Source: Candidatus Omnitrophota bacterium
GTDB lineage: Bacteria; Omnitrophota; Gorgyraeia; JAHJTE01
Direction of reading: 5' to 3'
DNA length: 36,978 nt
NCBI GenBank assembly: GCA_018830005.1
Contig: JAHJTE010000003.1
Location: 265,674-302,651, forward strand
The notes under the pieces were generated by a model, which was not told where the DNA came from, did no database searches, and worked only from the letters and a program-made list of their open reading frames with translations. Both the position numbers and the translations under genes were made by a program. This document shows, piece by piece, positions 1 to 36,978 of this stretch; the first letter of the stretch is position 1, and each line of letters starts with the position of its first letter.

Positions 1-740
1 TCAAATACCATTTCTGGCTTCTCATCAGTGTTGTATCTTCCCAAAAAGTCATATTTTCTCGTCACGTGGCCGCTAGGCTTCAAGGAAGAGGCAAAGAAAT
101 TCAGATACGCATAAGACTTAATATCCATATCGCCCCAGGCCGCAGTCTTTTTAGCCAGAATACAGTTATGCCGTTTGTCAAACCAGACGCGATTGTATAA
201 ATTCATAATATTGCGATAGCGAAGCTCTAAATGATAATCGCCGAGCAGCCATTCGCAATAAGGAAATAGCTCTAAGCTCCTTTTTTTCTTGCTTTCGTTT
301 TTTATATTTACCAGCCAGATCTCGCAGGTGTCTTTGGTGGGCACAAAATAAGTCACCTTAGAGGAAATACCATTAAATTTAGAATAAATCTGGGTATATC
401 CTAAGCCGTGACGGCACTCGTAGTTATCAAGTTTTTGTTTTACCGGCTGATAAGTCAAGCTCCAGATTTTCGTCGTGTGTCGTGTGTCGTGTGTCGTGTG
501 TTTATTATCCTGGGATTTGACATATATATAACGGCCGGGCCTGTCAACCTGCCAGTTTTCCGGAAGCCAGCGCAATAGGCGGTCAGTACGGCAATCCTTA
601 TAAAAACTATAGCCACCACCAGTATGAGAAGAAATCGCGCAATAATCTTCATTAGTCAGATAATTAATCCAAGGCCGGGGGGTATTAGGGTTGGTAATTA
701 TGAATTCTGTTGCGTCCTTGCTGAAATGGCCATATTTCAT
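1..740 (-). CDS. GH94 glycoside phosphorylase (cellobiose/chitobiose phosphorylase-like), 5' part; runs off the window start
   Basis: Manual translation from ATG at 738-740 has no stop to position 1: MKYGHFSKDATEFIITNPNTPRPWINYLTNEDYCAISSHTGGGYSFYKDC...YECRHGLGYT...FLGRYNT. This matches the typical GH94 N-terminus. SD AGAAAGGA lies 8 nt upstream. Absent from the ORF track because the stop is outside the window. Confidence 0.88.
   Translation of the reverse strand, partial: MKYGHFSKDATEFIITNPNTPRPWINYLTNEDYCAISSHTGGGYSFYKDCRTDRLLRWLPENWQVDRPGRYIYVKSQDNKHTTHDTRHTTKIWSLTYQPVKQKLDNYECRHGLGYTQIYSKFNGISSKVTYFVPTKDTCEIWLVNIKNESKKKRSLELFPYCEWLLGDYHLELRYRNIMNLYNRVWFDKRHNCILAKKTAAWGDMDIKSYAYLNFFASSLKPSGHVTRKYDFLGRYNTDEKPEMVF
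474..501. repeat. Heptanucleotide tandem repeat (CGTGTGT)x4 inside the GH94 coding region
   Basis: Four perfect copies at 474-480, 481-487, 488-494, 495-501 plus a partial CGT at 471-473. Encodes HTTHDTRHTT in the GH94 frame. Confidence 0.95.
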
Positions 741-811
741 ATTTGATATCCTTTCTAAATTTTAGTGAGTTAAGGTAATAAGGGAAATTTCTCAAGCAAT
801 CATAAGAATTT

Positions 812-840
812 AAAATAACACAAATAGATAGGCGGGTCAA
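812..840 (-). promoter_or_regulatory. Putative sigma-70 promoter for the GH94 gene
   Basis: Minus strand TTGACC (835-840), 17 nt spacer, TATTTT (812-817) with an extended TG. The -10 is weak. Confidence 0.4.
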
Positions 841-991
841 GCCTTTTATCTTAATTGATCTGAGTTTGTAAGAACTGATTTTGCAAGAAGATCTCAAAAA
901 TCGGTCATCCTTTACTCCAGTTAAGTTCGGCCCTCTCTAACATTGTAATTGTCTACACTGACTAATATTGATAACCGCTATAAAAAGGAAA

Positions 992-2155
992 CTAAAGTAC
1001 CTTACCTTGCCATAATTCACTCAAAAAGTTACCCCACGGTAATATCTCTATTTTACCATGAAGCCTCTTTTCCTTCTCATTACAAATAATAATGCTTCTT
1101 TTTGGAGAATGTTCTTCCATAAAAGCTGTTAGCCCGTTTAAATCCCTTTTGTCCAGGCGACCTGACCCTTTGATCTCTATGGCAATCTTTCCCCCTCCCA
1201 GCACTAAATCTACTTCCATACCTGACTTTGTTCTCCAGAAATTTATTTCAAATTCCCGCGAACAATATGCACGGTAAGCAACTATTTCCATAAGTAAAAA
1301 ATGTTCAAGCGCTTTCCCAAATTCCACGCCTCTCTCATTCTCCAGATGCCGCTTTGTCAAACAGCCGGCAACACCTACATCAAACAGGTAATATTTCGAG
1401 GCCTTAGTAATAACCTGTCGTGATTGCCTCTTTTTGAAAGGCTCAATCCTAATAGCCAACAACGTATCAATAAGAATCTGATAGTATTCTTTTACAGTCT
1501 TTGAATCTACCCCGCAATCACGAGCGATATTGTAATAGTTTGTAAGCTCACCATGTGAATAACCAAAGGCATCAATAAATCTTGAAAATGCAGGAATGTT
1601 TCGCGTTAACCCTTCGGCAAAAATTTCCTCTCTCAAATAATCCTGTACATATGCTTTCAAAGATTTCCTGCATTCGTTATCGTCTTGTAAATAGTGCACT
1701 GGTATCATTCCGTGATTTAAGATATGTAAGAGATTTGGGGCTTTAAGTTCAGCCGTAACCAGCGGAAACATTTCAAAACGCCATGCTCTTCCCCCTAAAA
1801 GATTAACGTGTCCTCTCCTTAATTTTCTAGCACTTGATCCACAAAGAATAAAACGTAATCCTTTGTTCTCGATCAACCAATGCACTTCATCAAGAATCTG
1901 TGGAATCTTCTGCACTTCATCAAGTACTATTGGATGCTTTATGTCACTCTTATCCTTTGCAAGTAGTCTTTCTCGTAATAGTGCTGGATTCTTAGATACT
2001 TCAATAAAAAAGTCTGTCTTTAAAAAATCATATATCAGACTATTTGGAAAATGTTTTCTCAAATAGGTAGTCTTGCCTACTTTTCTAGGCCCCCATAAAA
2101 ACGCGGATTGTCGCTTAGGAAGCCTTATATTCAGGATTCTCTCTATATTTCTCAT
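992..2155 (-). CDS. AAA+ ATPase, AAA_14 + DUF4143 type
   Basis: Walker A GPRKVGKT, Walker B IVLDEVQK, GRA motif, KxYxxDxG, and a C-terminal PD-(D/E)xK-like EVDLV...IAIEIK. 387 aa. Confidence 0.88.
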   Translation of the reverse strand: MRNIERILNIRLPKRQSAFLWGPRKVGKTTYLRKHFPNSLIYDFLKTDFFIEVSKNPALLRERLLAKDKSDIKHPIVLDEVQKIPQILDEVHWLIENKGLRFILCGSSARKLRRGHVNLLGGRAWRFEMFPLVTAELKAPNLLHILNHGMIPVHYLQDDNECRKSLKAYVQDYLREEIFAEGLTRNIPAFSRFIDAFGYSHGELTNYYNIARDCGVDSKTVKEYYQILIDTLLAIRIEPFKKRQSRQVITKASKYYLFDVGVAGCLTKRHLENERGVEFGKALEHFLLMEIVAYRAYCSREFEINFWRTKSGMEVDLVLGGGKIAIEIKGSGRLDKRDLNGLTAFMEEHSPKRSIIICNEKEKRLHGKIEILPWGNFLSELWQGKVL

Positions 2156-2162
2156 TTTGTAT

Positions 2163-2220
2163 TATACTCCATATTAGCCTTACTAATTTGGAGTATATTC
2201 CATTTTTGGAAAATAGTCAA
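2163..2220 (-). promoter_or_regulatory. Sigma-70 promoter of the ATPase gene overlapped by a 35-bp inverted repeat (probable operator)
   Basis: Minus strand TTGACT (2215-2220), 17 nt, TATACT (2192-2197). Inverted repeat TATACTCCA-t-ATTAG-cctta-CTAAT-t-TGGAGTATA at 2163-2197. Confidence 0.65.
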
Positions 2221-2315
2221 GTCTTTTCTTTTGCTCCTTTTGTAGAATTACGATGATCAAAACCTCTAGTCTCTACTTGTAATTTTGCATTCCAATTGCA
2301 AATATGCCATATAAT

Positions 2316-2441
2316 TTATCGCCTGGCAAGCCCTTGCTCTCCGGCTCCCGCAATCCACTTTCCTTTTAGCTCATCCATCTGGGCAATCTTTGACCAGATC
2401 TCAGAAGAGATATTTTGCAGCCTTTCTCTAAATTTACTCCT
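2316..2441 (-). pseudogene. Probable remnant of the N-terminus of a Fic-family gene
   Basis: Frame reads RSKFRERLQNISSEIWSKIAQMDELKGKWIAGAGEQGLARR-stop. This resembles, from memory, the N-terminus of a Fic/DOC subfamily (IWxKIxxIDELKGxWIxGA). No start codon (AGG where ATG might have been) and an early stop. Confidence 0.45.
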
Positions 2442-2511
2442 ATTCCCAGGAAAATGGTTATCTTATATTTTAACTATATAAGATTACAATTGTATGTCGA
2501 GTATTTTCTTG

Positions 2512-2564
2512 TTGACAAACGATAGAAATATGTTACACTTGTAACAGATATGTTACATAAGGAG
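2512..2564 (+). promoter_or_regulatory. Promoter/operator and RBS of the HTH-MNT/HEPN operon
   Basis: TTGACA (2512-2517), 16 nt, extended TGn-TACACT (2531-2539). Three TGTTACA half-sites at 2531-2537, 2540-2546 (inverted) and 2551-2557. SD AAGGAG at 2559-2564. Confidence 0.75.
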
Positions 2565-2569
2565 TAGGT

Positions 2570-3169
2570 ATGAAATTCCACATCCCATTATTAGATGTGC
2601 TAAACTCAAGGACAAAAGTAAAGATTATGAAGTTCTTATTAACCCATGAGGCCTCTATGAGTGAAAGGGAAATAGCCTCGATTTTAAAAGTCTCACATAT
2701 GAGTATAAACAGGACTATGAGAGAACTTGCGGATTTTAATTTCGTAAACTTTATCAACGTTGGAAAAGCACATCTATGGAAGATAAATCGTAAAAGTTAT
2801 GCTTTTAAAATCCTATCGGAATTAATTCAGGGGGTTTCAATTATCAAAGAACCTTTAGGACAACTAAAAATCACTCTCTTGCGAAATTTACCTAAAACCC
2901 TAGTTAAAAAAGTTGTTCTTTTTGGTTCGGTGGCAAAGGGATTAGAAAAACCAAATAGTGACATAGATCTATTTATTTTGGTTAAAGATAAACAAACTAA
3001 GATAAAACTTGAACCTGCAATTGAAAAGCTATCAAATTTATGTTTCGAAATATTCGGAAATAGATTATTCCCTTACATCCTTACAGACCAAGAACTAAAA
3101 CAGAAGGAAAAATTAAAACTTATCTCTGAAATTGAAAAGGGTATTCAATTATTCCCGAAAAGGAAATAA
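2570..3169 (+). CDS. Winged-HTH fused to minimal nucleotidyltransferase (MNT), putative antitoxin
   Basis: N-terminal HTH (MSEREIASILKVSHMSINRTMREL). C-terminal polB-type NTase motif VVLFGSVAKG...SDIDLFILV. Confidence 0.85.
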   Translation: MKFHIPLLDVLNSRTKVKIMKFLLTHEASMSEREIASILKVSHMSINRTMRELADFNFVNFINVGKAHLWKINRKSYAFKILSELIQGVSIIKEPLGQLKITLLRNLPKTLVKKVVLFGSVAKGLEKPNSDIDLFILVKDKQTKIKLEPAIEKLSNLCFEIFGNRLFPYILTDQELKQKEKLKLISEIEKGIQLFPKRK

Positions 3170-3175
3170 TAAATA

Positions 3176-3583
3176 ATGGTCTCTAAAGTAAAAACTAAAG
3201 ACGTTTCAAAATCGCTATATGTTAATTTTCTTAAACGTGCCGAAGAATGTTTTCATGCAGCACAAAGTTCTTCCTCTGTCCAAGAGTGGAATGCTGCAAC
3301 AATTAATGCTATTCACTGTTGCATTGCGGCTTGCGATGCTATGTGTGTATATTATTTAGGCAAGCGCTTTACCGGTGAAAAGCATCAGAATGCAGTTGAT
3401 CTTTTTAAGGTAGTCAAAAGTGGCGATGAAAACTTAAACACAAATGCAAATAGAATCCTAAGAATTCTTCGCATTAAAAATATGGCAGAATATGAAGAAA
3501 GGCTGGTTTATAGATCTGAAGCAGAGAAAGTGTTAAAAGACTCTCAAAGGTTGCTTGAATATGTTAAAAAAGAACTACCATAA
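3176..3583 (+). CDS. HEPN-domain protein, partner of the MNT gene
   Basis: 135 aa, all-helical. FLKRAEEC..A, WNAATINAIHCCI.ACDA and RIKNMAEY motifs. Starts 6 nt after the MNT stop. Confidence 0.8.
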   Translation: MVSKVKTKDVSKSLYVNFLKRAEECFHAAQSSSSVQEWNAATINAIHCCIAACDAMCVYYLGKRFTGEKHQNAVDLFKVVKSGDENLNTNANRILRILRIKNMAEYEERLVYRSEAEKVLKDSQRLLEYVKKELP

Positions 3584-3675
3584 GTTGTATTTTTAACTCT
3601 CCTTCTTTAAATCTTCTAGACGCTTAAAAACATTATCTATGTTGTATCCCCTTCGACTTTCCTATGCACCATTTT

Positions 3676-4005
3676 TTAGCGATTAAGCATATCCTGCAAT
3701 ACTGAAAATGCTACTAAATTCACAGACTGTTCTCTTAAGGCAATGCCAGCGCGCCAGCCCTCAGGAAAATACTCCCTTGACCAGATAACGTTCCCGGCAA
3801 GAGTGAGAAAATCTCCTTTCTTTGGAACCTTAACCTTTAAGTCAACATCGCCTTCTAATGGCAGTCTATCCTTGCTGAATATACCCAATCCCTTTGCGCC
3901 CAAATCTCTTACCTCTGCCTCTAGCTCTGTATTAACCTTTTTTGAGCTAAGAAACAAAGGGAGTTTCAGCCCAGTCCTGTCAAAGTAACGACGTTCTTCC
4001 TGCAT
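3676..4005 (-). CDS. PilZ-domain protein (c-di-GMP receptor)
   Basis: RxxxR (RRYFDR) and DxGxxG (DLGAKG) motifs. Start moved to ATG 4003-4005 because AGGAGG lies upstream and the 4080 start overlaps the next gene. Confidence 0.82.
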   Translation of the reverse strand: MQEERRYFDRTGLKLPLFLSSKKVNTELEAEVRDLGAKGLGIFSKDRLPLEGDVDLKVKVPKKGDFLTLAGNVIWSREYFPEGWRAGIALREQSVNLVAFSVLQDMLNR

Positions 4006-4058
4006 GTTCCCTACACCTCCTTTTATATACAGACGATCTCGAAATGCTAAGTTGTGAC

Positions 4059-4439
4059 TTAATTCAAACCTTCCCACCACTTCTTCGTAAGTTCATGCTT
4101 ACAAAAATTATATGAATAGTTGAAAATTCTCTCTTTATCAATATCCCTTAAGCTATCAAACCTTACGCCTGTCTTAACATATAACTCTCTGGCCTCTGAA
4201 AATATATCTTTCTGCCAGAGAATCTTAGCTTTCGCACATATGTAGCGGTCTTCATCAGAGACATCAATAACTAATTCCAATTCTGCGTCTGGTGGATGTC
4301 TCTTCTCAGAAAGAAAACTCAAGCCACCAATGCTGATGTCACTTGCCTTGGCCTGATTTTCAGCTTCTTCTATTCCGGCCTGCTTAACACCTACACCTGT
4401 CTCTAGATTCCAGCGAGCATTCTGCCTTCTTTCCTGCAT
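4059..4439 (-). CDS. PilZ-domain protein (c-di-GMP receptor)
   Basis: MQERRQNAR (RxxxR) and DISIGG (DxSxxG), ending in GVRF. Start region resembles that of the neighbouring PilZ gene (GGTGTAG...ATGCAGGAA). Confidence 0.87.
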   Translation of the reverse strand: MQERRQNARWNLETGVGVKQAGIEEAENQAKASDISIGGLSFLSEKRHPPDAELELVIDVSDEDRYICAKAKILWQKDIFSEARELYVKTGVRFDSLRDIDKERIFNYSYNFCKHELTKKWWEGLN

Positions 4440-4497
4440 AGTCTACACCCCCTCAGCTATATTTTACACCCAAATAATGTTTTTTTGGGAATTTTTA

Positions 4498-5814
4498 TCA
4501 ACAAATTCCCACGAATACCTCCTTCATAACCACACTTATTGCACCAAGTGCAACTGCTTTTTTCTCGTCAATATCGCTAATTAACACCTTGATTGTCTCT
4601 GTCTCTTTAATATCAGCCAGCTTCAGTTTCTCTTGAAGCATATGTTTTAATTGCGGTAGTTCTTTCTGGACTCTTTTTGCGATATAGATAACATCCGGAC
4701 CTAACAGCTCTATCAATGCCAAGGCCCTATCTTGTAACTCTAATGTAACTAATTCTACCTTGCCTTCAATTTCCTTCTCAGGCTTATAGATATCCCCTGC
4801 TAATATCAGACTTAACAGATGCCTTGAGTGTATATAGAGAATATTCTTATTAGACAATTCGCGCAGCATCCACATCTGGGCATAAGACTCTAAATGGAAA
4901 TTCTCTTCAATAACTACCGGTAAGCTAAATTCTCGAAAGATGTAATCTTCAAAACCTGTATGTTGCTGCATATCAGCTAAGCCAATGCCAATACCTAAAA
5001 CCTGGCTTGCCTTTGAGCCTAACTTACCTATAATACTGCTGATAAGGCTCCTAAGCTCTGTCTCTATATCGTTTTTATCTCTAATCGGCTTTTTATCTTC
5101 TAAAATTATATCAAATGCCATATTTGCTACTAATGCCAGCATGTATCCAGCCTCAGCATTTACTTCTATACCCAAAATCAAACCAAAGTCCTTATTAAGC
5201 TCTAATAACTGGGCACGTCTGCCGCCGCTGGATAAATCCAGGCCACAATCAAAAACCAAACCTGCTCTCAAAAAGTCTTCAATAAACTTACCCACGCTTA
5301 CGACGTTCAGGTCTACTTGTTTAGATATATCTGCCTTGGTTACCGGGCCAAATCTTCTGATATAATCAAGTATCGCAAAACTCCTGCGTTCTTTATCCGC
5401 TAACTCAACAAGAGGCTGCTTTAGGAATTTTATCTTGCGAGTCTCTTTCTTCTCTGGAGTTACCTTTTGATAGATATATGTCAGATAAGTTTGTTTCTGT
5501 TTTTCATCAATCTGTATTATCTCCAAACCCACACCGCTTATTGAGTCCTGCTTTCTCTTAACCCAGGCAACCTGACAGATAAGGCGCATAGGCTTGCCTT
5601 CTCTATGAAGCTGTAAATCAAGATGCACTATATTGCCGATTGACTCTAAAGAAAGATTGTGGGAAACAAACAGACCGCCCTCAGAGATATTTAAGCTCTT
5701 AGCCTCGCTCCAGGCAGACTCGGTCCTATCCGAGAACCTGAATCTTACTGGCAGGGTCTCAGGCAAGCGCTGGAATCTTCTCTTTTCGTTGTGGGCTAAC
5801 GTATTATTAAACAT
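4498..5814 (-). CDS. PilZ-winged HTH-ROK (NagC/XylR-like) fusion regulator
   Basis: N-terminal PilZ (KRRFQR, NISEGG). wHTH GPVTKADISKQVDLNVVSVGKFIEDFLRAGLV followed by SSGGRR. ROK-like ILGIEV, GIGIG and LPVVIEEN, with a shortened C-terminus. Confidence 0.8.
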   Translation of the reverse strand: MFNNTLAHNEKRRFQRLPETLPVRFRFSDRTESAWSEAKSLNISEGGLFVSHNLSLESIGNIVHLDLQLHREGKPMRLICQVAWVKRKQDSISGVGLEIIQIDEKQKQTYLTYIYQKVTPEKKETRKIKFLKQPLVELADKERRSFAILDYIRRFGPVTKADISKQVDLNVVSVGKFIEDFLRAGLVFDCGLDLSSGGRRAQLLELNKDFGLILGIEVNAEAGYMLALVANMAFDIILEDKKPIRDKNDIETELRSLISSIIGKLGSKASQVLGIGIGLADMQQHTGFEDYIFREFSLPVVIEENFHLESYAQMWMLRELSNKNILYIHSRHLLSLILAGDIYKPEKEIEGKVELVTLELQDRALALIELLGPDVIYIAKRVQKELPQLKHMLQEKLKLADIKETETIKVLISDIDEKKAVALGAISVVMKEVFVGIC

Positions 5815-5826
5815 CTCTATTCATTA

Positions 5827-8800
5827 TTAGAGCAATCGTCCTAGGTAAAAATCTTCGATTATCGCAACAGCCTCCTGGTATGTGTCAACTATTCTATAAC
5901 GATTTAAATCCTCCTCAACTATAACTCCGGCAGGCAAAAGAGTCTTTTTAAACCAAGTATGCCAGGGCTGCCAGAAATCTCTTCCAAGTAAAACTACGGG
6001 AACCTGTTCTATCTTTTCCAGTTGCATCAAACATAATACTTCAAATAAAATATCCAATGTGCCTGTTCCACCCTGCAAGAAAACAAAACCCAAGCTACTA
6101 TGTCTGATAAGGGCCATCTTCTGTTCAAACGTATAGCTAAAGCCCAAGTTCATGCTCGCATGATTAGAATGATCTCTATTGCCTTTAAGCAATAAAGATA
6201 TGCATTGTGAATTAGTCCCTTTTACATCCTTATAACCCTGAGCGGCTGCAGCAGAAATACCCCTATGGCCTTTATAGATTACAGATATGTCACTATTGGC
6301 TAAACCTTTAGTTACCTGCCTTGCCTGTTCATACTCCGGACTAGTCTCGGAAACAAGTTCTGAACCTACAATACCAAAGGCAGGAACAACCTTCTCAATT
6401 CTCTTCAAAGTCCGATATAGATCTCTAATTACCTGCTCAATGTCAACATTATTATTAGCATTTAACTTCTCTAAACAAGCCTCATCTTCTAAATATCTAA
6501 GTATTCTCTGACTAGAATCTAAAACAACGAATAAATCTTTCGGCCTCTTTCTCAATAAACCCCGTTCAGACAAATCTCTCATTCGCTCTTCTAATCCTTG
6601 ATAGAATTTTCTACTAACATTATCAAACAAGACCAAGGGAAAATCATTGATATGGCCTTGATCCTTTAAGCTAGCTATTTCAAAAAATTCATCTAAGGTT
6701 CCAAAACCACCCGGCATACATAACGCGCCAACGCTTAAATCAATGAACGCTCTTTTGCGGGCGAATAAATACTTAAACATTAAACCTATATCAACAAATT
6801 CATTGCCTTCCTCCTTCGGGCATTGTATTTGCAAACCAACAGATGGCCGAGAAGTCGCAACACTGTTAGCCGCCCGCATCACTCCCGGGCCTCCGCCAGT
6901 AACTATAGAGTAGCCATTACCATCTAACTTCCTTACTAAATCTTGAGTATCATTATAAATCGAATCAGCCTCACCAACACTAGCTGAACCAAAAATAGAT
7001 AATGCTGGATGTATTCTTCTAATTTGATTTTCATACTGCCTTAATTCTCTAACAATATCCTGGATAAGTCTTGAAAGTTTAGCATCATTTAACTGCCCTA
7101 AAAACTGAACTAAACTTCCAGGCATATCTACACTTGGCCTGATAAATATCCACAATGTATCATATTTATCTTTGACAGTGAGTCTTATAACTCTCCAGCC
7201 GCGCTGGGCCATAAGTTTATATACCCGGCTAATCTCCTCATATCTTTTATCATCCAGAACCGCAGGAAAGAGATGAAAATGTACATCAATGCCGGGATAA
7301 CTATCAAAAACTTCAGCCAGTAACTCTGCGCGCTGCCTCTCTGACTCTGAATTTCCTAACTTAAAGCCCATATCCTCAGGATAAAGGTATCTAATAGCTG
7401 CATCCGAGACTATGATTGTTGGAGATTTGCTGCCTTCAATAACTTTATGCATAAAATCGATATCATAAATATCACCAGGTCCATCAGGTGGGAAATAATT
7501 AAAACCCTCATCAGAATAATCAGCGATGTTCCCCGCTAAATCTATTGCTATATATTCTCCAGCATAATCCTCTTTTCTTAGCGCCTCATATAACCTAAAT
7601 CTAGTTTCCGGACCGAGTTCAATTATAGTAGCTGCGTAAGCCATAGCCTTAATTAAATCTTTAGACAAAATCTCCCAAGTCAACGGGTCTGCCACATCAG
7701 TTATGCTGTTAAGTGTATATGTCTCAATATCAGCGGGTTTTTCTGATACCCCGCCGTTGCGGGGGTCGGAAGGCTGAAATACCCTAATTATTCTGCGGAT
7801 CTCTTCAGGTGTAATAAGTCTGTCTCTTCCTTTTCTTAATTTTTCTGACATCTCTGAAACTACAGGATCGAGCTCCTCGCTTGGACCCGCAATTTCCTGG
7901 CCGTATTGCCTTAACAACTCTAAGACAAAAATGCTGAATCTCATCCAAGGCCCCTTTTTAACAATCATTAGTGCCAATCGAAAAAGCCTAGTGTAGTCAA
8001 CCGACTCTAATTGCTCTATAATCCACTGTAATTGAGTTCGTGCGCAATAGTGGTGCTCTCTTGTGCGTAAAACTAGAGCAAAATCCTTTTTGAAACGACC
8101 ATATTCTAGTATGACTTGAGACTCTTCGATATCTTCGCTCCAACCTATTTGTTCAAGAATAGAAAAGCCTCCCAAATCGCTTATAATTTCACTAATGAAG
8201 CAGTCACCAGAAAAAATATTATGGTCAAGTTCATGGGCGCATGTACTTACAAAATAACTAGTAGCAAAACTTGTACCCTTAATATAGGGAATGCCAAATA
8301 TAAAATAAGAAGACGCGTTATCATACTTCTCACTAAAACAAGCTTGAATTAGAATTTTATATACTAAAAGCCTATATTCTTCTTTACTAATTAAAGAGAT
8401 TAGAAGGTTCTGACGAAATAGTAATATTGATAGCAGAACTTTCGTAAGTATCTTATCTCTGTCTTTACTAGCTAAAATAGCATCCATCTTGCCTAAGCCT
8501 ACTAATGTTTGTCTTGCTCTTTCTAAGTATCCATCTATATTAGTTCCTTCCATATTGATAAGATAAGAGCATTCTTCCTCTAAATCCTTAAGCCAAACTA
8601 AATCTCTTTCATTAGCTATCAAGATATTTAAAGAATTAATGAACCATTCTTCATTATTTTCAAAACCTTTCCCTACTATCTCTAGGTCAATATGCCTGGC
8701 TAATCTTTCAAATTCATCTATGCCGAACTTATAAATACGCACTAAATTATGAGAAAAAGCGGCATTATTTCTACTAAATGCGTAACGCATCCTATCTCTT

Positions 8801-11800
8801 CCAAAAAAGTTAATCAATCTAGCACATGTCTCTTTAAACTCTTCTTCAGTCATCTCTGAATAAACCCATCTGAATGTATAAGCACTCATAAAGTAATCCA
8901 AAGAGCCTTGCTGTGGTAAATATATTTCTGTATCATTCCCACTCCTATACAACCCCAACCCTGCATCATGCAGCATCATCCTTATTCTCTTACCCACCGG
9001 TGACTCTCCCACCGGCTCTTGGTAGTAGAATACGTGGCCGTCGGTGGAGCCGGGAATATCGCCGTCACGAGAATCAAGAAGTGAGTCTTCATAAGTCTTA
9101 ATTATCTCTAACTGTCGCGAGAGGAGCCAATGCTCGCAGATATCGTATTTATCAGTATCCATTAGCCTTAGATCTCTGATTTCTGTCTCAATCCTTGCCT
9201 TTAGCTGACTTAAGGCATTTGGCGTCTTTCGTCTTCTTCCTCTTGGGGTGAAAACTTCCTTTTCAAGCAACTCTCCTACAATCTTGCGTTCATCGCTATT
9301 AAGTTTCCTGCACGCTAATGCTCTATGATTAAGCTTCCTGCGAGAAATTTTACCATCGCTATTTGTTAAAAATAAAAAACCGGTTACATTATTGTCTCCT
9401 TGAGTATACACTCCCAATAAACCCCAATTCAATCCAGCAGCCCTTGCTTGAATCTTTATCATTTGACCGTCAAGTTTATATGATATAGACAAATAGGACG
9501 TTATTGTAGATTTGCTGAATAATCTTACAAGGCAAGCCCCAATTCTTTGGTGGGAAGTAGCCTTTCTTTCGATATAACCTTCGGGAAGCTTACTTGTAAA
9601 TCTGGAATTAAACCAATCATTCAATTGTTCCTCGGTACTTAATCGCTTCTTCAGCTCAAGTATTGTCTCACCAGGTTGCATTTTCTCTATACTTTTAACT
9701 TTTCCATTTTCTAATTCCACAAATTCTCTTCCTATTGGTACTTCACTTTCGTTAAAAACAACAATAACGCAATAATTATCTCCTCTCTCATCAATCCCAG
9801 TGTAGCCTTTTCTATTAGCATATTTTTTGTAACCACTTAGAGCGTTCATCGTTGGAATAATATAGATAGCTCCATTCTTATCAATCCAGATAGGCAGCCA
9901 TTGCGGAACCCTGCCTTTGACATTTGAAGCAACAAAAGCCTGCCAGTCTTTTCTTGCCTTTTTAACATTCTTATTATCTTCTTTTTCTATTTCAAGAATT
10001 TTCTTTGCTTCTCCTACGTCGAATTCTCTCTTCAGTAAATACTCTCTTGCCTTCTTAATCCAATTTCCGATAGTTAGATCTGAGTATTTTTCTCCATCCT
10101 GATTTCTTATACCCATATCATAAAGTATGTATGTGATCTCCTCTTTTGTGTGAGGATTTCCATCTTCTAAACCACAAAAGAAACTAAAGGCCAAAGCCTT
10201 ATTCGGCTCTATAAGAGCATAATCACCTAAATATTCTATTAATCTAGCTCCTCTTTCAGTCACATCCTGATCCCCATCTTCCTTAGCTTCCTTTAATTTA
10301 TATGCCTCTAGAGAAATTTCGCTTAAGAACATCTCTCCAGCTAGTAGCTCTCCTCCCTCAACTCGTCTCTCATCATCAAGACTTACTTTATCCCGCTCTA
10401 TACTCTTACCAATAAACGCAGTATATATGCCGTCTTTAATCATAGGGGCTAGAAATGTGCTTAATTTTGTATCCTGGGTGAAGTCATACCTTTTCTTGCC
10501 CTTTAAAATTTCTGTCAGGCAACAAATTCCTGCAACAAGTAATTCCTCTTCATCATAGAGGCCTAAAAGAAACCCAATTCTGGGGGTTGAATGAATTATA
10601 TTCTGAATAAGCCCTTTATTTTCCTCCACAAATTGCACTAAAGCCTCCTGGTTGCCGATTTCGATTTCTCTATACAAACGTCTCCTTCTCTGTTCTCCTG
10701 GCTCTATATATCTCAGAAGTAGCTCTCCTGCATCTCTGACTCTTAAAGGAGATTGGTTAAGTAACCAAACAAAAGCATTCTCTGCTTTCTCTACTTTATA
10801 CTTGCCTGCCAACTCTCTAAAAACATCTTTCAGCGTGCTTACATAATGGCGTCTCTTCTTGCTAGGCAACTTGCTTTGCCTGATAATCTTCTCTAAAGTC
10901 CTAAATAGATAAGAGTATTTTGCTCCTCGGCTCATCTCTGGAGTTTGATCCTGCTCTCCTTCAACATCAATCTCATAGTTCAAAACCCAGTCAATATATC
11001 TATCTATAGCTCTTACCAGCGCCTCCAGATCGCCCCTTCTAAGCCACTCTTGCAGCATCCCTCCTGATACCCCGCCGTTTTTGGAGGCAATCGCTGCCTT
11101 TCCTTCTTTCATATTTTTCCTATACTCTTCAATAATCTCCTCCTGTGAATCAGGAATACCTAAATCGCTCAAGAAACTTTCGTCTAATTCCTCAGATCTT
11201 TTTTCGTAATACAACTGAATAAATCTCTCAGTCAAATATAGTCTGCGCGCTGGACTCTTTAATATTTCATACATAATGTCATCAGGATGAGGGCATTGTT
11301 TGGCGATAGCAATAAAATCTGGCTCTATCTCTAATGTTAGCTGATAGAGTAAATAAGGCTCGAATGCCAGAAAATAAATCAAAGGATCATTTTTTGAAAT
11401 ATCAATGATAGTGGTAATATCTTCATCGTAAACATTTCCAAAACAAGGAATTGCCGTGCAGTAATAATATACATTTCCGTCACAATTTACAGTCACTGTC
11501 TGTGGTAAATAACAATAATCTACGTCTTGTCCATAATAATCTGTTCTTTTTCCATTAATAAAATTTTCTGTTGTGCCATAATCCCCGAGATAACATTCCT
11601 CATTTAAAAGTTCAGCGAATCCTAACCTGCTAACAAAATCTACACCTACAATAAATCTATACTCTCTACGATTTTTAATTAGGGTCCAGTAGATAGTTCT
11701 AACTACTTTCTGTTTTTTTCCATTTCGGCCTCTTATAGATATCTTCTCTTCTACTTTAGTTTTAACAGCAAAACCTCTCCTTTTTAATTCAGACTTCAAA

Positions 11801-14800
11801 ACACCTAGGCGTTTATGAACATCAGGTTCATGAAGAGAACGTATTACTAAAGAAATTTCTGGAAAATCTTCTGCAATTACTTGAACTAAATTGGCAATAT
11901 TAGAAATAGGTATTGTTCTCTGATGAAAGCTATCTAAGGAGGTATTTAAAATAAAGTAATAATCTGAAGTGGCATCTGTTTTAGCTTTTATAATTTTATA
12001 TACTTCGGATAAACTATCCCTTGCAGACCCTGGTGTACTCGCAAACTTAGCATTTGTTTGTAAGATATTGGGTTTTCTGCTATTTTCTAACAAAAATAAA
12101 ACATCCTCTTTAGCGAATGATAAAGGCTCTCCACCGCCAATACATATCTCTTTGAACCTGGGATCATTTTCTGCAAATTCCAATAAGTCTCTATACATCT
12201 TCTCTTTTTGCTTCCAATTTAATTTTCTCTGTGGTTTGCAATAAACAAACAGGCAATGAGGACACCAGGTATTACATTCTCTAGTAACCTGAAATGTAAA
12301 CATGTGCTTTAGAAATGCCAAAGGGCCTACTAAATCAACTTTGGCGGAAAACCTTTTTACAACTTCTCTTCTTTCTAAATCTACGCCTTTGCCAGTGAGG
12401 CAGTAAAAATACTTTTCTCTCCTCATTAATGCCTTTAATCTTCTTGGGTAATCATTACTACCATCCTCAGTATTCTCATTATCTGCACTATACCCCGGCC
12501 AGTGCGCCTTACGAATTGGACCAAAGAAGATATCGGTTGTAGTGGGTGTTTCTTGAGAGTGGTGATGTCTTTTATTTTGTGGGTCTTCTGCATCTTCTTC
12601 GTCATTATCTTTTTCGGAATAAACTAATTTCGCATCTGTAGCCATTAAGATATGTCCATTAAATATATTGCAATCGTAATGGCCTTTTTCATCAAAGATA
12701 TATTTAATACTTTCGGGAATTTCAATTGACTTCTCAAACGTCCTGGTACTGATGAAGGTACCATTAACATAAACAAAGCTATCATCTTCTGCAAAAACAA
12801 CACACATAAGCTCTCTGTCCTCCATATTTCTTTCATTCATGTAATAAAGAAGTGTCCAGAGAAGCAGTGCCTTATCTCTGTGACTTCCAGTTACAAAGGC
12901 CAAGACCTCATCCGGCAACATAATCCTATCAAGGCTGCCAAATACAGACTTAAATCCTTGGATATTTCTGACAAATCTTATCGCATCATCTAAGCTGTAC
13001 ATAAATCTCGCATTATCTTTTGTGTGTGTTTCTTCTAAGGCCTTGGCTGCGTAAACTTCAGGGTATTTAACCTTAAGGCTTCTAAATGCATACAATGCAG
13101 CTTCATACTCAAAATATTCTTCGGCAAGATTAAATGCGTATTTTTGCAAAGTTTCTGCTGAATCAAAATCTTGAATATTGATTGGTGCGCCTCTTCTATC
13201 AATAAATCTTATCCCAGACAAATCTGGTATATTAAATTCTGCTCCAAAGAATTCGCTTAATCTTTTATAAAACTTAACTACTGTATCTTTGGACATAGTT
13301 GAAATGCCTAATACAGAATTAAAAATGCCGCTAAAGGAAACGAAACTGTCAGTACATGGAGCTGCAAATTCTCTATACCAATCTATATTCTCGCTTAATT
13401 CTTTAAACTTCTTCTTAGAATACCAATATAAATTAGAAAATACGTATCCTTCATCTATATCTATGAAGACCGCAAAATGTATTTGTGTGCCAAATATAAA
13501 TATTTTTTCAAATGGAACCTGAGTAAATATCGATATTAATGATAAAAATGCTGCATCTAATGTGGCAAATGATGCACATTTACCTTCTGCCTTATTATCA
13601 TGCCGTATCCTTCTATAAGCATGCATTAATTCAATAATTTCATTCTTCATGCGTGCCCTATAGCCCTGCCTATAGGCTGTTGTTGTACTGAATCCTCCGT
13701 AGCCTCCTTCATCAACAGAGAAAAACTGGTCTAATCTATCTATGATTTGCCCCACTACTTCATCACCTAAAGCGGCCTTTTTAAAATCAATAGTAGTCCA
13801 ACCCCACCTACATCCTTCAGGCCGGTCAGATGTTGAGAAAGTATTTACATAATAATGTTTTAAATGTCCTTCTAGACTTCTTAATGATTGCGCTGTACTC
13901 CTGCCTTTAGTCTTTCTTTTTATTATCTTCCAGGCCAGAGGCGACATCATATTAGCTAGCCAAGCTGAAAGCAATAGCTCAGGATGTGCAGCAATCTCAA
14001 AATAATCCCATGTAACTGCCCAAGATAATCTTTGCTTATAGATATCTGACATTAATACTTCTCCTAAACGCAGAATCTCATGTGATTCATATTCAAAAAA
14101 CAACTCAAATATCAAATGTCTATCCTGAACATTGTAATCCTCCAAAAGAATCTCAAAGGCCTTTTTTAGTATAGGCAATAATACTGGTTTGCTATCAATT
14201 ATTGATACTAAACTTGAAACTAAACATGGAAAATCCAACTCAATGATTCCAAACTTGCATTCCCTAATCTGCTGTAAATGGTATTCAAGATACGCCTTCA
14301 TAATCCTTGCCAACTCATTAGCATTTCCCTGCTTCGCCAACCTGTATAGCATCCCTCCTGACACCCCACCGTTTTGAGGAGAATTACCGCAGACTTGCTC
14401 AGAAAGTAATCTTTTCTTCAATTCTAAAGCTAGTTTATCTTTAATAGCTCCTCTAGTGGCATTCTCTTTTTTTATTTTCTTAATTGCTAACTGCAGCTCT
14501 TTTCTAAAAATAGCGACTTTTTTATTGTCTCCTCTAATCTTATCCGCTAGGGCACCTAAAGTATTTCCTTCTTTAAGAATATTAAACAATTCCTCATTTG
14601 AAAGAGTTAACCCTTTTTCTAAAATTATATCTTCTTCCCAAGACCACTGACCTCTCTTTTTAATCTCTCGTATCAAGATTTCATCTACTTCTAAAATAAT
14701 TATCCACTTTAAAAGAGTATCATAGTAAGGATGTAATTCTGAATCTCTCTTTCTTATCATCCCCTTGTTTACCTTTGTAATCTCAGAATCCTCAAGGTCT

Positions 14801-17800
14801 TTGCTAGATAGCTTGCCTTTATAAACATGCCCGGTATTCCCATCTAGAATTAACCAACTTCCTATCTTTACCTCTGCATTTGTTCTAGAAAATTTAACTG
14901 TGTTACTATGTATTTGTAAATTGATCCGTGTAAGATGAGGAATAATTTTTTGTGCACCACGCATTCGCACAACAATGTAGTCTGCAAATCCGCCTCCATA
15001 TGAAATTGCTCCTGAGATACGTCTTTCTATTGCCTCAGGAGTAATAGTTTGTAATCTCTCAAATTCCATAACATTAAATATTACAGCTATGCCTTTACGG
15101 CCTTTTGGATTAGTACAATCAGTAATAATCGGTCCGCTAACAATACCAGGCAAGACTATAATTCCGCTGGCTATTGGTTTTCTTTCAAGGTCTTTTCGCA
15201 GAACAGGAGATTCTAGATATGTTTTTGTCCACCATAGGTGTTCAAGACGCACTGAGGAGGGTACATCAAAATTAGAACAATCTTCATACTCTTCCTCTCT
15301 AAACCTACCTAAAGCATCCTCTTCGGATATAAGGCCTTCTTTCACAAAGTCCAATAAAATCCTTACCCTTGCAAGCGGGGTAGAAAATTTCTCGTTTCCT
15401 CTTGTTTGCAATATAAACAGTTTTCCATTTTGAATAGTAAATTCTATATCCTGAATCTCATAAAAATGCTTTTCAAGCAACAAGGCAAATTCCTCTAATT
15501 CAAGATATTGTTGAGGTAAATACTTTTGCAAAGCATCAAGTCCCTCTGGTCTATCCCATTTACATAATATGTTATCTACTATTTTTAACCTGCCTACGAC
15601 CTCTGAACCTTCTGCATTAAACTTAAAACTTCCGTAAATTCCTTTTTCTCCGTTTAGAGGATTCCTTGTAAAAATTACCCCACTGCCCGACTTTTCATCT
15701 CCTATATTACCAAAAACATAGGCCTGGATATTACATGCAGCGCCACAAACAAAATAAGAGGATTGTATAACCGACTTTACCGCTAGCATAAGCTGTCTTT
15801 TGGGGGTAGGGAATTTCTTACCTGTCTTTTGCTCAAAAAGTCTCTCTGCTTTTAAAACCATCTCTTTAAGCTTATCTAGAGAAATAAGTTTGGGTAGTAT
15901 GTCATACCTATCCATATAATAATTTTCCCGTAGCGAAGGTATCTCATCCACAATCTTATTTACCCCCTCATCAAACCCAGCATCATCTTGGCTGACACAT
16001 TCTGCAATATAAGACATAAAATATAACAAAAAGTCTAAATACGCCCTATGCATATCACCTATTTCTCTTCCGTAAGCATCCAATGTTATTCTGTGTAACC
16101 CTATCTTTGTATACGTTTTATATCTACCTGGCTCGCTTTCTTCGGCACCACTTCTAACAGAAAGGAAAAGCGGATTCTTCAAATCCCCAAATTTCTTTAC
16201 ATGCCCAAAAACCTTTTTCGTTCGCCTTTCTATTTCTGAAACACCTTGAAATATCAATTCACTCACTCCTTTTGGTAAGCTATTTCTATTTTCATCGTAT
16301 CTTCTGACAATCTTATTTGGTATGGTAAATCCCGGTGGCACTGGCAAATCTAATCTTGCCATTTCTGCCAAGTTTGCACCCTTTCCTCCCAAGGCTGATC
16401 TCATGCTTGCCCTACCACATGCTTTACCCCCGCCAAAATAATATAGGGCTCCTGAAGTCTTTTTTCTACTGGATTCTCGCCGCAAATGCGCCACACGGAC
16501 TGGACCAAAGAACATATCAGCTGCAGTAGGTGCTTCTGGGAAGTGATGATGTCTTTTAATTTGAGGACTTTCTACATCTTCATGTGTTGATCTAGCAAGA
16601 TGGGAGTTATTGGAAATAAGTCCAAGCTTACGTGTAATACTCTTATAATTACGGCTAATATTACTAGGAGAACAGTTAAACTGCCTGGCTATCTCTTCTT
16701 GATTCATATTGATTATCCCTGACCTGTGTAAGGCAGCTAGGATAAACATCTGTTTATTCCTTTCAGAGGCATTTATAGGCTTTAATAGTTCTTTTAGCCT
16801 TGTTTCTGCTTCTTGTTGGGTTAATTCAGGTAGTTGTTCTTCTGGGATTAGTTTATCTAATAAAGTCTGTGGCCTTCTTCCACGTTCATCTTTCTCGTTT
16901 AGGGATCTATCTAAAGAACTAGTATTTTCTCGCTTTTCCCTCCTTAGCTCAGATCTTGCCTTATCATCTATAGAGCCCATGAATCTTTTATAGGCATAGG
17001 CACCAATTGTCTTATCCCATTTCTCTGGATCAAAGCGTGCCACAATACCCGGGATAGCCTTAAGGCAGGCAGAGAGACGCTGATCAGAATCTAGGTTGAA
17101 GTATTTTAATCTATACTCTTTGGATATTTTCTTTGCAAGCCATTCCAGAGAATACATAAGTGCCTGGTAAGCTGCTAGGTTTCCTTTCTGAACCTCTTTG
17201 GCTAATTTAACCTGTTGTTCTAGACTCATATCTTCGCTTTTTACCTTTGTCTTTCCATTTAAAATATCCTTGACTACCTTAGGATTATCATAATGCTGTG
17301 TGAATTTCTGATATACACAGCTTTCACAACACGGCTTCATGCCTTGGCTCTTAACGAAATCAAGCCAGCTGCCGTAGATTCTACGGACTGCCTCTACCAT
17401 GCCGCCATAACCAGCCTCTTGCCATTGACTGCTGCTTCTTACGTCTTTGATCTCTGTAGGGGGATTCCTAAAGGCCTCAGAGAGGGTTTGTTCGGTCCAT
17501 TTGGGAATACGGCCTTTTTTCTCAATCGGCTGTATGTCTTGGCTCTTAACGAAATCAAGCCAGCTGCCGTAGATTCTAAAGGTCACCTTTACCATGCCCC
17601 TATAACCAGCCTCTTGCCATTGACTGCTGCTTCTTACGTCTTTGATCTCTGTAGGGGGATTCCTAAAGGCCTCAGAGAGGGTTTGTTCGGTCCATTCCTT
17701 TCGCTCAATTGGCTTTATACCTTGACTTTCAAGGAACTTATGCCAGCTGCCGTAGATTCTAATAGCTACCTTTATTATGCCCCTATAACCAGCATCTTCC

Positions 17801-20800
17801 CATTGACTGCTGCTTCTTACGTCTTTGATCTCTGTAGGGGGATTCCTAAAGGCTTCAGAGAGGATTTGTCTGGTCCATTTGACAGGAGGGCCTTTTCTTT
17901 TATTTTCTGAAGATCTTTCTTCTTTCCGATAATGCGCCTTACGAATTGAACCAAAGAACATATCAGCTGTACTAGGATCTTCTGGAAAGTACTGGCGACT
18001 ATTTCCTTTTACTTTGCCGGATGTTTTCTTCGGGCCGACTGATAAAGAATTATTATTTTTAGAATTCTGTATAAAGTAATTTAATAAGGCACGCCACCGC
18101 TCTATATCTAATCTACCTACCAAAGATCTAGGTAATGGTTTTTTCGCGTAATGACTGATCACGCACTTGCTAACTTGGGAATATTGAATACAAACTGAGG
18201 ACTTCTCTAGGTTAAAATGTACACCGATTTCCCTGTAGCTCACTTCTTTTCCACAGAGTCGTCCCATAATACGAATTTTGAAGATTAATCTGTCTCTACC
18301 AGGATTCCCGCCACGTATTTTTACGGGTCTTAATAATTCATCTAAAATATATTCAAGTTCTTCCTCACACATAGCAAGAGAAGGTTGTTCTAGGCTTTCG
18401 TCTAAAGGACTCTCTCTTCTTCTGGAAGCCTTCCTCCATAAATCAATTCTTATCTGTCCAAATTTTTTATAAGCAAGGCTCTTAAGATTTGAGCCGTTAG
18501 GTCTATCAGGATTGTAATTCGTAATTATTTTTGGAATTGCTTTATCAAAAGCTCCAAGAATATCCTTACAGCTAAATGTCCATTGCCACTTATATGCTAA
18601 TGTTTCTGCGTAGAAGTAAAGCAATTGCCTTAAGGCATCTTGCGCTTGTCCATCGCCCTCATGAGCTGCTCTAGCCAGGGCATTCTGCTCTTCTAGTTTT
18701 AATTTATGAATCGTTATCTTACTGCCTGGTTTAAGGATAGCCTCTGCCAGACGGGCTGCTTGTTTTCTAGAACGTCTTCTTTCCCTTTCCTCTTCTTTCC
18801 AAACTGACAAGACTTGTTCTGCCAGCCTTTCTGACCGATGCTTATTTTCTTTCTTGCCTTTTAAGTTATCTAATTCATGCTTTAGTATTTCCTTTAAAAG
18901 CCCTACTCTCTTAAATTTAACAAGAAGCAATATCAAGGTAAGGGGTATATAAATACCACTTTTGACCTTGCCCTTTGACTTTTTAATTGTTACTGCTGCT
19001 AAAAATATCTTTAATGACTTATACCATACAGATGGCATCTCTCTAGGGTCTTTTTTAGGATCAGGGAGCACGATAAATACTCCTCTTTTCTCCAACGCCT
19101 TTAGAATCTCTTGATAAGGCTCTATTTGAACGAAAAAGTTGCTGTAGAGATTGCGCACGCCAACTACACGCCCATCATCCCAGGCTGTTTCTAGCTCCTC
19201 ATAAGTCCTGTCTTCATACTCCTTATACATCTGGCCGTCTGCTTTAAGCACACCCATGCCGCAGGGTCGGGGGACTGAATGGCCATTGGAAGCTTTATAA
19301 ATTTTGATTATTTCTAATTGTCTCAATAAGAGCCAATGTTGGCAGATATCATATCCATTGCCTATGCTTTGTCTTAAATCGCCAACTTCCCCTTCAATCG
19401 TTGATTGCAATTTTTCTAAGGCCTTTATACCTTTGCTTCTCCTTCCCCTTACAGCTAAAACTTCATCCTCAAATAAAGCAAGTATATTATTCCGTTCTTC
19501 CTTATTAAGCCTACTAAGAATTAACAAGTTATTATTAAGTTTATTATGAATAAGTCCTCCTTTATTATTGTCTTTCCGGATTATGCCCCCCACGACTACC
19601 ACATCTCTTAGAGTAGCCACTCTCCATAAGTGCCAATTAAAACCACTTCCCTTTACCTCTACCTTGAGTTCTTGGCCTATTAATTCAGGGGGTAGCGAAA
19701 TATGTACCGAACTATTATTTGGAACTGGCACTGCTATGCCGGCACCTCTTCGGCGGCCACCACTATAAACAATCCTTACCAGTGCCTCTTCCGGAGGTTT
19801 CCTTTCAAAAGGCAATTGCATCCAATTAGCCCACTTATCCCTCACTCTCAACCTTTCTTTAAAATCAGCTATTCTCTGGCTGATTTGCATATCTAAACAT
19901 TTAATAACCTTACCTTTTTTGACTTCAACATAATGCCTACCTATGGACGTGCCTCTACCATTAAAAACATTAACAGCACAACATCCTTCGCTAATATCAT
20001 TTTTATCAATATCCACAAACACCTCTGCACCAGCATGTTCTTTATAATCAGTTATTTGCAGGTTTTTAGATATCCAAATGTATCCTGCTACGCCAACTAA
20101 GATATATAGCCCCAACGGCGGATCTCCCTTCATGTTAGACTTAAAATAGCTATCCCATTCCCGCGCTATTTCTTTCTTGTTATCTCGCCGCTTTTTATCT
20201 TTTTCGATAGTCTTCTTTGCTTGTGCATTGCCGCATAATTTGATAAGCAGCTTTTCTTTCACAAAGTTAAACCACAACCTGATAGTCTCTCCTGTAAATT
20301 GATCTCCATTTTCTCCTTTTACGCCTAATCCAAAAAGGTAAGCAGCGATTTCCCCGTATGAATAAACTACATCGTCTTCTAAGCCAAGTTTCATGTTAAA
20401 GGCCATAACACGATAAGGAAATTCAATAGATAAATCTGCTAAACATTCTCTTGCCTTGGCTACAATTGAATCATTTCCTCTATCTAGCATACTTTCTAAT
20501 TGGTTATGTCGGGCTAGCGAAGCTCTTTCTACTTCAAACTTAGACAACGAACAAAAAGCTCTTGATTGCCACCGGTCTGTTTTCTTAAAGCTCGCCTCAG
20601 CATTAAAGTCTAGAGAATATTGCTCCTTTAATCCGTTCAAAATCAAACCTCGTAAAGCTGGAACAGCATATGAGCTAAAATTAAAACCGGCATCAAAAGC
20701 ATATCTTTCATCTGTTATTATGTATTGCAAAAAATATCTCCCCATCTGAAGTATATCTTCCATAGTAGTAAACTTTAGAAACGCTTTAATGGCAGGAGAC

Positions 20801-23800
20801 CTTTTGACTATCCAACGAATAAGTGGATCATTTTCTTCGCAAAACTGTGCTGAGGCCGCTTTATCACCTCTTCTTACCTTTCTAATTAACATCCTCCTTC
20901 TCAGCTCATTAGTATCAATATTTGCTATTATGGTTGCCAAGTTAGGGTATTTCTTAAAAACCTCTTTAATTGAATAGCTCGAAAGTCTCAATAATATCCT
21001 TTCGTTTCGCTCAAAGGCTAACCTAATAGTTATTGCCAAAAGAATATCTTCCTTTAGAAAAGTCCTGAGCCTTTGCGCTTCTACTAACCCCTTGCTATCC
21101 TTGACGCTTAATTTGTATACTGTCGTATTAAAATTTGCGCTTCTTAAGTCCTTTAGCTTGACTGCTAATACAGGCAGGCCTGATAATTTATCAAACCAAA
21201 GCGCCAAAGGTTCATTCTTTATGCCGATATTGCGGTGAAAATTGCAATCTACGCCATCAACGCGGTGCTGTCTTCTTAAATGCCCTCTTGAATTAGTGTA
21301 TGCGCCTTCGGATCGGATATACTTTGCGCCGTATTTATTAAACATCTCTTTTATCTCATCGGGACTCGGAAAGCCTTTCTTGGTGCTATTTAGAACATTC
21401 CCATGTTCATCAAAAGTAACAGCATACTCAAATACATCTATATCTGGCCGCAATACTAAATAGTCTTTAAGTTTCTGGCAATATAATAGCCAAAATTCTC
21501 CATTTACTTTTTCAAACCAAGCAACCATTCTATCGCCTTCTTCAAATTTATCTCTATCCAAGATATAAAAAACGAAATTAAACCATATTCCGACCATTCC
21601 TTTTCTTTCCTTAGCCTTTAAGTTCATATGCCTGACTACAGAATGGTCATCAAGCTCTCTATAGACTTCGGTCTTTCTATCGCCAATACATATTAACTTA
21701 TCTTCTTCTGTAATGTTTCTCTGCAAATATGTAAGCCTATGGCTTTCTAGACTTGTTTCAAATTTATCTATATTGCTTACGGCAATGAACTCTAAGGGAG
21801 CTGTATCTACATTAAATACCAGAATTAAATCATCGACGGTACCAGTTTTTCTCAATTGCTCATTGCAAGGAAAATTAAATCTGCCTTGGTTATCAGTAGA
21901 TGTTATTACAACATTTTTAGTTAATTTTATGTTCTTAGGGAACTGAGCCCTATATACGGAAATTAAGTTTCCATCTATATCAAATATCTCGCTGTAAATT
22001 TCTCCTTGCCTAAGGTAATCCTGAAACAGACCCTTAAGTTCACTGAATTGTATTGTTTGGTTCTTCCATTTAACATTTCCTTCTCTATCTAGGCTAAATC
22101 TTTCATTGACGCATAGATTACCTAAGATACGCGCATAGCCCTTTAGATATTTAGTTGCGATGTTTCCTTTCCCCCTTAAATCCTCAACCGCTTTTAAACA
22201 TTTATCGATATACTCAGAGTCTTCAGAGCAGTCTTCAAGTATTAAAGTTTTGCGAATCAATTTTTCTCCAGCTGAATTCTTAGTAATCAATATAGCTGTC
22301 TTGGCATGCGCAAATAGTACGGATGGACTTTTGCCTAAGACTCTTAGTAGTCTACCATGTCTATTTACAGTCACGCCTAAGACATATAAACCGCTATGGC
22401 CTTCATCATCCATAAGCCTATTTATCATTTCGTCTCTTGATTCAGGATATTTTTTGAACTTGTTACCTGCTCTTAATGCAGGAAGCTTTCCTAATTTTTT
22501 CCCTGTTTCTGCATCAATAAAGACTAACTTGTCGTCCTCGGCCAATTCAATCAGATCCTCTCTTGTTAATCCTGCTCTTAAAGATCGAGGCTGGACATCT
22601 GCCAGCTGTCTGTAAAATCTTGGTTTTAAGCCTAACAATATCTTCCTGGCAAACCTATCTATCTCATAATTGCTGCCGTCAAGGAATGATTTTAATATTG
22701 GTATGAATTCCTTCATTCGGTCGTCTCTTTGGGCTTGAATTAGGGCGTTTTGGATAAGGTGTTTGAGGGGTGGGTTTGCTTTTTGGGTATGCTGGGTGTC
22801 TCCCAGACAGGTTAGGCGCTTGAGGGAAGCTATGTGGTCTGACTGCCATGCCTCTTGGACCTCTTTAGCCAGGGCTTCTGATTCGGTTTTATCTTCTTTT
22901 GCGCCTTGTAGGTGGCTTAATTCGTAGTTTATGACTTTCTCGGATACCGAGAGTCCTAATAAGGTTACGGGTATATAGGCGCCTGCTTTGACTTTGCCCT
23001 TTGCCTTGTGAATTGTAACGGCATTTAAGAATATATCCTGGGTAAAATACCAGATGTTTGGTTCTGTTGTGCCTAATATAAAGTAGAAATTCTCTTGTTC
23101 TAGTGTCCTAGCTATCTCAGGGTCTATCCGGTCTTTTACCTTTTTGGGAAGGTCTTTGTATCTAACTACATGTCCTCCGGCCCATGCTTTCCCTAGCTCA
23201 TAATAAGTCCTGTCTTCATACTCCTTATACATCTGGCCGTTGGCTTTGAGTACCCCCATGGCGCAAGGTTCCAGAATAGTAGCGGTATCCATATCCTTAA
23301 ATCTCAAACTAGCAAAATTGGAACCCTTCTCCCTGGCCATATTAATCTGTATACACGCAGCAAGCAGTCGTAATTCTGGAATATAATACGTACGATTACT
23401 CTGATAACTATCAAAGTCGTCCTCTAATCTGCCTAAGGTTAAGATTTTATTGGCAATTACTTTTAGAATTATCTTGAATAAATTATAACTGTTGCCATTT
23501 AGGCAGCCATTATCAACTAAGGCGAAGGCACGGCTTAAATCATATTTTATTTCACTTCTTAAGCTTTCTATTCCTGCTGGAATTGTTCCCTTCTTTCTTC
23601 TAATCTCTTTCTTAATTAAGGCTAATCTATTCTCTAGCCTATGAATGGTTCCGTAATCTAATACATTGGCTAAATTAAATGTAAATTCTACCTCCCCGAC
23701 TATTTTTAGAGCTCGTTCGAATTCAGTAGGATCTGCTTTTCTTAATATAGCTTCAATCTGTTTCAAATGTAATTCTATGTCTCCTAATAAACCTTGTTTC

Positions 23801-26800
23801 CAGAGCCTAACCTGTACAGGCTCTATAATTTTTAGTTTATCGTAGAGTCTATCTAAGAGCTGCAAAATAACTATCCTTGAACCAACCGTATTTGAGCCCT
23901 GACTGACAAAATTTCGCTGATAAACATCAAAAGCCTCTTGGGCCAAATCTAACTCAGAAAGCCCAAAACCTTCTGATACCTTGCTAACATTATTTGTTTT
24001 TTCCAAGAGTCTTAAGACTCTACGGCTATATTTTATAAGCCTTACACCTCTGCCATTACCATTGCCCATATATCCATTACCATTGCTTAATGGTAACTCA
24101 TAGCCTATCTGCATAGCTCTCTTTCTTAGAATTTCAATACAGCTTATATTTAACGCCTTCTCAACATCTGCCTTATATCCGTCATTCTCGGCCAATCTCT
24201 TAAAGATAATACTAAGGCCTTCTATTACAGAATCCTTGAAAAATCCTGAATCCTTCATAAGCTTACTCACTACCAGATTGATTCTATCCATTATTGCGCG
24301 TTGACTGAGACCAAAAATACGGGCTAATTCCTTATATTCAAAGTTAAATGCAAAGCGTAGATATAGAGTCCTTAAATCTTCAGTTCGAAAATCAAGTAGA
24401 CTCCTGCTACAGGACTCTGCCAAAGGTCTAAGCAAATGGTCTGCCATGGTCTTATCAAACGGCGTATTACTGTTTCGCCCTTGTGCTACCTGTCTAATTC
24501 TTACAAGCAATAATCTTCTTTGCCTACGTACTTCTTTGACTACCTGATTTACTAAACAATTGTGTCTGGGTGTGAAATATTTTTTAGCCCCTTTAAACAA
24601 TCTATCTATCTGCTCTTCTTTATACTCATACAGAAAATCTCTGTAAATATTCCTTAGGTAATCATCGTCTAAATCAGAACAAACTTCACTTAACACCTCT
24701 TTAAAGTCTCTCCTCAATTGAGGAGTAATATTTTCTGCATATGTCAAGCCTCTTATAGTTTCACCTAATCTTTTGCTAATCGATGTAAAAGTAGCATTAA
24801 ATAAACTACCAGTTACCACAATTGGAACCCTTTCTTTTATCCTGACGTAGAAAATAGCCTGCCATTTAGATGGTAATTCCATAAATGCATGGCGCACTTT
24901 ATTCTTATTGTATATTTCTATTCTTGCTGCTAACCAGAAACATGCATCTATTCGCCTCTCAAGCCTTTTTGCCCTGACTATACTATTCTCTCCCACTGCT
25001 ACGAAAAGTTCTTTACTGAATGTTTTAATTATTTTTCTAATGCCGTCTGTTGTATTGTATTTAAAAGCCCTCTCTGGAAGAGCTGCCTCGATCTCTTGTA
25101 AATGATCTATATTAGGTAGATAGATATCTCCTTTTAACAAGCTAATATTAATATCTACTACTCTTTTCAAATACATATATTTTGCAGTCAGAGCTAAAAC
25201 CTTATTCCAAGAATTTGCATTTGCTAATAAAGAATTGACCTCAACAAATTTCTTCTCTATCAGGCACGAAAACATTCGTTCGAACCTAGTCTGATTATGT
25301 CCTTCTTTTTTGACGTCAGAGCTAGCTAACAGCAATCGATTTTCTAAAGATGAAAATATAACAAGTTTTGTCTGTAGGTCTTTTTCTTCTTCGCAAAGAC
25401 TAGCCAAGATGGGCAGCCAAAGCAAATCTCTATCAATGACCTTATTAAAACTCTCTGCTAGTACTTCAATGCTGTCTAATGTTGTTGCATCCCTAAGCTC
25501 AAAGATTAATTTAGTTAAATTTGCAACTCTCCTATCCCAATCTGAGTCTGGTATTAATTGATAATAAATTTCTAATATTTCCTTTTTCGAAGAGGCAGTA
25601 TATTCTAGGGTCTTATCGCAAATTGCAGATCCTATTTCCTCTATCTCTTTGCTATTTCTATAGTTAAATAAGCCCTTACGAAACTCTATGTCTATTTGTT
25701 CTGCCATCATTAATTGACTATATCTAATTATCAAGTCAACAACTTCTCTGTAGTCTACTACCTTTTCTAATAATATCTTAATATTATTAATTTCACTCTC
25801 TATGGCCTCATGCATATCTATTCTTAAATTGACAATTTCATCTGAATGATTGCCAAATTTAAGTAAGTCTAGCTGGTTACGCAAGAGTATGAATATTATA
25901 AGCTTGATTGATAAGTCTTTTTCTGCCCCATAGACTTCTTTCAATATCGAAATTGACTCACAACCTAAATCCTCACTGAGCCTGTTAAAAATTTCCCGAA
26001 TCCTACCTAAATCATTAACTCCTCTAAGTGAATCAAGCGGACCCAATCTCTCTTTAAGGTTATTAGATAAAGTTCCTATATCGCCAATATCATCAATCCT
26101 TCCTAATGGGGTGAACAAATCCAAGGCCACCTTTATTAAGTGGGGGTATTTACTTAAGACTTCCTCTATAGGTGAGACTAACAACCTTCCTAATAATTCC
26201 CCTCTTCGCTTTAGCTCTAATCTGACATGCTTGGCTAAAGGAATCTCTTCAACTAAGAACTCTTTCAAGGTTACCTTTTGGACAAGACCCCTGCCTTCTT
26301 TAACACTTAACTTGTATGCTGTCGCATCATAATTGGCAGCTCTTAAGTCTTTTAATCTCATAGCTAATTGTGGTAGACCGCTATATTTATCCATCCAAAC
26401 AGCTAATGGTTCTTTTTTAAGCCCAATCCAATAATCAATATAATCCCCACTTCCTTTCGATGTACATATTTTCAATGTTCCTTCCAAAGTAGTAAGGCGA
26501 TTTTCAATTCTAAGTTCATCTGTATTGTATTGTTTAAACATTGTCTGTATCTGAGCAGGCGTCGGGAAACGATGATAAAATGTCTCAAATACATTGCCTC
26601 CGCTACAAGCTGATACATACTCTCCTACATAAGCATCAAAATGACATGCTTCATAATCTTCAAGCTTCATATAATATAAAAGTAATAATCTGCCATTTGA
26701 CTTTACAAACCAAGCTACTGCAGAATCTCCATATTTGAATTTATTGCTATCTAAATTATACATTTCATAATTAAAATGTATCCTGGCAGGCTTTTTAACC

Positions 26801-29800
26801 TCTAAATTCTTGGCTCTAATAATACTGCCATCGTCAAGCTCTTTAAATACTTCGCTCCATTCAATGCCTTCATCTCTCCAGATTAGATTATCTTGCTCGC
26901 CTAAATTCTTCTGTAGATAAACTGCCGCACGCCTTCTGCCAGATACGCTTAAATTACTTATCTCAATAGTCTCTTTCGGGATCAATCCTTCACTAAAAAC
27001 TAGGATTAGACCATTAATAATGTGTGTAAAATAGTACTTTCTTTTAGCGCCAAAGATGAATTGCCCGTTATTGCCAGTAGAGATAATTGCACTATTCTCG
27101 CTTAATTTGATATCTTCCGGAAATTTATAAAGGTATGTTGCAATTATTGATCCTTGCATATCAAATATCTCATTATAAACAAACTCACTTTCAAGGCATG
27201 CAGTTAGTATTTCTTCAAGTTCTCCAGCTGATATTGTTCTAGCTTTACCTCTAATGTTGCCTTTTTTATCTATGTTAAGTCTTTCTCTGTAAAAGATATT
27301 CCTTAGAATAATTGGATAACCGCTCAAGCTTTTAAGCTTAATCTCTATTTGTTTTGGCAAATTATTTATTGCCGTCGCACATAGTTTAATATATGCCTGG
27401 TCCTCAATTATCGATGCGCTACGAATCAACTTCGTACTATCAAAACCTCTGGTTATCATTAGGCTTGTCCTTGCCGAAGCAAAGTAAACACTCGAATTGT
27501 AATCCCAAAGCCGAATCTTTCCATCTTCATCTGTAATCACGCCGTTTATTAAAAGATTATTGTAACCTTTCTCATCCATAAGTTCATCTATCTTATCCTC
27601 TATCATCTTTTTAGGCCGCTTGAAACCACCAGGGAGAGATATCTCTCCAACTTCTGCACCGGTTAGAGTATCAATAAAGATTATATGATCATTTCTTAGC
27701 CTGCGCTTGTATTCTTCAAGTTCTTCTTCTGTTGGCAGCAGCCTTTCAGGAATATCCTCTATAAAGTCGGGGAATGCCTTACTTAATTCTCTTAACTTAG
27801 CCCTCACAAACCTATCTATCTGGTAATTACTACCACCCAGGTAGAGTTTTAAGATTTTGATAAGTTCTTTCATCTTCACAGTATCTGTCTCTGCTACAGC
27901 TAGGGCATTTCGGATAAGGCGTTTGAGGGAAGGGTTTGCTTTTTGAGTGTGTTTGGTATCAGCTAGGCAGGTTAATCGCTTAAGGTTAACTCCTCCAGCC
28001 AGCATGCCGGCGATTAGCGTGTTGTGTGCTACGAAGTCCTGAGTGGTTCGACAGAACTCACCATAAACGAGCGAAGCGAGTCGAAGGATGAGTTCTGAGT
28101 TCTGGGCTAAAAGCGCAAGACCCAAAGCGCAAAGCGCAACAGCTAACATTAAAAACATTGTGCCAAAAAGCATGGAACTACGCTTTCTCTCAGCTTGGGT
28201 GTTATTGCGCAAATACGCATCAAATTGGCCTGAAGCGGACATGGCTTTAACATCACTCCAGAAATAAACCCGAATTTGCTCATCTTTAAAATCACAATTA
28301 GAACCATTTCTTAACCTTGTAGAGCCGTCAAAATAGAAGGAATATTTAAGGTTGAACTCTTCCCTATCTAAATATTCTCTTTGATCTTTAGAGATTGTTT
28401 GTGCTAACAACTCTAGATCTGCCCTCTTCACAATACCTTTATTCTGAAATGCAAGATCACGTATACAGTAGAGCAATGAATCTGGCCAAGGTCGGCTTAT
28501 ATCAAGATAAAATGGGATGTGAATTTCGCAAATATCTTTCTCTGAAGAGAATATTCTATTAAAGGCTTTTGAAATATGTTTAAATGTTGTAAGTAAACAA
28601 TATTCTATAGCTCCGCCAATAAGGACAAAATTATTCTGATGACTCTTCTTGAACACTTTGTCTAACCATCTTAAATCCAGCCACTTTAGTAGTAGCAATT
28701 TATTAACATCTGTAAATTCAAATTGTTTTCCCAGCGCTTCTGCGCTATCGCTAATATCATGAACCTGAACTAAATGTAATGGATGCATGGCTGTCCTTAT
28801 ATGATCATAAGCCTTATTAGATATTAATATCCCACCCAGGCCGGCGGTTAATGGGCTGTCTGTCCCGAGTGGCTGTAAGGAGTCTAGAGATGGTAGGTCC
28901 TGAGTCGCTTTTTGGCTCTGTATCTCTATTAATTTTTTATTTGTAATCCGTTGTGAAGGTGTTTGTAAATCTTCAGAGTAACTATAAAATCCAAAACAGT
29001 ACACTGCGCTACTATTTTTTGTATCAAAGGTGATGTCGGTAAAGGTGGTACATAAAGAAGGAAATAACAATCTTATATTTTTATAGCCCTTACTGGCTAA
29101 ATGATTAATTATTCTTCCTCGAAATGCAAATAATTGCCTATTGTGTTCTAATTGGAAATCATCGAATAATGCCAAGCCGCCAGCATGAACTTCTATTTCC
29201 TCGCCGTTGCCCATATCCTCATATGCAATATCTATCAATCTAATTGCCTCGTCTAATTCTACCCTCCTTTTATGGATAGGATATGTCCTCTTATTCTTAT
29301 GATTATGAATAATAACGAACACACATGGCCCTACGGAGAACCTAAAAGGTTCTTGATCGTCTATTAAGTATTTATCCGTGGCTAACGGCATTGTAACATC
29401 TGCAATTGCATCATAAGTCCTCCCTAAGCCAGTCCCACCTATACCAACAAACTCTCTGTCCTTTTCTTTATCAAGCATAATTTCAGTATTATCAACCACT
29501 AAGATTACTTTTTGAGAGTCATCAAGACTTCTATGAGTACAAACAGCAATGCAGGTAAAGACCAATAGCTCTAAAGCAATTATAATCAGAGCAGTATGAA
29601 AACTCCCTGGGCCGGCTAAATTCAAAGTCTGCGCCTGGCCTGATGCGCTAGAGAATAAATCGACAATCCCTATAGTTAACCAGAAAGACAATATCAACCC
29701 ATGTATTAAGTCATTATCGAGTTTTTTAATTTGGGTAATCGCTACTATTCTAAACACCTTATTAATTACTAAAGACTTATTACCAAGCAGCATTTGTATA

Positions 29801-32800
29801 TAATCTCTTAACTCCTTCCTTGTCTCATTATTACCTTTACCTAAAATCTCTGAGAGAAATGCCTTACAGTATCTATAAGCAAGGGCTTGAAAACCTCCAT
29901 CAATAGCTAAGGCTAAAAGTATTGCCTTTAAACGATGCAGACTATTTATATCTTTAAGCATAGCCAAGGCCTGATCATAGTTTTGCCTCTTGGCTTCTCT
30001 GGTAAAAGGAAGACTCGGCATAACTCTATTATTGGTTGACTTTCTCTCATATATTGCTAAGTCCTCAACAATCTCAGGATAAATTGATACTCTTCTTAAA
30101 TTTTTAAAGTGAATCTTATCCAGGCAAGGCATGTATATGACTAATATTGATTCCTGGCCTAAGCCGGACACAGCATCTACCTTATTCAATAAATTATCTT
30201 GACGCTCTGACCTATCATAATAATAGAATATTAGTCTGAATCCGCTAATATCAAAACTCATATCCGTAAGGTTTGCCAAATCCAATATCCGTACCTCTTC
30301 TTTTGGCGAAAATTTTGGCAAGACGGTTTTAACAACACCTTTGTTAAGAATGCTTCGGATATGATTAGGGGGTACGTCGTAAGTTTCTAATAAATTACGT
30401 GGTAGCTGTCGAGGTGAAATCTTCTGGCGATTATCATTCATCGCCGCTAGAAAAACAACCCCAGTGCTACTTGTGTCCCAGTTAGGCAGGATATCAAATA
30501 CAAGATTCCAGATAGTAGGCACTAAGATAAGACCTACAGCAATTATCAAAAACAGGCTGCCGAGAGTGATGAAACCCCTGTTGCCATCTTTATGTTTTGA
30601 CTTATTTTTTAAAGGTGGTATTATTTCTTCATAGCTGTAATGTCGGACATTGGGATGACCTTTTCTACCGGTCCAACCAACGCCTATTTCACATGGGTAT
30701 CCTTTATATATACTGCTGCGATAATCACTGCCAATGGTATATGTCTTCTGGTCATTAGGATGTTCTTCGTTCCACTTCTCTATAAGAGCCAGAAGATGAA
30801 TTCTGTCTCTGGTTCTGTACAATTTATGGTCAATTTCCAGACCGTCAAGCCCCCTCTTAAATAATTCAAATATTTTTTCATCGCTAGCATCTTCCTTCTT
30901 CTTGCCGAAAGCTCCCGGATGCGCATAAATAACAACACCACCAAATCTATGGGCCCAATCTATTACTTCTTGGACAGATGAATAACGCTTAGGTTGTGTC
31001 TGAATTAAATCTTGCATATTCTCTTTAAATTCTTGCAAATCAGGAAAATAAACTAGCATATCTCTCATAGAATCTTGATCCTTGGTTCTGATTTCAAGGC
31101 CTGGTATAATTTCCAGACTCGTGCCTTTTACTGCTTTTAGAGCTTCTCTAAAAGCAGTAAAACTAAATCCGTCCTTGAGATGGTCAACAATAGCGATGGC
31201 TTTTAATCCCTTTTTCAAGGCTTGGCTAACAATATCTATAGGGCTCAAATCACCGTTGTCAAAGCTTGAGTGTATATGCAAATCTACTTCATTTACTGAA
31301 GCAATGCGTTTTTCCTCTACCCCAGATACAAGTAGCCGGTCCATGCTTGTAGAATTCGTATCTGTCTTTTCATCAAAGACGCCGGCAAATGACTGCCACT
31401 TTCCTGTTCTCAGATAAATTGCATACTCAGTTAAGCGGATCAAGAGATCCTTTAGCAGGCCTTCAAGTTCATTTAATTTAAGGTCTACCTCTCCTTCACG
31501 CACATGCGTATTCTTACTAATAAAGCTCTTTAATTGCTTAAGCGAACTCTTTAGGTCAGTAACTATTTCAGAAACAGATGGTTTTTGCTTTGCTACCTTA
31601 TTTATTTTCTTGCTTATTTTATGTTTTCTGATTAGTTTGAAGCTCTGCCTTAAGGCTCCTATCCAATCATATTCTTTAGGAAAGATACGTTTCTTTTTAA
31701 TAAAAGTCTCTTTTCTTAAGTCTTGGATATGCTGATTTGCCCCATCTATATATTTATAGATTTTTTTCAATACAAGAATCGTCTTTTCTGACTCAGGTAT
31801 CTCACCAAATATATCTTCAAATATTTTCTTAGCTCGGTACTCTGGATTATGCCTGCGTTTCTCTAAAATTGGTTGACGTATTCCACATACAACTATTGCA
31901 ATACATGCTAACCCAAATGCTATGAGTAATATATTTTCAAAAATAGATAAAGGGAAAAAATTAAACATCACACCCGAAATTATAACAGCGGTAACAAAAC
32001 ATATGCTGAAGTGTGTTGAAATTAATCTGCCAAAATTCTTTAGGAATAAACGTATTGAAAATCGTTGGCCTGCTTTTTTATCAGATGCAGAGAAAGTATC
32101 ATATACTGCAAATAGCAGGTTAAGAATAGCCCAAGCGCCTAGATAAGGAGAGATATGTTGCAAAAATCCTTTCATAGCAGGACTTAGCGCCAGCGGCAAG
32201 CTGTCTAATAATCTGCTTAATAATAAATCTACGTCCTTAAGACTAGAGAGAATAGATAGGGTAGGCGTAAGGTAAGAGATGAAAGATAAGGGAACAAAAC
32301 TATGAACTATGGTATTGACTAGATAAAGTGGCGGTGCCTGCGGCTGCAGTATGTCTGTAAGTATTTCCTGCGTATGGCCAGTCTCAAAGCTAAATAACCA
32401 CGCCACTAAAACCGTACACAATATTAATGCCAATTTAGCAAGGCTAATAAGCTGCTTGGGATTTGTAGTTTGCGTTTCTTTAGAAGCAGGTAAAGGCCTG
32501 GGGTTGAACTTGTCCCTGTCCAAAGGAAGCCCTGAGAAAACCTTAATAAGGCAATCAATGTGAGAACCGCAAAAATATGGTGCTTTTCTGTCATCTCTTG
32601 CACTGCTTAATCCTAAGACCTCAAAGTGGGCGCTGCTAATTTGGTAGATCCACTGCATTAATATACTCTTCTCTTCTTCTGAGAGTCTGCTAAGATTATC
32701 ATAAGCTTCAATGATATGAGGTGTTTCCCTACTGAGTACCTCCCGAACATTGCCTATGCCTTGCGCAATTCCATCTTTCCATCCATATCTTTTAATCCAA

Positions 32801-35800
32801 TTATTTCTTCTAAAATCCTCGAAATCTTTCCTGGTTAAACCTAATTTATAAAATACTGCTACTAAGGCATCTATGTAGGAACCATTAAAGCAAGAGACAG
32901 TATCTTTATCCATCACGCTAGCTAATTCCCAAATTAGGAAATGGCCTCCTGTTATATACAGGATACTGGTCTTTAAGACCTCTTTTTCTCTATCTGATAA
33001 GTTCTTCAGATTATCATATCTATCTATAATATCCGGCCTATATTTGCCAAGAAAATGTCTCGCATTCTCTATGGATTTCTCAAGAGTTGACCAGTCCAAA
33101 GGAAAATCAAATCTAGTTAAGTTAAGTTCAGGGAATAAATCAATAAGAACACCAATGTGAGAATTGTATTCAAGGTTAGTCCTCTGATCCCTGGCACCAG
33201 AAAGTCTCCAATTATCAAAGCAACGCTTGGTTATTCTGCAGACGTCGTATCTTAAAGCCGCCTGTTCCTGAATCGACAGATTCTTAAAGTTAGTATATCT
33301 TTCTATAATGTCAGGTCTGTATTTGCCAATAATATCCCGTGCGTGCTTTAGTGTGTTTTGCGCAATTCTATAAGGCCATGCATCTGAATCAGGCAATTCT
33401 AGCTCTAGGCCTTGTTCAGTTAGAAGATGCGATACAGAGGCAACATTGCCTTCATTATCAAGGACTAGTTTATTTTCACCAATTTTTTCTCTGATTTTTT
33501 TACCCTCTCTTAAATACACACCAACAATTACTTCATTATTGCTGCTCTTTAATACCCCCCAATATACTTCTTGCAGTGCATAAGGCAGATAGCCGCCCAG
33601 GACCTTGCCAGCAAAAATCATATATATGTTTCCTAAGGCATCCACCCGAGCCGGAACAAGCCGTGGATAAGGTCTTCGACGTATACTCTTAAACCACTTA
33701 CTGCATCTAGACCCAAGCTCTATGCGCATAATATATTCTTGAGGGCTTTCATAAACTCGTGGTCGATCAGTACCATTTTTCACTGAAATTTCAGAGCCGT
33801 TGCGTCTAATTCTATAGTAGCGCTGATATGCTAACTCTGCTCCCCTTGTACTTAATCTATAGAATCTTAATATAAACCAGTCTCTGCCTCTCTGGCCCGC
33901 AGCAATCCTTATCTTTTGGCCTCTTGAGTGCTCTGGTATTTCAAGTCTAAAATTATCATTTATTTTTATGTCAGAATTAAAAATGTCCTCGATTGGTTCT
34001 GGCTGTTCTACTTTAGCACCTCCTAAGATGAAGGCCCATAATTGTTTAGTGAATCTTTTCCTGAGTGCCTTTTTGATTTTTCTGGCTTGTTTTTCTTTCT
34101 CTCTTCTACTTAAAAATTCACTATACCCGTCTTCCCCATAAAGATATCTTGCAACTCTATCTATTGCCTTCTCTATAAGTATCCGGATATCTTCGCGGCT
34201 ACGACCACCCATTTCTCTTCCAATCTCAACAAGGCTATTATCTTTAGACTCTAGCTTCTTAGAAAGGGCACATCTTTGAAGTTCCGTAAGTTTGGCCTTT
34301 GATAAAATCTCTGCTAATTTTCCCTCACGCTGCATAACTTGAAGACTAGCCCATGGATCTTTAGCACTAGGATCTTGAACTTCGTCTATATCGCCTGTTC
34401 TGTAATATCGCTTTATATTGGAAGAGGCTATACAGGAGGAAACATCTGAAAGCCTAAGTAGTCCAGAAGCGGTCTTAGCGTCCACTCTCAGATAATCCAT
34501 GATTTCTAATTGCGTTGGTTCTTCTAAGCCTTCCTCTAAGCCCAGCATTACTTTAAGTTTTATAACAGCTCTTTTTAGATTGAGCTCTCTATAAGGAGTA
34601 AATCCTAGAAAATCATATACTTGCCCTAGAGTCTGATACCTTGCATAATCAATGAAACTTTTGCCTTTGCTGTAATCAAAATATTTAAATGCTACTAATC
34701 TTAAGGCCTCACGTATAAAGTCCTCAAATCTCCCCTGGGTTATTCCTAAGGAGTATATTCTACTTTGAACCAACTTATACCCGAATTTAAAATAAATAAA
34801 TCCTTCTGCGTCTCTAAGATATAAATTACCCAACTCCTCTAATGCCTGCTCATCAGCGTCTCTTTTATAACGCCTAAGTAAGATCTGTGCCTGAATGGTT
34901 TTGTTGTCTATGCGACATACCAAACCATCATAAGTCCAGCTGCTATTCGGATGAAGTGCTGAATGTAAATTTAGCCGTCTAAAGCATGCACCCTTTAAGT
35001 AATGCGCAAGGGGATGTCTCATCTTTTGAGCGTTGCCATTACCATTAATCTCATCTAAAACATTGGGCTTAAAATATAAGCTGTTTATTTTAAACTTCTG
35101 CTCTAAGATAGCTTTCAAATTTAGCAATGTTGCTATTTGCCAAGATGCCTCTACTTCAGCAACAGCCTTAGAATCACTCCTTCTATATCCATTAGTCTTA
35201 ATATCAGAGACTAAAAATGAACTGGCTTCTTTGCCTTCAATATTTACAAACATACCAGTAATGCGCCCATATGAACCATTGCCATTAGAATGTGCCAAGG
35301 CTTTATTATCTTGAAAAGGATAGACGTCAATATATATTTTACCATTAGCATTTCCAGGCTGAGTTGCCTTAAGTCTTGCCTCTGTTCTTATATCTCCATA
35401 ACCCCATTCCAATGCGGGGTTTGCCTTTATTGCTGCTCTTAAGGTCTGTAGGGAATTTCTCATACCTTTCTTAGCATTTAAACTAGCAAGCACCCCAGCA
35501 AGAAACACCTGTTGGCTGGAAAAATAACCAGAAACAAAAGACTGAATATCAGGATTAAGTGAGAAAATGATTGATGCTTGATGGTTGATATTTGAGAAGA
35601 AAGGAAGAACTTGCGAGAGGTAATTTGTTACCGATGAGAAGAATTGACCGATAACTAATGCTGGTGGTGCCTGGGGCTGCAGTGTGTCTGTAAGTATTCC
35701 CTGCGTATGGCTGATTTCAAAACTAAATAAACACGTCAATAAAAGCAAAGATAATATTAATGGCGATTTAACAACCAGACCAAGACGTTGGGTATTTTTG

Positions 35801-36978
35801 GATTTTGTTGCTTTGGAACCAGGTGAAGATTTGACAAGGGCCTTAGTTTTTCTTGAGGGCCCATCTCTGCCATATTTATTTCTATATGTAGTATCTCTCC
35901 TGTTGAAGACTGTAATTTCTCCTTCTCCCCTAAATTCAACTTCATTTTCGCCTATCTTAGTTCCTCTTCTTATACAGGTTCCTGCAAGGGAATAATCTTT
36001 CCTAAGATAAACTCCAAAGATTACTCTAGCCTTATCGCTATACAAAGGCCTATAAACAACATCTGCAAACAAATAGCGCTTATATCCACGCAGGAATTTC
36101 ATAGAGCCCTTCCATTCAAAAAGAGGGATACTACACCAAACACCTATTACTCCAGGCACATCTTCAAGACAGGGTTTTGTTCGTTTTCCTTTAAACCATT
36201 CAAAAACAGCTCTCCTTGCCTTAATTCGGCTACGATATTCTTCTCCAGTCTCCCAGATTCTAGGACTTTTACCTGGCAGAAAACAACGCAATTTTACTTG
36301 TTTCTTAGCTTTCCTTTCAATAATATAGTATTGACGATATAATATCTCTTCTGTCTTCGGATCAAGAAATCTCACCATTAAGTAGTTAGTATCCCTCTCC
36401 TCAGCAATAATGCGAATATGCCTGCCTTGAAGATATTCTGGTACTCCAATAAAGAGACCTTTACCTAAATATAAACTTGTATTAAAATAACCTTCGATTG
36501 GCACTAAATCTTCTTGAGCGTCATTTATGATAATTGATGCCCACCGCAGAGCCTCTTCTCTGATTGACCTCTTGAGCATACGAGCTTTCTCTTCATTTTC
36601 AGAAAAGGCATTAAACCATCTCCTTCCATAGAGTGAAATTAGGACTCTTTTCCTTGCTTTATTTCTAATCTGCCGTACTCCTTCTGAGGTATTGATATCA
36701 ATTTGCTCTATAATTTCCCGATATTTTCTACCTGCCAGATATGCCTCTAGAACAATTATTTCTCTCTCAGTTAAATCAGCTATTGAGAGGGCCTGTTGTA
36801 ATTGACCTCTCTCATATTTATCTCTAAGTATAGTATTTGCGTCCACTGCATTTGGATCAGGAAATGCATCTATTGAACCTGTAGCGTGATATTCTTTGAT
36901 TGCTGCATTAAGTATATTATTGCCAGGCTCTCCAATGCCAAGTAGACGACAGGCAATATCCCATCCTACATCTAAATA
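5827..36978 (-). CDS. Giant multidomain membrane-anchored protein (at least 10,383 aa; likely 5'-truncated by the window)
   Basis: ORF track gives 10,339 aa from a GTG at 36844-36846. My reading of the 44 codons 36847-36978 finds no in-frame stop. Ends in TAA TAA TGA at 5821-5829. Recognisable domains along its length argue that it is real. Confidence 0.95.
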   Translation of the reverse strand, partial: YLDVGWDIACRLLGIGEPGNNILNAAIKEYHATGSIDAFPDPNAVDANTILRDKYERGQLQQALSIADLTEREIIVLEAYLAGRKYREIIEQIDINTSEGVRQIRNKARKRVLISLYGRRWFNAFSENEEKARMLKRSIREEALRWASIIINDAQEDLVPIEGYFNTSLYLGKGLFIGVPEYLQGRHIRIIAEERDTNYLMVRFLDPKTEEILYRQYYIIERKAKKQVKLRCFLPGKSPRIWETGEEYRSRIKARRAVFEWFKGKRTKPCLEDVPGVIGVWCSIPLFEWKGSMKFLRGYKRYLFADVVYRPLYSDKARVIFGVYLRKDYSLAGTCIRRGTKIGENEVEFRGEGEITVFNRRDTTYRNKYGRDGPSRKTKALVKSSPGSKATKSKNTQRLGLVVKSPLILSLLLLTCLFSFEISHTQGILTDTLQPQAPPALVIGQFFSSVTNYLSQVLPFFSNINHQASIIFSLNPDIQSFVSGYFSSQQVFLAGVLASLNAKKGMRNSLQTLRAAIKANPALEWGYGDIRTEARLKATQPGNANGKIYIDVYPFQDNKALAHSNGNGSYGRITGMFVNIEGKEASSFLVSDIKTNGYRRSDSKAVAEVEASWQIATLLNLKAILEQKFKINSLYFKPNVLDEINGNGNAQKMRHPLAHYLKGACFRRLNLHSALHPNSSWTYDGLVCRIDNKTIQAQILLRRYKRDADEQALEELGNLYLRDAEGFIYFKFGYKLVQSRIYSLGITQGRFEDFIREALRLVAFKYFDYSKGKSFIDYARYQTLGQVYDFLGFTPYRELNLKRAVIKLKVMLGLEEGLEEPTQLEIMDYLRVDAKTASGLLRLSDVSSCIASSNIKRYYRTGDIDEVQDPSAKDPWASLQVMQREGKLAEILSKAKLTELQRCALSKKLESKDNSLVEIGREMGGRSREDIRILIEKAIDRVARYLYGEDGYSEFLSRREKEKQARKIKKALRKRFTKQLWAFILGGAKVEQPEPIEDIFNSDIKINDNFRLEIPEHSRGQKIRIAAGQRGRDWFILRFYRLSTRGAELAYQRYYRIRRNGSEISVKNGTDRPRVYESPQEYIMRIELGSRCSKWFKSIRRRPYPRLVPARVDALGNIYMIFAGKVLGGYLPYALQEVYWGVLKSSNNEVIVGVYLREGKKIREKIGENKLVLDNEGNVASVSHLLTEQGLELELPDSDAWPYRIAQNTLKHARDIIGKYRPDIIERYTNFKNLSIQEQAALRYDVCRITKRCFDNWRLSGARDQRTNLEYNSHIGVLIDLFPELNLTRFDFPLDWSTLEKSIENARHFLGKYRPDIIDRYDNLKNLSDREKEVLKTSILYITGGHFLIWELASVMDKDTVSCFNGSYIDALVAVFYKLGLTRKDFEDFRRNNWIKRYGWKDGIAQGIGNVREVLSRETPHIIEAYDNLSRLSEEEKSILMQWIYQISSAHFEVLGLSSARDDRKAPYFCGSHIDCLIKVFSGLPLDRDKFNPRPLPASKETQTTNPKQLISLAKLALILCTVLVAWLFSFETGHTQEILTDILQPQAPPLYLVNTIVHSFVPLSFISYLTPTLSILSSLKDVDLLLSRLLDSLPLALSPAMKGFLQHISPYLGAWAILNLLFAVYDTFSASDKKAGQRFSIRLFLKNFGRLISTHFSICFVTAVIISGVMFNFFPLSIFENILLIAFGLACIAIVVCGIRQPILEKRRHNPEYRAKKIFEDIFGEIPESEKTILVLKKIYKYIDGANQHIQDLRKETFIKKKRIFPKEYDWIGALRQSFKLIRKHKISKKINKVAKQKPSVSEIVTDLKSSLKQLKSFISKNTHVREGEVDLKLNELEGLLKDLLIRLTEYAIYLRTGKWQSFAGVFDEKTDTNSTSMDRLLVSGVEEKRIASVNEVDLHIHSSFDNGDLSPIDIVSQALKKGLKAIAIVDHLKDGFSFTAFREALKAVKGTSLEIIPGLEIRTKDQDSMRDMLVYFPDLQEFKENMQDLIQTQPKRYSSVQEVIDWAHRFGGVVIYAHPGAFGKKKEDASDEKIFELFKRGLDGLEIDHKLYRTRDRIHLLALIEKWNEEHPNDQKTYTIGSDYRSSIYKGYPCEIGVGWTGRKGHPNVRHYSYEEIIPPLKNKSKHKDGNRGFITLGSLFLIIAVGLILVPTIWNLVFDILPNWDTSSTGVVFLAAMNDNRQKISPRQLPRNLLETYDVPPNHIRSILNKGVVKTVLPKFSPKEEVRILDLANLTDMSFDISGFRLIFYYYDRSERQDNLLNKVDAVSGLGQESILVIYMPCLDKIHFKNLRRVSIYPEIVEDLAIYERKSTNNRVMPSLPFTREAKRQNYDQALAMLKDINSLHRLKAILLALAIDGGFQALAYRYCKAFLSEILGKGNNETRKELRDYIQMLLGNKSLVINKVFRIVAITQIKKLDNDLIHGLILSFWLTIGIVDLFSSASGQAQTLNLAGPGSFHTALIIIALELLVFTCIAVCTHRSLDDSQKVILVVDNTEIMLDKEKDREFVGIGGTGLGRTYDAIADVTMPLATDKYLIDDQEPFRFSVGPCVFVIIHNHKNKRTYPIHKRRVELDEAIRLIDIAYEDMGNGEEIEVHAGGLALFDDFQLEHNRQLFAFRGRIINHLASKGYKNIRLLFPSLCTTFTDITFDTKNSSAVYCFGFYSYSEDLQTPSQRITNKKLIEIQSQKATQDLPSLDSLQPLGTDSPLTAGLGGILISNKAYDHIRTAMHPLHLVQVHDISDSAEALGKQFEFTDVNKLLLLKWLDLRWLDKVFKKSHQNNFVLIGGAIEYCLLTTFKHISKAFNRIFSSEKDICEIHIPFYLDISRPWPDSLLYCIRDLAFQNKGIVKRADLELLAQTISKDQREYLDREEFNLKYSFYFDGSTRLRNGSNCDFKDEQIRVYFWSDVKAMSASGQFDAYLRNNTQAERKRSSMLFGTMFLMLAVALCALGLALLAQNSELILRLASLVYGEFCRTTQDFVAHNTLIAGMLAGGVNLKRLTCLADTKHTQKANPSLKRLIRNALAVAETDTVKMKELIKILKLYLGGSNYQIDRFVRAKLRELSKAFPDFIEDIPERLLPTEEELEEYKRRLRNDHIIFIDTLTGAEVGEISLPGGFKRPKKMIEDKIDELMDEKGYNNLLINGVITDEDGKIRLWDYNSSVYFASARTSLMITRGFDSTKLIRSASIIEDQAYIKLCATAINNLPKQIEIKLKSLSGYPIILRNIFYRERLNIDKKGNIRGKARTISAGELEEILTACLESEFVYNEIFDMQGSIIATYLYKFPEDIKLSENSAIISTGNNGQFIFGAKRKYYFTHIINGLILVFSEGLIPKETIEISNLSVSGRRRAAVYLQKNLGEQDNLIWRDEGIEWSEVFKELDDGSIIRAKNLEVKKPARIHFNYEMYNLDSNKFKYGDSAVAWFVKSNGRLLLLYYMKLEDYEACHFDAYVGEYVSACSGGNVFETFYHRFPTPAQIQTMFKQYNTDELRIENRLTTLEGTLKICTSKGSGDYIDYWIGLKKEPLAVWMDKYSGLPQLAMRLKDLRAANYDATAYKLSVKEGRGLVQKVTLKEFLVEEIPLAKHVRLELKRRGELLGRLLVSPIEEVLSKYPHLIKVALDLFTPLGRIDDIGDIGTLSNNLKERLGPLDSLRGVNDLGRIREIFNRLSEDLGCESISILKEVYGAEKDLSIKLIIFILLRNQLDLLKFGNHSDEIVNLRIDMHEAIESEINNIKILLEKVVDYREVVDLIIRYSQLMMAEQIDIEFRKGLFNYRNSKEIEEIGSAICDKTLEYTASSKKEILEIYYQLIPDSDWDRRVANLTKLIFELRDATTLDSIEVLAESFNKVIDRDLLWLPILASLCEEEKDLQTKLVIFSSLENRLLLASSDVKKEGHNQTRFERMFSCLIEKKFVEVNSLLANANSWNKVLALTAKYMYLKRVVDINISLLKGDIYLPNIDHLQEIEAALPERAFKYNTTDGIRKIIKTFSKELFVAVGENSIVRAKRLERRIDACFWLAARIEIYNKNKVRHAFMELPSKWQAIFYVRIKERVPIVVTGSLFNATFTSISKRLGETIRGLTYAENITPQLRRDFKEVLSEVCSDLDDDYLRNIYRDFLYEYKEEQIDRLFKGAKKYFTPRHNCLVNQVVKEVRRQRRLLLVRIRQVAQGRNSNTPFDKTMADHLLRPLAESCSRSLLDFRTEDLRTLYLRFAFNFEYKELARIFGLSQRAIMDRINLVVSKLMKDSGFFKDSVIEGLSIIFKRLAENDGYKADVEKALNISCIEILRKRAMQIGYELPLSNGNGYMGNGNGRGVRLIKYSRRVLRLLEKTNNVSKVSEGFGLSELDLAQEAFDVYQRNFVSQGSNTVGSRIVILQLLDRLYDKLKIIEPVQVRLWKQGLLGDIELHLKQIEAILRKADPTEFERALKIVGEVEFTFNLANVLDYGTIHRLENRLALIKKEIRRKKGTIPAGIESLRSEIKYDLSRAFALVDNGCLNGNSYNLFKIILKVIANKILTLGRLEDDFDSYQSNRTYYIPELRLLAACIQINMAREKGSNFASLRFKDMDTATILEPCAMGVLKANGQMYKEYEDRTYYELGKAWAGGHVVRYKDLPKKVKDRIDPEIARTLEQENFYFILGTTEPNIWYFTQDIFLNAVTIHKAKGKVKAGAYIPVTLLGLSVSEKVINYELSHLQGAKEDKTESEALAKEVQEAWQSDHIASLKRLTCLGDTQHTQKANPPLKHLIQNALIQAQRDDRMKEFIPILKSFLDGSNYEIDRFARKILLGLKPRFYRQLADVQPRSLRAGLTREDLIELAEDDKLVFIDAETGKKLGKLPALRAGNKFKKYPESRDEMINRLMDDEGHSGLYVLGVTVNRHGRLLRVLGKSPSVLFAHAKTAILITKNSAGEKLIRKTLILEDCSEDSEYIDKCLKAVEDLRGKGNIATKYLKGYARILGNLCVNERFSLDREGNVKWKNQTIQFSELKGLFQDYLRQGEIYSEIFDIDGNLISVYRAQFPKNIKLTKNVVITSTDNQGRFNFPCNEQLRKTGTVDDLILVFNVDTAPLEFIAVSNIDKFETSLESHRLTYLQRNITEEDKLICIGDRKTEVYRELDDHSVVRHMNLKAKERKGMVGIWFNFVFYILDRDKFEEGDRMVAWFEKVNGEFWLLYCQKLKDYLVLRPDIDVFEYAVTFDEHGNVLNSTKKGFPSPDEIKEMFNKYGAKYIRSEGAYTNSRGHLRRQHRVDGVDCNFHRNIGIKNEPLALWFDKLSGLPVLAVKLKDLRSANFNTTVYKLSVKDSKGLVEAQRLRTFLKEDILLAITIRLAFERNERILLRLSSYSIKEVFKKYPNLATIIANIDTNELRRRMLIRKVRRGDKAASAQFCEENDPLIRWIVKRSPAIKAFLKFTTMEDILQMGRYFLQYIITDERYAFDAGFNFSSYAVPALRGLILNGLKEQYSLDFNAEASFKKTDRWQSRAFCSLSKFEVERASLARHNQLESMLDRGNDSIVAKARECLADLSIEFPYRVMAFNMKLGLEDDVVYSYGEIAAYLFGLGVKGENGDQFTGETIRLWFNFVKEKLLIKLCGNAQAKKTIEKDKKRRDNKKEIAREWDSYFKSNMKGDPPLGLYILVGVAGYIWISKNLQITDYKEHAGAEVFVDIDKNDISEGCCAVNVFNGRGTSIGRHYVEVKKGKVIKCLDMQISQRIADFKERLRVRDKWANWMQLPFERKPPEEALVRIVYSGGRRRGAGIAVPVPNNSSVHISLPPELIGQELKVEVKGSGFNWHLWRVATLRDVVVVGGIIRKDNNKGGLIHNKLNNNLLILSRLNKEERNNILALFEDEVLAVRGRRSKGIKALEKLQSTIEGEVGDLRQSIGNGYDICQHWLLLRQLEIIKIYKASNGHSVPRPCGMGVLKADGQMYKEYEDRTYEELETAWDDGRVVGVRNLYSNFFVQIEPYQEILKALEKRGVFIVLPDPKKDPREMPSVWYKSLKIFLAAVTIKKSKGKVKSGIYIPLTLILLLVKFKRVGLLKEILKHELDNLKGKKENKHRSERLAEQVLSVWKEEERERRRSRKQAARLAEAILKPGSKITIHKLKLEEQNALARAAHEGDGQAQDALRQLLYFYAETLAYKWQWTFSCKDILGAFDKAIPKIITNYNPDRPNGSNLKSLAYKKFGQIRIDLWRKASRRRESPLDESLEQPSLAMCEEELEYILDELLRPVKIRGGNPGRDRLIFKIRIMGRLCGKEVSYREIGVHFNLEKSSVCIQYSQVSKCVISHYAKKPLPRSLVGRLDIERWRALLNYFIQNSKNNNSLSVGPKKTSGKVKGNSRQYFPEDPSTADMFFGSIRKAHYRKEERSSENKRKGPPVKWTRQILSEAFRNPPTEIKDVRSSSQWEDAGYRGIIKVAIRIYGSWHKFLESQGIKPIERKEWTEQTLSEAFRNPPTEIKDVRSSSQWQEAGYRGMVKVTFRIYGSWLDFVKSQDIQPIEKKGRIPKWTEQTLSEAFRNPPTEIKDVRSSSQWQEAGYGGMVEAVRRIYGSWLDFVKSQGMKPCCESCVYQKFTQHYDNPKVVKDILNGKTKVKSEDMSLEQQVKLAKEVQKGNLAAYQALMYSLEWLAKKISKEYRLKYFNLDSDQRLSACLKAIPGIVARFDPEKWDKTIGAYAYKRFMGSIDDKARSELRREKRENTSSLDRSLNEKDERGRRPQTLLDKLIPEEQLPELTQQEAETRLKELLKPINASERNKQMFILAALHRSGIINMNQEEIARQFNCSPSNISRNYKSITRKLGLISNNSHLARSTHEDVESPQIKRHHHFPEAPTAADMFFGPVRVAHLRRESSRKKTSGALYYFGGGKACGRASMRSALGGKGANLAEMARLDLPVPPGFTIPNKIVRRYDENRNSLPKGVSELIFQGVSEIERRTKKVFGHVKKFGDLKNPLFLSVRSGAEESEPGRYKTYTKIGLHRITLDAYGREIGDMHRAYLDFLLYFMSYIAECVSQDDAGFDEGVNKIVDEIPSLRENYYMDRYDILPKLISLDKLKEMVLKAERLFEQKTGKKFPTPKRQLMLAVKSVIQSSYFVCGAACNIQAYVFGNIGDEKSGSGVIFTRNPLNGEKGIYGSFKFNAEGSEVVGRLKIVDNILCKWDRPEGLDALQKYLPQQYLELEEFALLLEKHFYEIQDIEFTIQNGKLFILQTRGNEKFSTPLARVRILLDFVKEGLISEEDALGRFREEEYEDCSNFDVPSSVRLEHLWWTKTYLESPVLRKDLERKPIASGIIVLPGIVSGPIITDCTNPKGRKGIAVIFNVMEFERLQTITPEAIERRISGAISYGGGFADYIVVRMRGAQKIIPHLTRINLQIHSNTVKFSRTNAEVKIGSWLILDGNTGHVYKGKLSSKDLEDSEITKVNKGMIRKRDSELHPYYDTLLKWIIILEVDEILIREIKKRGQWSWEEDIILEKGLTLSNEELFNILKEGNTLGALADKIRGDNKKVAIFRKELQLAIKKIKKENATRGAIKDKLALELKKRLLSEQVCGNSPQNGGVSGGMLYRLAKQGNANELARIMKAYLEYHLQQIRECKFGIIELDFPCLVSSLVSIIDSKPVLLPILKKAFEILLEDYNVQDRHLIFELFFEYESHEILRLGEVLMSDIYKQRLSWAVTWDYFEIAAHPELLLSAWLANMMSPLAWKIIKRKTKGRSTAQSLRSLEGHLKHYYVNTFSTSDRPEGCRWGWTTIDFKKAALGDEVVGQIIDRLDQFFSVDEGGYGGFSTTTAYRQGYRARMKNEIIELMHAYRRIRHDNKAEGKCASFATLDAAFLSLISIFTQVPFEKIFIFGTQIHFAVFIDIDEGYVFSNLYWYSKKKFKELSENIDWYREFAAPCTDSFVSFSGIFNSVLGISTMSKDTVVKFYKRLSEFFGAEFNIPDLSGIRFIDRRGAPINIQDFDSAETLQKYAFNLAEEYFEYEAALYAFRSLKVKYPEVYAAKALEETHTKDNARFMYSLDDAIRFVRNIQGFKSVFGSLDRIMLPDEVLAFVTGSHRDKALLLWTLLYYMNERNMEDRELMCVVFAEDDSFVYVNGTFISTRTFEKSIEIPESIKYIFDEKGHYDCNIFNGHILMATDAKLVYSEKDNDEEDAEDPQNKRHHHSQETPTTTDIFFGPIRKAHWPGYSADNENTEDGSNDYPRRLKALMRREKYFYCLTGKGVDLERREVVKRFSAKVDLVGPLAFLKHMFTFQVTRECNTWCPHCLFVYCKPQRKLNWKQKEKMYRDLLEFAENDPRFKEICIGGGEPLSFAKEDVLFLLENSRKPNILQTNAKFASTPGSARDSLSEVYKIIKAKTDATSDYYFILNTSLDSFHQRTIPISNIANLVQVIAEDFPEISLVIRSLHEPDVHKRLGVLKSELKRRGFAVKTKVEEKISIRGRNGKKQKVVRTIYWTLIKNRREYRFIVGVDFVSRLGFAELLNEECYLGDYGTTENFINGKRTDYYGQDVDYCYLPQTVTVNCDGNVYYYCTAIPCFGNVYDEDITTIIDISKNDPLIYFLAFEPYLLYQLTLEIEPDFIAIAKQCPHPDDIMYEILKSPARRLYLTERFIQLYYEKRSEELDESFLSDLGIPDSQEEIIEEYRKNMKEGKAAIASKNGGVSGGMLQEWLRRGDLEALVRAIDRYIDWVLNYEIDVEGEQDQTPEMSRGAKYSYLFRTLEKIIRQSKLPSKKRRHYVSTLKDVFRELAGKYKVEKAENAFVWLLNQSPLRVRDAGELLLRYIEPGEQRRRRLYREIEIGNQEALVQFVEENKGLIQNIIHSTPRIGFLLGLYDEEELLVAGICCLTEILKGKKRYDFTQDTKLSTFLAPMIKDGIYTAFIGKSIERDKVSLDDERRVEGGELLAGEMFLSEISLEAYKLKEAKEDGDQDVTERGARLIEYLGDYALIEPNKALAFSFFCGLEDGNPHTKEEITYILYDMGIRNQDGEKYSDLTIGNWIKKAREYLLKREFDVGEAKKILEIEKEDNKNVKKARKDWQAFVASNVKGRVPQWLPIWIDKNGAIYIIPTMNALSGYKKYANRKGYTGIDERGDNYCVIVVFNESEVPIGREFVELENGKVKSIEKMQPGETILELKKRLSTEEQLNDWFNSRFTSKLPEGYIERKATSHQRIGACLVRLFSKSTITSYLSISYKLDGQMIKIQARAAGLNWGLLGVYTQGDNNVTGFLFLTNSDGKISRRKLNHRALACRKLNSDERKIVGELLEKEVFTPRGRRRKTPNALSQLKARIETEIRDLRLMDTDKYDICEHWLLSRQLEIIKTYEDSLLDSRDGDIPGSTDGHVFYYQEPVGESPVGKRIRMMLHDAGLGLYRSGNDTEIYLPQQGSLDYFMSAYTFRWVYSEMTEEEFKETCARLINFFGRDRMRYAFSRNNAAFSHNLVRIYKFGIDEFERLARHIDLEIVGKGFENNEEWFINSLNILIANERDLVWLKDLEEECSYLINMEGTNIDGYLERARQTLVGLGKMDAILASKDRDKILTKVLLSILLFRQNLLISLISKEEYRLLVYKILIQACFSEKYDNASSYFIFGIPYIKGTSFATSYFVSTCAHELDHNIFSGDCFISEIISDLGGFSILEQIGWSEDIEESQVILEYGRFKKDFALVLRTREHHYCARTQLQWIIEQLESVDYTRLFRLALMIVKKGPWMRFSIFVLELLRQYGQEIAGPSEELDPVVSEMSEKLRKGRDRLITPEEIRRIIRVFQPSDPRNGGVSEKPADIETYTLNSITDVADPLTWEILSKDLIKAMAYAATIIELGPETRFRLYEALRKEDYAGEYIAIDLAGNIADYSDEGFNYFPPDGPGDIYDIDFMHKVIEGSKSPTIIVSDAAIRYLYPEDMGFKLGNSESERQRAELLAEVFDSYPGIDVHFHLFPAVLDDKRYEEISRVYKLMAQRGWRVIRLTVKDKYDTLWIFIRPSVDMPGSLVQFLGQLNDAKLSRLIQDIVRELRQYENQIRRIHPALSIFGSASVGEADSIYNDTQDLVRKLDGNGYSIVTGGGPGVMRAANSVATSRPSVGLQIQCPKEEGNEFVDIGLMFKYLFARKRAFIDLSVGALCMPGGFGTLDEFFEIASLKDQGHINDFPLVLFDNVSRKFYQGLEERMRDLSERGLLRKRPKDLFVVLDSSQRILRYLEDEACLEKLNANNNVDIEQVIRDLYRTLKRIEKVVPAFGIVGSELVSETSPEYEQARQVTKGLANSDISVIYKGHRGISAAAAQGYKDVKGTNSQCISLLLKGNRDHSNHASMNLGFSYTFEQKMALIRHSSLGFVFLQGGTGTLDILFEVLCLMQLEKIEQVPVVLLGRDFWQPWHTWFKKTLLPAGVIVEEDLNRYRIVDTYQEAVAIIEDFYLGRLL
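5830..7030 (-). other. Tandem LOG-family (TIGR00730-like Rossmann) domains at the giant protein C-terminus
   Basis: Copy 1: SIFGSA, TGGGPGVM, FARKR, PGGFGTLDE (6688-6714). Copy 2: QGGTGTLDI (6049-6075), degenerate. Confidence 0.85.
7140..7740 (-). other. Class I SAM-methyltransferase-like domain
   Basis: IIELGPET, YIAIDL and GDIYD spaced like motifs I-III. The glycine-rich motif is imperfect. Confidence 0.4.
7790..8700 (-). other. HExxH zincin-like metallopeptidase domain
   Basis: AHELDH at 8221-8235 with a downstream Glu (ISEIISD, 8188-8190) as candidate third zinc ligand. Confidence 0.5.
9088..10692 (-). other. Sigma-70-like domain plus beta-rich domain, copy 2 (535 aa)
   Basis: GNQEALVQFVEENKGLI...YDFTQDTKLSTF (region 2), GLEDGNPHTKEEI (region 4), then a domain ending YDICEHWLLSRQLEIIK. 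Paralogous to 19294-20904. Confidence 0.75.
11400..12312 (-). other. Radical SAM domain with Twitch/SPASM-like tail
   Basis: CNTWCPHC (CxxxCxxC, 12253-12276), GGGEPL, LQTNA, SLDSFH, and C-terminal YC...VNCDGNVYYYC...FGNV. Confidence 0.88.
12650..13700 (-). other. Transglutaminase/papain-like Cys-His domain followed by a degenerate second copy
   Basis: GKCASFATL (Cys 13576-13578) and IHFAVFI (His 13477-13479). Second motif PDEVL...GSHRDKALLL resembles GDCxDxAxLL with the Cys lost. Confidence 0.5.
14700..16455 (-). other. Truncated pyruvate phosphate dikinase-like module (ATP-grasp plus phospho-His swivel domain, no PEP-binding barrel)
   Basis: LGGKGANLAEM, LPVPPGFTI, LSVRSGA, VFGN...SGSGVIFTRNP, QDIEFTIQNGKLFILQTR, LDGNTGHVY. 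Confidence 0.9.
16624..17232 (-). other. Sigma-70-like domain (regions 1.2-4)
   Basis: LEQQVKLAKEVQKGNLAAYQAL, ARFDPEK...IGAYAYKRFMGSI, SSLDRSL, NQEEIARQFNCSPSNISR. Confidence 0.82.
17332..17877 (-). repeat. Three tandem in-frame repeats (183-195 nt; 61-65 aa) resembling homing-endonuclease-associated repeats
   Basis: Units start at Trp codons 17875, 17692 and 17497. Consensus WTxQxLSEAFRNPPTEIKDVRSSSQWxxAGYxGxxxxxxRIYGSWxxFxxSQ. Near-identical DNA. Confidence 0.92.
18160..18702 (-). other. Sigma-70-like domain (regions 1.2-4)
   Basis: LEEQNALARAAHEGDGQAQDAL, NYNPDR...NLKSLAY, SPLDESL, VSYREIGVHFNLEKSSV. Confidence 0.78.
18799..19263 (-). repeat. Unknown module C, copy 2 (paralog at 22846-23265)
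   Basis: PCGMGVLKADGQMYKEYEDRTY...IFLAAVTIKKSKGKVKSGIYIPLTL...LKHELDNLKG. DNA 19201-19238 is identical to 23203-23240. Confidence 0.9.
19294..20904 (-). other. Sigma-70-like domain plus beta-rich domain, copy 1 (537 aa)
   Basis: GDKAASAQFCEENDPLI...FDAGFNFSSYA, GLEDDVVYSYGEIA, ending YDICQHWLLLRQLEIIK. Confidence 0.75.
20938..22824 (-). repeat. Unknown module B, copy 2 (629 aa)
   Basis: Begins LKRLTCLGDTQHTQKANP and ends LAVKLKDLRSANF...YKLSVKDSKGLV...KYPNL. Collinear with 26137-27984. Confidence 0.9.
22846..23265 (-). repeat. Unknown module C, copy 1
   Basis: PCAMGVLKANGQMYKEYEDRTY...IFLNAVTIHKAKGKVKAGAYIPVTL...INYELSHLQG. Confidence 0.9.
24259..24390 (-). other. Isolated sigma-70 region-4-like HTH
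   Basis: EDLRTLYLRFAFNFEYKELARIFGLSQRAIMDRINLVVSKL. Confidence 0.7.
26137..27984 (-). repeat. Unknown module B, copy 1 (616 aa)
   Basis: Begins LKRLTCLADTKHTQKANP and ends LAMRLKDLRAANY...YKLSVKEGRGLV...KYPHL. Confidence 0.9.
28950..29420 (-). other. CheD/deamidase-like Cys-His domain
   Basis: SVGPCVFVIIHN...YPIH (Cys 29323-29325, His 29272-29274) and EIEVHAGG resemble the CheD pattern GLGSCVxxxxxD...H...xxFGG. Confidence 0.45.
30600..31295 (-). other. PHP-family phosphoesterase domain (TrpH/YciV-like)
   Basis: DLHIHS, AIVDH, IPGLE, YAHP, LDGLEI, GSDYR. Confidence 0.88.
32329..32450 (-). repeat. Linker motif A, copy 2: hydrophobic helix + LFSFExxHTQxILTDxLQPQAPP
   Basis: 56/64 nt identical (hand count) to 35667-35730. 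Confidence 0.9.
32506..33369 (-). repeat. Three diverged tandem repeats of 93-105 aa
   Basis: KYRPDIIERY (33324), KYRPDIIDRY (33045), RETPHIIEAY (32730). Each is followed by NLS..E...L...I....F...L and ends Y/FxxSxIxxLxxxFxxLxLxRxxF. Confidence 0.85.
34150..34882 (-). other. Sigma-70-like domain with regions 2, 3 and 4
   Basis: DEQALEELGNLY, FDYSKGKSFIDYA, EEPTQLEIMDYL, LTELQRCAL...SLVEIGREMG.RSREDIRILIEKAIDRV. Confidence 0.85.
35662..35766 (-). repeat. Linker motif A, copy 1
   Basis: SPLILSLLLLTCLFSFEISHTQGILTDTLQPQAPP. Confidence 0.9.
36643..36774 (-). other. Sigma-70 region-4-like HTH
   Basis: LTEREIIVLEAYLAGRKYREIIEQIDINTSEGVRQIRNKARKRV. Regions 2-3 may lie upstream of the window. Confidence 0.75.

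Follow-up and report, generated by a model that had tools for sequence, protein, structure and literature searches.

The window analysed here, a 36,978-nt stretch of DNA from a Candidatus Omnitrophota bacterium, holds on its minus strand a giant gene longer than 31 kb. The frame of the giant ORF is still open at the window edge (36978), so that the true start falls beyond it, and as the ORF leaves the window at its 5' end it must exceed 10,383 codons. Amino acids are numbered from the first GTG at 36846; the 44 codons preceding it were read as coding because they are homologous to aa 798-842. Domain matches were obtained for PHP, PPDK_N, Radical_SAM and two Lysine_decarbox/LOG domains, and lysine and arginine make up 14.7% of the giant protein overall. 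The features of the locus are as follows, with the two copies of the repeated linker termed linker A.

5827..36978, minus strand: giant ORF, 10,339 codons counted from the first GTG at 36846
35911..36978, minus strand: unit 1, truncated at the window edge; sigma-like region 4 helix-turn-helix and module A, paralogous to aa 798-1136
35662-35828, minus strand: whole linker A copy 1 (aa 342-398) in the giant ORF, core FSFEISHTQGILTDTLQPQAPP at aa 374-395
35767..35880, minus strand: K/R-rich lead-in of copy 1 (aa 323-360), 12 K/R and 1 acidic among 40 residues, overlapping the helix start
35719..35784, minus strand: hydrophobic helix of copy 1, LGLVVKSPLILSLLLLTCLFSF (aa 355-376), Kyte-Doolittle 19-residue mean 2.18
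35662..35718, minus strand: conserved juxtamembrane motif of copy 1, EISHTQGILTDTLQPQAPP (aa 377-395), candidate cleavage point T381/Q382
35473..35661, minus strand: remaining K/R-free stretch of copy 1 (aa 396-458), Ser/Thr/Phe-rich and weakly hydrophobic, ending KKGMR
32452..35472, minus strand: unit between the two linker A copies (aa 459-1465), from self-comparison
32329-32495, minus strand: whole linker A copy 2 (aa 1453-1509) in the giant ORF, core FSFETGHTQEILTDILQPQAPP at aa 1485-1506
32434..32517, minus strand: K/R-containing lead-in of copy 2 (aa 1444-1471), starting right after the third triple-repeat unit
32386..32451, minus strand: hydrophobic helix of copy 2, LISLAKLALILCTVLVAWLFSF (aa 1466-1487), Kyte-Doolittle mean 2.40
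32329..32385, minus strand: conserved motif of copy 2, ETGHTQEILTDILQPQAPP (aa 1488-1506), candidate cleavage point T1492/Q1493
32080..32328, minus strand: downstream membrane region of copy 2 (aa 1507-1589), with more hydrophobic segments, then a K/R cluster (aa 1590-1607)

Both copies follow a common plan, in which a K/R-rich lead-in and a hydrophobic helix are followed by LFSFE-x-(S/G)-HTQ-x-ILTD-x-LQPQAPP. On a finer scale, five hydrophobic residues and a conserved Lys precede a 16-residue hydrophobic core and a 5-residue polar stretch, the latter ending with S/G at -3 and T at -1, then Gln. Additive Hessa-type sums, calculated with scale values entered by hand, are +1.6 for the copy 1 helix and -1.1 for that of copy 2. 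K/R are absent downstream of the copy 1 helix. The unit between the copies comprises an orphan domain (aa 460-640), a sigma-70-like module (aa 640-905), module A (aa 905-1136) and three ~93-aa all-alpha repeats (aa 1153-1450; pLDDT 96 for the fold of the repeat unit). Searched alone, the sigma-like module matched no family model; its putative sigma identity rests on the region-2 signature FDYSKGKSFIDYA, matching a canonical sigma factor in P0007, and on a paralogous region 4 that matches TIGR02937 (E 1e-4).

A sequence-only reading had described a signal-peptide-like linker occurring twice in one ORF with 56/64 DNA identity. Both copies were found in place, and an exact ungapped recount of the best 64-nt stretch (32333-32396 vs 35666-35729) gave the same figure. 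The copies lie 3,333 nt apart, in frame, in the same reading frame of the minus strand, and the match extends further to 87/105 and then 127/167 nt, compared with a background identity of 0.276 at this offset. The probability of the 56/64 match is ~2e-23 per comparison, or ~1e-14 corrected over all ORF pairs, and similarity peaks in the polar motif rather than the helix. A two-copy profile, run against the window in six-frame translation, found no further match, and no match to the motif was obtained in the 5.8 billion proteins or the contig collections searched. The flanks had been called unrelated, which holds downstream (random identity) but not upstream, where the units are paralogous (aa 14-312 vs 842-1136, 30-34% amino-acid identity); in copy 2, a ~300-residue triple repeat intervenes between the paralogous unit and the linker. 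HTQ does occur in both copies of the module B linker (aa 2966 and 4686), as had been noted, but as these represent only two independent occurrences vs ~0.45 expected (our own estimate from typical residue frequencies), the sharing is not significant.

The linker has a dS of 0.28-0.41; the values are 1.76 for module A, 2.4 for the stretch after APP and 1.73 for linker B. The stretch after APP is unalignable between copies 1 and 2 (nucleotide identity 0.38). Identical residues of the linker use the same codon in 23/30 cases vs 11.6 expected (z = 4.5); for module A, 39 were observed vs 37.4 expected. Since the linker dS is far below that of the saturated flanks, the copies appear to be much younger than their surroundings and to have been homogenised recently. 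This would have involved a tract of ~105-170 nt, most simply via gene conversion between the paralogous linkers, which we consider probable as judged from one genome; four sequencing runs share virtually one sequence across the region. Across the 23 codons of the core (aa 373-395), dN and dS amount to 0.08 and 0.42, and the resulting dN/dS of ~0.19 points to purifying selection on the linker A motif. Following homogenisation, selection would have maintained the motif, with the helix retaining its hydrophobicity alone.

The reading we favour, at somewhat better than even probability, is that linker A forms a duplicated membrane-insertion cassette in an inner-membrane-anchored giant multi-module protein. 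Among all K/R-free runs in the 10,339 residues of the protein, the longest spans aa 361-458 (98 residues, copy 1) and the second-longest aa 1472-1536 (65 residues, copy 2). A K/R cluster precedes each run, and K/R return directly in copy 1 or after ~55 residues in copy 2 (aa 1590-1607). According to the positive-inside rule, K/R-rich flanks lie on the cytoplasmic side, and the clusters flanking both runs thus suggest that both ends of linker A are cytoplasmic. Paralogous sigma-70-like modules occur on either side of copy 1, the one downstream within ~1,000 residues, while the PHP, PPDK_N, radical SAM and LOG domains are located further along. These are all cytoplasmic kinds of domain, and their presence on both sides implies that membrane crossings should be even in number. 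The K/R cluster and sigma-like module following the helix therefore indicate that it most likely opens a hairpin as a signal-anchor, as opposed to acting as a secretory signal. The K/R-rich lead-in would remain cytoplasmic, the helix would span the membrane from inside to outside, E-x-(S/G)-HTQ-x-ILTD-x-LQPQAPP would form a short exposed segment at the periplasmic face, and the K/R-free, weakly hydrophobic stretch would return the chain through one or more helices so that the next module is cytoplasmic. Such a hairpin would presumably stay uncleaved, the cassette holding one cytoplasmic unit after another (sigma-like module, module A, alpha-repeats) at the membrane and exporting nothing.

Segments of the same plan (K/R cluster, strong helix, K/R-free stretch, K/R again) occur elsewhere in the giant ORF, at aa 1608-1656, 2091-2139 and 2376-2438. 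The ~93-aa repeat recurs in related giant proteins, and those carry the same kind of inter-module hairpin. In one such relative, P0025, the hairpin linkers at aa 1363-1449 and 1928-2009 are paralogues with 43-54% identity, and this protein resembles the present case in having two copies per protein with unrelated flanks. Its linkers likewise run in the order GKGxRRG, helix, conserved Q/P/A-rich motif of their own (LIQPHAAAGAQGL, cf. LQPQAPP), second helix and K/R; however, the loop is longer, the second helix is clearly hydrophobic, and the sequences show no significant resemblance to linker A. Against a hairpin, the return segments of linker A are weakly hydrophobic, with Kyte-Doolittle means <1.5 and additive Hessa-type sums of +5 to +7.5. 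An AF2 model of unit 1 plus linker, of low confidence (mean pLDDT 46), contains three helices, two of which follow the copy 1 motif (aa 395-423 and aa 433-469); were all three membrane-spanning, the crossing count would be odd. In addition, the 16 strongly conserved residues past the helix call for a specific role, and the membrane-cassette reading names none.

The resemblance to a signal peptide proposed earlier holds for the basic lead-in, helix and polar stretch, but the downstream part, with its K/R cluster and sigma-70-like module, is not export-like. A positive lead-in, a hydrophobic helix, a short polar stretch and a small residue at -3 are common to linker A, Sec signal peptides and type II signal-anchors, as is the implied orientation with the N-terminus inside and the C-terminus outside. 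Unlike these, the copies lie >398 and >1,509 residues from the N-terminus, have Thr at -1, and continue past the helix with a 16-residue conserved motif, then a hydrophobic stretch devoid of K/R and another K/R cluster, so that export of the downstream part is improbable.

Signal peptidase cleavage within linker A is possible but unsupported, and we regard an internal cleavable signal peptide as unlikely. Signal peptidase I would cut directly behind (S/G)-H-T, where each helix emerges into the periplasm, which would make the giant protein a polyprotein: the helix would stay as a C-terminal anchor on the unit before it, and Gln, perhaps converted to pyroglutamate, would become the first residue of the following piece. 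The tripartite layout with S/G at -3 and Thr at -1 would fit, and an inside-to-outside helix places the site at the periplasmic face, on the enzyme's side, although this is equally true of the hairpin. Thr at -1 is, however, rare among natural signal peptidase I sites, and positions -4 to -6 lack the customary helix breaker. Inspected by eye, three giant relatives appear to carry N-terminal signal peptides with ordinary sites of A-x-A type (VFA|L in P0008, ALA|Q in P0028 and TSA|L in P0010). Conservation peaks at +1 to +14, a stretch that signal peptidase can do without, and the domain following the linker is not an exported one. Precedent exists in the Bradyrhizobium FbcH cytochrome b/c1 precursor, where an internal signal-like sequence lying between functional units gets cut. 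Flavivirus polyproteins similarly separate functional units of one translation product by signal-like hydrophobic segments (PMC6756788). Cleavage has been demonstrated in both systems, and the domains behind the cut are lumenal or periplasmic, whereas linker A would have a candidate cut and a probably cytoplasmic downstream part. Gln at +1 matches the rule for Bacteroidetes signal peptidase I substrates, but that rule is reported to be Bacteroidetes-specific and absent in related phyla (PMC5837995). The authors describing Omnitrophota giant proteins suspect post-translational cleavage at unknown points (bioRxiv 10.1101/2023.11.21.568195), and short inter-module motifs in related giant proteins recur up to 20 times, as cleavage sites would. 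The linker A copies offer testable candidate cutting points in this class of giant proteins.

Membrane-tethered sigma and anti-sigma proteins can be released by stepwise proteolysis, and in the case of RsiV signal peptidase performs the site-1 cut. A regulated release of this kind, with a cut in the periplasmic motif followed by a site-2 protease acting in the helix to free the sigma-like unit to the cytoplasm, seems to us improbable here. Each linker copy does have a sigma-70-like module upstream, and purifying selection on the motif exceeds the needs of a plain anchor. In Pseudomonas putida IutY, a single transmembrane segment, C-terminal to the sigma domain, joins the cytosolic sigma and periplasmic domains and holds the former at the membrane until its release by Prc and RseP (PMC5411451). 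IutY nevertheless has a large periplasmic signal-sensing anti-sigma domain (PMC5411451), whereas no sensor domain was found after the linker A helix (Pfam, NCBIfam), ~20 conserved residues follow it, and the chain probably returns to the cytoplasm with another unit next. Moreover, domain searches detected no protease domain in the window's part of the giant ORF, 230-560 residues of other modules separate the sigma-like part from the helix, and the sigma-like modules are very divergent, with just one of the seven passing a curated cut-off.

The low dS could alternatively reflect constraint on DNA or RNA as opposed to conversion, if the linker were a nucleotide-level element such as an internal promoter serving the downstream portion of the gene or a module-shuffling junction; we consider this very unlikely. 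The linker dS is 4-6 times below that of the flanks, linker C likewise has an excess of codon identity (z about 3), and a weak promoter-like pair, TTGA(A/G)A, 16 nt, AATACT, occupies the same place in both copies:

35720-35693, coding strand: promoter-like hexamer pair, copy 1
32387-32360, coding strand: promoter-like hexamer pair, copy 2

These are, however, 9/12 matches, the region has no excess of such sites (13 vs 10.1 +/- 3.2 in shuffles), and the hexamers sit in codons set by conserved amino acids. RNA folds of both copies did not exceed shuffles in stability (z = +1.4 and +0.6), an Rfam search of the copies gave no match, the first downstream Met (M462) lacks a good ribosome-binding site, and no RNA runs contained the region.

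That two hydrophobic segments are alike by chance, or through misassembly, is practically negligible: transmembrane helices often yield spurious matches, and public-contig matches were limited to such cases (L002, which judged by eye encodes a membrane protein with many helices, of a respiratory-complex type, and the high-GC contig L003, whose matching frame contains stop codons), but the corrected P of ~1e-14 and the greater similarity of the polar motif refute chance. An assembly artefact is ruled out by a contig at 80x depth spanning the region in one run and by contig pieces from three other groundwater runs that agree almost everywhere, the single disagreeing contig having one base change and one missing base.

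The domain content of the giant ORF is similar to that of the giant Archaeovorin-type proteins described from Omnitrophota (West-Roberts et al., bioRxiv 10.1101/2023.11.21.568195; Nielsen and Lui, bioRxiv 10.64898/2026.06.07.730766). Word searches of these two reports found no mention of sigma-like modules or repeated linker motifs, and unlike the Archaeovorin-type proteins the in-window part is without SecA-DEAD, C39 or S8 peptidase, HEAT and glycosyltransferase domains. Shared features are a length of >10,000 residues, a groundwater origin, several inter-module transmembrane segments and the absence of detectable homologues for most of the sequence; PPDK_N, Radical_SAM and Lysine_decarbox are within the 20 commonest domains of the Archaeovorin-type proteins (bioRxiv 10.1101/2023.11.21.568195; bioRxiv 10.64898/2026.06.07.730766).

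Both copies of linker A, each a K/R-rich lead-in followed by a hydrophobic helix and a motif with HTQ and ILTDxLQPQAPP, lie at the positions where the sequence-only reading had placed them, and the observation is confirmed and statistically solid. Protein positions are numbered from the first GTG of the giant ORF, at 36846.

Core aa 374-395, minus strand: linker A copy 1, SKATKSKNTQRLGLVVKSPLILSLLLLTCLFSFEISHTQGILTDTLQPQAPP
Core aa 1485-1506, minus strand: linker A copy 2, SKETQTTNPKQLISLAKLALILCTVLVAWLFSFETGHTQEILTDILQPQAPP
32329-32495 versus 35662-35828: DNA repeat carrying the two copies, spacing 3,333 nt

The identity of 56/64 nt claimed for the repeat is exact for the best 64-nt stretch, and longer matches reach 87/105 and 127/167 nt. 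With a background identity of 0.276, the corrected probability of such a repeat arising by chance is ~1e-14. The flanks had been described as unrelated, which holds for the C-terminal side; the units on the N-terminal side, however, are old paralogues (aa 14-312 versus aa 842-1136, 30-34% identity). For copy 2, the paralogous upstream unit and the linker are separated by three units of a ~93-residue repeat. A two-copy profile, run against all frames of the window, detected no further copy.

The ~93-residue repeat (32497-33390, aa 1153-1450) is all-alpha and has no Pfam model. AF2 predicts seven helices for one unit with a pLDDT of 96, and Foldseek found no PDB match for it. Sixty-three representative clusters contain the repeat; most are very large proteins, the largest having 6,811 residues, and the arrays comprise up to ~20 units. 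In one of these proteins, P0007, the array directly follows a canonical sigma-70 factor.

Linker A is embedded in a single giant ORF, for which Pfam identified a small number of domains.

5827-36846, minus strand: giant ORF, 10,339 codons from the first GTG, nearly filling the window
Giant ORF, aa ~1855: PHP domain (Pfam)
Giant ORF, aa ~6818-7150: PPDK_N domain (Pfam)
Giant ORF, aa ~8187: Radical_SAM domain (Pfam)
Giant ORF, C-terminus: two Lysine_decarbox/LOG domains (Pfam)

Most of the remaining ORF gave no Pfam match. The GTG at 36846 is not the start of the giant ORF: the frame stays open upstream of it to the window edge at 36978, and the 44 codons added by 36847-36978 align with aa 798-842 of the same protein (e.g. 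IKEYHATGSIDAFPDPNA versus IKRYYRTGDIDEVQDPSA). The window thus truncates the ORF, whose length exceeds 10,383 codons. The source contig (302,651 bp) was found in groundwater metagenomes. In one run the linker A region lies within a single contig at 80x depth, and pieces from three more runs match almost throughout, one contig differing by one base change and one missing base.

Archaeovorin-type giant proteins of Omnitrophota have many transmembrane segments, their cleavage and its sites being open, and PPDK_N, Radical_SAM and Lysine_decarbox are among their 20 commonest domains (Fig. S1 legend; bioRxiv 10.1101/2023.11.21.568195). Such giant proteins have also been described as inner-membrane anchored (bioRxiv 10.64898/2026.06.07.730766). 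The giant ORF resembles this type in its length, in the presence of all three domains and in having at least eight strongly hydrophobic segments, located within aa 355-2914. The divergent SecA-DEAD domain of this type and its C39 or S8 peptidase near the N-terminus were not found in the part within the window, the N-terminal part of the ORF lying outside it. On the basis of habitat, gene size and domain content, we infer a link of the contig to Omnitrophota.

The two linker A copies share a much more recent ancestor than their surroundings. Synonymous divergence (dS, Nei-Gojobori) between the linker A copies is 0.28-0.41, compared with 1.76 for module A and 2.4 for the stretch after APP. Identical residues of linker A use the same codon in 23/30 cases, where 11.6 are expected from codon usage (z = 4.5); for module A the corresponding figures are 39 observed and 37.4 expected. 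The tract of similarity has a sharp end just after the APP codons but fades out gradually in the upstream direction, and gene conversion between paralogous linkers is the simplest reading. Constraint acting on RNA or DNA would be an alternative to conversion, and the only DNA-level feature is a weak promoter-like pair (TTGA(A/G)A, 16 nt, AATACT) that the two copies share at an equivalent position on the coding strand (35693-35720 in copy 1, 32360-32387 in copy 2, minus strand). However, this pair scores 9/12, the region has no excess of such sites when compared with shuffles, RNA folds of the linker copies are no better than those of shuffled sequences, and Rfam is silent. A search for an internal start after the linker likewise found no convincing ribosome-binding site before M462. 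Within the 23-codon core, dN is 0.08 against a dS of 0.42, whereas many residues of the helix have been replaced and its hydrophobicity alone is preserved. Hence the sequence of the motif itself matters; the numbers are small. The dS contrast shows that short linkers in one giant ORF can evolve in concert while the surrounding modules diverge to saturation, a clue to how giant genes are built and maintained.

Two further linkers of the same ORF can be set beside linker A. Linker B (LKRLTCLxDTxHTQKANPxLKxLIxNAL; 27884-27985 and 22724-22825) has 68% protein identity between its copies and saturated synonymous sites (dS 1.73), and is therefore conserved by protein-level selection only, unlike linker A. 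The HTQ that the sequence-only reading had pointed to in linker B is real; however, no helix lies near the second linker B copy, and two independent occurrences do not reach significance. Linker C (HHHxxExPTxxDxFFGxxRxAH; 12498-12597, 16482-16581 and 17928-18027) precedes the radical SAM domain, PPDK_N and a triple repeat, and shows an excess of codon identity (z about 3).

Protein, viral, metagenome and genome-collection searches found the linker A motif in no other sequence. A word-indexed search of 5.8 billion proteins gave no match to aa 1-1700 and none to the two-copy alignment. An exhaustive phmmer search with aa 330-1529 against 1.84 billion representatives returned 63 matches, all via the ~93-residue repeat, and none of the 63 carries linker A. 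The protein libraries do not hold the giant protein itself, so that copies in other very long or cut ORFs could escape these searches, as could copies in the ORF portion upstream of the window. A degenerate DNA pattern for ILTDxLQPQAPP had no viral match; its one metagenome match, discarded as chance, is on a GC-rich contig where stop codons interrupt the frame of the match. The sole match in the genome collection (L002) covers only the LFSFE end of the helix, without the motif, and lies in what appears by eye to be a multi-helix membrane protein of respiratory-complex type.

The linker A helices are the two most N-terminal of the ~8 strongly hydrophobic segments of the protein. Their mean Kyte-Doolittle values are 2.18 and 2.40 for copies 1 and 2, and additive sums on a Hessa-type scale are +1.6 and -1.1 kcal/mol respectively. 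Helix length suits a membrane span and the positive charge is N-terminal, K/R being found only upstream of the helices: 12 in the 40 residues before the core of copy 1, and 7 within aa 1441-1471 of copy 2. The charge pattern is the most informative finding. While K+R make up 14.7% of the giant protein, its two longest K/R-free runs are exactly the linker A regions: 98 residues at aa 361-458 in copy 1 and 65 residues at aa 1472-1536 in copy 2. Clusters of K/R lie on both sides of each region; those upstream are directly adjacent, and those downstream follow immediately in copy 1 (aa 459-477) and, past further hydrophobic segments, at aa 1590-1607 in copy 2. Under the positive-inside rule, K/R-free runs flanked in this manner point to a membrane-embedded segment with both ends cytoplasmic. 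Further segments of the giant ORF follow the same plan of K/R cluster, strong helix, K/R-free run and K/R cluster:

Giant ORF, aa 1608-1656: same-plan segment
Giant ORF, aa 2091-2139: same-plan segment
Giant ORF, aa 2376-2438: same-plan segment

Any count of spans is tentative, because the candidate return helices are only marginally hydrophobic and the AF2 model of unit 1 plus linker, built from a two-row alignment, is of low confidence (mean pLDDT 46). As a weak hint on helix boundaries, this model has a single helix running from the membrane core through HTQGILTD, a break at LQPQAPP, and then two more helices.

The identity of the neighbouring modules bears on the same topology. Upstream of copy 1 lies a sigma-70-like region 4 (TIGR02937, E 1e-4; its 21.9 bits stay below the cut-off of 42.9), and a paralogue of this sigma-like module lies downstream of copy 1, preceded by the region-2 signature FDYSKGKSFIDYA. 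This signature aligns with the canonical sigma factor at the start of P0007; unit 2 has the region-2 signature only. As paralogous modules flank copy 1, they should lie on the same side of the membrane.

34132-34944, 24232-24879, 20152-20949, 18052-18774, 16597-17289, 9952-10737 and 36600-36978, minus strand: sigma-70-like modules, at least seven in one ORF and all very divergent

The module at aa 6520-6750 scores 49.3 bits, above the curated TIGR02937 cut-off, and the others match sigma families at E 1e-4 to 5e-6 or show signatures only. Long pieces gave no Pfam match to a sigma family and PDB sequence searches no match; the best Pfam Sigma70_r4 E-value was 0.11, and NCBIfam searches with short pieces performed better. 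An alignment of five of the sigma-like modules was too divergent to be useful. Neither preprint on giant proteins (10.1101/2023.11.21.568195; 10.64898/2026.06.07.730766) mentions sigma modules.

Taken together, the evidence favours linker A as a signal-anchor that opens a membrane hairpin and tethers cytoplasmic modules. The hairpin is duplicated and recently homogenised, and its loop motif is lineage-specific. Similar hairpins are found between modules of other giants that share the ~93-residue repeat. In P0025, a protein of 4,328 residues, two hairpin linkers (aa 1363-1449 and 1928-2009) are 43-54% identical with unrelated flanks, and each consists of GKGxRRG, a helix, LIQPHAAAGAQGL, a second helix and K/R. 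P0025 is thus an independent replicate of the linker A finding. Judging from the hairpins of P0025 and its relatives, giant proteins of this class seem to use such cassettes, repeated and with a conserved loop, as a building element.

Shorter motifs also recur in the relatives. RA[EK][VLA]R (mostly RAEVR) occurs 16 times in P0010, where one pair flanks, by eye, a receiver-domain-like stretch, and P0034 has 20 copies of GARL, which read GARL[AST] with a single exception. In P0012, P0027, P0028 and P0059, the motifs R[SA]ELR, ASSLG, SNPAML and GASLG are found between modules, 6-8 each. These recurring motifs look like cleavage or junction sites.

The sequence-only reading had proposed a signal-peptide-like linker, which is partly supported. 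The layout is indeed signal-like; however, a signal-anchor hairpin is favoured, with the downstream part probably not exported. Cleavage by signal peptidase I after (S/G)-H-T, at T381↓Q382 in copy 1 and T1492↓Q1493 in copy 2, is unlikely, despite a fitting layout in which a basic stretch leads into a conserved Lys and a hydrophobic core of 16 residues, followed by five polar residues with S/G at -3. Five more hydrophobic residues stand before the Lys, which brings the segment to 22, compared with about 7-15 for the short h-region of a cleavable signal peptide. The hairpin model likewise places the site at the periplasmic face, so cleavage would be sterically possible. While -3 fits in both S-H-T↓Q and G-H-T↓Q, the -1 position is taken by Thr, which natural signal peptidase sites tolerate but seldom use, and a helix breaker is lacking ahead of it. 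The N-terminal signals of three related giants appear by eye to have the ordinary sites VFA↓L, ALA↓Q and TSA↓L. Moreover, conservation peaks after the proposed cut, and the downstream part does not resemble an exported domain, a K/R cluster ending the K/R-free run and a sigma-like paralogue coming next. The linkers are internal rather than N-terminal: their helices begin at aa 355 and aa 1466, and the ORF extends further upstream, past the window edge. The rule of a Gln at +1 is reported to be specific to Bacteroidetes (PMC5837995).

It is similarly improbable, in our view, that the giant ORF is a bacterial polyprotein whose conserved linkers, including linker A, are processing sites. A periplasmic-face cut at linker A, by signal peptidase or a dedicated enzyme, followed by intramembrane cleavage, would then free several divergent sigma-like units and enzyme modules from a membrane-anchored precursor, and the RAEVR and GARL motifs of the relatives would represent the same device with other recognition sequences.

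Regulated release of the sigma-like units is very unlikely. The precedent is IutY, a sigma/anti-sigma hybrid of Pseudomonas putida, in which Prc and RseP release the sigma domain (PMC5411451). Of the ECF-type regions 2 and 4 expected of such a hybrid, unit 1 shows a weakly matching region 4 and unit 2 the region-2 signature. Regulated release finds neither a sensor domain nor a detectable protease here. Indeed, aa 396-640 and aa 1505-1850, inspected for a periplasmic anti-sigma or sensor domain, gave no family match beyond weak, chance-level ones. Other signal types were rejected from the sequence: for the lipobox [LVI][ASTVI][GAS]C that a lipoprotein signal (signal peptidase II) would have at the helix end, the Cys residues (LLTC in copy 1, ILCT in copy 2) are unaligned between the copies with no small residue at -1, neither lead-in has the RR of a Tat signal, and the order of basic stretch, helix and motif is the reverse of a C-terminal sorting signal (LPXTG, PEP-CTERM), with the position being internal.

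Were linker A, as a signal-anchor hairpin, merely a tether, the finding would amount to tidy, modest anatomy. Bacterial genes as large as 10,000 to over 100,000 codons are a recent discovery; according to the authors, it is unsettled whether their products act as a single chain or undergo cleavage, and structural analysis is blocked by the lack of known cleavage points (bioRxiv 10.1101/2023.11.21.568195). Linker A offers two precise positions at the membrane surface that are conserved and can be tested, and its main value lies in these candidate positions for testing the processing of giant bacterial proteins. The charge pattern also gives a simple argument that at least some 'transmembrane' elements of such giants are hairpins that keep all modules cytoplasmic, which bears on the contested localisation of enzyme domains in giant proteins.

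Several other features of the giant ORF and its neighbourhood were observed. Linker D, NGGVS(GGML), at about 14373, 11079 and 7758, follows the PPDK domain, the radical SAM domain and an HExxH module. The HExxH sequence, HELDH (8221-8235, aa 9538-9542), is located inside a 60-residue K/R-free stretch of an orphan module; this motif could be a metalloprotease centre, although no family model supports it. A second triple tandem repeat (17332-17879, aa ~6316-6528) consists of units sharing 93% and 85% DNA identity and is hence very young; it weakly matches the Pfam homing-endonuclease-associated repeat (E 3e-4). Three PilZ-domain genes (3676-5814) follow the giant ORF immediately downstream. On an unrelated contig (L004, 7366-12519), the gene for P0029, which has the same ~93-residue repeat, also has a PilZ gene next to it on the upstream side, with a GGDEF gene downstream. 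A link to c-di-GMP signalling is suggested by these neighbours. Further along, a nucleotidyltransferase gene is followed by a HEPN-like gene (2570-3583, plus strand) in the usual toxin-antitoxin layout, and an AAA_14/DUF4143 ATPase gene is found at 992-2155.
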